From Isurus oxyrinchus (lineage: Eukaryota), in the NCBI GenBank assembly GCA_026770705.1, contig JANJGN010000005.1, positions 137,516,001 through 137,580,000 on the forward strand: a stretch of 64,000 nucleotides of DNA. Reading direction: 5' to 3'. Below, one piece after another: positions 1 through 64,000 of the stretch. The stretch's first letter is position 1. Each line of letters starts with the position of its first letter. A model generated the notes under the pieces. It did not search any database. It was not told the origin of the DNA and worked only from the letters and a program-made list of their open reading frames with translations. A program made the translations under genes and the position numbers.

Positions 1-589
1 CGCTACTACATGTTTAAATATCATTTAACGATAGATGTTGCATTTTGAAGATGGTACTGCAGTTAACAACGTGAACAGACCTTGCCACTTTTTAAGTTAA
101 TGTTATATAGTAAGAGAAATGACTGAAAATATTGTGGCTTAATAAAGCTGGCTAAGGAACTGATGTGGAAAAACGTTTTCTTTCCAAATTTCTCAATTTC
201 TGAAGTGCGAGAGTACTTCTTTGCAACCTTCCAGTAACTTGAACAGTGACAAATCTACATGTGATTCAAAACAGTAAGGTTTATTCTCTTGTCCAACACC
301 ACTCATTCTGATAATGGGCAAGGCACACACATGTATCCTTGCTTTAAAAGGAAACAAAATACTGTAGGTGCTAGAAATCTATAAGAAAAATAGAAGTTAT
401 AATTATTCAACAGGTGAGGTAGCATCTGTGGTAAGTGAATTGCATTTAATGTATTGAGGGAGAAGAATTGAGCATTGTTCTTAATACTTCATGTCTATTT
501 TCACAAAAGAGGGGGACAGCGCGAACATTGGAGGATAGTGAAATATTGGATGGTATAAACAGAGTCAGGAACTAAGTATGAGGGAGTTT

Positions 590-1325
590 AGCAGCTTTGA
601 AAATGAATAAACCATTAGGCCCGATGCAATGTATTCCAGGCTATGAGGGAAGCAAGGGGAGAAATAGAGGTTCTGACCATTGATTTCCAATTCTCTGACT
701 ACAGGTTTGGTGTTAGAAGATGGTTAATGTTGTACTGTTGTCTAAAAAGGAAGGGATAAACTGAGTAATTGCAGACCAGCCAGCCAGCCTAACCTCAGTG
801 GTGGATAAATTATTGCAAAAGGTTCTGAAGGACAGTATAAATCACCATTTAGAAACTCGTGGATTAATCAAGGACAGTCAGCATGGATTTGTTAAGTGGA
901 GGTCTTGTCTGACTAAAATAAGCGGAAATGCTGGAAAAACTCAAGTCTGGTAGGATCTGTGGAGAGAGAAACAGCTAAGGCTTCAAGTCCGTATAACTTC
1001 TTCAGTATTATTCTTGTCTGACTAACTTGATTTAATTTTTTTGATGAGGTAACAAGGAGAGTCAATAAGAATGCTGTCTTTAATAGATTTTAGCAAGGCT
1101 TTTGACAAGGTCCTGATCAGTAAAGTAAAAACTTGTGGGATCCAAGACGAAAAGGAAAGTTGGAGCCAAAATTGGCTCGGTGGCAGGAAGCAAAAGATAA
1201 TAGATGCCGGGTATTTTTGTGACTGCCAGGCTGTTTCCTGTGGGGGTTCCATAAGGCTCAGAACTGGTTTCCTTGTTTTTCATGGTACAAATCAATGGTT
1301 TAGTCTTAAATGTAGGGGCATCTTT
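590..1325 (+). mobile_element. Degenerate CR1 LINE RT fragment
   Basis: SQHGF..RSCLTNL and DFSKAFDKV-type motifs with stops and frameshifts. Confidence 0.8.
917..1011 (-). mobile_element. Short Penelope-like pLTR fragment inserted in CR1
   Basis: gctggaaaaactca...tctgtggagagagaaacag pLTR motif, flanked by the 14 bp duplication tcttgtctgactaa (903-916 and 1012-1025). Confidence 0.75.
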
Positions 1326-1326
1326 T

Positions 1327-2160
1327 TATAGTTGTAGTTTGTTGAGGTTAACAATCCATTCAACAGCTTCAGCTGATGCAGTGTGAATGGTTGTGATGGA
1401 GATCTTAGCAGAAGTTCAGGATATGGGCTTGACTTGAATGATCATAGTCACAATTTGAGTTGTTCCACGTGGCCACATCTTCCTTGGCCCATTCTTAACT
1501 GGTTGAGGGTTGTCTAGATTTCCCATGGAAGGTTGAACCTTGGGACTTTACCACTCGAGTCAGTAACCAGGTTGCATTGGGCGACGTTTGCAATCAACCA
1601 GGAAATGTATCATCAAGATATGGGGCTGTTGTCAGCTTGTAGGGTGTGATGTGTGTTCTAGTAGGGGCTATGGGATTTCAGGTGAGTGTGTGAGGTTTTT
1701 TAAGGTCCTGTGTCGATGGGAGTACTTTGTTAGTTGAGGAGGATGTTTTCCCTGCAGGCATCAGGTGGTTCAACATGATCTAATACAGGAAGCCACTCAA
1801 ACTGTGTTGGTCTCAACATACCAGAAATAATCCTCATGGCTCCTCAGAGGCGGATATCTACCACGTTTGTGTGGCAGCCTCTGAGCCAGGTTGAGCAGCA
1901 GTATTCTGCTGTTAAGGAGATCAAAGCGAGTGAAGCAGTGCATAGTGTTTTGGCTCCGTTGCCAATGGTGGTATCTGCCAGTTTCCATATTAGGTTCACT
2001 CTTGTCTGGACCTTGGCTCCAGTGTTCTGGAGGTATTGCTGGTCGGTCAATGGTTCAGTGATGCCGAGGTATTTTGATGTTGGATTGTGTGTGAGTGATT
2101 GGCTGTAGAACTGGACATTAAGTTCTTCCCTGGCCTTCAATTCCTTCAGGTTGAAGGCTG
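1327..2160 (-). mobile_element. Vingi/Ingi-like (I group) LINE, 3' part
   Basis: KYLGIT...AKVQTRVNLIWKLADTT.GNGAKTLCTASLALISLTAEYCCSTW motif typical of the Vingi post-RT region. C-terminus ...IHTASAEAVEWIVNLNKLQL*. Confidence 0.7.
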
Positions 2161-2162
2161 GA

Positions 2163-5100
2163 ATAATTAGGAGCAGGAGGAGGGCACTCGGCCCCTTGAG
2201 CCGGCTCTGCCTTTCAATAAGATCATGGCTAATCTGAATGTAACCTTAACCCCACATTCCTGCCTACCCCAGATAACCTTCCACCTCCTTGTTAATCAAG
2301 AATCTATCCAGCTCTGCTTTAAAAACATTCAAAGATTCTGCTTCCATTGCCTTTGGAAGAAGACAGTTCCAAAGACTCTCAACCCTCTGAGAGAAAAAAA
2401 TTCTCCTCACCTATGTCTTGAATGAGCGACCCCTTATTTTTAAACACTGACCTCTAGTTCTAGATTCGCCTACAAGAGGAAACTCCTCTCCATATCCACC
2501 CTGTCAGACCACTCGGGATCTTAAGATTTCAGTTAAGTTACCTCTTACTCTTCTAAATTGCAGTGGATGCAAGCCTAACCTGTCCAGCCTTTCCTCATAA
2601 GATAACCTGCCCATTCCTGATATTAGCCTAGTAAGCCTTCTCTGAACTGCTAACGCATTTAAATATGGAGATATTAGCACACTGGAGAGGGATGATGTGT
2701 GTTTAGATACAGAGCCTTTAATTTGGTCTTTTATTATTTTTGTAGCATCGAGCCTTATGTGCTGATTTACTCTTAGAATTGTACTCTCTGCCCCTTCCTG
2801 TTATAATCTGTTTATCATTTCCCATTCTAACACCTTTCTGTCTTGTCTTTTCTTTTTGGTCCTTAAATAAGGAGACCAGTACTGTACACGATACTCCAGG
2901 TATGGTCTTACCAATGTCCAAATACAACTGAAGCATAACCCCCCTACTTTTGTACTCAATTCCCCTCACGATAAATGATAACATTCTATTAGCTTTCCTA
3001 ATTCCCTGCTGTACCCGCATACTAACATTTTGTGATTCATGCACGAGGACACCCAGATCCCTCTGAATCTCAGCTCTGCAATCTCACCATTTGGATAATA
3101 AGCTTTTTTATTCTTCCTGCCAAAATGAATAATTTCACATTTTCCCACATTATACTCCATTTGCCAGGTCTTTGCCCACTCACTTAACCTATCCATGTCA
3201 CTTTGTAGCTTCCTTACATCCTCTTTACAATTTACTTTCCTACCTATCTTTATGTCGTCAGCAAATTTGGCAACCATTCCTTTGGTTCCTTCATCCAAGT
3301 CATTTATGGAAATTGTAAAAAGCTGAGGCCCCAGCACTGATCCCTGTGGCACACCACTCATCACCTGCCAACTAGAAAAAGACCCATTTATGCAATCTCG
3401 CTGTATCCTGTTAGCTAGCCAATCTTCTATCCATGCCAATATGTTACCCCCTACACCATGCGTTTTTATTTTTCGTAATAACCTTTGATGTAGCACATTA
3501 CCAGATGCCTTCTGGAAATCTAAGTACAGTACATCCACTGGTTCATTTATCCACAGCACATGTGACTCCTTCAAAGAACTCCAATAAATTGGTTAAGCAT
3601 GACTTCCCTTTTAGAAAACCATGTTGACTCTGCCTGATTGCTGTGACATTTTCTAAGTGCCCTGTTATAACTTATTTTATAATAGCTTCTAATATTTTTC
3701 CTATGACGGATGTTAGGCTGACTGGTCTGTAGATTCCTGCTTTCTGTGTGTCTCCCTTTTTGGGTAAAGGAGTTACATTTGCTATTTTCCATTCCAATGG
3801 AATCTTCCCTAAATCTAGGGAATTTTGAAAAATTAAAACCAATGCATCAACTATCTCACTAGCCACTTCTTTCAAGACCTTAGGGTGAAGTCCATCCAGA
3901 CCTAGGGATTTGTCAGCCCGCAGGCCCAACAATTTGCTTAATACCACTTCCCTGATTATTGTAATTTTCCCCAAGATCCTCCCTCCTTCCCATTTTACAG
4001 CTATTTCCGGGATATTACTTGTGTCCTCTGTAGTGAAGACTAAAACAAAGTATCTGTTTAACTCATCTATCATCTTCCTACTTTCCATTATCAATTCCCC
4101 AGGCGCACTTTCTATCGGACCAATGCTTACTTTTTAAATTTTCTTATTTAAATATCTATATAAAACTCTTACTATCCATCTTTACGTTACTAGCTAGATT
4201 TCTCTCATACTCTAATTTTTCCCTCAATCTTTTTGTTATCCTTTGCTGTTCCTTACATTCTTTTCAATCTTCTGCCCTGCCACCCGTCTTTGTGTAATTA
4301 TATGCTTTTTCTTTAAGTTTGATACTGTCTTTAACTTCTTTAGTTAACCACAAATGGTGGTCCCTCCCCTTGGAATTTCTCTTCCTCATTGGAATGTATA
4401 TATTCTGCGTATTCTGAAATATCCCTTACGTGTCTGCCACCGAAGCTCTATTGATCTATCCTATATCCTCTTTACTTCAGCTAGCTCTGCTTTCATGCCC
4501 TCATAATTGCTGCTATTTAAGTTTAAAATACTAGTTTTGAATGCACTTGTTTCTCCCTCAAAGTGAATGTAAAATTATGATTGCTGCTACCTTGGGATGC
4601 CTTTGGTATGAGATTATCAATTAACCCGACCTCGTTGCTCAATACCAAGTCTAGTAAAGCCTGCTCTCTGGTTGGCTCCAAAACGTGTTGTTCTAAGAAA
4701 CTATCCCAAAAACATTCTATGAACTCCTCATCTATGCTATCTCTACCCATCTGATTTTTCCAGTCTATATGTAGATTAAAATCCGCCATGATTATTGCTG
4801 TACCTTTATGGCAAGCTCCCATTATCTCTTTTATACCCTGTCCTTCGTGTAGTTACAATTAGGGAGCCTGTACACCTCTCCCACAAGTGACTTCTTGCCG
4901 TTACCATTCCTCATCTCAATCCAAACCGCTTCTACATGCTGGTTTCCTGAACTTAGGTTATACCCCTCTAATGTGTTAACACCATCATTAATTAACAGAA
5001 CCACCCCTCCACCTTTTCCTAACTTCTTGTCCTTCCTAAATGTCAAGTATCCTTCAATATTCAGGTCCCAATCTATGTCATACTGTAGCCATATCTCTGT

Positions 5101-5853
5101 AATAGCTATCAGATCATACTTATTTATTTCTATTTGCGCTTTCAGCTCATCTCTTTTGCTTTTAGATACAGAGCCTTTAGTTTGGTCTTTTGTTATTTTT
5201 GTAGCGTTGAGCCTTATCTGCTGATTTACTCTTGGAGTTGTACTCTCTGCCCCTTCCTGTTACAGTTTGCTTATCATTTCCCATATTAACGCCTTTCTTG
5301 CCTTGTCTCTACTCTTCAATTTACCACATCTTCCCAAATTTGATCCCTTGCCCCCGCTATTCAGTTTAAAATCCTCTCTCCTTCCCTAGTTATGTGGCTC
5401 GCAAGGATACCAGCCCCAGCCCGGTTCAGGTGTAGACTGTCCCAGTGGTACAGATCCCTCTTTCCCCAATACTGGTGCCATTGCCCCACAAACTGGAATG
5501 TACTTTTCCCACACCAGTCTTTGAGCCACACATTCATTTCTCTAATCTAATTTGTCCTATGCCAATTTGCACATGGCTCAGGGTAATAATCCTGAGATTA
5601 TTACATTTGAGCTTCTGCTTCCTAATTTGGTACCTAGCTCGTCATACTGACTATGCAAAGCCTCCTTGCTCACCCTGCCTATGTCTTTGGTACCTATATG
5701 GACCATGACCACTGGATCCTCACCCTCCAATGGCAAGTTCCTCTCCAGCCCTGAGCAGATGTCCGGAACCCTGGCAGGCACTGGGCAGGCAACAAAGCCA
5801 TTTGGACTCTTGCTCTTTGCTACAGAGAACAAAATATTCCCCCAAAAAGACAC
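2163..5853 (-). mobile_element. Near-full-length degenerate CR1 LINE (ORF1 SGNH esterase end, APE, RT, 3' UTR)
   Basis: ORF pieces PARVPD...VMVHIGTKDIG (ORF1 esterase), GKGGGVVLLI and ADFNLH (APE), YRPVSLTS and GVPQGSVLGP...KFADD (RT). CR1 3' end near 2163. Confidence 0.92.
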
Positions 5854-6614
5854 ACCACTTGGTCAGACCCACAAGTAAACACCTTCCAGGCAACACTCCC
5901 TTATGGATGTTTAACTATAAAAATCCTGTAGTATTACCCAAGAGGCCAGCTGCTGTAGCTTTAATAAAAGCACACTACATGACATCTTAAACTCTCTTCC
6001 ACACTGCTGTGAAAATCCAAACTTCAGAATAAAACTGCTTTTTGCAGCCCAAGTCTTTTCTGGCTTGACTGGGTGGCTGATTGAAACCTGCACCCTCTTC
6101 CAGCCCAGACCTCCAGCTATAGCTCCAGCTGTTATATCTCACAGCTCTAGCCCCAGTTCAACAGCTACCCTAAGCCTCTCCAAAGTAACTCTAAAATATC
6201 TTTTTCCCCTTTCATCTCAAGTTTTATTGTTCTCACACCTCTTTGAAACTCAAATCCTTCCAAATGCAAAATCTTTCATGTCTCTATTTTGTCTTTGCTT
6301 TCAGGTCAATAAAATATAATATCCCCACTTCTGTTTACCTATGGAACTCCTGCAAAATGCAAACATGTCTCTCGGCACTTCTGGTTTCCCTTTGCTATTC
6401 AAACAAACTGTCCAATTATCTAAAAATGCAAAGGTTAGATCCAACCTATTGTACCTCAAACCTAACACCCCTGTCCTTTCTATGCTTAAAGCCCTCCAGA
6501 CAACCTGTCTCCTATTGATCTCTGTCCAGCTTAATTAAATCATACACGCACACACACACACAGTCGTCTTCACAGAATAACACAATTTTCTCCAAAAATA
6601 TTTTTTAAAAAACA

Positions 6615-7480
6615 CCCATTTCTCACAGTGCTAGATGTTTGGCAAGATGCCTGTGCTGTGGATTTTGGTAAAATGGCTTTGCAAGCCACTTCTTTCCCTG
6701 TGCTTCTATGTTCCTCAGGAATTCTAAGTAAATCCCTTTGACCCATGTTGCTTTGCCTGACTTGGTTGTCAGGGCAGTGTCTGCTTCCTCATAGGTGTAA
6801 GTGCTTGAGAAATCTGTCTGCTGTGGGGCATCCTTGAGAACCTCAGGGCTGTTTTTACTGTCCACTTATCCTCCTGGCTTGAGTGCATGAAGTCAATCTA
6901 CTCTGCTGTTTCCTGCCATCTTATGAGTCACTTCGTCAAGGGACTCAGTGTTATTGCCACATGGGGGTCTTCATTTTCCTGTGGTCTTCCAGGAGCCGTT
7001 CACTTTCCAGGGTCCAGCAGTGGATGAAAGATTTTCTGAAGCCCAGGAAACAAATCTGGTGGCTGCCAGTTTGAGAAGTCGAGTAAAGTAGTTGTGTGTG
7101 TGTGTCTGTGTGTGTGTGTCTGTGTGTGTGTGTCTGTGTGTGTGTGTATGTGTGTGTCTGTCAATGAGTCGGTACCCTGGACAGCTGTACTGGCCCACGA
7201 GGTGCGTTTCTTGCGGGGTGACCTTGGCCACATGCATGTTAGCGTTCTTTTGTGGGTAGCTCACGTTTTGTGTACGATAGGCCTTTAACATCGAGCTAGT
7301 ATATTCCCGTTGCTGGTCCTGTTTCTTGGCTTTGCTGTCCTTGAGAGAATCCATTGTCCAGTGGGTTTTTACTGCTTGGACTGAGAGCCTGGTGACAGGG
7401 TTGCCATCTAGACAGCATTATTTTTGCAGGTTTTCCATTTGGAAAAGTTACTTTAACATGAAGACGATGTGAAGGTTTCT
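6615..7480 (-). mobile_element. Vingi-like LINE, 5' fragments (APE start, pre-RT region)
   Basis: Remnants ..LDVKGLS../..QETH.. (APE) and TTKSGKATWVKGIYLEFLRNI (pre-RT). Same strand as 1327-2160, so probably one element split by insertions. Confidence 0.5.
7093..7160. repeat. (TG)n microsatellite, imperfect
   Basis: Directly visible dinucleotide run. Confidence 0.97.
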
Positions 7481-7494
7481 GCCTTCCTTCTGCA

Positions 7495-8390
7495 GTTTGC
7501 AGAAAATACAAAACATGGCTGTGTGGTTGAGAGTGAGGAAGAAATTGCAGACTGTAGGAAGGTGTCGATGGGCTGATCAGCTTGGCAGAAAAGTGGCAAA
7601 TTGAATTTCATTAAGCAAAGTATGAAATATATAATTGGGGAGGGCAAACAAGGAAAGGCAATAGACAAATTGTAGGATACCGAGAAGGTAAAGGAGCAGA
7701 GTGACCTCGGATTGTATCACCACAGTTCCCTGAAGTTTGCAGGACAGATAGATAAGGTTGTTGAGAAGGCATATGGGATGCTTTCTTTTATTAACTGAGA
7801 CCTAGAATATATGACCAAGGAGCTTATGTGAGAACTCGATAAAATACTAGTGATGCCACAGCTAGAGTACTGCGTACAGTTCTGGGCACATTACTGGAAG
7901 GATGTGATCACACTTGAAAGGTAGAGAGGAAATTTCTGAGGATGTAAGAATGTAAGTAAGAATGGCAAATTTTTGCTATGTGGTAAGATTGGCTAGACTG
8001 GGATTGTTTTCTTTGGAACTGAGGGGAAATCTAATTGGAATGTATAAAAGCATGAGGCATTTAGATTGAGTGGATAAGAAAAAACTATTTCCCTTAATAT
8101 GGAGGTCAATAATCAGGTTTTAAAGTAATTGACAGAAGAATTAGAGGAGAGCTGAGGAGAATTTTTTTTTAGCCAGAGGGTAGTGGGGGCCTGGAACTCT
8201 CTGCCTGTAACTGGAGTAGAGGCAGAAACCCTCATCACACTTAGGAAGAATACTTAGATGTGCATTTTAAGTGCTTGAACCTACATGGCTATGGCCAAGA
8301 ACCGAAAAATGAGATTAGGCTGGATTGCTCTTTTATGGCAAGCATATATACAATGGGCCAGATGGCCTCCTGTGTCATAAATTTTCTAAT
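7495..8390 (+). mobile_element. CR1 LINE 3' fragment
   Basis: KWQIEF, LEYCVQFW and FFSQRVVGAWNSL remnants plus CR1 3' UTR. Confidence 0.85.
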
Positions 8391-8404
8391 TTTTCTCTAT
8401 TTCG

Positions 8405-11180
8405 ATGTTTAATGTTTCAGGTTGATGAGCTTTCATCAGAACTGAAAGAATTTAAAGATGCAGCAGATTTAAGCAAGCACAAAAGCGAGAAACAGGGCGG
8501 GTAGGAAAGTGCAAAAGGGAAGGCTTGTGATATGGTGGTTAAAAACAGGAGAGATTAAATGGCAAAAGGAAGGTGATAAGGTGGTTAAAAAAGCAGGAGA
8601 GATTAAATGGCAAAAGGAATGGTGGTGCAAGACAAAAAGAGGCAGTGGATAGGACAAGTCTAGAGCAGGTGTAAACAGAAATAGTAGAATCATTATCAAC
8701 AGCAGCTGTCTGAGAAAATGGACAGTTATGATCTGAAATTATCGAACTTACTGGAGTCCAGAAGGCTGTAAAGTGCCTAATTCAAAGAGGAGGTGCTGTT
8801 CTTCAAGCTTATGTTGAACTTCATTGGAACCTTGAAGAGACTTGGGTCAGACTGGGAGTGAGGCAGGGAATTAAAATGACAGGTGACTGGAAGCTACAGG
8901 TTATACTTGCAGGCTGCATATAGTTGTACTGCAAAGCCACTGCCACTAAGTCTGCAACACTTCATTCTCAGAACTAATCCTAATATTCTCTTTAAACCTA
9001 CAGACAAGGGTGGCGCTGGTGTTGTTTGCCCAGCTGACCTCTACCTTCCAGAGACTGAACGACGACAACTCTATTACACCTCCTCCTACAGCCTCCTAGA
9101 ATGTGACCCTCCATTGAACATGTCTTCGTTTCCAAGAATCTAACTGACTTAATCTCTGGGGTTCTTTCTCACAGCTTCTAATCTGATAGGTCCCCAACCC
9201 CATGTAGCCTGCTTTTATTCACAAGAGTCACAAACAGGACCACCCTGGGAGGCCTATCATTTCAGCCTGTCCTTGCCATACAGAAAGGACTTCCTCCCAT
9301 CTCCCCTTGTCTAGACGTCTTTCCCACTTATATCTGTACCTCTTGTATTCCTTCCGCCAATTTAAAAGTTTCCTGGATCTAACTATCCTCTTTTCACTAA
9401 CCCTTTCAACACTTCCTTTCCCACCAGAATGGCCTGAAGGCCTTGTGCTTCTTCCACGATCGGAGGTCCAACCAATCCCCATTCACTGCCCTTCCCGCCT
9501 TGCTGAACTTGTCCTTGTATTGAAAGCTTATTCTTTGACTGCACTCACTTCCTCCAAGTAAAGAGTGTTGCTATGGAGAATCACATGGGTCACAGCTATG
9601 TTTGCCTTTTCATGAAATATGTGGAACGTTGTTTGTTCCAATCCTACTTGGGTCCCCTCTCTTCTTTTTTTCAGTACATTAATGCCTGATTATCTCCTGA
9701 TTCTCCTCCATGTTGCTGCTATTCTGCGTTTCCTGCTCCCACCCCAAACTGGAAAGTTTAATCAACTTTGCTTTCAATTTCTACTTTTCCCTTGTCTTCA
9801 CATGAACCATCTCTGACTCTCTCCTTCCCTTACTTTTCAGTCTCCATTTTTGGGGATAATTCATCCACTATAATTACACTGACCCTCATACCTTTCCTAT
9901 ACTGCCCCCCACCCCACTGTTTCCTTCGGTAAAGATTTTATTCTATTCTCCTAGTTCCTCTGTCTCCATTGCATCTGTTCTGATAATGCTACTTTTCATG
10001 CCACTGCTTCTGATATGTTTTCCTTTTGACTTAACTGAGGATTTCCTTTTACATGGTTGACAGGGCCCTCAACTGTGTCCATTCTATTTCCTTAACTTTT
10101 TCTCTCGCCCCTTCCTCTCCCACCCAGGACCACATTAGGATTCCCCTTGTCCTCAACTTCTACCCCACCAGCTTCCAGATTCAACAGATTGTTCTCCATT
10201 AGGAGCAACAGGTTACCACCACCACCAGCATGTTACCACTGGCAAATGTTCCTTCCCCTTTTCAGCATTTCCTCCATGATACTTTGCTCCACTCCTGAAT
10301 CATCCCCAACACCCCCTCCTTTCCCATGGCACCTTCCTGTGCAAGCATGGGAGAACAACACTGCCCTTTCACCTCTTCCTTTCTCACTGTCCAGAGCCTC
10401 AAACATCTTTTCAGATGAATCAGCAATTTACTTGTACTCCTTTCAATTTAATACCCTGTATTTACTGCTCACAATGTGGTCTCCTCCACACCTGGGAAAC
10501 CAAGCACAAATTGGGTGACCACTTTGCCAAACACATCTGTTCAGTCTGCAAGGTAGCCTGGAGTTTCCGGTTGCCTGTTATTTTGATTCCTTGTGCCACT
10601 CCAACCCTGCCCTCTCTATTCATGGCCTCCTAAACTGTTCTAATGAAGCTTAATGTAAGCTCGAGGAACAGCACCTCATCTTTTGAATAGACACTTAAGC
10701 CTTCCAGACTGGACATTGAGTTCAACAATTTTACACCATAAACACTGCCCGAGGATCAGCACCTCATCTTTTGAATAGACACTTAAGCCTTCCAGACTGG
10801 ACATTGAGTTCAACAATTTTACACCATAAACACTGCCCTATTTTTCAGAGAGCAGCTATTGACAATGATACCGCCTGTCCATTTCGACCTCCTCTTGACA
10901 CACCTTTTGTTCCTTTATATGTCCCATTGTTATCTCCTGTGTCTTGCACCATCATCCCTTTGTCATTTAACCTCTCCTGCCTTCCACTCAATCACAGACC
11001 TTCCCTTTTGTTTTTTCCTCCCCTCTTCCCATTACCTGCTTCTCCACTTGCTTAAAACCTGTTACAACTCTTAACATTTTCCAGTTCAGATGAGAGGCCA
11101 TTAACCTGAAAGGTTAACACTTTCTCTCTCCACAAATGCTGCCTGACCTGCTGACTATTTATGGCATTTTCTGTTTTTAT
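8405..11180. mobile_element. Old Penelope-like element (family A): inverted 3' piece (8405-8935, -) plus RT/GIY-YIG body and pLTR (8940-11180, +)
   Basis: KPTDKGGAGVV (PLE RT N-term), GRPIISAC, and QQFTC..NLIPCIYCSQCGLLHTWETKHKLGDHF (GIY-YIG). pLTR motif at both outer ends in inverted orientation. Confidence 0.85.
8407..8443 (-). ncRNA. Minimal type I hammerhead ribozyme-like motif in PLE pLTR (degenerate)
   Basis: Minus strand reads AGTT-CTGATGA-AAGCTCATCAACCT-GAAA-CA-TTA-AAC. The core is intact; the stems are decayed. Confidence 0.5.
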
Positions 11181-11232
11181 TACCCCTGTTTAAAAATGTT
11201 TCACCCAGTGACCCACTGTTGGCTCAAAGCAC

Positions 11233-12088
11233 TGTTATGAGCTTGGTAGAGTCCAGTAACTTTAAAAAAAATTTTGAACTCCCAATTATTGACTGAAATA
11301 ATTATGCCACAAGATTTCACATTTTAAACAAAATATTTTACTCTCCAAGAGTTAAAGTACTACTAACCTAACACTATATTTCTTGAATACTTATACTTCA
11401 CACCTGAAAACCTCAACTGACCACTCCTCATTCTACTTTTATTTCTACCCAAGAGTTTCCCTATACTTACAGGATCGACCTTGAGGGTTCCTTCACTTCT
11501 CCTGGGATCAAACCAAGGTGTGCCGCAACTCTCAAGGAATCACTTTGATTCTCCTCAGTGTCCCTGCCATTCTCTGAGGTATGAGATTTCTTCAGGTCCT
11601 TCCACTAACATCTGGCTAGGCGAACTGTCCAACTGTCCTTCAAAACCTCACAATTATGGACTCTCCAGCTCAGGCATGGACCTCACTGCATTCCTACCTA
11701 GTGACTTCAAATCAAATACCCCTGGTTTCTGATAGCCCTCTGTTCCTAGCACCACGCTTTATAGCTCCTGGCAGATTCCCAAACCTTCCCTTTGTTCTGG
11801 GAAGCTATTTGAAGAACTTAAACTCCTTATTGAGGCAGCTGTAAACATCCCATCTCCATCAAGAAGCTCAGAGAGGTAATCCATTGTTTTGTTTCCAATA
11901 ATTCCCACTATGATCTTTATAAAATAAGCATAGGCCACCCTTTGATTTGCAACCACTCTAGGTCTGTTTACTAGCTCAAACCTTCTCAAACCAGGTGTTT
12001 TCATTTAGCTTACATTTTAAAAATTTCAATTCCCAAACTAAAAGTTAGACTCTTAAAACATGAATCATAAAATGAGATATTTGTAACA
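11233..12088. mobile_element. Possible solo LTR
   Basis: TGTTATGA...TTGTAACA inverted termini with near-duplicated flanks gcac/gaac. No coding sequence. Confidence 0.35.
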
Positions 12089-12628
12089 GAACTCCATTTG
12101 GAAAGTTCTTTTAAGGAACCTAAATGTCACTTTCAAATGATGTACTAAGTGGAAAGAATGACTTTCAAATGCAGCCAATTCCTATTTAGTGAGAGATCCA
12201 ACAATCCACACCCCTGGTTTGTACCCCACTCTCTGGATAGAACTCAATTGCTTTAGATGTGCAGCAATTAACTGTTGAGGCCTTTGTGAACCTTTTGCTG
12301 CGGCCAGTTAGAAGATGTGGGTCACAGATTTTTTAAGCCCCACAAACGCACGCACACATAGCCAGGGGCTGCTTGATGACATAATATTCTTCACCAGGCT
12401 ATTGAACGGTTAGAACACTTGGATATAAATACAATTGCAATTTTTTAAAAAACTAAGCTATTTGTTCATGAAGGAAGTCATTGCCAAGACCAAGCTTTTT
12501 CTCACCTGATATCTGTCCTTGGACTCTTGCCAACAAAGACCATTGGATACTGTTCAGGTGAAAGCACTAGCTAATTTTATCCTATTCCTTGCCTTGGAGA
12601 GCTGAGGCTCCAACTACAGCCATAGTTG

Positions 12629-13341
12629 GGCTTGGCCTAAATAGCCAAGTGGTTATGATACTGGGTTTGTAACCCCAAGAGCAAGAGTTCAAATCTCACA
12701 ATGGCAAACTATGAAACAATATAACTTCATCTGAAACAGATGGCAACGGGTTTGTACTCGAAAGAGTATCAAGAGTTCAAATCTCACAATGGCAAACTAT
12801 GAAACAATGTAACTTCATCTGAAACAGATGGAAATGGGTTTGTACTCAAAAGAGTTACATTGATTGAGCAACTCGCTTGGCCTAAATAGCCAAGTGGTTA
12901 TGGTACTGGGTTTGTAACCCCAAGATCAAGAGTTCAAATCTCACAATGGCAAACAATGTAACTTCATCTGAAACAGATGGAAATGGGTTTGTGCTCGAAA
13001 GAGTATCAAGAGTTCAAATCTCACAATGGCGAAACAATGTAATTTCATCTGAAACAGATGGAAACGGGTTTGTACTCGAAAGAGTTACAGCCATAGTTGG
13101 GCTTGGCCTAAATAGCCAAGTGGTTATGGTACTGGGTTTGTAACCCCAAGATCAAGAGTTCAAATCTCACAATGGCAAACTATGAAACAATGTAACTTCA
13201 TCTGAAACAGATGAGGAAAATCCCAGTGCTGGAAAGCTTTGGGAACCAAAATCATGAGTTCAAATCTCACAATGGCAAACTACGAAACAATGTAACTTCA
13301 TCTGAAACAGATAGAAACGGGTTTGTACTCAAAAGAGTTAC
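12629..13341 (+). mobile_element. Tandem array 1 of tRNA-Thr-headed SINE-like element (3 heads, about 6 body modules)
   Basis: Head GCCTAAATAGCCAAGTGGTTATGGTACTGGGTTTGTAACCCCAAGATCAAGAGTTCAAATCTC contains an A box, a TGT anticodon loop and a B box. An ~88 bp module is repeated. tacagccatagttg occurs at 12615-12628, 13086-13099 and 13339-13352. Confidence 0.85.
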
Positions 13342-13799
13342 AGCCATAGTTGAAGAAATTGGGACAGATTGAGAATTGAGTTTAGAACCTTCTGAACTTG
13401 ATGCTTGTTTCTCTGAATCGTGATTTTTCAGTTTTACATTGCACTTTTATATTGAAATATTTGGCAGAGACTTGGTTTTCTTCCTGCAGCTTGCTTTTCA
13501 TTTCAATATATTTTCATTTGGCTATGGTTAAGTTAAAATTGAAATGATTGAACAAGCATAGTAACTTATTCTGAACCTGTGCGCTTCATTGTATCTGTGT
13601 CTCCTATTTAATCCTTATGTGATCAATCAGTTTAATGGCATATCTAATTTTGGTTGCTACTCTGTCTCAAGTTCATCAGCAACCAGCACCTCTTACCAAT
13701 GTCTCAACTTTTGTACTATTGTATTGCATCCAATAATGTGAGCACCTTGGCACAACTCTATGCCCTTGCTATTGAAGACAGCAAAGCCATTGTGTAATT

Positions 13800-14780
13800 A
13801 TTCTTTGTCTGCTGCATCCCTCTTGTTGGTATCCTTCCATCTATGAGAGATGATGGACATGCAGCAAACAATCCACTTAAGGTGGGGGTCATTATTTGGT
13901 GTACCTTTGCTGATGGCTGTGAACAGGCAGGTTCTGCTGCAAGTGCCTCACATGAAACTGCTACCTGAAATTATGGGTTGTTTTCAGTGTTGGTACCTGT
14001 TGCCAAGCTGCTGTAGCTACTGGTTGTCATGGTAGTGCATACCAGCACTAGAGGTGTTGCCACTTTCCTCTTTTGCTAGTTAATGACTCCCAGGTGCAGC
14101 AGTCAGTGTTTTTAGGGTCTACGTGTCACGCTTGCAAGCATCCTTGAAGTGGAGCCTTGGGCGTCCCACTGGTCATCTGGCTGTGGCTAAATCACCATAC
14201 CGAGGTCCTTGGGCATGCTGTTGTCTTCCATCCTGCAGATGTGCCTGAACCACCAAAACTGCCTCAGACAGTGCCAACACACTTGGGAACTCTGCCTTTG
14301 AGAGGAATGCCTCATTCATGATTTTGTCCTGCCAGGATATATCCATGCTGTGCCACAGACAGTGAGGATGGAAATTATCGAGCCTCTCCTGGTGACTGCA
14401 AGTCACCCGTGTTTCTCAACCATACATCAAAGCCTTATAAATCATCAGCTTGATCCTAAGGGTCAACTTGATGTCATCCCATGCGTGTTTTGACAGTCAG
14501 TCAAAGGTGTTGGTGCTTTTCTTGTGCACATTTTGAGCTGCTTTGTATCAAGGGACATATTATCTATCATTGTGGACTCAAAGTAGCAGAATTTGCTAAC
14601 CACTTCCTGTGGGCTGTTGTTGAGTGTGATCAGGGCCAGAGTTGCAGCACTTTGACCCTCTTGACGCTTGCAGTCAGGAGGAATAAGTTATAGGCGATTA
14701 GTACAACATTGCCGGTGCTGAGGAGTTCCCTAATCAGGGGGTTGATGTGATTTTGTTTTTGCTTTCTGTGTTAATAGATT
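13800..14780 (-). mobile_element. RTE-clade LINE 3' fragment
   Basis: RLDNFHPHCLWHSMDISWQDKIMNEAFLSKA and downstream RPVGRPRLHFKDACKRD motifs typical of RTE ORF ends. Confidence 0.8.
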
Positions 14781-15879
14781 TTGCACCTTCCTGAGCTGTA
14801 TATAATCTTTGTGATTGGGGAAACTCAATTGCTTAATTAACAGTTACCAAAGAATTTGACACTTAGCAGAAACTGTATGTACAAAAGTTGAGCAGATGCT
14901 TTCAACCTCAACGGTGATCTTCAGCATGGGCCTTCTGCTTTCTTCTGTGTTTCTCAAATTGAATAAATTGTCCTTGATTCCCAACATAGCAATTTATTTT
15001 CCCATCAATTTTCTCTCCTCATTTCTCCTAAAAGCATTTGTTGTCCATATATATACTGCCAGAACAGGTTATTGGAGTGAAGATACTTTCTTTTCTCTTA
15101 ACTAGCTGAAGTCAGTTTTAGCATCCCTGCTAATTATTGGCTCTGTAGTGTTAAAAAGAATAAAAATGTAATTCTACAATAATAGTCCTTTGATTATGTT
15201 AAAATTCAATTTGGATGTTTTAATTTTTATCCTGTTCCAGGTTATTTCCTTCTCATTTAGAAGGTATTTTACATTCACTTTGTGGCCTGTAAGAGGAAAG
15301 ATGCTCCAATAATTGAAGATGTTAAGTTTCCTATAGATACCAAGAGAAATACTAGTGCAAATAGGGAAAGGAAACATAGAATTATTGATTTGAGATAGCA
15401 AGACAGTGAAACAATGCTTGATGTACATGATAACCCGGATTTTCAGTAGAGAAGCTCACCCTGATTTCAAAGAAAGCTGTCCAGAAAATCTAGTATTTCT
15501 GCAGTGTGGTTTTCCCTTCTCCTGATGGCAGTTTAAATCAAATGCCAAATCAAGGCAATGCCTTGACATGCAGCAGCAGTAATGTCAATAAATAGGTAAG
15601 GAACCAATCACATTGAAGCGTTGGTACTTGCTAAGTCTTCCATGAGAGAATCTTCACAGGAGATGCACAACCAATGCAGTCGATGATCACGTTAATTAAA
15701 AAAAAGTTCCAACAGATTTTCCTTAAATGGAGGGCATAGAAATTAAGGTTTGTGGGAGCTTGTTCTAGTCCCTTAATTGTTGCTGGAAGGGTTGGGGAGG
15801 GGGGGAAAGGAGTTCACAAAGGAAGCATGTTGGAAGCATTGAAGCAAAGGAAGCATTGCAAAATTGGAGCTGTTGGTTG

Positions 15880-18700
15880 TGATCTTTTCATGCTCTATTT
15901 TATAGAGGCATGTCAATCTTTGGGCCTTGCTTCAGTTCTGGAGATTATGCCAACTTAGAGACATGATCAACTGGGAGACACTGGTATCTCGCGAGTAATT
16001 GTAACAAAGTGAGCTGTCCGGTGTCAAACTTTCTCAAGGAGGGTAATGTTTTTAGCAATGTATGGGTCCCAAGTGTCTGTGCTATAATCAAGGTGTGGTC
16101 TGATGGTATTTGGTACAGCATTTCCTTCATTGCAGTTGGAATGATGGAAGTTCCATTTCACAAACCAAGCACCTTGAAAGCTGCTTGTTGACTTTCTACT
16201 TCCCACTTAATTATTTTGGATGTGGATCCCTAAGTAACAGCATTTTTTAGTAATTTCAAAGGGGAATCATGCATTGTGCAGTTGGGTACTGATGGTCATT
16301 GAGTATTTCTGATTTGTATGATGTTGCATTTTTCTGTGTTGAATTTCATTCCTCATATATTGGCCCATTTGATGAGATTATTTATATCTTCCTAGAGGCT
16401 AACCTCATCTGCTCTGTAGATTAGGCAGCAATTTGCTGTCTGGACTGGCTTGATATTCCACCCTGGATATAATTTATAAAGAGGAGGAACCAATGTGGTC
16501 CCAGGACAGACTAGGGGTCACTGTTTAAAAATAAGGGGTCGCCCACTTAAGACAGAGATGAGAATTTTTTTCTGAGGGCTGTGAGCCTTTGGAAATCTTC
16601 CTCAAAGGGCTGTGGAAGCAGAATCTTTGACTGTTTTTAAGGCAGAGCTAAATAGATTCTTGATGAGCAAGGGGAAGAAAGGTTATTGAGGATAGGCTGG
16701 AATGTGGAGCTGAGGTTATAATCAGATTAGCCATGATCTTATTGGGTAGTGGAGTATGTTCAAGGGACCAAGGAGCCTATTCCTACTCCTAATTCGTATG
16801 TTCCAGCTTGCGGCTTCCTCATTCTTTGTTACTATTTGGTAAGAAATGTTCTTGTCCGTTGCTTAGTATTTCTTCAGACTCCATAATGATCTAGTTTGTC
16901 CAGTAGCTTTGTGTGTGGTACATGGTCGACAGCTTTGGTAAAATCTAAAATAGCTAGATCTATGGTGATGTGATTGTCAAGGTCAAATTATGGATAGTAA
17001 GGATGAGTTGTGATTCTGTTGATCTTGTTTTATGAAAGTCATGGCAATCATCAATAAGAATATTCTGCCCTTCAAGTTGTCTCATTAGCTATCAATGAGG
17101 TGTTCTAGTAATTTATATCAAACACTAAACGAAATAGATCGGTACTTTGATGGATCGGTAGGCAGTTCTTGTAAATTGGAGAGATGTTAGCCCTTAGCCA
17201 ATCAACAGGTAGTTCTCCTATGTTTATGGATTATTGAAAAATGTACTGTAACATTGGTACAAACTCACTTGCTGCATTTTTAAGTGCGTGTTTTGGAATG
17301 TCATCAAGATCACAAGCTTTAGATGGCCCAATGTTATGTAGGAGTTTCTCAACACCTTTTGTTGTCATTATAACGTCAAGTATGTTCTTGTCAGGCTGCC
17401 TTCCCACTACAGATCTGTACTTAGGTGCTTAATTCCTTCCTTGAAGACGCTCTGAAACTGTGAGCTTAGAGCTTCAGCTTTTTCTTTTGCCATTCAGTGG
17501 TAATTTGTCCTCCACTTGCAGAATTGGGATTCCAGTATTATCCTTTCTTTCTGATTTAATATACCTCCCAAATTTTCTGGGGCTTTCTGTCCTGGCCAAT
17601 TCCATTTTGTATTTATGCTTGGTACGTCGAATCTCCCTGTTGACCACAGTTTGGTGCTGTTCAAATTTAATCCAGAGTTCCTCTTTCTTTGAAAGATCAT
17701 CACTTCACCTAGAATGTTTTACACAGGTGTATGTAGTTTCTCCTTTTTGCAGACTTTTCTTTTTGAGAGAGCCTGTAAGCCATGAGTACTCCCCTTTCCA
17801 GAGTAGATTTTGTGAGGAACGTGTGGATTTATAAGGTCATTTGCACATTTGACAAACACCTGCCAGTTGCTTGTCCACTGAGTTGGTCTCTGGAGAGTTG
17901 TTGAGACTTTTTTGTCATCTGTGCAGCTTGGCTCGTAAAGACATCAATAGTGATACAGTTTCACTGCGGCACTTTGCTTAGTGATTTTCGGTGCAATTGT
18001 GCCTTTAGGCAATACTCACTCAATACTGTTGAATGATCACTTAGCCAAGAATGGGGCCTGATGGATTCCATCAAAGCAGCATGTGTAACAAGATGATGAT
18101 GATCCGATATATTCTCTGTTCCATTTGATGCTTCCTAGTGGTAACGTTCCCCACCTGTGTTAACAAGTGGCCATTCCCTATATTTATGAACTTTTCCTGA
18201 AGTGGTTTGTTGCACATTGGGGGACGTCCTAATTCCAAGGAAGATCGGGGACATTAAAGTACCCACTTAATATGATGGAGGGTGACAATGTTGTATTGTA
18301 AAGTGTTGTTAGGCTTGCATCTAGGCCACTTAATGAATCCTTAGAGCTGCTGGGTCTCTAATAACAAATTCCGACAAAAATAATTCCCCTCTGCAGGGTC
18401 AGTTGACAGCATACCAATTCCGCATCTGTTGAGGACAAAACATGTCTTGAGAAACTGGGAATTGAGTTATTGACTGCAATAAAGACTCATTCGCCTTTAG
18501 TAGATCTATACTTACGATATACTGTGAAACCTTCAGGAAATATTGCTGTAGTGTGAATATTTCCATTATGTTTGGATTTAGTTCCTATGATAACATCAAG
18601 TTTTTCTTGGCTGATAAGTAACTCCAATTGATTTACTTTCCCTTGAATACCGTTGCAATTTATATTTCCAATCCCAATAGAGTTTAGCTTAGAAGGATGT
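15880..18700 (-). mobile_element. Degenerate CR1/L2-group LINE ORF2 (APE-RT), with a nested CR1 3' end (+) at about 16511-16803
   Basis: INCNGIQGK (APE start), LDFTKAVDHV, VLGPHWFLLFINY and IRPHLDYSTDTWDPYIAKNITLLEKV remnants. Confidence 0.75.
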
Positions 18701-19904
18701 TGAAGAGTAGCTCTGGTCTTTCCTGTGTTGTGGTTTTTGCCTTTGTTGATTTTGGAAGATTGCTGACTTTGGGTAGGTCTGGTTATATATGACTATCTAT
18801 ATTCTGATCCCGCCCGCTTGAGTTAATGGAGTAACTTGTCTTTTCTGCTATCTTTGTTGCTTCACTTTGGATTGACTTGCATTCACCCACTCATCTTTTA
18901 ATTTTAACTTCTCTAGTGAAACTTTCCTTGCATACACCTTGGCTAGTGCTACATTTGGCTTGAAGGTGGGTGAAGGCATCAGGAGTTTGCTGCCCTACAC
19001 AGTTCTCACCTGGCCTGAGCTGGAAGGTCGGGTGAGAAAAGATCGCTTGGATTTCAATGTAGGAGAAACTAGGAGCAGAGAAGCAATCTGCCACTCTACA
19101 GAAGTTCAGTCCCATTATAATTTTAGTTAATTCAGACCAGAACAGCCGAAACTGAACCCAGTCCAAGCCTCAGGAAACAGCTGGACAGACACGGGCTAGA
19201 CCAAACCCGAGCAGCACAAGCGAGGCTGTGGTCCAGGAGCTGGTGTGATTTATTGAGAGATAAGCTGATTACTTGTTACAGCCCGCACCAAGTCAAGTGG
19301 GTGGCCCAGCTATGCGTGCCAGGTAATGTTTCAAGACCCTCCCACTGGCATCAGGCTCGTCTGCTCATTGCTGGTATGCCGGTAAGATCGCCTGGGCCAC
19401 TGGGAGTTCCTGATCTGCTGGGAGGGAGGGAGGGAGAAGGAATGTGACCCTGTTGCTGCAGGCAACAGGGAATCATTGGCTTCTTTCTCCTGGTATCCCT
19501 GTTCTTAGTTCCTGGAGCTGCTGCTCTGTCCCTGCCGCACTCTACCTTCCCATCACCATGGCGCTGACCATGATCATAGCTGATTAAGCATTCATATGCA
19601 ACAAACCAGGAAGTCAAAAACACTTAACATCCTTCACTTTTTTAATTTAAATTTTCAGATTTACATGATTATGATGGGATTACTAAAGAAACATTGTAAA
19701 AAGAGAACTATTATATGTATTTTTGAAACCTGTTTATTATGAAGAAATTGGGAGATCCACAAATATCATTAGCTTTTAAGGGGCAGTAAGGGTTCAGCAA
19801 TAATTCTGGCTTTAGTAGTGTTCACGGTTTAAAAATCCAGTTAAACCTCATTCAACAAGATGTTACTTTTTCCAGGATTTTTACAGCGAAACTAACAGCA
19901 TAGA

Positions 19905-20130
19905 GTATTACTGGAAAAAAAACATGTCAAAGCTTTTTGTTTTGCACTCATCAGGACACTTCGCAAGAATACCAATATAAGGGGAAAACAACAATTTATA
20001 TTTTATGAGAATAGAGTGCTTATTGGTTGGCATAGAAGTGGATGTTCTCACTAAATTGTGATTACAATGGAGATAGCAGCCTGTGGGAATCTTTACAGCT
20101 GAATGGATAGAGGAGTGTAGACTCACTGAC
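19905..20130 (-). mobile_element. Penelope-like family B pLTR fragment with hammerhead motif (19925-19958)
   Basis: Minus strand TGTC-CTGATGA-GTGCAAAAC-AAAA-AGCTT-T-GACA. Homologous to 33660-33900, 34560-34850 and 45240-45530. Confidence 0.75.
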
Positions 20131-21334
20131 AGCAAAACTTCTGCGTATCTGGGGACTCAGAGTTGCACTGGAGTACTGATGGCAAAGACTGACACTTTGG
20201 CCATTGTTACCACAGCAAAATCTGGAACAATATTCCTAACTACTTAGTATATTTATTGTGTACGAACTCTTAAGAGACCTTTCAGAATCTTTTAACTGAA
20301 ACTCTGGTGAATCCATAGAGTCCCAATGTGCAAACTTGCAGTCAGCACCAGTTTTACTACTCAAAACATTCTTTTGACGGTCCATGCAGGCAGATCTTAG
20401 ACTTTATGGCTTTTGGTTGGTGGATTTTATTTTTCCATGTGATATGCATATCAAATAACAATTCTTTTCATCAGATAGCTGGGCATCCTAAATGTATAGC
20501 ACTGTGGTAATTTTCCATCCATCCAGTAGATGAAGCATATTACTCTTGTTTATATAAATTCCACTTTGCAGTTTATTGCTATAGGACAATTGGTAATCCT
20601 GTCTTAAATAACTACAGCAACTTTCATTTATACACCTCTCAATAAAAATAAAATGTAGGGTTAGGTGGGTGGATTCAGAATGGGTTAAAATCGAGCCTGT
20701 AGTCTGAAATTAAGGCACTTTGTAACTTAAAAGGAAAACTACTTTGAAAGCACATTGTAACCTATCCTTAGCTTTTCTAATTTATTAAGATACAAGATGG
20801 ATTATTTTTAAACTCTCTCTTTGCTCACTTTTCCTTATGAGTTTTCTTGTAGATTTTGCCAAATTCAATATATACCTATCTATATTTGATGACTTAGATC
20901 AAATTCAACTTTAAATTCGCTCTAATTTTACAAGCCATACAGTATTTGATAGCAGTTAATTGGATCAATTTGCAGAATTAGACAAACAACATTTTTAACC
21001 CCCAACTCTGTTCATTCAGAGAGTAGTTACTAATCACAAGGTTGGATGACTGCTTGCTTTTTATTTGCTTTCATTAGTCTCTGAGACCAGGTGCCTTCTA
21101 CAGCCATTACTTTGTGAGCTTCGATAATGATAGCCTGCAGGCTGTTTACTTGCAGCCAAGTCTAGCTTTGTACTCATACACACAGAAACTACCAGCAAGA
21201 GTTGTTGCGTAACTATCAGAAGCATGATCTCTGGCTGATTTTCCACTCTAAACCTAGGGTGCTGGTAAAAGTTGTATTGTCCCACCTGAGATGAGCTAAC
21301 AGCACAGACTGGTGGCTGTATCAGGAACCTTCCT

Positions 21335-21565
21335 CCTACACTGCAGCAGTGACTACACCTCATAAGTATTTAATTGGCTGTGAAGCACTTTGAGATGTCC
21401 AGTAGTCATGAAAAACACCATACAGATGCAAGTCTTTTGATGAGTCATATGGACTCGAAACATTAACTGTATTCCTCTCCACAGATGCTGTCAGACGTGC
21501 TGAGTTTTTCCAGCTATTTTTGTTTTTGTTTCAGATTTCCAGCATCCGCAGTATTTTGCTTTTAT
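21335..21565 (+). mobile_element. Deu-SINE (SacSINE1-like) 3' tail followed by a PLE family A pLTR fragment
   Basis: cagtgactacac...attggctgtgaagcactttg...gatgcaagtc tail, then gagtcatatggactcgaaacattaac...acagatgctg pLTR. Confidence 0.6.
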
Positions 21566-21589
21566 CTTTTTGTTTTGTGTAGTTCACCT

Positions 21590-21985
21590 ATAGAATCGTT
21601 ATAGCACAGGAGGCAGCCATTTGGTCTGTTGCTTCCAAACGGTTCTCTGCAAGAGCAACACAACTAGTCTCACTGCTCTTTCTCCATAGCTCTGCAAATG
21701 TTTTCTCCTCGGGAGCTTTTCCATTTCTCTTTTGAAAGCCACAATTGAACTTGCCCCCACCACGCTCCCAGGTAGTGCATTTCAGATCCCAATCGCACAC
21801 AGCATTTAAAAAAGGTTTTTCCCACTACTGACTTTGGTCCTTTTACCACTCACCTTAAATCGGTGTCCTTTCTTTCACCACTGGGAACAGTTTCTCTCTA
21901 TCTACTCTGTCCAGACTTTTCGTGATTTTGAATACCTCTATCAAATCTCTCAACTTTCTCGAAGAAGAACAGCTCCAGCAGAAAA
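21590..21985 (-). mobile_element. CR1 3' end fragment
   Basis: CR1 3' UTR and C-terminal ORF2 remnants. Confidence 0.7.
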
Positions 21986-22586
21986 TGCCTTTTCAAAGTG
22001 CTTTTTTATTCTAGAAATAGGAATTTTGTTGTAACTTCTCACTCTTGAGTGAAAGTTTTGACAAAATAAAAACCAGTGTTTAGTATTTTCTCATAAAATA
22101 TTTTAGCAAAACAGCCTTCCTGTCAAAATGATAGCTTGAAAGGAAATCAAAGCACAAAAATCCTTTGAACCTTAGGAACATAAAAACAAAGGAAGTTACC
22201 TACTTAATTTTAATATTTTCTTATTCCAATCTTAAACAATTGAAACCACAAAGCATTCAGAGTCTGCATTTTTCTGAAGCTTTCGCAAAGGTTTTCGAGC
22301 CTTGTTCATAGTATCGTTTAAGTTCAGACTTAAATACCTTACTGTTGCTCCATTTCTTTTGGAGATTATAGAATTCTACATTTTGGCATCTGAATCTTAA
22401 GTGTGATCTATATTTTTATAAATATATGGGTGATATTTTCAATCTAATAGCGGTGCTTTTATAATGAAATTTAAAATATATGAAGAGTTATAACTTTTCA
22501 CATAACAGCTGGCAGGATATATACTGCATCAGTAAAAATTCTTGATTTTCATTTTATTTCCTTCACCAATTTTTTTAATTCTTTAG

Positions 22587-22726
22587 ATAGCAGACAAGAA
22601 CTGGAGAAGTTTTTGAAACTGAAAAAATGCAAAGTGCCAAAAACAATTGAAGGTTTCATTGAAGTGTCTGAATCAGAAGATGGTGACAGCACTGAGGAGG
22701 AACCACATCAGTTCAACAATATCCAG
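22587..22726 (+). CDS. BEND5-like: BEND5-like gene, internal coding exon (probably exon 2; begins phase 1)
   Basis: Polypyrimidine tract and ctttag acceptor, then open frame xSRQELEKFLKLKKCKVPKTIEGFIEVSESEDGDSTEEEPHQFNNIQ, then CAG|gtatt donor. Resembles recalled human BEND5 'DKSDLENSVMQKKIKIPK...'. Its phase-0 end fits the next exon. Confidence 0.8.
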
Positions 22727-24332
22727 GTATTAAATAATGTTTGAGAATCTGATACCATTTTTAAATTTAAAAAAAAACTTCTCTCTTTCTGTTCCTATTT
22801 TCTTCCCTTCCTCTCCACCCCCCCACCCACCCTTTTTGAAAGAGGCTGACCAACACTTCATCCAATTGACCAATGTGCCGGCAAGTTGTTTATCTTAGAG
22901 CGCCATGGCTGAGCACGTTCTGAGCTGAGCGCCATAAACATACACTTTCTGATAATGGTCACTAAATATTTTCAGAAATAGGATTCAGTCCGAGATCAGT
23001 TGTATCACCTCAATTGTCACCCTGATTGACATCAGTTAGCACAGCAAAGACTTGAATAGAACAAAACAATAGTGACTTCAGTCCCCACCACTTATGCCTT
23101 ACCCACTAACCCTGGTCTGTCACCTATATCGTGCAAACAGTGCTAAGATTTGTCATTACCATAGACAACAATTACGAAGGCACCATGTAAGTTGCATTAA
23201 GAATGGTGACTATTTTGGGAAGTTCAAGCAGTTGTTTGCACCTTGCTAGTGTGATCCCCTGTTATTAGGCCCTTTCAAGCACCTCCATTGTAACAAAGTT
23301 TGCTGAAACTCGAGGTGTTATTGCCAGCACCTAAGGTAATGGTGAAACTAGCCAGAATTGATGATGACCAGACTGCTTCATACTTCAGACTCTATCACAC
23401 TAATGCGCCTGCATTAATTGCACTGTACTTATGGAACTTTTGGAAGTCCTATGGAAGTTAGCCGTAGGAGAGTACGTCCAGTCTCTCAGCTGCAGACAAG
23501 CAAAATAATGGGGATTCTGGAACTCTGAAATAAAAACAGAAATACTTAAAGTACCCCCCAGGTATGGCAACACTGTGCAGAAGGAGGAATGTTAGCTTTG
23601 AACAGTTAATAAATTTAGCTAGTTGTAAGAGCTCTAAGAATGTACAACACCACGCTCGGCTGAGTTGGACTCGGACCTAAAAGGACTGTTTGACCATTAT
23701 ACAACCCAGACATTCGTGAGACATCAATTTTATATAAGTGTACAAGAAGTATTCGTGCCAGCTGTGGCTCATTTTAGTGGCACAGAAGCCATTGAAAAGA
23801 GACTTCATGAGACTGACATGTTAACAAACCTCCTGATATGTACCCTATTAGAAGAAAATTGCTTAGCACCATATGTTACATTATTGTCTTTGTGCACAAA
23901 GAGCTGGAAAAAGCCTGTACTTGTATGGAATCTCATAACTTATGGCATCCTCACGATGCCTAACAACCAATGGATTACTTTTGAAGGGCGATTGCTGTTG
24001 TTAAACAAGCAAATACAATTATTTAGCAAAGAGCAACAACCAGGGAATTAAGGGAACTCTGACTCTTCAAATATTGCCATGTATGGAAAAACAATCAAAT
24101 TGATAAGTATGCTAATAATTTCCCATTTGCTCTCTTTACAGGGTTAGGTAGAACATGGTAAAACTGGCAGTTGTACAAATATGCAAGCTGTATGAGTGAA
24201 AGGCTATCAGATTTTTTTCTCAAATCTCAGATGTGTGCCTTAAGCTGGAATTTAATATTCAGATGTAAGGTTGATGAGATGCCTTGTTAATTTGCCTCAG
24301 AACCATTTTACATAACCTACTCAAATATATTA

Positions 24333-25971
24333 GCCTAGATTTTGCGGTCAGTGGAAACTTAACATCACTCGCTGTTCATTATGTTTGCAGCTACCCACAG
24401 AATTTGATATCTTTTGCATGACAATTTACAGTAATTAGAGATTTATTTCAGTGAAGTGCCCTCGGAGAGAGATCTGGAGCAATGTGAAAAGGGCAAGAGT
24501 GAAGAATATTACTGAGGTACATTTAGATAAATCAATTATAGGTCATAAGTCATCCTAAACTCTGTCTGGAGAAGACCCTTTTAACTAATGTTTGTATGAG
24601 ACTTTAATCAATTGCCAATCAGGATTCTTGGTTAGAAACTTTGGAAAGTTTGAGAGAAAATGAAATTAGTAAAATTATACTTAATAGAAATTTCTTAGCG
24701 ACTTTACTGCTCTAGGCAATTGCACACAAGGTAGAGCACAGGCCACAGATGTAATGTATACCCTCCCAGAACCCTCTTGATTTGTTCTTGAAAATACTTG
24801 TGGAGAAATTCTTATTCGGTTGAATCTCTACTCTTGAGACCACATCATCTGTTGTGATTTGCTACCTCTGGGGTCTGTGATTGTGTATACACAACAAGGC
24901 TCTGAAGAAGAGTAATACACACTGAAAACGTTAACTCTGTCTCTCCACAGATGCTGCCTAACCTGAGTTTTTCCTGTTTTTATTTCAGATTTCAACATCT
25001 GCAGTATTTTATTTTTATTATAAGACTTAATGAAACTCTCTTTTTAACCCCTTCCTGACTGTAACACCACCTTGCAATCAGACTCAAGCTGGCCTGGTAA
25101 TTGGCTGTGACTGTTGCTAGCCTAAATTAATTGTTTAATTGTTTCTTTAATTGTGATTTCCACTTGATAAGACATCTGTGTAACAGGTAACTATTCTTGC
25201 AGTACAAGACCTTATTCACTCTCTGATGTGATATTCATTCCCACTGATACATTTTGATAAGGTGGCTGTATCAAGACTTTCAGTCTCAGATTTCCCAAAG
25301 GGTCACTGGAGGCCTTCGTCTCACTGTTAACCCTGTGGTTTCATTGCAATACATGTTACATTGATTGTTTCGAACTTTTATGCTATTAAAACTAACTAAT
25401 GCTGTAGTTTAATACATGCATAACTCAGTCAAGATTTTGGGGTAAATAGATTTATTTTGATAACTCACTGCTTTAGTTAAGAACTAATTCTAACCATCCC
25501 AAAACTACTTACAACACAGAATCTAAAGCAGGAAGTGTAAGTTAGAATATTTACTTAAATGTGAAATCATACACAAAGTGAAATGAAAAGTGGGAAAGGA
25601 AACTGTGATTGAGAGAGAAAATTAAAGTTTAAAAAAAATTTCTAAATGCAAGTAATAATTGAAATCTGAAGCAATGAGACTCCACGTTTGTTAAAGTAAA
25701 TTTTCAGTGCCAGAGAGACTGTTTGATTCTAATTAAGAGTTATCACTCTGTTATGCATTCACATGTACTGGAAAGGACAAGCCCTAACATTTTGTGGTGT
25801 GAATAGTGGTAAGTACCACAACTTTTATGACCTTCATGTGTTTTAATGCTAAATTTCTTGGCGAGTTGGTGGAGCAGGGAAAATTGTACAGCAGCTTTTC
25901 TGATTTCCATCTTTAAACATGCTGAGGCTGTCCGATTTAAAATTTAATAATCTTATTGCAAAATCCAGGCC
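24333..25971. mobile_element. Non-autonomous DNA-transposon-like element with terminal inverted repeats (TIRs), containing a PLE pLTR at about 24900-25020
   Basis: Termini gcctagattttgc and gcaaaatccaggcc are near reverse complements. No ORF. Confidence 0.35.
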
Positions 25972-26076
25972 AATAATAACTCCAAACCAATGAATGAACA
26001 CTACTGACACACAGGCTGCATTCTAAGGAGTGTAAATATTAAAAGATATTGATAGTTCAAGTGATGTTTTAAAAAA

Positions 26077-26570
26077 TTCTTTCATGGGATGTTGCCCATT
26101 CCTAATTGCCCTTGAGAAAATGGTAGTGAGCTGCCTTCTTGAACAATAGCAGTCCATCTGGTATCTGAGAGGTTTGGTACATCTGAATGCCTTGCTAGAC
26201 CATTTCAGACGTCAGTTAAGAGTCAACCACATCGTTGTGGCTCTGGAATCACATGTAAGCCAGATCAGGTAAGCTTTTCTTCCCTAATCAGGAATTAGCG
26301 AACGGGATGATAGATTCATGGCACCATTACTAATTCTAGATTTATTAATTTGGAATTTTAAATTCTATCAGCTGCCATGGTGGGATTTGAACCAGTATCC
26401 TCAGAGTATTACAAAAACAAAAACAGAATTACCTGGAAAAACTCAGCAGATCTGGCAGCATCGGTGGAGAAGAAAAGAGTTGACGTTTCGAGTCCTCATG
26501 ACCCTTCGACAGGAGTATTAGCCTGGGCTCTGGATTACTAGGGACAATTCCATTATGCCACTGGCTCCCC
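26077..26570 (-). mobile_element. tRNA-derived SINE sharing its head and 3' tail with the LINE at 51126-56020; interrupted by a PLE pLTR fragment (26412-26512)
   Basis: Minus strand has A box TGGCATAATGG, B box GGTTCAAATCCC and tail caagggcaattaggaatgggcaac. The insertion is flanked by gagtatta (26404-26411 and 26513-26520). Confidence 0.8.
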
Positions 26571-26589
26571 AACAATGTGAATGTGCAAA

Positions 26590-28620
26590 ACTTTGGTAAA
26601 TGTATTTCAGTGTAGACAAATGTGAGTCATCCACTTTGTACCTAAAAAAAAAAGATAAAACAGGGTACTTTTTAAATGGGGAATATGTAGAAATAGTGAA
26701 GTTCAAAGTGACTTTGTCGGGGGTTGGAATGTGGTACATAAATCGTTAAAATGTCATGTACGGATACAAAAAATATTGAAAAACACGAATGGAATGCTGG
26801 CCTTTATATCTAAAGGACTAGAATACAGGAGGGTAGAAGCCATTTCTTCAATTGTACAAACCCCTGGTTAAACCACACTTCGAGTACTGCCAGCAATTCT
26901 GGACGTCACATCTTTGGAAGAGTATTTTGGCCTTGGAGGAAGTGCAGTGTAGATTTACTAGAACGACACCTGGGGCTCGCAAGGTTTCAGCTACGAGGAG
27001 GGATTAAACAAACTATGGTTGTATTCCTGGAATTTAAATGGTTAAGGAGTGAATTGATTGAAATATTCAAAATTTTAAAGGGAGCAGATAGGATAGATTG
27101 GGAGAAACAATTTTTCCTAATTGGGAAGTCCAGGAAAATAATCTAAAAACTGGAGCAGACCTTTCAGGATTGAAATTAAGAAGCATATTGTCACTCAAAG
27201 GGAGGATAGAAGATTGGTACACTCTTCCATAAATGATACTTAATCCTCAGCCAATTGTTAATTTTCAGTCTGAGATTGATAGGTTTTTTATTTGCCCCTT
27301 AATACCTTTAGCTAAAATGAATATATAGAGTTTGGTGGTAGATCAGCCATGATTTCATTGAATGGCAATGGAACAAGTTTGAGGGGCTAAATGGCCTACT
27401 TACTAAGTGACTAACCTCTAAATACCAGACTTGTCAAAGATGAAGTTGAACACAGAAGTGCAGTAACTAATAGTACTTAAATGAACACAGTCAAAGAAAG
27501 CATAATGATATTTTGCCATATGAATAGAGGCTTAAAAGTACAATAGCAAGGAAGTTATGCTCAAACTTTTGCAAATCATGAGTTAGGCTTCAGCTGTGAT
27601 ATTGTGTCCAATTTTGAGCACCAGTTTAAATAGTATGGCAGGGCTTTGAAGACAGTGCAAAGGCGATGAATTGGAATGGTGCCAAGGATGACGGACTTAT
27701 GAGAAGAAACTAAAGAAGCTTGGATTTTTTTTTGTTCATGTGCTCTGAGTGTCACCAGCCAGGCCAACACTTGTTATCCATCCCTAATTGCCCTCAAAGG
27801 TGATGGTGAACCCAACCTGTGGTTTGGGTGTGCCTATAGGGCTGTTAGGGAAGAAGTTTCAGACTTTTGACCAAGTGAATAAATGGCAATTTATATTTCA
27901 AAGTCAGGATCGATGTGTGACTTGGGGAACTTACAGGTGGTGGTGTTCTCATGAGCCTGCTGCTGTGGTTCTTCAAGGTGGTAGAGTTCACAGGAGCCTT
28001 GGTGAGTTATTACAATTCACTTTGTAGATGACGCACACTTCTGCCATAGCGCATCAGTGGTGATGGAAGTGTATACTTAATGTGGTGAATAAGAACCTGA
28101 TCAAATGGGCTGCTTTGTCCTGGATGGCATTGAGCTTCAATGTTGCTGGAGCTGTATTCGTCCAGTCAAGTGGGGAGCAGCCATCATACTCCTGACTTGT
28201 AGGTGTTGGACAGGATTTGGAGAGGCAGGAGCTGAGTCACTCACTGCTTGGCCTCCTTTACAACAGAGAAGATAAAGAGATTTCATAGACCTGTTCAAAA
28301 TGACGAACAAGTTAGGAGAAACAGTTTCCAGAGGCAGAAGCATTAGTAACTGGAGGACATAAATTTAAGATGATTGGCAAAAGAACCAGGGGAGATGAGA
28401 ATTTTCTTTACACATCAAGTTATGATCTGGAGTACACTGCCTGATGGGTGGTGAAAGAAAATTTGATAGCAACTTTCAAAAGGGAATTGGATGTGTATTT
28501 GAAAAGGAAACATTTGCAGGGCTTTAGAGAAAGAGCAAGGAAGTGGTACTAATTGGTAAGCTGTTTCAAAGAGCTGACATGGGCTGAATGGTGGTCTCCT
28601 GTGCTATTCAATGATTTAAT
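26590..28620. mobile_element. Cluster of CR1 3' fragments (+) with a nested LINE 3' fragment (-, about 27735-28255)
   Basis: GMLAFISKGLEY and PHFEYCQQFW remnants. The minus-strand piece matches the 55400-56020 tail. Confidence 0.7.
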
Positions 28621-28818
28621 TAACAAATTCATGGTAACACGATTAATACCATCGCGGGTTTCAATTTGAGGAGTTCATAAAGTACATATGTTAAACTTCA
28701 GAAAAAACCTGGTGGTGAAGTACTGGAGCTAATCTTTACATGATTTTGTTTACAGAAATACACAGTACAAGCATGCACCCCCTAACTGAACCACCACAGT
28801 TACAGTCTGTTACTATTT

Positions 28819-30073
28819 GTAACTTTTTCGAGTACAAGCATGTTTCCATCTGTTTCAGATGAAGTCACATTGTTTCATAGTTTGCCATTGTGAGATTTGA
28901 ACTCTTGATCTTGGGGTTACAAGCCCAGTACCATAACCACTTGGCTATTTAGGCCAAGCCTGTTACTACTTGTAACTCTTTTGAGTACAAACCCGTTTCC
29001 ATCTGTTTCAGATGAAGTTACATTGTTTCATAGTTTGCCATTGTGAGATTTGAACTCTTGGTCTTGGGGTTACAAGCCCAGTACCATAACCACTTGGCTA
29101 TTTAGGCCAAGCCTGTTATTATTTGTAACTCTTTCGAGTACAAACCCGTTTCCATCTGTTTCAGATTAAGTTACTTTGTTTTCATAGTTTGTCATTGTGA
29201 GATTTAAACTCTTGATAATCTTTTAAAATTAAAACCAATTAAACCAAATCAACAAAATTGGGATAAATCAGGCACAGCCCCTAATTCAGGTCAGCTGTAA
29301 AACCAAGGACAAAATTTAAAGGAACCATAAATATATTTCCATCTGTTCCTACTCAGATGAAGTTACATTGTTTGCCATTGTGAGATTTGAACTCTTGATG
29401 GTTTTCACTGAGAACACAACAAGTGACAAACAAGTTCCCTGCTAGAAGTAACTCTTTCGAGTACAAACCCGTTTCCATCTGTTTCAGATGAAGTTACATT
29501 GTTTTCATAGTTTGCCATTGTGAGATTTGAACTCTTGATACTCTTTCAAGCACAAACCCGTTTCCATCTGTTTCAGATGAAGTTACATTGTTTCATAGTT
29601 TGCCATTGTGAGATTTGAACTCTTGATACTCTTTCGAGCACAAACCCGTTTCCATCTGTTTCAGATGAAGTTACATTGTTTCATAGTTTTGCCATTGTGA
29701 GATTTGAACTCTTGATCTTGGGGTTACAAACCCAGTACCATGACCACTTGACTATTTAGGCCAAGCCTGTTACTATTTGTAACTCTTTTGAGAAACAACT
29801 ACATAGACCAGCAGGTCCCAGAAGCAACTCAAGGACTATGCTGAGTAACTCTTTCGACTACAAACCCATTTCCATCTGTTTCAGATGAAGTTACATTGTT
29901 TCATAGTTTTGCCATTGTGAGATTTGAACTCTTGATACTCTTTTGAGCACAAACCCATTTCCATCTGTTTCAGATGAAGTTACCTTGTTTCATAGTTTGC
30001 CATTGTGAGATTTGAACTCTCGATCTTGGGGTTACAAACCCAGTACCATAACCACTTGGCTATTTAGGCCAAG
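28819..30073 (-). mobile_element. Tandem array 2 of tRNA-Thr-headed SINE-like element (4 heads, about 10 whole or partial modules, unique inserts)
   Basis: Reverse complement of array 1 units. The 12-mer ctgttactattt (or a one-base variant) occurs at 28807, 28960, 29113 and 29767. Unique inserts at 29217-29335, 29400-29447 and 29793-29844. Confidence 0.85.
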
Positions 30074-30749
30074 TGTTTTAAACCATAGGCTACAGCGAGA
30101 AGAAGCACAAGTAAATCTCCTGTTAATGCATACCACATGTATATAATTAAATCTAGTTAATAAACAACTAACTTGGGGGATATGATTTACCAACAAGCTT
30201 AATCAGCATAAGAACAAAGTAGCTGATCACTGTATCTCTGCTTTTGCTTGATAATATAACAGATTCAATGATCAGCCTTAACAAAAAGCTTAGCAAGTTT
30301 ATGTTTAAAATTTGTATACACTGTACAACTAGTCTATCTCTAGCTTCAAATATTGTGGCTGTTATAAATTATAGGTAGAGACATACAATCATTTTGATCC
30401 TAGCGGCAACTGTGGTAGCATTGATGATCCTAATTTTACTCTGAAATATGCCATGTTCCTCCATTGTGATGTACTTTACAAGCTTACTTCTGATTAACTT
30501 CCTTCGCTTTCTACCTTTCCGTTTTACTCTGTTGTAACCTAGACAACCCACTTCCTAAGCTCTTTAAAACTTCTTTGTGATGTTAGTTGTAACATGTTGT
30601 CCTTGACAAAAGCCTGCAAATAATGCCTCAGAGTATTAAGTCTCCTGCAATTGATGTTCATGGCACTACTTGATACAACATAGCTAGTCATTTAAGTAGC
30701 TGATCTGTGAAATACTAGACAGTTGAACAAAACCCACTATTATGCTAAA

Positions 30750-30985
30750 ATAAAAACATAAAATGCCAGAAATACTCAGCAGGTCCAGCAGCATCTGTGG
30801 AGAGAGAAAAAGGTCATAACCTGAAGAGTTAACCCTTTCATTAGAACAATTCTGATGAAAGGTCATGGCCTGAAATATAAAGTCTGTTTCTCTCTCTCTC
30901 CACAAATGTTGCCAGGCCTGGCGAGTGTTTCCAGAAATTTGCTTTTATTTCAGATTCCCAGCATCCATAGTATTTTGCTTTTGGA
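30750..30985. mobile_element. Palindromic (head-to-head) PLE pLTR pair with hammerhead core at 30852
   Basis: actcagcaggtccagcagcatctgtggagagag...ctctctccacaaatgttgccagg inverted arms, with CTGATGA-AAGGTCATGGCCT-GAAA. Confidence 0.7.
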
Positions 30986-31290
30986 CCCACCTTTTTATCC
31001 TTGAATAGGGCATGCCTAGGCATGGTACACATGAATAAATGATACTATTGATTTTAAAAGTAAACTGTTACACCTGTTGTCATCCAAGCAGACTTTTTGT
31101 AGCTCAGTGCAGACTAGAGATCATATCCAGGACCTTATAAATCTGGAACCTCCTGGTCTAACATGACTCTTCACACCAAGTTGTATATGTACCACAGAAT
31201 CATTGGGAGCCTTGGGCAGTTTTTTTGGTAGAAGAAATATTGTAAACTCTCTGCTGGATGGTTGAAGATATTTATCCAGCATTAACAACA

Positions 31291-31720
31291 ATTGCATTTA
31301 TGTAGCACCTTTAACATAAAACATCCCAATGTGCTTCACAGGAGCTTTGTAAAACAGAATGTGAGCCTCAAAGTGATATTGGGGAAGATTACTAAAATCT
31401 TGGCCAAAAGAGTAGGTTATAAGGAACCTCTTAAAGGAAGAAAGCAAGGCGGAGAGGTTTACAGAAGGAAGTCGAAAGCTTGGGGCCTTGGCAGTTGAAG
31501 GCATGACTACCAATGGTGGAACAATTAAAATCAAATTGTTCAGGAGGCCAGATTTATAGGAGCACAGATATCTGAGGGTTATGGGGCTGGAGGAGATTAG
31601 AGATAGGGAGGGGCAAGGTCATGGAGGGGTTTGAAACCATGGATGAGAATTTTAAAATCAAGGTGATTTTTAACCAGGAACCAATTTAGGTCAGTGAGCA
31701 TAGGGATGATGGTTTACCTT
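31291..31720 (-). mobile_element. L2-like LINE 3' fragment
   Basis: ttgcatttatgtagcaccttt tail and ggagattagagatagggaggggcaagg L2-type body. Confidence 0.6.
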
Positions 31721-31974
31721 TATGGTAGTCACATAGGATGTCAATTTCCAGCGGACTATCACTTTACATCAAAGCTGAAACATTAGGGGGATTTGTCTAT
31801 TTCATAAGAACCTCTTTTTTTAAAACTGATTATATGCTTTGGCTACTATGTACTAAATTCAGTTGTGTTGTTGCACCCTGCGTTGCTGATGTGAATGATT
31901 TTGGTATTCAAACAACTGTCTATTCTAAATCATATGGAGCAATTCATGTGAGATTGTGACCTTGTGTGTACATT

Positions 31975-33000
31975 TCAAGGGCCATGGATAGGGCTGTAAA
32001 CTAACAGGTTGCAGGTAGGGTGGCAGTGGTGATAGGAAACAGAGTTCAGTTGCAGGAGATTTAGAACCAAAGAGAAAAGTTGAGACAATAGAACAGTGGA
32101 GCGATGTGGGTAAAGACGAGCAGAGTGGGACAGAATTTAACAGTAATAGTGCATCAGTCTGTAAGGTTCATGCTGAAGAATAGAAGTAACAAAAAAAACT
32201 AAAGGCTCTTTATTGGAATACAGAAAGCATCTGCAATAAATAGATGAACGAGTGGCACAATAGAGATAAATGGTTTAGATCTAATCACCATTACAGAGAC
32301 ATAGTTACAAGGTGACCAAAGTTGGAAAATGACTATTCCAGGTTACATTACATTTTGAAAAATACAAACAAAATGGGAAAGGAGGAGGGTTCGTCCTGAT
32401 CGTAAAGGTTGACATAAGGACATTAGTGAGAAAGGACCCTGGCTCAGATGATCAGGAAGCGCAATCAATGTGGGTTGAGATTAGGAATAGCAAGAGTCAG
32501 AAACACTAGTGGGAGTAGTTTATAGGCCCATTGGACAGAGCATTAAACAAGAAATTTTTGCAGCTTGTAACAAAGGCAATGTAATAATTGTGGAGGATAT
32601 TAATCTTTCTTTATAGACTGGAAAAGTCCAATTGGCAAAGCTGGTCTGGAAGATGAGTTTGTAGAATACTTTTGTGATGGTTTCCTGGAGCAATATGTTG
32701 TAGAACCAACCAGTGATTAAAGCTATTTTAAATCTTGTATTGTGCAATTAGGCAGGGTTAATTCAGAATCTTAGTGGGAAATTGCAATCGTAATGCGATT
32801 TAATTCCACATTAAGTTTGAAAGCAACATACTGTAATCACAACCAAGAACCTTAAGCTTAAACAAAGCCAAATATGTATGAGGGGAGAGCTGGCTAAGGT
32901 TGATTGGGTAAATAGACTAAGATGTGTAATGGTAGATAAATAGTGGGAAATATTGAAATACTTCAATGTTCAGAAACATATTCCATTGAAAAACTGTGCA
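31975..33000 (+). mobile_element. CR1 fragment (ORF1 end, inter-ORF region, APE)
   Basis: ALYWNTESIC, ITET, GKGGG and GVVYRP remnants. Confidence 0.75.
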
Positions 33001-33682
33001 TTACATGAATAATTAGGTAAAATATAGATGTGAGGTAGAATTCATATATAATTAGGACATCATACTTGAGAATTGAAAAAATAGTTACAGGCTAACAGCC
33101 ATTTTGCCCAAAAGCCTTTTCAAGCACATACATGGGCAGCACTGAACTTAATTAAAAACAGCTCTGAATTTAATTGAAGACAGACAACATTACTTCATGT
33201 TGGTAATATTCACTGGTCTTTAGTGCTCCTGCCCCTTTTTGGAAATTGCTATTGATAAGGACTATCCTTTGGTAATTTAAATACTTTATTCGCTACCAAA
33301 GGAATTCTTAAAAAGGTCATAACGCATGTTCAGTCTGGGATTTAGCATTGTTACCTATTAAGAAGGCATTCTTCAAATAAAGCTCAATGGTCTTTTGAAA
33401 CTCAGAATTGAACAAGATCAGACACCTAATACAAAAGACAGATGCTGTAAAAATGTAGTCTTTACTGAACTAGAAAATAACTTAATCACTATTTGTGTTA
33501 AAGTTTAAAATCACTATGAAAATTTGGAAACAAGTGAAATTAATTAGGATTGATATTCGAACATATCACAAGCATATATTGACCAGATACATGCTCAGTG
33601 TTATATAATAATGCTACCCTCAACAATTAAATAATTAGTCATATGCTGGCACATGATATTGAGTATTGCTAAAAAAGGGACA

Positions 33683-33715
33683 TGTTGAAGCTTTTGTCTT
33701 GCACTCATCAGGACA
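33683..33715 (-). ncRNA. Minimal hammerhead motif (PLE family B, G12 mutated)
   Basis: Minus strand TGTC-CTGATGA-GTGCAAGAC-AAA-AGCT-TC-AACA. Confidence 0.55.
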
Positions 33716-34801
33716 CTTCACAATACCAGTATGAAAGGGCAACAGCAATTTATACTCTGAGTGCGTGCTGATCGGTTGGCAAGTGGTCTCTGGTAGAGGC
33801 GTTGCCACGAAGAATGTACCAATTGATTGCAACTGGCAGTTAACTGCCCAGTTAAACCAGGCAGCTTGACACTGATTGATCAAGGCATTGATCTGAGGAA
33901 TGAATCAGCAAAAGGCTGTCACTTATTTGTAGAGCTGAAACAGGCGCAATGTGTGAACATGTTCTTTCTGTCTGCAAAGAATGGGGCCCTGTGTGTTAAT
34001 ATGTGTAGCTTCCCGTACACCCACACATGCCACAGTGCAAGCCTAACTGAGTATCTTAAATTGGTTGTCAACATAATTCTTAACACACTGTAGATTATTT
34101 AGCAACTATTGTCCAATCATGGAATCACATCTAATTTTGGACACTGAGTTTTCTGTAACTTGCCCCTTGCAAACAGTAGCTGGGACATGCTGTTTGAAAT
34201 GATCCACCAGTCTTTGGGATGTACAGCCTACATGCCTAGCATCACATGGCACTGAAATTCATATACCACATAACTCATTTGTGTGATAAGCAGAATGTCT
34301 TTTTGGCTTGAAGGCTGTTAGTGTTGAATACCATTCATGTTGCTACTGCACAGTAACAATGTGAAACAGCTAGCTTCACCTATTCAAATTTTTGAGATAC
34401 CTTGACCTTCCAGGGTAATCTGAGGCAGACTGGGATCTTTTCAGGGCCGAAAGTGATGGCCTTCATGAGTTCATGAGTTTGTGTGATTTGCAGTGTGCAA
34501 TGACCTAATCAGGGTAGCCATTAGTTCGGAGGACAGAAAGAATGTGTACTCACATTGTGCCTGTTTCAGCTCTACAAAATAAGTGACAGCTTTTTGCTGA
34601 CTCATTCCTCAGGGCAATGCCATACCCAATCAGGGTCAAGCTGTCTGGTTCAAATTTTAAACAATGCTTGTCAGTCATCATCAATTGGTGCATTCTCCAT
34701 AGCAATGTCTCTACCAATCAGGGTCCACTTACCAACCAATCAGCATTCTCTTCTCATACAGTATGAATTATTGTTTTCCCCTTATAATAGGTATTCTTTC
34801 A

Positions 34802-34837
34802 GTGTTCTGATGAATGCAAGACGAAAAGCTTCGACAC
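34802..34837 (+). ncRNA. Minimal type I hammerhead ribozyme motif (PLE family B)
   Basis: GTGTT-CTGATGA-ATGCAAGAC-GAAA-AGCT-TC-GACAC: stem I GTGTT/GACAC, canonical core, palindromic AAGCTT stem III and a UUC cleavage triplet. Confidence 0.75.
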
Positions 34838-35866
34838 GTCTGTTTTACAGCAGTAATTAAATAATTATGAATTATAAGGGATAATCAAAAGGGAGGAGTT
34901 TAATCAATGAAGCAGCGCCCATAGCTGCTAGAGATGATGTAATTTAGTTTAGAGGGGTATAAAAATACAGGCTTTTTCTCTAAAAAGCAGCCGTATTGAA
35001 AAAGGGTTTAAGAAAGAAACCTTAAACCAATGCTTCTCAGGTTGTTGAAGAGTTGGACGCTTTTTAGAGCAAACAAGTTTTTTGTGTCCTGCTGTTCAGA
35101 CAGCTGTAACAGCTCAGAGATTTAAGGTAATACTTTGTGTTAATGTTTGATATTTGAAATAATTAAAAATTAAACATTTTTGATGGATATCCTAAAGAGA
35201 ATTTTAGACTTGCATTACTTTTTAAAGCCTTTTTTACTGGATTCTGTATTAGAACTAAAACTGTTTTCCATCTTTTTATAGTCTTTAATGTTGCGATGTA
35301 CTTATGCACTTTTGAATGTATTGCATGTTAAACGATTCTTCAGTAAACTTGTTAATCAGCTAGTAAAATATAATGTCTTGTAGTTTTGTGTAAGCAGCTT
35401 AAGAACCCTCTCTGTATTTTTCAAAGTGGGGAAATACAATTTTTTGAAGAGAGGCCCCCAGACTCTTACAATACCCAGGTAATTATAACCTAGCTGATAA
35501 TTATTTCAAAAGCTATGTAGAAGAAGGTAATATCTCTTGATAGTTATCTTCCTAGGGGGAGAAGTGGTTCATTTGCTCAGACCCAAAAACAAGTGTCTGT
35601 GGGAAGTGGCTATTTTGAACGCAGGTGAGAGTGATTATTAGGAGAGTGCTCCTGATCTGGGGTAGCCCTAAAAAGGGCTATAATTCACTTTGAAACAAAA
35701 ACTGAACAAGAAAAAGAAAGAACTAAGGAGGTTAAAGATAGTATTAGTTTAAAAGAAGAGGTTTATAATGTTGCAAGAATAGCAGTACGTCTGAAGATTA
35801 GGAGTTTTTGTAGAAACCAGCAAAGGGCCACCAAAAAGTTGATTAAATAAGGGAAATGATACAATA

Positions 35867-36627
35867 CAGTAAGTCCTCACTTAATGTTGTAGTTGCATTC
35901 CTGGAAAGTCCAACTTCAAATGAAACAATGTTAAGCAAAAAGATTTTCCCATTTCAACCAATGTAAGAGCTGTAGTTTGGTTCTGGAAGACATTTTTCGT
36001 CAGGAAAAAAATGGAAAGATTATATCCTGTAAATTGAAAGACTTTACATTGCTAAATTTCTATATTTGTAAATTAAGTAACTTTCAAAATAAAATAAATT
36101 TAAAAATATGAAAGAAATATGCTAACTCTTTCTACTTACTTCCTGCTTGCCGACCCTGCGGCTCGCTGCCTTTCTGGCTCCCTGACCCTCTTTGTTGCTG
36201 CCAATTGTGCTCAACAAACTTCCCACTCTCCAAACATCCTGTTGCCTGAAGCTCCCTTTCACCAAACCTCTGGCTCCCCACTTCTCCTGCTTGCCATTTC
36301 CCTTTCCCAAGCCCTTGCTGTGAATGAGGGCTTGGGAGATGAATGGTGAGAAGCAGGAAGAGCAAGTATAGAACAAGCCAGAGGGGTGTTGAAGGGGAGG
36401 GTTAGCAGTCACTGGGAGGGTCAGAGAGCAGGGGAGGGAGGGTTGCCAGTGACTGGGAGGATCAGGGAGCTGGGGTAGCTGCTCCAAAATGGCGCACATT
36501 GGGTCATGAGGTCCTATGTCAGTCTCAGCACGAAACATCATTAAAATGAAACTCCTGGTGCTGAACACAAATGCCCATTAACTGCGTGACTTTAAAGTGG
36601 GGCAGCCTAAAAATGGGGGAATAACTA
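35867..36627. mobile_element. Tigger/pogo-like MITE inserted in CR1
   Basis: TA|CAGTAAGTCCTCACTTAA left TIR (recalled as MER82/Tigger-type) and a degenerate right end gggggaataacta|TA. CR1 sequence continues on both sides. Confidence 0.5.
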
Positions 36628-38174
36628 TACAGGAACAAACTACCCAGGAATACAAAAATAGACTAAGAGGTTTTACAATTATATAAAAAGGAGTGTAGTT
36701 AAATTAATTGTTGGTCCACTTGAGGCAGAGACAGGAGAAATTAGCATAGGAATAGGAATTGGCAGAGGTAGTGAACACACATTTTGTGTCTGCCCTCACA
36801 GCTGAAGCCTTAAGTTACATATCAGAAGTAGAGGCTAATCAAGTGGCTAAGAGTGAGGAAATTAGGGTAATTATCTGCAGAGAAGAATTATTGGAGCAAC
36901 CTAAGGGACTAAAATCCAACAACCCCAGGCTACATCCAAGGGTTCTAAAAGAAATAGCTGCAGACAGAGTGGATCTGCTGGTTCTGATTTTCCAAAATTC
37001 TCTAGATTCTGGCACTGTCCCAGCAGATTGGAAGTTAGCAAATGTAACGAGATAGTCAAGAAAGGAGTAAGAAAATTGGGAACGACAGGCAAGTTAGGCT
37101 GACATCAGTTGTTGAAAAAATGCTGGAATGTCTTACTAAGCAAGTCTTCACAATACACGTGAAAAATCATAGTATGATCAGATCAAGTCAGCATGGTTTT
37201 CCAAAAGGGAAATTGTGTTTGACAAACTTATTAGAGTTTCTTGAGCATGTAACAAGTAACGTGGATGAAGGTGAACCACTAGTTGTAGTATTCTTGGACT
37301 TCCAAACGGCATTCAATAAGATGCCATTCTAAAGATGAATACACAAGATAAGGGCTCATGGATTGGGGGTAATATATCAGCATGGATAGAAGATTACTTA
37401 ATGGACAGGAAACAAAGAGTAGGGAGAAATGAGGCATTTTCAAGTTAGCAAGCTAATGGAGCGCCACAAGGATCAGTGCTGGGGCCACAACTATTTACAA
37501 TCTATATTAATGACTTAGATGAGGACACCAAGAGTAATATACCTAAGTTTGCTGATGGCACAAAGCCAAGTGGGAATGAAAGCTTTGGGGAGGACACAGA
37601 GGCTGCAAAGAGGTGTAGGCAGATTAAGTGAGTCAGCATAAGGTGGCAGATGGGGTATGAAGTGAGGAAGTGTACGATTTGATCATAAGAATAGAAAAGC
37701 AGAATATTTTTAAAAGGTGTGAAAATTGCAAATGTTGGTTTTCAGGGAAACTTGGTTGTGCTTGTACAAGGAACACAAAATTAGCATGCAGGTACAGCAA
37801 GGCAAGGAAGGCAAAAGACATATTGCCTTTTATTGTAAGGGGATTGGAGTAAGTCTTGCTACAATTATACTGTATTGGACTTTATTGAGACCACACTTCG
37901 AGTTGTGTGTGCAGTTTTGGCCTCCATATTTAGGGAAAGATATGCTTGCATCAGAGGTGGTACCATGAAGATTAACTAGATTGGCCCCTGAGATGAGAGG
38001 GTTGAACTGAGTCTACTTTCTCTGGAGCTTAGAAGAATGGGAGGTGATCCAGTTGAAATAGACAAGATTATGAAGGGATAAAACAAAAAAACTGCGGATG
38101 CTGGAAATCCAAAACAAAAACAGAATTACCTGGAAAAACTCAGCAGGTCTGGCAGCATCGGCGGAGAAGAAAAG

Positions 38175-38213
38175 AGTTGACGTTTCGAGTCCTCATGACC
38201 CTTCGACAGAACT
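38175..38213 (-). ncRNA. Minimal hammerhead-like motif with variant core CUGUCGA (PLE family A)
   Basis: Minus strand AGTT-CTGTCGA-A-GGGTC-ATGAG-GACTC-GAAA-CG-TC-AACT: stem I AGTT/AACT, stem II, palindromic ACGT and a GUC triplet. Confidence 0.7.
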
Positions 38214-40632
38214 TGAGTTCGAGTCCAAGAAAAAGTTGAAATATAAGCTGGTTTAAGGTGTGTGTGTGGTGGGCGGAGAGATAGAGAGAGAGAGAGAGAG
38301 AGAGGTTGGGGGGGGGTGGGGGGGGGGGTTGGGGGTGGGGGGTTGGGGGTGTGGTTGTATGGACAAACAAGCAATGATAGAAGCAGATCATCAAAAGATG
38401 TCAACGACAATGGTTCAATAGAACACATAGGTGTTAAAGTTGGTGATATTTTCTAAACGAATGTGCTAATTAAGAATGGATGGTAGGGCATTCAAGGTAT
38501 AGCTCTAATGGGGGTGGGGAGAGCATAAAATATTTTAAAATATTTAAAAATAATGGAAATAGGTGGGAAAAGAAAAATCTATAATTTATTGGAACAAAAA
38601 GAAAGGGGGAAACAGAAATGGGGTGGGGATGGGGGAGGGAGCTCACGACCTAAAGTTGATGAATTCAATATTCAGTCCAGAAGGCTGTAAGGTGCCTAGT
38701 CGGAAGATGAGGTGTTGTTCCTCCAATTTGCATTGGGCTTCACTGGAACAATGCAGCAAGCCAAGGACAGACATGTGGGCAAGAGAGCAGGGTGGAGTGT
38801 TAAAATGGCAAGCGACAGGGAGGTTTGGGTCATTCTTGCAGACAGACCGCAGGTTTTCTGCAAAGCGGTCGCCCAGTTTACGTTTGGTCTCTCCAATGTA
38901 GAGGAGACCACATTGGGAGCAACGAATGCAGTAGACTAAGTTGGGGGAAATGCAAGTGAAATGCTGCTTCACTTGAAAGGAGTGTTTGGGCCCTTGGACG
39001 GTGAGGAGAGAGGAAGTGAAGGGGCAGGTGTTACATCTTTTGCGTGGGCATGGGGTGGTGCCATAGGAGGGGGTTGAGGAGTAGGGGGTGATGGAGGAGT
39101 GGACCAGGGTGTCCCGGAGGGAGCGATCCCTACGGAATGCCGATAAGGGGGTGAAGGGAAGATGTGTTTGGTGGTGGCATCATGCTGGAGTTGGCGGAAA
39201 TGGCGGAGGATGATCCTTTGAATGCGGAGGCTGGTGGGGTGATAAGTGAGGACAAGGGGGACCCTATCATGTTTCTGGGAGGGAGGAGAAGGCGTGAGGG
39301 CGGATGCGCGGGAGATGGGCCGGACACGGTTGAGGGCCCTGTCAACGACTGTGGGTGGAAAACCTCGGTTAAGGAAGAAGGAGGACATGTCAGAGGAACC
39401 GTTTTTGAAGGTAAGACGTTTCGAGTCCTCATGACCCTTCGACAGAACTTGAGTTCGAGTCCAAGAAAAAGTTGAAATATAAGCTGGTTTAAGGTGTGTG
39501 TGTGGTGGGCGATTCTCCCAGTTCCTTCGCCTTCGTCACATCTGTTCCGATGATGCTACCTTCAAAAACGGTTCCTCTGACATGTCCTCCTTCTTCCTTA
39601 ACCGAGGTTTTCCACCCACGGTCGTTGACAGGGCCCTCAACCGTGTCCGGCCCATCTCCCGCGCATCCGCCCTCACGCCTTCTCCTCCCTCCCAGAAATA
39701 TGATAGGGTCCCCCTTGTCCTCACTTATCACCCCACCAGCCTCCGCATTCAAAGGATCATCCTCCGCCATTTCCGCCAACTCCAGCATGATGCCACCACC
39801 AAACACATCTTCCCTTCACCCCCTTATCGGCATTCCGTAGGGATCGCTCCCTCCGGGACACCCTGGTCCACTCCTCCATCACCCCCTACTCCTCAACCCC
39901 CTCCTATGGCACCACCCCATGCCCACGCAAAAGATGTAACACCTGCCCCTTCACTTCCTCTCTCCTCACCGTCCAAGGACCCAAACACTCCTTTCAAGTG
40001 AAGCAGCATTTCACTTGCATTTCCCCCAACTTAGTCTACTGCATTCGTTGCTCCCAATGTGGTCTCCTCTACATTGGAGAGACCAAACGTAAAGTGGGCG
40101 ACTGCTTTGCAGAACACCTGCGGTCTGTCCGCAAGAATGACCCAAACCTCCTGTCGCTTGCCATTTTAACACTCCACCCTGCTCTCTTGCCCACATGTCT
40201 GTCCTTGGCTTGCTGTATTGTTCCAGTGAAGCCCAACGCAAACTGGAGGAACAACACCTCATCTTCCGACTAGGCACCTTACAGCCTTCTGGACTGAATA
40301 TTGAATTCAACAACTTTAGGTCGTGAGCTCCCTCCCCCATCCCCACCCCATTTCTGTTTCCCCCTTTCTTTTTGTTCCAATAAATTATATAGATTTTTCT
40401 TTTCCCACCTATTTCCATTATTTTTAAATATTTTAAAATCTTTTATGCTCTCCCCACCCCATTAGAGCTATACCTTGAGTGCCCTACCGTCCATTCTTAA
40501 TTAGCACATTCGTTTAGATAATATCACCAACTTTAACTTTAACACCTATGTGTTCTATTGTACCATTGTCATTGACATCTTTTGATGATCTGCTTCTATC
40601 ACTGCTTGTTTGTCCATACAACCACACCCCCA

Positions 40633-40670
<38 letters not shown>

Positions 40671-40739
40671 ATCTCTCCGCCCACCACACACACACCCTAA
40701 ACCAGCTTATATTTCAACTTTTTCTTGGACTCGAACTCA

Positions 40740-40778
40740 AGTTCTGTCGAAGGGTCATGAGGATTCGAAATGTCAACT
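40740..40778 (+). ncRNA. Minimal hammerhead-like motif (PLE family A), sense to the host pre-mRNA
   Basis: AGTT-CTGTCGA-AGGGTCATGAGGATTC-GAAA-TGTC-AACT. Confidence 0.6.
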
Positions 40779-41770
40779 CTTTTCTTCTCCGCCGATGCTG
40801 CCAGACCTGCTGAGTTTTTCCAGGTAATTCTGTTAAGATTATGAAGGGGCTTGACAGGGTAGACACTGAGAAGGTGTTTCACCTGGCTGAACATGGGAGT
40901 ACAGTCTCAAGATTAGCAGCTGATCATTCCCGTTGTAGATGAAAGATTTCTTCACTCCAAAAGGTTGTGAATTTTCAGAATTCTCTACCCCAGAGGGGTG
41001 AGGTAGACAGATTTTTGGGTTCTAAGGAAACTAAGGGAAATGAGGAGCAGCCAGAAAAATGAAATTGAGGCAGAAGATCAGCCATGATCGTGTTGAATGG
41101 CTATGCAGGCTCGACGGGCCATATAGTTTTCTGCTTTTTCTAAGTTCTTATGTTGCTGGTACTTCACAGTAATCCTGTTGTAGCTTTTTGCAGCCAAATA
41201 GCTTGAAGAGAGAAAATAAGTTTTTAATGAGAAATAGATAGTAATTTCGAGGAGTTAATGTTAATTCCACTTGTTTGTCTCCTGCAGTCACATAACAGAA
41301 ACAGCTTGTTACTTTTTTTTTGTTTATGTCCTGGTTTTGTTGATACCTCAGGTACATAGCTTGCTATTTTAAAATCTTATACCTCGAGTTAGTCCAATGT
41401 TCACATTTATTTTACAATTTTTATATTCAGCCTATTTTCCTGTCCTCCTCTAATGTGCTTGTAGCTGGAGCCCTCCGGTACTTGCCCAAGTGGTCATTCA
41501 TTGTAATTGTGCCTAGATTGAGGATCCACAAGCTATTCAACCACAGGAGCTTTCAGAGCTGTGCTGAGTGCAGTCTTCAATGACAGAAGGCACCACTGAA
41601 CAGTGATCAGGAGTGGGAATTCTTGCTGCTATTTCCTGTCTCTAGTTCATTAGGGTCTCTATTATCCTGACAGCTAACAGCGTAGCCCAGGAAACAAATT
41701 AGGTGTTTCTAATCTATCCCTCCATTAAAGCTACCTTAATCAGCTGAGCCATTGGGCCCTAGCATTAATA

Positions 41771-41968
41771 ATATAAACAAAGTGCTGGAAAAACTCAGCA
41801 GGTCTGGCAGCATCTGTGGAGAGAGAAACAGAGTTGACATTTAATTGGACTAGAAACGTTAACCCTGTTTCTCTCTCCATGGATGCAGCCAAACCTGCTG
41901 AGTTTTTCCAGCACTTTCTGCTTTCATTTCAAATCTCGAGTATTCACAGTATTTTACTTTTTTAGCAT
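41771..41968. mobile_element. Palindromic PLE pLTR pair with 13 bp TSD
   Basis: agtgctggaaaaactcagcaggt...acctgctgagtttttccagcact inverted arms. cctagcattaata at 41758-41770 and 41969-41981. Confidence 0.85.
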
Positions 41969-42608
41969 CCTAGCATTAATATTTTTAAGGTTTCTTACTA
42001 TTTTTCCTGACTTTGACCTGTCATCCCTGGACCATAAATTTTTGATCTGAGAAGCCACTATAATTACCCTTCTTGCTTAATTGCAAAGAGTCAAGTATGG
42101 GTGAGATCAGACTCCGTAACCTAACTGATCCCACTTGCTTTGTAAAGAAAAGAGCATGTGTGGTTTTCTTTTTTCCCATTTTTAAACCAGACTGCCAAAA
42201 GCACATTAACTTTAGGGGATGGAGGAAAAAACAGCAATACTCCTCTGTAGCATTTTAATAACAACCAACTGGAGGTTAAAGCCACATGGATGAGTTGAGC
42301 GAATAGAATCTCGCAACGAAAATCAACAACATTGCATCATGCGCTAGTAAGAATCATATTGTTTTCAATTCTATGCTCAATAAGCAATTACTGATATTAC
42401 TCTTGGAATGTAAATGCAATGCAGCTTGTGTTACAAAATTTACTAATTTATCAGTTGTGCAATGTAATAGACTTCTGTTAATCCTCAGATGATTTACACT
42501 TGGAGCACAAAATCTTTTCCCTCCTTTGAAAAAGAGAATCTAGTTAGTATTTATTTTTGTTTCTGAAACTGAATGAACACTGAAAATGATTTATTTTATT
42601 TTTCCTAG

Positions 42609-42867
42609 GAACAAGATGTCTCCTGCTTTGAAGATAGCAGTGATGATGACGACCAAACACTAAAAATCTTTGATGAACTAAAGCATAAATATTCTCAGGC
42701 CAAGGCCAATAATAAAAAGTTGATTCAGGAACTTAAAAAAGTTACAACAAAACTCCGATTTGCTGAAGAAAAGCAAAAGGAATATGAACACTTGGCATCT
42801 GAACTACAGAGACTGAGGGACCTAAATATGGACCTTCAGAATGCACTGCTTTTGAAGTTATTTAGAT
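42609..42867 (+). CDS. BEND5-like: BEND5-like gene, coiled-coil exon
   Basis: tttcctag acceptor and T|gtaagt donor. Encodes EQDVSCFEDSSDDDDQTLKIFDELKHKY...KEYEHLASELQRLRDLNMDLQNALLLKLFR, matching BEND5 'KEYGALVSEMKELRDLNRRLQDVLLLRL'. Length 259 nt (phase 0 to 1). Confidence 0.92.
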
Positions 42868-43739
42868 GTAAGTCTTATCTCTCCATAATTCGGTTCCAGC
42901 TCAAGCTAGAGTTAAGTGTAGCAACACTTAATGGATTTTACTATTGAATGTCTCACTTGCATCTTTTTCATTACTTTAAACCTCTGCAATAACCTTATTA
43001 AAAGTAATTATCTAAATTAATGATTTAAATGGCTGTATTATTATCTTTGCCAATTTAAGTACTTTTTCAAATTCGAACCTGGTAAATTATCTAGTTAATG
43101 CAAACATGAGGTGCTTAATTATTTAAAAGTTTGTAGTCCATTATTCAATTCCTTTTACATCAGAGGCTTTGTACTAATGTGGCGATAGATGTGTTTCCTG
43201 TACAAAATATACCATACCTCTTTGAATTAATGCTTTTGGCTCCTGACTTTCCAGTTCACTTCCCAACCTGCTGTGTCCATTTAGTTTATAGGGGTAATTT
43301 CTCGGTACCTGGTGTGACTGTATTAATTTAAAGGGATCTAGCACTTGAGACATTTCAAACAGACAAAGTCACGGCATGATCTAATAGTTGTTTAAAATTA
43401 TCTGGGAAACTGACAGGTTAAGTGGGGCCAGTTTTCCAATAGGGGAATCCAGAACAAGGTGAATAATCTTACAATTTGAGCCAAGTCAAAAGCAACTCCA
43501 TCTCGTTGCTCCTATGCCTTAAATCTCTAACATTTATTCTATCTGTGTCCCCTCATTCTAGCTGTTCAGTTGCTGGAAGTAGTCTGCTTCTATTTACTCT
43601 GTTTCACCCCTTTATAATTTGAAATACCTTGATCAATTTAACCTTGAATCTCCTCTGTTCAATTTTCCACGTCTTTCATTATATTTGAACTTTCTTCGTA
43701 CCAGATAGCATCCTAGTGAATCTGCCTTGTTTTGTCTTT

Positions 43740-44290
43740 TTTTTGTTCATTCATGGATATGGGCACTGCTGGCGAGGCCAGCATTTATTGCCCATCCCTA
43801 ATTGCCCTTGAGAAGGTTCTGGTGAGCTGCCTTCTCGGTACACTCAGTGCTGTTGGGAAGGGAGTTCCAGGATTTTGACCCAGTGACAGTGAAGGAACGG
43901 TGATATATTTCCAAGTCAGGATGGTGTGTGGCTTGGAAGGGAACTTCCAGGCAGTGGTGTCCCAATGCATCTGCTGCCCTTGTCCTTCCAGATGGTAGCA
44001 GTTGTGGGTGTGGAAGGTGCTGTCTAAAGAGCCTTGGTGAATCCCTGCAGTGCACATTGTAGATGGTAAACACTGCTGCCACTGTGCGTTGATGGTGAAG
44101 GGAGTGAATGTTTGTGGATGGAGTGCCAATCAAGCAGGCTGCTTTGTCCCAGATGGTGTCAAGCTTCTTGAGTGTTGTTGGAGCTGTACTCACCCTAACC
44201 ATCACACTGCTGACTTGCGCCTTGTAAATGGTGGACAAGCTTTGGGGAGCCAGGAGATGAGTTACCTGCCACAGGATTCCTAGCCTCCTT
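43740..44290 (-). mobile_element. 3' end of the CR1/L2-group LINE family also seen at 51126-56020
   Basis: ORF remnant LGILWQVTHLLAPQSLSTIYKAQVSS...LKKLDTIWDKAACLIG and the aagggcaattagggatgggcaataaatgctgg tail. Confidence 0.85.
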
Positions 44291-44312
44291 ATTTCAATAT
44301 CCTTTTCGTGGT

Positions 44313-44415
44313 ACAAAACAAAAACAGAATTACCTGGAAAAACTCAGCAGGTCTGGCAGCATCGGCGGAGAAGAAAAGAGTTGACGTTTCGAGTCCTCAT
44401 GACCCTTCGACAGAA
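44313..44415 (-). mobile_element. Solo ~100 bp PLE family A pLTR fragment with hammerhead-like motif, 11 bp TSD
   Basis: Near-identical to 38110-38211. cttttcgtggt at 44302-44312 and 44416-44426. Confidence 0.9.
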
Positions 44416-45234
44416 CTTTTCGTGGTGTCTACCCTAAAATTACACAATACTCAAAACTGTGGTTATGCTGAGACTTTACTTAACCTTGCTATTACATCTC
44501 AACTTTTTGTATTGCACACTTCTTGCAGCAAACCTAAGAGTCTGTTAGCCTTTTTGTAATGGCTGCATTTGTCACATTTAGTGATTTGAATTCCCCCTGC
44601 CATTCTTGTGCCCATTCTGCCATTTTATTAACATAGAGCAAAGATAGGAATTTGGGATTGAGAAGAGAATAGTGCCATGGCTAACCAAGCAGGGTGAGTT
44701 AAATGGCATGCTCCTGTTGCTATGCTGCTAGACAATGGGAATGCAATCTGAAGGGGACTGATATTGGGTAAAGCTATCGCTGGCTCAGTATTGGCGCACT
44801 AACATACGCAATCATTTTAATGTAGAATTGACTGACTCAGCTCATATACCATGACAATTATGCAGTAATAGGCTATTTCCAGCTATTAAGCTGTTGGCAA
44901 TTGGTTATTCTTGGCCACATAGCTAGGTGTGTGTCAGGTGCTATGAGATGAGTTGGATACAAGTGTGAAAAGAAAATCTTTTGATAGTTATCCTTTAATT
45001 TATTTATCTTCCTGTGTACTACTTTTAGTCTAGAGAATGGGGGACCTGCACCTATAGGTTTACTACTATGTGACAGCTCCCAGGAGAAGTAGGCTAAGGA
45101 TGATCATCCCCTTAATGTTTCCCTTCTGTTAGAAACCTCTTAGCCTCCATTTGGCATCTTTGCATAATAATTTGCCTGAGACTTGCTAAGAATTAGTGTG
45201 GGGAAAAGCAAACCTGTGTTCCATTACTCCAAAT

Positions 45235-45530
45235 TTGAGTATTGCTGATAAAAGAGACATGTCGAAGCTTTTTTGCTAGCACTCATCAGGACACTTCAAG
45301 AATACCAATATAAGGGGGGAAACAGCAACTTGGACTGTATGAGGAGAGAGTGGTTGCCAAGTAGACTTTTTTTGGTAGAGGCATTGCCACTAGTGATGGT
45401 GACTGACAGTTAACTGCCAATCATGGTTTGAAATTTAAACTAAGCAGCTACACTCTGGTCAAGGCATTGTCCTGAGGAATGAATCAGTGAATGGCTGTCA
45501 GTTATTGCACCAGTTTCAGCTAAATAAAAT
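45235..45530 (-). mobile_element. PLE family B pLTR fragment with hammerhead motif (45260-45293)
   Basis: Minus strand TGTC-CTGATGA-GTGCTAGC-AAAA..AAGCTT-C-GACA. Confidence 0.75.
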
Positions 45531-46937
45531 GTGTGCCTCCATAATTACATTAGAGCACCACTGTTAGTCATAATATAAATGAGAATTTGACATGTTTATT
45601 GTGACTAACCATGAAATTTAACATTGAACCTCCAATTAATTTTGTTAATCTACAAAACCCTTATTCTTCCGGGTGGGTGGTGGTTTCTATAGCTTTTGGT
45701 AGATAATATCTTCGAAGTATAATAGGGCACACATCTGTGTATGAAAGTTAAATTCTGTCAATGGATCATGCTCTCATATTTTCAGGATTTGGTGTCAACT
45801 ATGGCTTGTGAAGATGTACACATTTGAAAGTCTTCTGTATGTGCTCCCTGTGGTCCTCAGAATGATGGCAGTAAATTTGAATTTTTACAGTGAATTGTTA
45901 TGTCCTCCATGTGGTCTGTGAGGAGTTTCTGGTACCTGCTGGAAAGGTATCCATGACCCAAACTCTCGAGTCTCAGTTACTTAATATCTACTAATGATGA
46001 TCCTCCAAGGAGGAAGATCTGCAGGATCTCTTTGGGTTGAGGTAGCTCCAAAATGACGTAGCTACCAGTGGAAGTTTGGAACCATCAATCATTGGCAGAC
46101 TCAATAACTTCAACCTGCAGTTAACTAGGACACTGGTGTTTAACCTCCAGCCTGTCTCATTAACGAGACCTGGAGCTATAGGGCTGATTATGTACTTGGA
46201 GGCTACAATTCTTTTTCTGCTTCAGATCTTGGAAACCACTATGATAATGGCTCAAGTGGCATTTTTCTGGACAAATAACACTTTATTGTTTTAACTGTTT
46301 AAGTACCACAAGTATCCTTGCATGTACTGGAAATTCCCCAAGTTATGGCTCTTGCTAAACTGTGTCCTAGGTTTTCTTCGAGCCACTTTTTGTAAAACTA
46401 TAGCATAAGGAACCATCTAATGCAAGTATGTTTAACTGAGGATACCTGACTTTCTGGTAAGGACTTGGGAAAAGGCGGATGACATCTTTTCAGAGCAGGG
46501 CCTATTTGGTGACTAAACTCTGGACAGTGGTTTCCAGTGGTATAGATTTAAAAAAATAGGGCTATTGTTCCAAACTGCCTATAGCCTTAAGAATCTTAAG
46601 GTCATTGGATTTTCTTCCATGCTTTGTTCTTTTATCCTCTTCCCTTTTAAATTGTATTGGTATTTGTCACTTTATTAATTTCAAGTTTTCCTTTTTTTTG
46701 CTCTGTTTATAAGTTATGAATTTGTCTTCTGCTTCTCCTGATCTTTATAATGTTACAACCAATGTTATTTTTATAGATATTTATAGCTGATGACACAAGT
46801 ATAAATAGACTTTAATAGTTTGCACAGAATGGGTAACTCACCTTTTTAAAATCATTTTGTAATCTGTAAAAACATTAGTTTTTGAATTAGCTCTTTGAAA
46901 GCAATTGAATAGTAAATCAATATTTTCACATTTTCAG

Positions 46938-47230
46938 TACCAGAACAATACCATGGCTCAAATCCTGAGGAAGAGCTAATTGACAACACATCAGCACATC
47001 AACTGATTTCAAGTACTCCAGTAACTTCCATTCTGCAAGACCATTTGAACATGCAACAAAGAGTTTATCCTGGCAAGAAAAGCCCACATGCTCTTCTTCC
47101 AACTCCAAGTACTTCTGATCATCTAGAGAGTCAGATTGAAAACGGGAACAACATGGTACCATGTCCGTGGGCTTCAACCCAAGCTATTGCTATGGCTCAG
47201 CCTAATGTTTACTCTGTTCAGGATGGAAAG
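46938..47230 (+). CDS. BEND5-like: BEND5-like gene, linker exon
   Basis: ttttcag acceptor and AAG|gtaagg donor. 293 nt stop-free frame (phase 1 to 0) ending ...YSVQDGK, compared with BEND5 ...YILDNGK. Confidence 0.88.
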
Positions 47231-47324
47231 GTAAGGTTAGCTTTATATATTATAGATACTTCCCATATTTTGCATATATGAGCTGAATTTGTGAGCTACA
47301 GATTCTAACACCATTTGTTAATAG

Positions 47325-47535
47325 GTTCACATTGGTGCTAATATATGGATTGATGAGGACAAGTGGGAAACTGTGAAACGTCAACCAAGTGATTCAAGAT
47401 TTACTAAGTGCTTGGCTGTGGCTGTCTGGGGAGTGGATACCTTGAAGGACAGAAGTGTCACTGGAATTGCATGCAACTCCACAAAGTCGTCGCCTAAACC
47501 ACCTCTTTCCCCTTATAAAGTACAGATTATTAAAG
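47325..47535 (+). CDS. BEND5-like: BEND5-like gene, BEN domain exon
   Basis: atag acceptor after a 94 nt intron and G|gtgagt donor. Encodes VHIGANIWIDEDKWETVKRQPSDSRFTKCLAVAVWGVDTLKDRSVTGIACNSTKSSPKPPLSPYKVQIIK, which carries the BEND5-type BEN signature (KWxxx...DSKYTKNLAVxIWGxDxLKxRSVTG...KPPLSP). Confidence 0.95.
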
Positions 47536-49612
47536 GTGAGTTTAAGAACAACTTTACACAGCAGAGGTTTTTGCCTTTTAAGCTTCTTTAGTTTTTTTCC
47601 TTACAATTTCCATCCTCTTTGTCCCTGCCTTCCCCACCCTCCTGCTTAGCTAGGAAGGTTCTAGCTTTGTGTAGACATGTTTCAGAATTCTGCTATACCA
47701 AAAAAGCCTATCATCAGCATTTTTTTCTTCACTTTGCAAAGTTAAAGCATTTTTTTAAAGCAAATAAATCTCAATTTTGTTCTAGTAAAGCAAGGAAGCA
47801 TCATAGGCAGTGCCCAACAGCTGGTGACAAATGTTACTTGCAGAGCAATCACTGTTACAAATATGAGTTTAGCAATGTCACCAACCAGTAACCATCTAAT
47901 GGTATACTACGACCCTTGAAAATTAATATTTTTTTCAATTTGGCTAGTTTAGTTTGGCATAAAACCAAATAGAAATTGCCTGTGTTCTTCCCTGCTACTC
48001 CTATTTTGCTTATTAAACAGTTTTGGACAAACTCAAAAGCTGCTTTAATTTTATGGAAGGCGGTTGAAACAATTGTATTTTACAACTGGCTTGTTGATAA
48101 GTTACTTTGTGGAGATACAGTTATATGTATGTCTAATATATCTTTAATGGGAAGATAAAACTCGTGTCACTAGTGGATTCAATATATCATGTTTTCCCTC
48201 AATATAATCATGTTGTGAAAAAGAGGGCTTAAATGTATTCTTTCTCCAATGTCCAATAAATGCAAGTTTTATTTTCATCCAAACTGTGATGAGAGAGTAC
48301 GATTCCTGCAGTTTCCTAACAGTTAAGGAAGCAACCAGCTAAGGTATAAAGACCAAGAGCATCCCAGGTTTGGTCCTCAGTCTGTGCTTGCCTTTCTGTT
48401 CTCAGCTGAGATGACAGGATTTGGCTTGGATGTGAAATACCACGGCAGAATAGCCTGCTGACTTGCTGTCTAGGTTCACATAGGAAGAGGTTTGAGAGGT
48501 TTGAGAGGTTAGAGTATGACTGGCGCCCATGAAACTTTCTTTTTTGAAGAGAAAAAACTGGTGAGAAAAAAAGATTTATTTCTGCTTGTTCGCTTATCTA
48601 GTTGGTAGACCATTGTAATACTAAGCCATATGGTGCTAGATTTGATTGCTATAAAACATTGCTCTGCTTGAGATCAGCGAACTCAATGTCAGGAATGTTA
48701 TAATTTGCCTCTGCTAGAAAGTGGAAAATCAATCAGATTTTCTGATCCTTATTGATATCCACTGATTCGTGTTGGAAGTTGTATGTGTGGATGTCAGATG
48801 TAGTCAGGATCATAATTATCAATGACGCCACCTGCATTTGAACAGTCTGCCTACTCTCATTGGGCTCACACAGGAAGATTGGCTAGTTGGGCAAGGTGCT
48901 TGGAGGGCTTTTGCACCTTAAACGTATACTCCAGCATTACTCTGCATACAGGAAGAGGAACAAAGCTCTACTGTTCCTCCTGTTTCATCTCGCGGAGTGA
49001 CGGCCTCCTTTTGATGGCAATCCCTCATACTCAAAGATAACAACCCTTATTGGTAGCAAAATCTGTCTTGATGATTATTCAAACCAATGTGAGTGTCATG
49101 CTGTGCTTATATTTCACAATCCCATACAGCTAATTTAGCATCAACCAATGCTGCTGTTTCTTCTATTCCTATTTCTTTTAGGAGCTCAGTAAGCTGGTAT
49201 TCACAGTGGCTAATATCATCCGATATTACTTCTCACTCGTTCATGTGACTTGCTGCAAGATTTTCTCAGTTATCAATGTTGATATAAGATTGTGCTTGAG
49301 CATGTCCTTGTCCATCATGCTACCAGCGCTGTTTCTACTTGGCCCATCCCGGTTTGCAGTGAAGCATCATTTTTGGCATTGTGGAGTTTTCCATGCAGAC
49401 TACATGTTTTGAGTATGCTGTTGTAAGCATGGCCTCGATTCCAATGACTTTGATAAGCTGTTTAATCTTCAGGTTTGTTACTTTTTCCTGTCACTTGATT
49501 TGCATGATGGACCTCAGGTGTTAGGTAGAAGTGGAACTTGTTAAACTGCCAATTATTACGTTGTTCACATGTCCATGGCTTTCATTCTACATCCAAAGGG
49601 TGATGATCACAG

Positions 49613-49783
49613 NNNNNNNNNNNNNNNNNNNNNNNNNNNNNNNNNNNNNNNNNNNNNNNNNNNNNNNNNNNNNNNNNNNNNNNNNNNNNNNNNNNNNNNN
49701 NNNNNNNNNNNNNNNNNNNNNNNNNNNNNNNNNNNNNNNNNNNNNNNNNNNNNNNNNNNNNNNNNNNNNNNNNNNNNNNNNNN
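49613..49783. other. Assembly gap (171 N)
   Basis: Run of N in the last intron of the BEND5-like gene. Confidence 1.
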
Positions 49784-50009
49784 TTTGAAACATGTTTTTC
49801 AATCGAAGTAATGGATTTCATGATAGAGGTTTGTTATCCACTAGTGCCTCATTTAACAACTTAACGCCAGTGTAATTATTGACATTTGATTTAGCATTTA
49901 ATGTTGATAGTTTGCTGTAGCATCAACTAGCCCCAACAAAGCAAAGCATCTTTTTTTTTCTTATGGTAAGATGGTATTTGCTGCTTTGGCAAACCAGTTA
50001 GTATCTATC

Positions 50010-50940
50010 TGAGTCATAGAGGTCTACAGCAGAGAAAAAGGCCCTTCAGCCCATCGAGTCTGCGCCAGTAAACAAGTACCTAATTATTCTATTCCCATTT
50101 TCCAGCACTAGGCCCAGAGCCTTGTATGCCATGGCATCGCAAGTGCACATCCAAATACTTCTTAAGTGTTATGAGGGTTTTTCCCTCTTATCACCCTTTC
50201 AGGCAGTGAGTTCCAGTTCCCATCACCCTCTGGGTGAAAAAATTCTTCCTCACTTCCCCTCTAAACCTCCTGCCCCTTACCTTAAATCCATGCCTCCAGG
50301 TTATTGATCCCTCCATCAAGGGGAAAAGTTCCTTCCTGTCCACCCTATCTATGCCCCTCATAATTTTTATACACCTCAATCATGTCCCCCCTCAATCTCC
50401 TCTTCCCCAGGTAAAATAACCCCAGTCTATCCAATCTCTCCTCATAACTAAAGCTCTCCAGCCCAGGCAACATCTTGGTAAATCTGCTCTGCACTCTCTA
50501 TAGTGCAATCGCACCCTTCCTATAATGCGGATTCCAGAACTGCACGCAATACTCTAGCTGTGGCCTAACCAGCATTTTATACAGTTCCAGCATAACCTCC
50601 CTGCTCTTATATTCTATCCCTCGGCCAATAAAGGCAAGTATCCCATATGCCTTCTTAACCACCTTCTCTACCTGTCCCACTACCTTAAGGGGCGGGTGGA
50701 CATGCACACCAAGTCTCTCTGACCCTCGGTACTTCCCATGATCCTACCATTCATCATGTATTCCTGTGCCTTGTTTGTCCTGCCTGAGTGCATCACCTCA
50801 CGCTTATCCGGATTAAATTCCATTTGCCACTGATCAGCCCATCTGACCAGCCCGTCTATATCCTCCTGTAATCTAAGGCTATCCTCACTATTTATCACCC
50901 TACCAATTTTCATGTCATCCACGAGCTTATTGATCAACTC
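50010..50940 (-). mobile_element. CR1 LINE 3' fragment
   Basis: KLVDDMKIG, WADQWQMEFNPDK, VRPQLEYCVQFW and KNFFTQRV. Confidence 0.9.
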
Positions 50941-51125
50941 TTTTACATCTTATCGCACGCATGTAGGACCTCTGTGTGACCTTTGTCGCGGCTTTACTTA
51001 GCTTGATGAGCTTCCAGTTCCATGGATGGCCATGTCTAAGCCTTTGGTCATGTTTTCAAGCGCAGCAGTAGAAAGAGGCTGGGTACAAGCACAGAACCTT
51101 TTTGTTACCAATGCGCATCAACATT

Positions 51126-54100
51126 GGGGCAGTGGCATAGTGTGAATGTTATTGGAGTAGTTACCCAGAGGCCAAGTTCTCTGGGGACACAGGTTCAAAT
51201 CCCACCATGGCAGCTGGTAAAACTCATTTTTAATTCCAGATTTATTAATTAAATGTGAGTATTAGAGACCATGAAACTATCGAATTGTTTTAAAGACCTA
51301 TCTGGTTCACTAATGTCCTTTAGGGAAGGAAGTCTGCCTTCTTTATCTGGTCTGGTCTACATGTGACTCCAAACCCACAATGTGGTTAACTGTTAACTGC
51401 CTCTGAAGCAACCTAGAAAGCCACACAGTTATACCAAACAGTTACAGAAAAGTAAAAAAGAATAAAACTGGATATATTGCTATAAAAAAGAGACATTTTT
51501 GTAAAGGTTTTAGTCTTTTCATCAGGACAATTCACAAGAAAATACTAATGTAAGGAGGAAATGCTGATGCATTCTCCATGGCAATGCCTCTACCAATCAA
51601 AATCCACTTGCCAGCCAATCACTCTCTTCTCATTCAGTACAAATATGTACTTGCCCCTGACATTGGGTTTCTTTTTTTGCAAATCGTCCTGATGAGCAAA
51701 AAATGAAAACCTTCAAAAAAAAAAAAATTTTTTTTCATCAATACTCAAGTTCTCTACTACCAAATGACTGGATGTATGACCTGGCATTGACTTAGGTGCT
51801 GAAAATAACAACGGCACACTGTGCCAGTTGACACTGCAAAGTCCTTTTTACTAACATCTAGGAGCTTATGCGAGAATTGGGAGAGCTGTTCCACAGATGT
51901 GTCAAGTAACAGCAATAGGCATATTCACTGAATCATACCTTGCAGCCAATGTGCAAAACACCTCCATCATCATCCCTGGGTGTGTACTGTCCTACTGGCA
52001 GGACAAACCCAACAGGACGTGGTGGTACAGTGGTATACAGTCGAGAGGAAGTTGTGCTGGGAGTAACATTGACTCTGAATGCCATGAAGTCTCATGGCAT
52101 CAGATTAAACATGGGCAAGAAAACTTCCTGCTGATAAGCACGTATTGCCCTCCCTCACTTGATGAATCAGTACTCCTCCGTGTTCAAAACTACTTGGAAG
52201 AAGCACTGAGGGTAGCAGGGGCACAGAATGTACTTCATGTGGGGGACTTCAATGCCCATCACTAGTGGCTCAGTAGCACCACTACTGACTCTGCTGGCCA
52301 AGTGCTGATGGTGGGGGAAACCAACAAAAGATGAAAAAAACCCTGCTAGACTTTGCACCCATGAATCTATCTGTCACTGCTGTATCTGTCCATGATAGTA
52401 TTGGTAGGAGTGACCTTTGGAGATGAAGCCTGGTCTTCACACTGAGGATACCCTCTGTTGTATGTTGTGGCACTACCACTGTGCAAAATGGAATAGATTC
52501 AGAACAGATCAAGCAGCTCAAAACTGGGCATTTATGAGGTGTCGTGTGCCATCAGCAGAAGTGTATTCCACCACAATCTGTAATCTGGATTTCCAGAAGG
52601 CGTTTGACAAAGTGCCACATCAAAGGTTACTACAGAAAATAAGAGCTCATGGTGTAGGGGGTAACATATTAGCACAGATAGAGGATTGGTTAGCTAGCAA
52701 AAAAATAGAGTAGGCATAAATAGGTCATTTTCGGGGTGGCGAGATGGAAAGAGTGGAATACCACAGGGGTCAGTGCTGGGACCTCAACTATTTACAATCT
52801 ACATCAATGACTTGGATGAAAGGACAGAAGGTATGGTTGCTAAATTTGCTGATGACACAAGGTGGATAGGAGAGGAAGTTGTAAAGAGGGCACAAGGAGT
52901 CTGCAAAAGGATATAGATTGAGAGTGGGCAAAAATTTGGCAAATGGAGTATAATGTGGGAAAAATGTGAACTTGTCCACTTTGGCAAGAAGAATAGAAAA
53001 GCAGCATATTATTTGAATGGAGAGAGTGAGATTACAGAACTCTACTACAGAGGCCAGACCCCTTTTGACATCATGAGCTGAAAACATGCCCCTTGAGGTC
53101 AGTCTGGAATACCTGGCAGTTTTCTTTTGTGATTTTTAAATATTTTGAAACAATTATGATACTTTTTAAAACTGTTATAAACTTAAATAAATTGAAACTT
53201 TTAAAACAGTTTTTCAAAGTTTGCTGAGGTGTGTCCCATGGACATTCTTGCTACTTGGCTTCTCTGGGTGCCCTGGTACATGAAATCATGAAAAGTTAGT
53301 ATTCCACAAGTGATTAGGAAGGCAAATGGAACGTTGTTGTTTATTGCAAGGGGAATGGGATGTAAAATTAGGGAAGTTTCGCTACAGTTGTACAAGGCAT
53401 TGGTGAGACATCAAAAGTACAGTTTTGATGATATTTAAGAAAGGACATAATTGCATTAGTTGCAGTTCAGGGAGGGTTCACGACTGGTTTCTGGGATGAA
53501 GGGGTTATCTTACGTGGAAAGGTTAGACAGGCTGGGCCTGTATTCCTTGGAGTTTGGAAGAATGAGAAGTGACCTTGTTGAAGCGTATAAAATCCTAAGG
53601 AGATTTGACAAGTGAGTGCTGAAAGGATGTTTCCCCTTGTGGGCGAGATGAGAACTAGAGGACAGGGTTTAAAAATAAGGGATCTCCCATTTAAGACAGC
53701 GACGATAAAAAACTTTATCTGGAGGCCGTTAGACTGTGGAATTCTCCTCTTGCCCAGAAAGCAGTGGTGGCAGGGTCACTGAATTTTTGAAGGCTGAGTT
53801 AGATAAATTCTTGACTGACAAAGGAGTCAAAGGGTATAGGGGGTAGACATGAAAGTAGAGGCCGCAATCAGATCAGCAATGATCTTTTGGAATGTAGAAG
53901 CAGACTTGAGGGGCTGAATGGCCTACTCCTGCGCCTAATTCGTATATTCATATGCTCATGGGCCATTTCCTTCACCTTACCATTACATCAAACTAGAGGA
54001 TCAGTGCTGGTTCAGTGAAGAGTGCAAGAGAGCATGCTAGCAGCAGTACCAGGCATACTAATAGTTGAAGTGCCAACCTGTTGTAGCTACAACACAGTAT

Positions 54101-56020
54101 GCATGCCAAACAAAAGAAGCAGCACACAATAGACAGAACTAAGTGCTGCCACAGCCAATGGATCAGATTAAAATTCTGCAGTCCTGCCACATCCAGTCAT
54201 GAATATAAGTAGGTAGCTTTAAACAACTAACTTGAGGGGGCTCCACAAATATGCCCATCCTCAATGATGGGGGAGCCCAGCACATCAGGCAGTAAATGCT
54301 GCCTTAACCAGCGATGCCCAAGTCCCATGGATAAATAAAAATAAAGACAAGATTGAACATTTTCAGCCATCAGCAGACAGAAATGCCAAGTGCTTGATCC
54401 ATCTCAGCCTACTCCTGTGGTCCCCAACATCACACGTCAGTCTTAAGCCAATTCAATTCACTCCATGTGACTTCAAGAAATGGCTGAAGGTACTGACTAC
54501 AGCTAGGGTTATGGGTGCTGACAAAAACCCGGCAGTAGTTCTGCTCCAGAACTAGCTACTCCCTTAGCCAATATAGCTACAACACTGAAATCTACCTGAT
54601 AATGTGGAAAATTGGCCAGATATGTCCTTTCAACAAAAACAGCTCAAATCCAATCTGGCCAATTACTGCGCTGTTGGTTTACCCGCAATCATCTGCAAAG
54701 TGACATAGTGTCATCAACAGTGCTATCAAGTAGCACTGATACAGCAAATAACCTGCTCACCAGTGCCCAGTTTGGTTTTCACCATGACTGCTCGTCTCCT
54801 GACCTCACTACAGCCTTGGCCCTAATATGGACAAAAGAACTGAATTCAAGATGGACAAAGGAACTAAAATCAAAAGTTGAGATGAGTGTGACTGCATTTG
54901 ACTGAGTATGGCATCAAGGAATCTCAAAATTAAAGTCAAGGAGAACTTGGGGAGGGGTACTGGGGAACTCTGCACTGGTTGGAGTCATACCAAGCAAAAA
55001 AGAAGATGGCTGTGGTTGTTGGAGACCAATCATCTTAGTCCAAGGACATTGCTGCAAGAGTTCCTCAGGGTAGTGTCCTAGGCCCAGTCATCTCTAGTTG
55101 CTTCATCAATGACCTTCCCTCCATCATAAGGTCAGAATTGGGAATGTGCAATCATTATCAAGCAATGCTCAGCACCATTCGGGACTTCTCAGGTACTGAA
55201 GCAGTCCATTACTACATGCAGCAAGCCGTGGACAACGTCCAGGCTTGGGCTGAAAAGTGGCAAGTAATATTGGCACCATACCAGTGTCAGGTAATGACCA
55301 TTTCCAGCCAAAAGAACCTAATCATCTCATCTTAACATTTAGTGGCACTGCCATCATTGAATTCTCACCATCAACATATTAGGGGTTTCCATTGACCAGA
55401 AACTGAACTGGACCAGCCATATAAATACTGTGGCTACAAGAGCAGGTCAGATGCTAGGAATCCTGCAGCAAGTAACTAGTCTCCTGACTGCTCAAAACTT
55501 GTCCACTATCTACAAGGCACAAGTCAGGAGTGTGTTGGAAAGCTATCCACTTGCCTGAAAAGTGCAGTCTCAATAATGCTTAAGAAGCTCAACACAACCC
55601 AGGGCAAAGTAGCCTGCTTGATTGACACCCCATCCACCAACGATGCATGGTGGCAGCAATGCGTACTATGTACATGATGTATCACTGCAACTTGCCAAGG
55701 CTTCTTTGACAGCACCTTCAAAATCTGCGACCTCTACTACCTAGAAGGGAAAGGGCAGCAGATGCATGGGAATACTACCACCTGCAGGTCCCCTCCAAAC
55801 CACACATCATCTTCACTTAGAACTATATCACTATTCCCTTCACTGTTGCTTGGTTAAACCTTGGCACTCCTTTCCTAACAGCACTATAGTTGTATCTACA
55901 GCAGTTGGACTGCAGTAGTTCAAGGAGACACTTACCACCACCTCCTTAAGGACAATTAGGGATGAGCAACAAATGTTGAACTTGCCATCAACACTCACGT
56001 CCCATGAAAGAATTAAAAAA
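51126..56020 (+). mobile_element. tRNA-headed CR1/L2-group LINE (APE-RT, degenerate) with nested PLE-B palindrome (~51476-51767) and CR1 (~52580-53950)
   Basis: Pol III-like head (TGGCATAGTG; GGTTCAAATCCC), then APE remnants (IFTESYL, GGTVVYSRE, VGDFNAHH) and RT remnants (AQFGF, VPQGSVLGPVISSCFINDL), ending in an A-rich tail at 56020. Confidence 0.75.
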
Positions 56021-57348
56021 GTTACTAAATGCTCCAAATAGAGCTGACTCACCATCTAAACAAACCTTTCTTGGCACCCAAACTTGGCCAGAGGTTTCAA
56101 CAGACCCAGTCAGCTGACAGTGTGTCACAATTCTTGGTCATGTCAGTGAAGATTATGTAAAGGTCTTTTATACCACTGTACATGTTCTTTCTGAATCTAC
56201 TGAGTGATGAAAACAGTCAATGATGTTGAAGTTTGAATTTAAGCGACAATATGCCTTTGGGAGGAATGAGTCAACATTTTGAAAAGGTTGATTGGGAAAT
56301 ACTTTTGTGGATTTGTTTCCAGCTATCAAATTAAAATAAATTTCTCAATATGTGCCAGTTTTTTTAGTCTCTCATGATTATAAATGCTATGATTGTATTC
56401 TTTAAATCTTGTTGTCTGGTACCACTTCCAGATGATTTTGAAGCACCTGTATAATTAGTAAGTGGCAGCCCAAGTGCTGCATTTGTCAATATTTGCAAGG
56501 TTTTACACCTGGTTCTGGGGCTTCATGATTGCCCTTGTCTAATTTGTTTCATTAACCGTGGCAGTTATTAGGATCTCCATGTTATTTTGTAGCTGCTGTG
56601 TGACTGAAGATTTTGTGTATATGTTGATTGCTGGTTTATTCAATGATTTATCAAAGTACTTGTATCATCATTATGCAATCTTGTCTTTACATAGACTAGG
56701 ACAGCATCCTCTGTACTCTTCAGAAATCCAGTCTTGGTATATTTGGAGCTGTGCTCTTTTCTTAATGAATCATAGAAGCTGTTTGTGTCATTTTGATGAA
56801 CATATTGGATTTTATCCACTTTTTTTGTCTTTCATTTGCTGCAGCTTAGCCTGGACCAGATAACTCACATTTTTGTGCAATGCTTTCATTGCAGGAGATC
56901 TATCTAATGCTATCTAATGACAACATTCCCCGCCCCACCGCAACGTTTCTGCTTGTAAGCATCACTTATGAGAGATATAACTCAAACTCTTCCCTAGTAA
57001 GGAATGAACTCTTAGAGGAATTGAGAAAATTGGGGATTTCTTTTTTAAGTAGCTCTTTTCCACCAAAACTGCCGCCATTACCTGCGACTATGCCTGTGAC
57101 TGAGGCATTAAAATCATTCTAACCTATATAAACCTATATGCTGTTAATGCAAATTCTAGTTGTATGATCTCTCCATTTTTTTGTCTTAAATCTCTTCATA
57201 TACGTGTTATTTGTTTCATAAGTTTTTGAGTTCTTTAGTCCCTTACAATTCTAAGTCATTTATTTAGTATTTTTGTTTTGGCTAAGTATTTCTAAGTGTT
57301 TTTATTAATCTGGCCTTTTTTGATATTGTAATCTTTCTAACATAAAAT

Positions 57349-57710
57349 TTGCATTTATATAGCATCGTTCAGGCGCTTCAGCAACAGAAGCATAGTCTTT
57401 GTTTTTATGTAGGCAAAGCAACCAATCTGCGCCCAAGTTCCCAGTGAACTTATTTTGATCCATGATGATAAATGTTGGGCAGCATACTAGGAGAATTTTC
57501 CTGCTTCTCGGACTGAAACCTGCTATCTTCACAGCCACCTGAACAGGCAGATGGGACCTCGATTTGACTTCTGATCCGAAAAGTAGCACCTGCAACAATG
57601 CAGGATTCCTTCAGAATTGCACTGAACCGTCAGCCAAGACTAAGTGCTGTAGTCCTGGAGCAGGCCTTGAACTCCTAGCATGCTTGTAACTGACTGCGAA
57701 GGCTATTAAT
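57349..57710 (-). mobile_element. Deu-domain SINE (SacSINE1-like)
   Basis: ttgcatttatatagc tail, ccacctgaacaggcagatggg...tccgaaaag..gcacct...aatgcag Deu-domain-like core and a tRNA-like head. Confidence 0.7.
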
Positions 57711-57818
57711 GAGGCATCTGATATATATTTCAGTTTTCAAAAACAAATCAATTCTTAAAATTTACAGCTCTAGATTAATATTTTAGTGAAATTAAATAAA
57801 ATTCTGTTTCCTCTACAG

Positions 57819-58069
57819 AACAATTACTGAACAGAATACGACAAGATGCCAAAGATGACAATGAGATCCACAAGCGACTAAATAAAGTCAATCGATATAT
57901 TGGGGAAAAAATAATGGACATTAATAAGCAGTGGCGAAAAGCCAAAGCAGAAATATCAAAATTTAGGAACTGTGAATGTGAGATGGGATTAAAATGTGAA
58001 ACTCATGCACATTGTGAGAGATCCGAAGTACCTATCAAGGAAGAGATTGAAACTTTTATCTATGAATAA
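57819..58069 (+). CDS. BEND5-like: BEND5-like gene, last coding exon (end of BEN domain, Cys/His tail, stop)
   Basis: ctctacag acceptor, phase 1. Encodes EQLLNRIRQDAKDDNEIHKRLNKVNRYIGEKIMDINKQWRKAKAEISKFRNCECEMGLKCETHAHCERSEVPIKEEIETFIYE* with TAA at 58067-58069. 'KVNxYIxEKIMDINK' matches BEND5. Confidence 0.93.
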
Positions 58070-58914
58070 TCTAGTGAGAACTAATGTCTTGCATGATCAG
58101 AAAGTTCTGTTCATGGCTATTCTGATTATTAATAGTATATAACTATTATTTGATTACAGTGAAATCTACTTGTTCTCTTATCATTTGTTTACATAGAATG
58201 GTACCATAGAAAGCTTTTTCCTATTAATTTCTGTATAACTTTCAAGTTTTATATATCAATGTTAAATCAGTGGAATGTTCAGATAATTCAGCAAATTGTT
58301 GTGGAATTCTACAGAAGGAAGCCATTTAGCCTGTTGCAACTATGCCATTCTCAGCTGTCTACTTAATCCCCATTTCCTGCCCTTCTCCTATATCGTTTCT
58401 TTTTAATTCAAATATTTATCCACTTCCCTGTTAAAGCCTATAATAGATCCTGTTTCCACGACCTAACAATGCTGAGTTTAATAATAAATAATTCTTTTTG
58501 CCTTTTGTTATTTTGGTAACGATAAATTTAAGCTCTTTATTTACTGAGTCATCAATTAATTGGACATAGTTTTTCCCTATCTACCGTATCAAAACTCTTT
58601 TATTTTGAATATTGCATAAGAGCTTCTCATGATATTGCTTGTAATCTTATAAAAGATTGTGTCAGTATCTGTGATCTGTCCTCATAACCAAATTATCTCA
58701 TCTCTGGAATGATCTTAGTGAATCTCTTCTGTACTCTGACTGTGTCCTTGATGTCCCTCTCTCCGTAAGTCAAACAAAACCAAATATAAAATCAAAAATT
58801 TGGCTGAACCAGTATTATGTTTAGCTTTAGCCTTACCCTTTGCTTTTGTATTCTGTGTCCCAATTTATAAAACATAGAATCTTGTTGTATACTTTTTTTT
58901 TATACAGCTTTATC

Positions 58915-59330
58915 GTTATTCATTCGTTGGATGTGGCGATCACTGTCCGAGCTGGCATTTATCACCAATCCCTAGTTGTCCTTGAAGAAGATGATGTTGA
59001 GCATTTTTGTACTGCTGCAACTCGTCTAGTGAAGGTACTGCCAAAATGCTATTAGGTGGGGAGTTCCAGGATTTTGACCCAGTGAGAATATAGGAATGAC
59101 AATATATTTCCCAAGTAAGGATTATGTGTGACTTGGAAGGAAACTTTGAGGTGATGGTGTTCCCGTACGTCCAACTAGATGGTAGAGGTTGTGGAATTGG
59201 GTGGGACTGCTATGGGAAGGTGCTGTGGTGAATTTGTAGATAGTAAACATTGCAGCCACAGAGAGGATGTTTAAGCTGGTGGCTGGCATGCTGATCAAGT
59301 TACTGCTTTATCCTGGATTGTGTTCTCCGG
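58915..59330 (-). mobile_element. LINE 3' fragment (same family as 43740-44290)
   Basis: gagttccaggattttgacccagtg and tail homology. Confidence 0.7.
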
Positions 59331-59608
59331 ATTCCCATTCACTTCAGTTTTACTAGTGCTTCTTGGCATGTATGTGATCAAATGCTGCCTTGATATCAAA
59401 GTCCCTTGGAAGTGAACTTGTCCTCTCACTTTTACAAATATTGATTGGAATCTCTTAAGTCCTCAGCTTCTCTTTTTTAAGGTTTCAGCATTTATTGTAT
59501 ATTTCGTATCCTTATTTCTCAATGATAACTTTCAGCTTGTGTCATACTATTGGAACTGAGTAGTTCACTCTTTTGAAAAAAACATTAAATGTAAGATATA
59601 CCAGGTTC

Positions 59609-62600
59609 TGTAAGAACCACTGTATAAGTTTTAGGTTCAGGAATCACAGATTACCCAAAATACATGGTTGGGAACTCCCAAGTGATTTTAAGGCAGTTTA
59701 TTAAGAAATGACAGATTATATATGATGCATAAGCTAAATAGATAGGAAAAGCATACAACCGTGACAGGTGAGAGCAGTATGCTGATCCCAGAGGACAAAT
59801 GGATGGATGGCACAGTGTGTGTTGATCCCTTGTGGCGACAGCCTTCTGCTCTGTAGCCAAAGTGTTACGTCAATCTTCTCCCGGTCTCCCATCATCTCTG
59901 GTCTTCCTGCATCTGAAGATCAGACATATGCCTGACGAGGACTACCCCCAGCCTTTGCGAACACATTAATATGCTTTATTTCTAGGGGCTGATTGCTTAC
60001 CCTGGGTGGGAGGGGGGAGGGGTCACATCCCCCTTGTCCATTACTTTTGTTTACCTCATACTGAGGACTATTTCTTAGTCTTTACTAAACACTTGTTTAA
60101 ATAGGACAGCATCTTAGGCCAGCGTTGTGGATCTCCTTATCTGTTAAATAGGTTCCAAGCCAAATGGTGAAATGTGAAACTAGGCACAAATTCTTTGCGT
60201 ACTAATTGGTTTATCTATAAAATGCAGCATCCTACATACTAACACCGTATCCCAGAAGGCTTCCTTTTGTTAATTTTTGAGCAAACTAAGAACAATTAAC
60301 CTAATGAATCACCCCTTTAAAGAGGAAGTCTTTCATTATATGTGCTCAAGATACTTAATCAGTACCCTTCACCTTTGTATCCTTAACCTTGATAATACAA
60401 TTAACGTACCATTAATAGATTCCCCTCTTTAAATTAAAACTTTATAACACAATGTTCCAAAACAAATCAGAGAAAAAAATGATTTTCATATTCTTTATGT
60501 CACATAATACAAGACTTTGCTCTTCTAAGACCTCCAATAGTGTTTCTGTGCAAGCATTCCTTTTGGTAAAGCAATCCAACAATTGGTGATTTGCATCAGC
60601 CCATTTTATCTTGGTGATTTATTTTCTTTCTAGCATCTCTTTTATGTTAGCAATGCCGATCCTTAGCCTTTTCTAGGTTATACTTTTTTGCCGAATGTAC
60701 ATTATCCCTCAGGGAATAGTTTCTACATTGCATTGAATGGGCAAACTTTTTTCGGAATATCTTAAATTCCTTCAAATGTTTAAGTAAAGTCCCATATCCA
60801 TTGCTTCTATCAGAGCCAGAATTTCTGAAGCTAGGGTACTTTTAACCACCCTTTTTATTTTCTTGGCTTCCCAGGCCAAAGGAGAACACTTTATCCATTT
60901 TTACCTACTAGGAATAGTAATCCAGCTGTACTCGAATACCAATCAGGAAAAAGGACTAACTTCATATCTTTTGGGTGATCCAGGTCTGGATACTAGAGTG
61001 CACATTCTCAAAATTTAATTTTGTTAATGTTTTATTTGCCCTCAAAAGCCATCTTGATTGTATTGTGTTTCATCATAGTATTAATTTCCAATACACCATA
61101 ACTGGCATCAGGCCTTGTCTGAGTACAAAGCTAGTTTAACTGTCCAATCAAGCTTCTTAGCTGCTCTGTTTCTTCTTTCTGTGATGATGTAGCCTGATTT
61201 ATTGGGATACGATTAACACTTCCTAGATAGGATTTTTGATTTCACGTTTTCTGATCAATGTGTAGGGTGATCAGTGTGTAAGCTTATATAATTAGAGACA
61301 CCAGTTCCTGACTTTCAATCTTAAACTCCCCACACGTTGCTCAGAATCTGCAGAACTACTCATAGAAAAGCATTGACATGTACCATGAAGATACCTGAGA
61401 ATTTTTCTTTGTGATTACAATAGAATATTGCTGGATCTACCTTCAGCTAAATGCATCCTACTTTCAGCAAGACAGACCTAACCAAGAAATGCCATGGCAT
61501 CAATGCATCATTTAATCCACAAACACGTGTTTAATTTCCACGGCTTCCCTTCTACATCACTTGCTTCGTTAGGTAGCTTCAAAAACACTTCTCATTGAAA
61601 TTTTTTACTCTACAAAAATGCGGCTTTTATTTGGATTGACCTACATTCCCATGAATGTGGCGAAAGGAGTTAAAGTTTTCAAGATTATTTTTTCTGTCAT
61701 GGGGGCACCATTCCAACATCTCGATCACCAAGTCTCTCTTCAAAGCCTTTAGCTGCGTGTCTCAATTTAGCCTTATGTCCCATCTGGGAGTATTGTTCTC
61801 CGTACACGTCCATTTGTGTTTAAGGCTGGCTGTTTCCTCTCTGGCTTCAGAATAGACACCAAATTCCTTCCAACTATTCAGCTCTTTTTTGTTGCTTCTC
61901 ATATTGATTTATCTTCTAATTTGTTTGCAGCCACCAAAACTACCTAATAATGTCTTCTACTTCTCTTCATATTCCTAGTTTTTTCTGTAGTCTTTGTTCT
62001 ATCACACAGCTTAGTCAAGCTATGGCCTCTATTTGCTCTCCTATCTATTCCTGGACTACTGCTACAGGATCTCTCCCTCCCAAGATCAGAGGTTCTGTCA
62101 CCAGTAAGTGATTGTTCACTAATGCCAGAGTCAAGTCCACCATATGGACTCGCATTCTGTTTTCCTGATTTCCACTGTTTCACTTGATTTGCCAGTCCAG
62201 AGATCTTACCTCTTTCCCATCATCTTAGACATTTAACCAATGCGTGAACTTGCTGGTGGCTTTACCTGCTCTCCCTATAACGGTCATATCCCTGCATTCA
62301 CTGGACCCTTCTGTTATGTACATTACATTAATGCCAATTTTAGGCAGTTGTCCTTTGGGTACAATTGTCCTATCCTATGCATTGGTATCACTTTCTGTTG
62401 TCACCCAGCCCCTTAGCTATGGTATTCTGTCCCTTTATAATTGTCAAATCTGAGTGTGAGGTACAGGATGCCTCCTTCTAATTTCTTAGATTCTGAAAGT
62501 TCGTAGTAAATCTAGATTAATCTAGATGAATGGACCCAAATAGTTTGACTACCATGTAGAATCACTGTCTTCCCAGCACACTTTATCACTTTTTACCTGC

Positions 62601-64000
62601 ACCTTTACACTTTTGCTGGCCCTCACTTTCATAATATGCTAAATCTCCAGGATTAAAGCTTATCTCTGAAGGTCTTCTATAGTGTTGTGAAGCATGCCAA
62701 ATTTTCCCTGAGACTTCTGCTTTGATGAATGAACTTCTCTCTGCATGTAGGGAATTCAAGTGCGTAAAAAAGGCCGGAATATGATCACACAGTACAGAAG
62801 GTATTTTTGGATTCTGTCCATAGACCAACTGATACAGACCTAAACTCCCAAATGTTTGAAGTGAATTCTTTGCATGGACTGCCCACACCTGATGTTAGCT
62901 TGCAATTTGATTGACTAAAATCTTATGGAGCATCTCACCAAACATGGCATGATTTCTTTCATAGAGTCCATTGCTGAAAGGATTTTCAGCTCTGGTGGTC
63001 ATAACTACAATGTTCATATTTCCTCACACATTTCTAAAGTCGTCACTTGCAAATACTAACCGCTCCCTAACCCCACCACCCCAAATGATGGTCAGTCAGG
63101 AATTTAGCTGGTTCCCAGTCCGCAACGTATCCATGTTTCCATGATCTTAATCATGTAATATGTAGAAAGACTGAACCTTGTTACCATGTTTATGAAATTC
63201 AAAATGATCATGTTTCATTCTTTGTCCCACATCTTTAAATCCATTACTGCTACTACTCATGCTAATGGGAGACTTATAAAAAGCCATGATGGTATCCTCT
63301 GATACTTTTTGCATATATCACATTTTTCACCAAGCTTCATATGCTCGTTATCAGCTACCTCTGCATCCTTTAGTAGGATTGTTAATCTGTGTCGAGGGAT
63401 GAACAAATTGTCACAAACTTTAAAACAAATTGTTTTTCTCTCAAACTCCTATCATTTGATGCCATTAACACTTTAACATTCTGATTAGAGGTCTAGGTTT
63501 TATTAAAGGGATGCAATAATGTCCTGATGGGGTAAATTGTATATCTACTGACTTTCCAAAGACAATTGCTTTATCATAGTTCCTGTCCAATTTCATTTAT
63601 ACCTTTTTCATGGAAGGCTTGCTCAGCAGCAAGGGTACCTTATTAGGTACCACATCTGCACTAATAAAGTTAAAAACAAAAAACTGCGGATGCTGGAAAT
63701 CCAAAACAAAAACAGAATTACCTGGAAAAACTCAGCAGGTCTGGCAGCATCGGCGGAAAAGAAAAGAGTTGATGTTTCGAGTCCTCATGACCCTTCAGCA
63801 GAACAGTTCTGTTGAAGGGTCATGAGGACTCGAAACATCAACTCTTCTCCGCCGATGCTGCCAGACCTGCTGAGTTTTTCCAGGTAATTCTGTTTTTGTT
63901 TTGCACTAATAAAGTGTTCACTCTATGTACTCTGCATGGAATCACCACTGTTTTCAGTGACCTTAATGTGTTGTCATACCCGAAGCTGAAGCAAGTAGAA
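59609..64000 (-). mobile_element. Ty1/Copia (GalEa-like) LTR retrotransposon remnant: PR-IN-RT-RH and probable 3' LTR (59609-60417)
   Basis: Minus-strand order: DVVPNKVPLLLSKPSMKK/SGHYCIPL (PR), WAVHAKNSLQ..YQLVYGQNPKIP (IN), KKELNSWKEFGVY (RT) and IKWADANHQLLDCFTK (RNase H). A purine tract aaagagggga precedes the putative LTR, which ends in ...TTACA. Confidence 0.8.
63671..63901. mobile_element. Young palindromic PLE family A pLTR pair with 14 bp TSD, inserted in the Copia protease region
   Basis: Inverted arms centred near 63803. tgcactaataaagt at 63657-63670 and 63902-63915. Each arm carries a hammerhead-like motif (CTGTTGA and CTGCTGA cores). Confidence 0.92.

What the first reader, a model, noticed from the sequence alone, without database searches (positions are those of the whole stretch)
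12615..13352. tRNA-Thr-headed, tail-less small element concatenated in tandem with its target site reiterated inside the array
Seen: each unit is a ~50 bp tRNA 5' half (A box TAGCCAAGTGG, anticodon loop TTGTAA) plus two copies of an ~88 bp module. The module starts at the B box and the unit ends sharply at GAGTTAC, with no poly(A) or microsatellite tail. The 14-mer tacagccatagttg flanks the array on both sides and also lies between units 2 and 3. A different 16 bp spacer (12859-12874) separates units 1 and 2, and a 37 bp foreign piece (13214-13250) interrupts unit 3. Known: LINE-dependent SINEs normally end in a LINE-derived tail and insert as monomers. Inference: this is a Pol III RNA mobilised by a template-jumping reverse transcriptase that copies several RNAs per event or re-targets the same site. 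Its 11-14 bp duplication matches the Penelope TSDs in this window, so it could be a PLE-dependent SINE or retrozyme-like family.
Basis: partly seen in the sequence, partly recalled or inferred. Interest (0 to 1): 0.82.

Follow-up and report, generated by a model that had tools for sequence, protein, structure and literature searches.

The report
Three-copy tRNA-Thr SINE array insertion
This is a young 724-base insertion made of three copies of a very abundant, tail-less, tRNA-Thr-derived short jumping element, and the target sequence repeated inside it suggests that the element chooses or re-uses its landing site by sequence.

Summary
Window 12615-13352 carries three head-to-tail copies of a non-coding element with a tRNA-Thr(UGU)-like head. 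The exact 14-mer TACAGCCATAGTTG lies on both sides and between units 2 and 3, and a different 16-nt spacer lies between units 1 and 2.

- **Head:** it is a complete 72-nt tRNA-like sequence, not a 5' half.
- **Insertion:** in 2 of 2 DNA runs laid of a related organism B, one contig joins 12614 directly to 13339. That is an exact empty site with a single 14-mer.
- **Family:** it is hugely multicopy in both organisms. Its ends are sharp, (G)GCTTGGCC...GAGTTAC(A), and its flanks are diverse.
- **Spacers:** the 16-nt spacer, and apparently the 12-nt one, recur elsewhere in both organisms, so composites seem to propagate as wholes.
- **Ribozymes and Penelope:** no hammerhead or other ribozyme was found, and nothing is shared with the Penelope copies in the window. 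The retrozyme and Penelope reading is not supported.

Best reading: a new stringent-type SINE moved by target-primed reverse transcription, with sequence-directed re-use of one site. Tx1-mobilised SINEU-3 in crocodilians shows the same pattern (PMC4494074). The partner LINE is not in this window. The scan has noted this family many times on other DNA of this genome.

The parts
12615..12628 (+). 5' copy of the 14-bp target-site duplication TACAGCCATAGTTG
   Evidence: Exact 14-mer. It is the only copy in the empty site of organism B (records 17 and 24).
12629..12858 (+). Unit 1: (G)GCTTGG leader, tRNA-Thr-like head, then two 88-90-nt modules. The first ends in ..GAGTAT and the second in ..GAGTTAC.
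12635..12706 (+). tRNA-like head of unit 1 (full model length, 15.3 bits)
12859..12874 (+). 16-nt spacer ATTGATTGAGCAACTC. Read as a fossil flank carried in with a pre-formed dimer.
   Evidence: table 3, place 12864. Contigs span the spacer at summed depth 1733 in X1, against 39 for single-copy flank. Most carry C at this place. They are also present in organism B (X6, X7).
12875..13088 (+). Unit 2: head plus two 81-83-nt modules of the deletion subtype
12880..12951 (+). tRNA-like head of unit 2 (23.7 bits)
13086..13099 (+). Internal copy of the 14-mer. Its first three letters, TAC, are also the last three of unit 2.
13100..13341 (+). Unit 3: head, then a first module cut after CAGATG (13213), a 40-nt odd piece, and a second module from 13254
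13106..13177 (+). tRNA-like head of unit 3 (23.7 bits)
13214..13253 (+). Odd 40-nt piece. It has no other copy in the window and may be a decayed head.
   Evidence: no other hit in the window. (gapped local alignment to the head).
13339..13352 (+). 3' copy of the 14-bp target-site duplication
28807..30085 (-). Second, older array of the same family. It has four heads and nine B-box modules, the 12-mer AAATAGTAACAG four times (two copies mutated), and interposed pieces of 66, 50 and 120 nt.

Best explanation
The region is a 724-bp insertion built from three copies of an abundant non-coding SINE.

Anatomy (shown):
- A unit opens with a short leader, (G)GCTTG, followed by a complete 72-nt tRNA-Thr(UGU)-like head. 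The head carries an A box (TAGCCAAGTGG) and a B box (GAGTTCAAATC).
- The body is one to three copies of an 81-90-nt module that restarts in the T arm.
- The unit ends in a small GAAA-capped stem-loop, GTACTC-GAAA-GAGT(T)AC, with no A-tail or microsatellite.

Mechanism (inferred from standard SINE biology):
- Pol III transcribes the unit from the internal promoter.
- An endonuclease-bearing LINE of the 'stringent' kind recognises the 3' stem-loop and copies the RNA into a staggered nick by target-primed reverse transcription. This leaves the 14-bp duplication.
- A unit contains no run of four T, so neighbouring copies can be transcribed together and copied as one piece. The short flank between them then becomes an inherited spacer. 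This explains the 16-nt spacer.
- The target 14-mer between units 2 and 3 means that the site was hit more than once, or was chosen by its sequence. This is sequence-directed re-targeting, as described for Tx1-mobilised SINEU-3 in crocodilians.
- The likeliest partner is a Tx1-clade LINE and not Penelope. This rests on the literature parallel and on unchecked earlier notes of this scan. No such LINE is in this window.
For: - **Insertion.** Organism B contigs (X6 record 17, X7 record 24) run 12100-12614 and continue without a break at 13339-13855, in 2 of 2 organism-B DNA runs laid. Organism A contigs (X1 records 1 and 8) cross both filled junctions with 0 other letters.
- **Family size.** 25,987 contigs of X1 were laid on the stretch. 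Summed depth reaches 10^5-10^6 over the units, against about 39 on the flanks.
- **Sharp family ends with diverse flanks.** Loose ends lie behind 12859 and 13089 and before 13100/13101, with agreement 0.33-0.5.
- **Head.** The tRNA model matches full length in 7 of 7 heads of the two arrays, at 15.3-30 bits. Only one reaches the gathering score.
- **No Pol III terminator.** Array 1 has no T>=4 on the sense strand. The first such run is at 13424.
- **Units are not local duplicates.** U1, U2 and U3 differ pairwise by 8-19 mismatches and 12-35 gap columns. The flanks differ from organism B by only 13-14 of 1032 letters.
- **The multi-module body is inherited.** Four of 5 internal modules read GTGCT(C/T); the fifth, A1U1m1, reads GTACTC. 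All 5 end in GAGTAT. Seven of 8 terminal modules read GTACTC, and all 8 end in G(A/T)... GAGTTAC or AAGTTAC, in both arrays.
- **The spacer is multicopy.** See place 12864 in table 3.
- **Structure.** The 3' domain folds better than shuffles, z = -3.45, with 0 of 200 shuffles as good.
[quoted passage not shown] Tx1 families share their heads with SINEU (PMC4494074; passages and section 16 read).
Against: - **Partner LINE not shown.** No LINE in the window shares the tail. All 10 of 10 matches of the 23-nt tail lie in the two arrays. The only LINE with RT and endonuclease remains here has a different tail.
- **Specificity is not strict.** Genome-wide flanks are diverse, so strict site specificity cannot be the general rule.
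- **The 12-nt spacer may predate this insertion.** Contigs of organism B, which lacks this array, span unit-AGCCATAGTTGG-unit junctions at depth 779-3038. They carry single-letter variants at 13095-13099. This fits a pre-formed composite landing here in one event better than two hits at this locus.
- **The interior of the array is not verified.** Only short contigs were on hand, and the filled junctions come from what may be the assembly's own sample.
- **Transcription is not shown.** The one 'RNA?' run is a guess and gives contigs only.
Confidence: 0.6

Rival explanations
1. Single event with flank-guided homing. A long read-through transcript of an older multi-unit source (U1-16 nt-U2-12 nt-U3-12 nt...) was copied once. 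The spacer sequence after unit 3 in the RNA paired with a chance genomic copy of the same 14-mer at the nick. A spacer further upstream in the cDNA may have paired at the other side. The 'TSD' is then the landing homology, not a sign of repeated hits.
For: - The 12-nt spacer junction, with variants, appears in organism B, which lacks this array, and the 16-nt spacer is clearly multicopy (table 3).
- The left junction (..GTTG-G-GCTTGG) is identical to the internal junction, while the right one continues with the target's own A.
- The duplication is exactly as long as the shared homology.
- Array 1 has no internal Pol III terminator.
- Recalled, not checked here: read-through target sequence is known to position reverse transcription in site-specific APE LINEs such as R1 and SART1.
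Against: - No source array was seen.
- The depth argument rests on summed contig depths and short alignments, part of which chance extension could produce.
- This model pushes the origin of the reiterated spacer back to another locus.
- No experiment shows such pairing for this family.
Confidence: 0.22
2. DNA-level origin. One inserted unit was multiplied locally by unequal crossing-over or replication slippage between its two TSD copies. Alternatively, the array was pasted in by segmental duplication.
For: - Exchange between flanking TSD copies would give unit-TSD-unit.
- In the older array 2, units U4 and U5 are each other's closest relatives (134 of 141 letters, shared GGGCTTG variant) and could be such a duplicate.
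Against: - In array 1 the three units belong to different subtypes: 88-nt modules, 81-nt modules, and an interrupted unit. Their spacers also differ.
- The locus is absent from organism B, whose flanks differ by only about 1.3%, so there was no time for such divergence.
- The flanks are single copy at 90% likeness and unrepeated in the window.
Confidence: 0.07
3. A Penelope-dependent SINE or retrozyme-like element. Rolling-circle or template-jumping reverse transcription of a small, possibly circular, RNA by a Penelope RT produces the tandem copies.
For: - Penelope copies lie in the same window (38119-40834).
- Penelope elements and non-LTR retrozymes occur as tandem repeats, with TSDs larger than 4 bp (PMC7229834, passages read).
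Against: - No hammerhead or other ribozyme family at E<=10, and no CUGANGA core on either strand.
- No sequence shared with the Penelope copies.
- The units are heterogeneous and separated by different spacers, unlike rolling-circle products.
- A non-LTR retrozyme is defined by a type I hammerhead in all its repeats (bioRxiv 10.64898/2026.07.22.740005, passage read).
Confidence: 0.04
4. Assembly artefact. The interior of the array is a collapsed or mis-joined stack of dispersed SINE copies.
For: The family is extremely abundant, and only 31-mer-based contigs were available. None spans the array.
Against: - Both junctions are supported by contigs of organism A with 0 other letters.
- The empty-site contigs define exactly the 724 bases that the assembly adds.
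- Contigs span the 16-nt and 12-nt spacers.
Confidence: 0.03

Closest known systems
SINEU-3 / Tx1-Mar system of crocodilians (Kojima 2015, PMC4494074; passages and section 16 read)
   Same: - A short non-coding retroposon without an A-tail.
- A long TSD (16 bp there, 14 bp here).
- Tandem copies sandwiching a TSD, explained there by sequential insertion at a preferred target.
- There, the Tx1 LINE and the SINE share the same small-RNA-derived head.
   Different: - The head here is tRNA-Thr-like, not U1/U2 snRNA-like.
- No repeated target element is evident: the flanks are single copy and genome-wide flanks are diverse.
- The body is a 1-3-fold reiterated module.
- Spacers seem to be inherited with composites.
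- The partner LINE was not seen here.
Classical tRNA-derived, LINE-tail ('stringent') SINEs of cartilaginous fishes listed in PMC3747384 (table read: HE1/HER1, SacSINE1/CR1-like, SINE2-1_CM/CR1-2_CM)
   Same: A tRNA-derived head with A and B boxes, no poly(A), dispersed high copy number and TSDs.
   Different: - No consensus of those families was on hand, so identity with one of them cannot be excluded.
- The tail here has no likeness to the CR1-like LINE tails present in the window.
- None of those entries lists a Tx1 partner or tandem arrays.
Metazoan non-LTR retrozymes (PMC7229834; bioRxiv 10.64898/2026.07.22.740005; passages read)
   Same: Small AT-rich non-coding units in head-to-tail arrays, flanked by a TSD longer than 4 bp.
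   Different: - No hammerhead in any unit.
- Units are heterogeneous and separated by spacers.
- The head is a Pol III tRNA-like promoter.
Alu insertions next to or in the A-tails of older Alus, and dimeric SINEs (recalled, from no call)
   Same: The 3' end of a resident SINE recreates a site that the partner endonuclease likes. Head-to-tail pairs then form and can later move as one.
   Different: Here there is no A-tail. The reiterated sequence is a unique 14-mer.

Membership tests
tRNA-derived SINE | 5' head derived from a tRNA, with internal A and B boxes | tested here: met
   The Rfam tRNA model matches over its full length in 7 of 7 heads at 15.3-30 bits; 1 of 7 reaches the gathering score of 29. 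The anticodon loop is UUUGUAA. ARAGORN calls none, as expected for a decayed acceptor stem.
tRNA-derived SINE | Short, non-coding, dispersed in high copy number, flanked by target-site duplications, with empty sites in relatives | tested here: met
   Units are 141-241 nt. 25,987 contigs were laid in X1 with diverse flanks. There is a 14-bp TSD and an exact empty site in 2 of 2 organism-B DNA runs laid.
tRNA-derived SINE | 3' tail shared with a partner LINE | not testable with these tools
   No LINE in the 64-kb window carries the tail. Other parts of the genome could not be read. Earlier scan notes claim a Tx1 LINE with the same stem-loop (s1-897463), which was not checked.
Tx1-mobilised SINE (SINEU-like) | Tandem copies sandwiching a TSD | tested here: met
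   The 14-mer lies between units 2 and 3 and on both flanks. The 12-mer appears four times in array 2.
Tx1-mobilised SINE (SINEU-like) | Target preference shared with a Tx1 LINE family | not tested
   There is no Tx1 LINE in the window. Post hoc, ATAGT lies within the first 12 nt of 3 of 5 distinct 3' flanks, which hints at a preference. Genome-wide flank consensus is weak.
SINEU proper | U1 or U2 snRNA-derived head | tested here: not met
   The head is tRNA-like. No snRNA family matched.
Non-LTR retrozyme | Type I hammerhead ribozyme in every tandem repeat | tested here: not met
   No hammerhead or other ribozyme at E<=10 in either array. There are 0 CUGANGA motifs on either strand.
Non-LTR retrozyme | Unit-length circular RNA | not testable with these tools
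   Only contigs of a run guessed to be RNA were available.
Penelope-dependent non-autonomous element | Sequence shared with a Penelope element (pseudo-LTR or hammerhead region, or 3' end) | tested here: not met
   blastn of the whole array against the window (word 7, E<=1e-3) hits only the two arrays. Only the Penelope copies in this window were tested.

The most novel reading that the evidence does not exclude
The short flank that a read-through Pol III transcript carries behind each unit acts as a heritable guide. It pairs with the nicked target and steers the next insertion to genomic sites with the same 11-14 letters, including its own array. Lineages of the SINE would then each have their own spacer/target sequence, and arrays would grow with the target reiterated between unlike units.
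Probability: 0.2. Interest if true: 0.75.

Novelty: new member of a known kind. Interest (0 to 1): 0.45.

Why it matters
This is a very abundant SINE family of a cartilaginous fish, recently active or still active. I found no description of it in 3 full-text searches. It comes with a clean filled/empty pair that proves mobility.

Its arrays give a natural record of how a tail-less SINE picks its landing site, and of how neighbouring copies and their flanks fuse into new composite elements. If the spacer-equals-target pattern holds genome-wide, it would make testable whether target choice lies in the partner's endonuclease or in the RNA itself.

For annotation, it warns that these 'repeat-spacer' arrays are retroposon composites. 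They are not satellites, retrozymes or CRISPR-like arrays.

Tried and rejected
- **Ribozyme or retrozyme.** Rfam at E<=10 on both arrays, plus a motif scan, found nothing.
- **Real tRNA gene.** ARAGORN finds none. Only 1 of 7 heads reaches Rfam's gathering score.
- **Partner LINE in the window.**
  - I scanned 10 of the 33 ORFs of 95 aa or more, choosing the longest and those in repeats. This gave one RVT_1 fragment (2966-3574, minus) and one weak endonuclease hit below Pfam's cut-off (51897-52265, plus).
  - The 3' ends of that LINE family (..CCTAATTCGTATRTTC) are unlike the SINE tail.
  - No Tx1 LINE was recognised, but 23 ORFs were not scanned.
- **Target as part of an older repeat.** The flanks have no other copy in the window and single-copy depth at 90% likeness.
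- **Interposed pieces of both arrays.** They have no other copy in the window. The last 24 nt of the 120-nt piece resemble a loose-end consensus that recurs in all four runs. Its nature (LINE tail or variant head) stays open.
- **More copies from public collections.** Two scans of metagenome contigs and one of prokaryotic genome contigs found nothing. This was expected for vertebrate DNA.
- **The search of earlier findings by sequence.** It was blank.
- **Known shark SINEs.** Repbase and Dfam are not among the tools, and the supplements of the papers were not opened.
- **Depth figures.** The figures are sums of contig depths. I used them only as 'far above single copy', not as copy numbers.
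Full report
**What is there**

Window 12615-13352 reads as follows:

- 14-mer TACAGCCATAGTTG
- G + unit 1
- 16-nt spacer ATTGATTGAGCAACTC
- unit 2
- the same 14-mer (its TAC is also the end of unit 2)
- G + unit 3
- the same 14-mer

The 14-mer is exact at three places. A search allowing two mismatches finds only one more, at 27010-27023, against 0.56 expected by chance. TRF reports period 88 x 2.0 copies and period 81 x 2.0 copies. Each unit ends in GAGTTAC without an A-run or microsatellite.

The head is a whole tRNA-like sequence. Rfam's tRNA model aligns over all 71 positions at 12635-12706, 12880-12951 and 13106-13177, at 15.3, 23.7 and 23.7 bits. All are below the gathering score of 29. 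The anticodon loop UUUGUAA gives UGU, which is Thr. ARAGORN calls nothing.

**A second array**

blastn of the array against the window (word 7, E<=1e-3) hits only itself and 28818-30073 on the minus strand. That array has these features:

- It has four heads and nine B-box modules.
- Units carry one, two or three modules.
- Its own 12-mer AAATAGTAACAG follows a unit end four times (two copies are mutated). These are 4 of the 7 matches found at up to 1 mismatch in the window.
- Pieces of 66, 50 and 120 nt lie between parts of units, and none has another copy in the window.
- One head there reaches Rfam's gathering score, at 30 bits.

Both loci of the family in this window are therefore multi-unit (2 of 2).

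**Family structure**

An alignment of the 15 modules shows two types that hold across both arrays.

- Internal modules end in GAGTAT. Four of 5 read GTGCT(C/T) just before it.
- Terminal modules end in GAGTTAC or AAGTTAC. Seven of 8 read GTACTC.

The multi-module body is therefore an inherited feature of subfamilies, not something made anew in each copy. A plain tandem duplication of the 88-nt segment ATCAAGAG...GAGT accounts for the junction.

The last 59 nt fold into a hairpin CAUCUG-AAA-CAGAUG and a terminal GAAA-capped stem. The z-score is -3.45, and 0 of 200 shuffles fold as well. In the longer folds the B box pairs with GGGUUUGUACUC.

**It is an insertion**

The look-up of sequencing runs lists four runs of organism A, all one sample, that hold 0.85-0.92 of the words. 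It also lists ten runs of organism B, from six samples, that hold 0.63-0.64. I laid one run of A (X1), two DNA runs of B (X6, X7) and one run of B guessed to be RNA (X15) at 90% likeness.

- In both B DNA runs a single contig runs 12100-12614 and goes on without a break at 13339-13855 (record 17: letters 85-599, then 600-1116; record 24 likewise). This is the empty site with one 14-mer.
- In A, contigs cross both filled junctions with 0 other letters (records 1 and 8).
- The flanks of B differ from the window at 11 of 515 letters upstream and 2-3 of 517 letters downstream.

The three units differ from each other by 8-19 mismatches and 12-35 gap columns. That is far more than could arise since the insertion, so they came in as different copies. 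The A run may be the assembly's own sample, and nothing spans the interior of the array.

**The family at large**

- 25,987 contigs of X1 lie on the stretch, 13,283 of X6 and 26,898 of X7. Summed depths are 10^5-10^6 over the units, against 32-42 on the flanks.
- Loose ends pile up behind 12859 and 13089 and before 13100 and 13101. Their consensus agreement is only 0.33-0.5. Copies elsewhere therefore end at ..GAGTTAC(A) and begin at (G)GCTTGG, with unrelated, AT-rich flanks.
- This confirms the sharp, tail-less 3' end. It also shows that the 12-16-nt spacers are not part of the element.
- Some junctions do recur:
  - At 12864, inside the 16-nt spacer, contigs that reach at least 16 letters to either side sum to depth 1733 in X1. 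Four contigs with C account for 1629 of it. Such contigs are present in both B runs.
  - Across 13095-13099, inside the 12-nt spacer, spanning contigs sum to 6,716-15,258 in X1 and 779-3,038 in X6. They carry single-letter variants in 2-14 contigs each, and no listed difference at 13090-13094.
  - A further junction, ..TTTCATTTA before 12761, recurs with agreement 0.83-0.97 in all four runs. It matches the end of the 120-nt piece of array 2.
- I read this as composites being copied as wholes, spacers included. Part of the 12-nt signal could be chance extension of alignments.

**How it most likely works**

Shown so far:

- a tRNA-like head with A and B boxes
- no run of four T on the sense strand of array 1, the first being at 13424
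- a structured 3' end without a tail
- a 14-bp TSD and an exact empty site

Inferred:

- Pol III transcribes the unit.
- A stringent-type LINE with an endonuclease recognises the stem-loop and performs target-primed reverse transcription.
- Read-through across neighbouring copies lets dimers and trimers move together with the flank between them.

The reiterated 14-mer calls for sequence-directed choice or re-use of the site. Two routes fit.

- **(a) Sequential insertions into the regenerated target.** This is what Kojima describes for Tx1-mobilised SINEU-3. Tandem copies sandwich a 16-bp TSD, and Tx1 families share heads with the SINEs (PMC4494074; passages and section 16 read).
- **(b) One insertion of a pre-formed composite.** Its trailing spacer pairs with a chance copy of the same 14-mer.

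Route (a) has the precedent. Route (b) fits the recurrence of the 12-nt spacer in organism B better. Post hoc, ATAGT lies within the first 12 nt of 3 of 5 distinct 3' flanks in the window (the p-value there is not corrected for having picked the motif). This fits either a target preference or descent of the spacers from one another.

**Partner**

- No LINE in the window has the tail. All 10 of 10 matches of the 23-nt tail at up to 3 mismatches lie in the arrays.
- The LINE remains seen here are an RVT_1 fragment and a weak endonuclease hit, from the 10 of 33 ORFs scanned. Their tail is different.
- Earlier first-reader notes of this scan on other pieces of the genome claim a Tx1 LINE that shares the tRNA-Thr head and the 3' stem-loop. 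One follow-up accepted the shared head but found homing only weakly supported. I could not check these notes and use them only as a lead.

**What it is not**

- There is no hammerhead or other ribozyme family at E<=10 and no CUGANGA core.
- Nothing is shared with the Penelope copies at 38119-40834.
- Non-LTR retrozymes are defined by a type I hammerhead in all repeats (bioRxiv 10.64898/2026.07.22.740005, passage read; PMC7229834, passages read). Membership therefore fails.

**In print**

- Three full-text searches gave no paper describing a tRNA-Thr SINE with a Tx1 partner in cartilaginous fishes.
- A review table lists HE1/HER1, SacSINE1 and SINE2-1_CM for these fishes (PMC3747384, passages and table read).
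Identity with a catalogued family cannot be excluded.
- Supplements were not opened and might bear on the target analyses of PMC4494074.

**Verdict**

The family is a new member of a known kind, with precedent for its most striking feature. The Penelope and retrozyme reading is not supported. What remains open, and of real interest, is whether the spacer-equals-target pattern reflects endonuclease specificity or guidance by the RNA's own flank.

Noticed in passing
window 28807-30085 (-): An older array of the same SINE. It has four heads, units of 1-3 modules, the 12-mer AAATAGTAACAG four times, a 14-nt 5'-truncated unit end (CTCAAAAGAGTTAC) just before the first 12-mer, and three interposed pieces of 66, 50 and 120 nt.
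   Followed up: partly
window 29215-29334 (-): The 120-nt piece before a B-box module. Its last ~24 nt resemble a loose-end consensus (..TTGATTTGGTTTTCATTTA) that recurs with high agreement in all four runs laid. It may be the tail of the partner LINE or a variant head.
   Followed up: partly
window 12680-12770 and every other module: Inside each module the B box (GAGTTCAAATC) is nearly complementary to GGGTTTGTACTC near the module's end, so that a module can fold into one long hairpin.
   Followed up: no
window 2165-4100 (-), 16510-16803 (+), 51897-53949 (+), 36930-37936 (-): Decayed copies of a non-LTR LINE (RVT_1 fragment, weak endonuclease hit). Three 3' ends share the tail ..CCTAATTCGTAT(A/G)TTC, which is unrelated to the SINE tail.
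   Followed up: partly
Short relatives lie at 21429-21569, 24907-25018 and 63666-63804.
   Followed up: no
window 13808-13900: Summed contig depth jumps to about 2,900-4,400 in the three DNA runs (X1, X6, X7), so another repeat family begins here.
   Followed up: no
window 49613-49783: A run of 171 N (assembly gap or masked). It was left alone.
   Followed up: no
window 12100-12557: A 742-letter contig of the run guessed to be RNA (X15, organism B) covers the upstream flank and stops at 12557. The flank may be transcribed, or the run may hold DNA.
   Followed up: no

Follow-up and report, generated by a model that had tools for sequence, protein, structure and literature searches.

Each ingredient of the repeat-spacer array described here has a precedent: SINEs moved by Tx1 LINEs, target-site triplication, arrays of SINEs and target-site duplications (TSDs), and 3′ transduction. 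Lee et al. (2015) reportedly found target-site triplication in Alu. Closest to our case are the crocodilian elements SINEU-1, SINEU-2, and SINEU-3 with the Tx1-Mar LINEs, and Tx1-9_AMi in Harbinger; as PMC4494074 describes them, a Tx1 LINE moves a SINE there, as is likely here, SINE and LINE share a preferred site in an old DNA transposon, tandem copies sandwich the TSD, and 5′ additions made by template switching recur. The shark SINE differs from the crocodilian elements, so far as that account portrays them, in having a tRNA-derived head and an 88-nt tail common to SINE and LINE, and its arrays differ in reaching more than 10 heads and in carrying traceable 3′ flanks, LINE pieces, U6, and pre-tRNA. 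For target-site triplication, Weber 2006 (PMC1687206) reports snoRNA retroposons and SINEs in which different RNAs occupy a single site and are separated by a target copy, and weighs both machinery remaining at the site and independent re-use. The blood-clam arrays of Martelossi et al. 2024 (PMC11481361), with the structure TSD-(SINE-TSD)n and 4 to 15 units, have the same outward layout; the clam units are highly similar in that report and are ascribed to unequal recombination, whereas the arrays here combine unrelated RNAs with foreign spacers. In L1 and SVA 3′ transduction a flank tags its source and some cases are parentless (PMC7980453), like the C12 case below; unlike the cases covered in that source, the tag here is carried by a Pol III-type SINE and persists solely as an internal spacer at a T-run. 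For Alu, the figures given in bioRxiv 10.1101/2024.04.29.591526 include no confirmed transduction among 118,489 AluY copies, and the shark SINEs treated in PMC3747384 pair with HER1 or CR1-type LINEs. In the literature searched, with subscription papers and supplements outside its scope, we found no published description of this SINE family, of such arrays in cartilaginous fish, or of SINE arrays with traceable Pol III trailers; the family may already be named in Repbase, Dfam, or SINEBase, which lay outside the search.

The window, by which we mean the whole 64,000-nt stretch of Isurus oxyrinchus DNA that was analyzed, carries at 28807..30073, on the minus strand, an array that is a real feature made by retrotransposition and without sign of host function. 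It comprises four SINE heads and nine modules, four of them behind heads and five headless, including one that is truncated. A preliminary description had already recognized the four heads and their strand, placed the three inserts at the coordinates given below, and noted that no 12-mer stands at the 30073 end, all of which our re-analysis reproduced; its figure of about ten modules comes down to nine, and the 12-mer that it took as fixed does occur at the four positions it gave (28807, 28960, 29113, and 29767), with two copies exact and two bearing one substitution. Read in the direction of the element, with every feature on the minus strand, the array is preceded by 27 nt (30074..30100) that separate the first head from the unique flank, hold no 5′ target copy, and have a single match in the genome at up to 2 mismatches, with no source elsewhere. 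Block I (29845..30073) is a SINE head with two modules, followed by a 52-bp spacer that ends in TTT (29793..29844), a 14-nt piece of the SINE/LINE tail (29779..29792), and an exact copy of the 12-mer target site (29767..29778). Block II opens with a SINE head and three modules (29448..29766) and continues through a 48-bp spacer (29400..29447), a 3′-truncated module with family-wide variants (an 8-nt deletion and a 5-nt insertion; 29336..29399), a 119-bp insert (29217..29335), and a module acting as the LINE 3′ tail (29125..29216). Then come a target-site copy with one substitution (29113..29124), block III, which is one full SINE (28972..29112), a further target-site copy with one substitution (28960..28971), and block IV, again one full SINE, with tail variants that differ from those of block III (28819..28959). 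The last 12-mer (28807..28818) is the native target sequence and continues into the unique 3′ flank. Block I thus ends in a master that carries a spacer, block II in the LINE, and blocks III and IV in SINEs that differ from each other.

The repeating unit is a 142-nt tRNA-derived SINE, with 18,312 exact heads in the 4.98-Gb genome when searched by a 22-nt head pattern. In the window its head, at 29998-30069, matches positions 1-71 of the Rfam tRNA model with 30 bits, just over the cut-off of 29, and other copies score up to 38 bits; ARAGORN called no tRNA gene. The anticodon loop is TGT, and the Thr label is our own reading of it. The element has several of the properties by which SINE2 families are recognized: it is short, non-coding, interspersed, and present in high copy number, has TSDs in 31 of 61 loci, and shares its tail with a LINE, in that the 88-nt module is at once SINE positions 54-142 and the 3′ tail of a Tx1-type LINE. 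The SINE lacks a T4 run, and its transcription by Pol III is predicted from trailers that stop at T-runs. In the 200 kb beside the window, which served as background, there is a single match to the SINE.

The TSDs of the family consist of TAC plus 10-14 nt, and what follows begins with A in 27 of the 31 loci (out of 61) that have a TSD. The window 12-mer also follows TAC, begins with A, and has the length of a family TSD, and the earlier view that a simple TSD does not account for it was not confirmed; a 21-nt exact pattern of tail plus 12-mer matches nothing in the genome except the window array. Most likely the 12-mer represents the sequence of the local target site, which recurs within the array. 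Such repetition is common in the family: internal copies of the local target were found in 12 of 42 loci from the first 18 Mb of C1, a sample that favors multi-head loci, and 8 of the 12 lie outside the Harbinger site described below. They number up to 8 per array, whereas the cases in PMC1687206, as that account presents them, are occasional pairs. A rough parse puts target copies at 37 of 81 junctions (compound spacers and higher-order duplicates being counted uncollapsed), and genome-wide there are 4,418 junctions of the form tail-(10-14 nt)-head, not all of which are target copies. The full triplication pattern, with a copy at both ends and between units, is seen in array 1 of the window and in sampled loci, and the window array departs from it in having no 5′ copy. 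Chance re-use of a target would be expected at about 0.1% (about 1e4 loci and 1.2e7 effective targets), an estimate that takes account of sequence and ignores chromatin accessibility. Adjacent blocks are of equal length in 5 of 44 pairs in the first sample and 4 of 32 in the second, where 17 of 37 regions had been dropped (11 for lying at the edge of a region, 4 for non-canonical ends, and 2 for lack of a row) from a set chosen for tail-head junctions. Within one array, the tails that precede target copies resemble each other no more than they do across arrays (variants shared in 19/84 vs 204/941 comparisons). Variant sharing among the heads that follow target copies exceeds chance (17/67 vs 55/682, the pairs not being independent). 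The target-head junction repeats the 5′ junction of its array exactly in 7 of 11 cases, with one parser artefact, and again in L181, L190, L194, L206, and L213. These patterns suggest that a new RNA served for the priming of each block on the one target, and that the junction was often copied locally. At L062 (C1:1.854 Mb) one internal spacer begins as a repeat of about 30 nt from the 3′ flank of the locus itself, more than the TSD, and then turns foreign. In L108 and L109 the insertions end at the module start and not at the usual tail end, the L108 target begins TTCA, and priming there seems to follow a match of a few bases.

The inserts had been described as unique, and this did not hold: the genome contains three further matches to the 48-bp spacer, five to the 52-bp spacer, and 1,196 candidates for the 119-bp insert, 40 of which were scored and proved 96-100% identical. 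The 48-bp spacer corresponds (47/48 identical) to the sequence that natively borders a SINE array at C19:74.97 Mb on its 3′ side; the TSD of that array has diverged. At C19 the flank reaches TTTT 6 nt beyond the spacer, which stops short of the T-run; an array on C28 carries the same sequence into that T-run and on into a new SINE head, and 19 nt of it recur in a third array. The 52-bp spacer is 52/52 identical to a site at C12:130.696 Mb, where TAC stands just upstream and the assembly has no SINE within 5 kb. It lies behind a SINE tail in five arrays, the window array and four others, on four contigs, and the same short tail piece, present whole or as its first 11 nt, always lies behind it. 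The simplest reading is that the 52-bp spacer is likely the 3′ trailer of a SINE formerly at the C12 site, the source copy being missing from this haplotype, and that the five daughters would have inherited the 14-nt tail piece from one intermediate master copy. Counting against such trailers, the spacer ends in TTT only, and among foreign spacers before a head just 6 of 28 end in TTT, with a background of 3.4%, again by the rough parse. The preliminary description had weighed two origins for the inserts, insertion-site flanks carried by read-through transcripts and fragments captured by template switching, and had proposed to separate them by searching the genome. That search places the 48-bp and 52-bp spacers beside another SINE site and a TAC site, in support of flank transduction, and the test spacer below falls in with them, but the 119-bp insert maps to a LINE and is the 3′ end of the partner element rather than an insertion-site flank. 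Template switching finds its counterpart in LINE fragments at 8 breakpoints and in U6 twice joined to one trailer. Read from the DNA junctions, the data support read-through flanks and template switching acting together.

CRISPR arrays alternate repeats with foreign sequence that records outside sources, and the likeness of the present array to them, an alternation of repeat and spacer that records sources, is one of layout only. The spacers here are self-derived, since all three inserts map to the shark's own genome; their lengths are irregular, and no Cas-type genes are needed. The array works like a source-tagged concatemer and, on the tests made, is not a CRISPR-type system.

The 119-bp insert consists of the last 113 nt of the Tx1-type LINE before the module tail plus 6 linking letters. 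In 8 of 9 other loci fetched, the module likewise follows the 119-bp sequence, and it continues 18 of the 20 long-LINE 3′ ends that were read. Upstream of the matches lies a full-length LINE of 7 kb, present in many copies with intact ORF1 (714 aa) and ORF2 (1303 aa). Its two ORFs and the order of APE, RT, and zf-RVT domains in ORF2 are those of a Tx1 element (the zf-CCHC and zf-RVT matches fall under the Pfam curated cut-offs), and ORF2 is 49% identical to that of Xenopus Tx1 (YTX2_XENLA; P0014) over 1,300 aa and 61% in the RT region. Named ORF2 matches include Tx1 ORF2 of Xenopus (61%), alligator, and catfish, and the most identical homologue among the matches listed, at 72%, is from stingray. 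From ORF2 similarity and domain layout, the LINE is likely Tx1-type. A target preference is evident: TA stands at -3/-2 in 30 of 31 targets, and one site in a Harbinger-type transposon (DDE_Tnp_4 was found in 2 loci) is used by SINE and LINE pieces alike and holds 9 of 57 sampled arrays. Because the 88-nt tail and the preferred Harbinger site are common to both elements, it is this LINE that likely mobilizes the SINE. The LINE differs from Xenopus Tx1 in that its targets are the Harbinger site together with many TAC-A sites, and in that its 3′ tail begins inside a tRNA-like T-arm. Since the tail begins inside the tRNA-like part, it seems to have passed from SINE to LINE, opposite to the usual account. 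Strict targeting of the SINE by the LINE was considered and not adopted, as truncated LINE copies occupy ordinary targets.

Several further features of the LINE loci deserve mention in their own right. Full-length LINEs have the module's first 11 nt at both ends in 8 of 9 loci, as if the master had inserted inside a SINE copy (L072, 1051-1071 and 8041-8131; also L074-L079, L085, L086, L090, and L091), and the LINE's first 11 nt are the core of the Harbinger target; in L086 two LINEs sandwich the 11-mer. Loci L072-L079 (on C11, C3, and C2) hold intact 7-kb LINEs head-to-tail, about 99% identical, with SINE pieces between them. L053 and L060 contain tandem LINE fragments that lack the module, end in the same short tail motif, and have target copies between them; perhaps another subfamily behaves alike.

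An independent test of how spacers arise comes from array 1 of the same SINE family (12617..13352, plus strand), which has its own TSD at both ends and once internally. Its 16-nt spacer (about 12859-12874) has 50 matches in the genome, all 50 of which were read; some of these rows are tandem duplicates in one locus. One match is the source, a lone SINE at C20:34.08 Mb that is bordered on both sides by a TSD and followed, past the TTTT, by native sequence. In the 49 daughters the trailer stands behind a SINE tail and ends in the T-run or no more than 3 letters beyond it, and those letters fit the source; among the first 48 rows, source included, the run is T4 in 30, T3 in 10, and other in 8. 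What follows the trailer varies: a SINE head in 34 of the 49, the LINE at 8 different breakpoints, U6 in 2, a truncated SINE in 2, and other sequence in 3, after the labels of three junctions were adjusted by eye (L141 not a head, L139 a head, L154 a LINE end). From 0 to 4 varying extra letters stand at the junctions, and some of the extra A residues agree with the next base of the source. Variants of the source recur in the daughters in nested fashion, at two CpG sites in 37/46 and 34/47, at position 89 in 16/47 (against 11/459 in the background), at position 52 in 10/46 (against 1/290), and at two further sites in 1/47 each. In L157 (1362-1948) a SINE with its trailer, a full U6 (Rfam 94 bits), and a second SINE lie inside one TSD, that is, three Pol III RNAs. 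The trailer is joined to the 5′ end of U6 twice, in L157 with T4 and in L215 with T3, and one of the two U6 copies is confirmed by Rfam. Copies of tRNA occur within the SINE arrays L149 and L124 (5110-8204), at Rfam scores of 39-49 bits, and the copy in L149 (about 1870-2020) has a 3′ trailer that runs up to TTTT. These junctions fit the prediction of end-to-end template jumping onto Pol III 3′ ends, and human L1 ORF2p, in the experiments reported in PMC10830420, jumps templates in vitro with non-templated addition and so makes concatemers. Array 1 also contains a second spacer of about 33 nt (about 13213-13245), for which no source was traced.

The identities of the inserts, the tail and targets common to SINE and LINE, and spacers that end at the T-run of their source are direct observations. 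On this basis, the window array is a chain of SINEs, flanks of old insertion sites, and the end of a LINE, and we think that the Tx1-type LINE probably wrote it with its reverse transcriptase, via template jumping and re-priming. Pol III would read past the T4-less SINE to the first T-run in the flank, so that the trailer of the RNA names the source locus. The LINE endonuclease would nick at TAC-A, and reverse transcription would begin at the GAGTTAC of the tail. On reaching the 5′ end or a truncation of its RNA, the enzyme may jump to the U-rich 3′ end of another, whether SINE, LINE, U6, or pre-tRNA, and this is how trailers would turn into internal spacers. The same target would then be primed again with a new RNA, and the target-head junction copied from local DNA, leaving a target copy between blocks; in the window array such re-priming would have involved at least three different RNAs. 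Some arrays may have been enlarged afterwards by duplication at the DNA level.

Other routes to such an array have to be set against this one. Unequal crossover or slippage between two TSDs could duplicate TSD plus SINE, with ectopic gene conversion later bringing in foreign pieces; the same route is proposed for the blood-clam arrays in PMC11481361, internal target-head junctions mostly repeat the 5′ junction, as it would predict, and L107, L124, and L206 contain higher-order repeats. However, adjacent blocks agree in both length and diagnostics in 2 of 44 pairs, which is not the pattern of tandem copies, identical tails were found in only 1 of 53 and 0 of 31 of the adjacent pairs that were informative, and the junction of 48-bp spacer and module has no donor in the genome. 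Moreover, crossover alone fails because the blocks between target copies come from unrelated RNAs. We therefore consider this route improbable, and as the main one it appears largely refuted. Could the RNAs instead have been joined before reverse transcription, by an RNA ligase? The RNA ligase RtcB is said to be the joiner in human U6/L1 chimeras, and both the U-run that ends the upstream partner and the presence of U6 among the partners would suit such an origin. The natural 5′ start of an RNA of this type should bear a triphosphate, and since 34 of the 49 downstream partners are SINE heads at or near that start, and the joints have varying extra letters, ligation is disfavored and in our judgment quite improbable. 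Hardly credible is the proposal that the inserts are ancestral DNA of the locus left between clustered insertions that arose independently, or that the array is an assembly artefact. In its favor, no contig spans the array interior among the short-read contigs listed; against it, every insert has its match on another chromosome or in the LINE and is joined to the SINE tail in several independent arrays, and both outer junctions are present in read contigs of one run, which may be the assembled sample (28109-28862 with 1 difference and 30049-30793 with none).

Within the template-jumping and re-priming account that we prefer, the timing of the re-priming is harder to settle, and whether it took place mostly in one prolonged integration episode is an even call. 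L157, with several jumps within one TSD, speaks for one episode; in L105 a variant of the target copy is present in the first three copies only, which requires two episodes or later duplication. The same SINE/Tx1 chemistry could instead have added blocks over generations, new RNA pairing with the resident tail and occupied sites being targeted again, to give a time-ordered log. To this we would give a real chance, though an unlikely one. The nesting of the L105 variant among neighboring copies fits it, as does the sharing of head variants after target copies noted above (the pairs, again, not being independent), and Kojima 2015 takes tandem SINEU-3 copies sandwiching a TSD, in the account of PMC4494074, as sequential insertion. 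Older blocks toward the 5′ side prevailed 13:3 in the first sample (Wilcoxon p=0.07), but this polarity was not replicated in the second (tails 7:4, heads 2:4), and private variants are a weak clock because daughters inherit the mutations of their source. The CRISPR-like repeat/spacer layout made by retrotransposition, as in the preliminary description, stands; a CRISPR-like order of the spacers in time was not borne out across the two samples. Gradual growth is also opposed by the resident tail-target junction, a poor endonuclease site (3.8 bits against a natural median of 8.0), such that re-targeting would need an RNA-guided step. Homing of that kind, with incoming SINE or LINE RNA pairing with the resident tail and the array becoming a block-by-block CRISPR-like log, strikes us as doubtful; if it were true, each array would be a dated record of germ-line-active Pol III loci and LINE masters. 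A related organism, organism B, bears on the matter in that it differs from the assembly at the 5′ end of the array, a further point for growth over generations. One of its contigs covers the 3′ flank and reaches 28836, a point exactly 30 letters inside the 12-mer repeat, and this suggests repeated target copies in organism B as well. Two others lose their match at 30101 with 29 letters unaligned, and by the record coordinates these letters would point toward the array. For the 5′ end itself, neither a flank running into TAC plus the 12-mer (9.6 bits, a score that uses assumed letters) nor a separate TAC 11-13 nt upstream can be claimed.

The source copies of Pol III SINEs are normally untraceable, and the trailers act here as barcodes that link one lone SINE to 49 daughters; each array would record which loci served as sources. 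With thousands of natural junctions from a template-jumping reverse transcriptase, and an intact partner LINE available for assay, the family makes testable the question of whether target-site triplication occurs in one reaction or by re-use of a site. Elsewhere in the window there are an unrelated 88-bp tandem duplication that is 98% identical (10662-10838) and, far from the array, a 171-base run of N (49613-49783).
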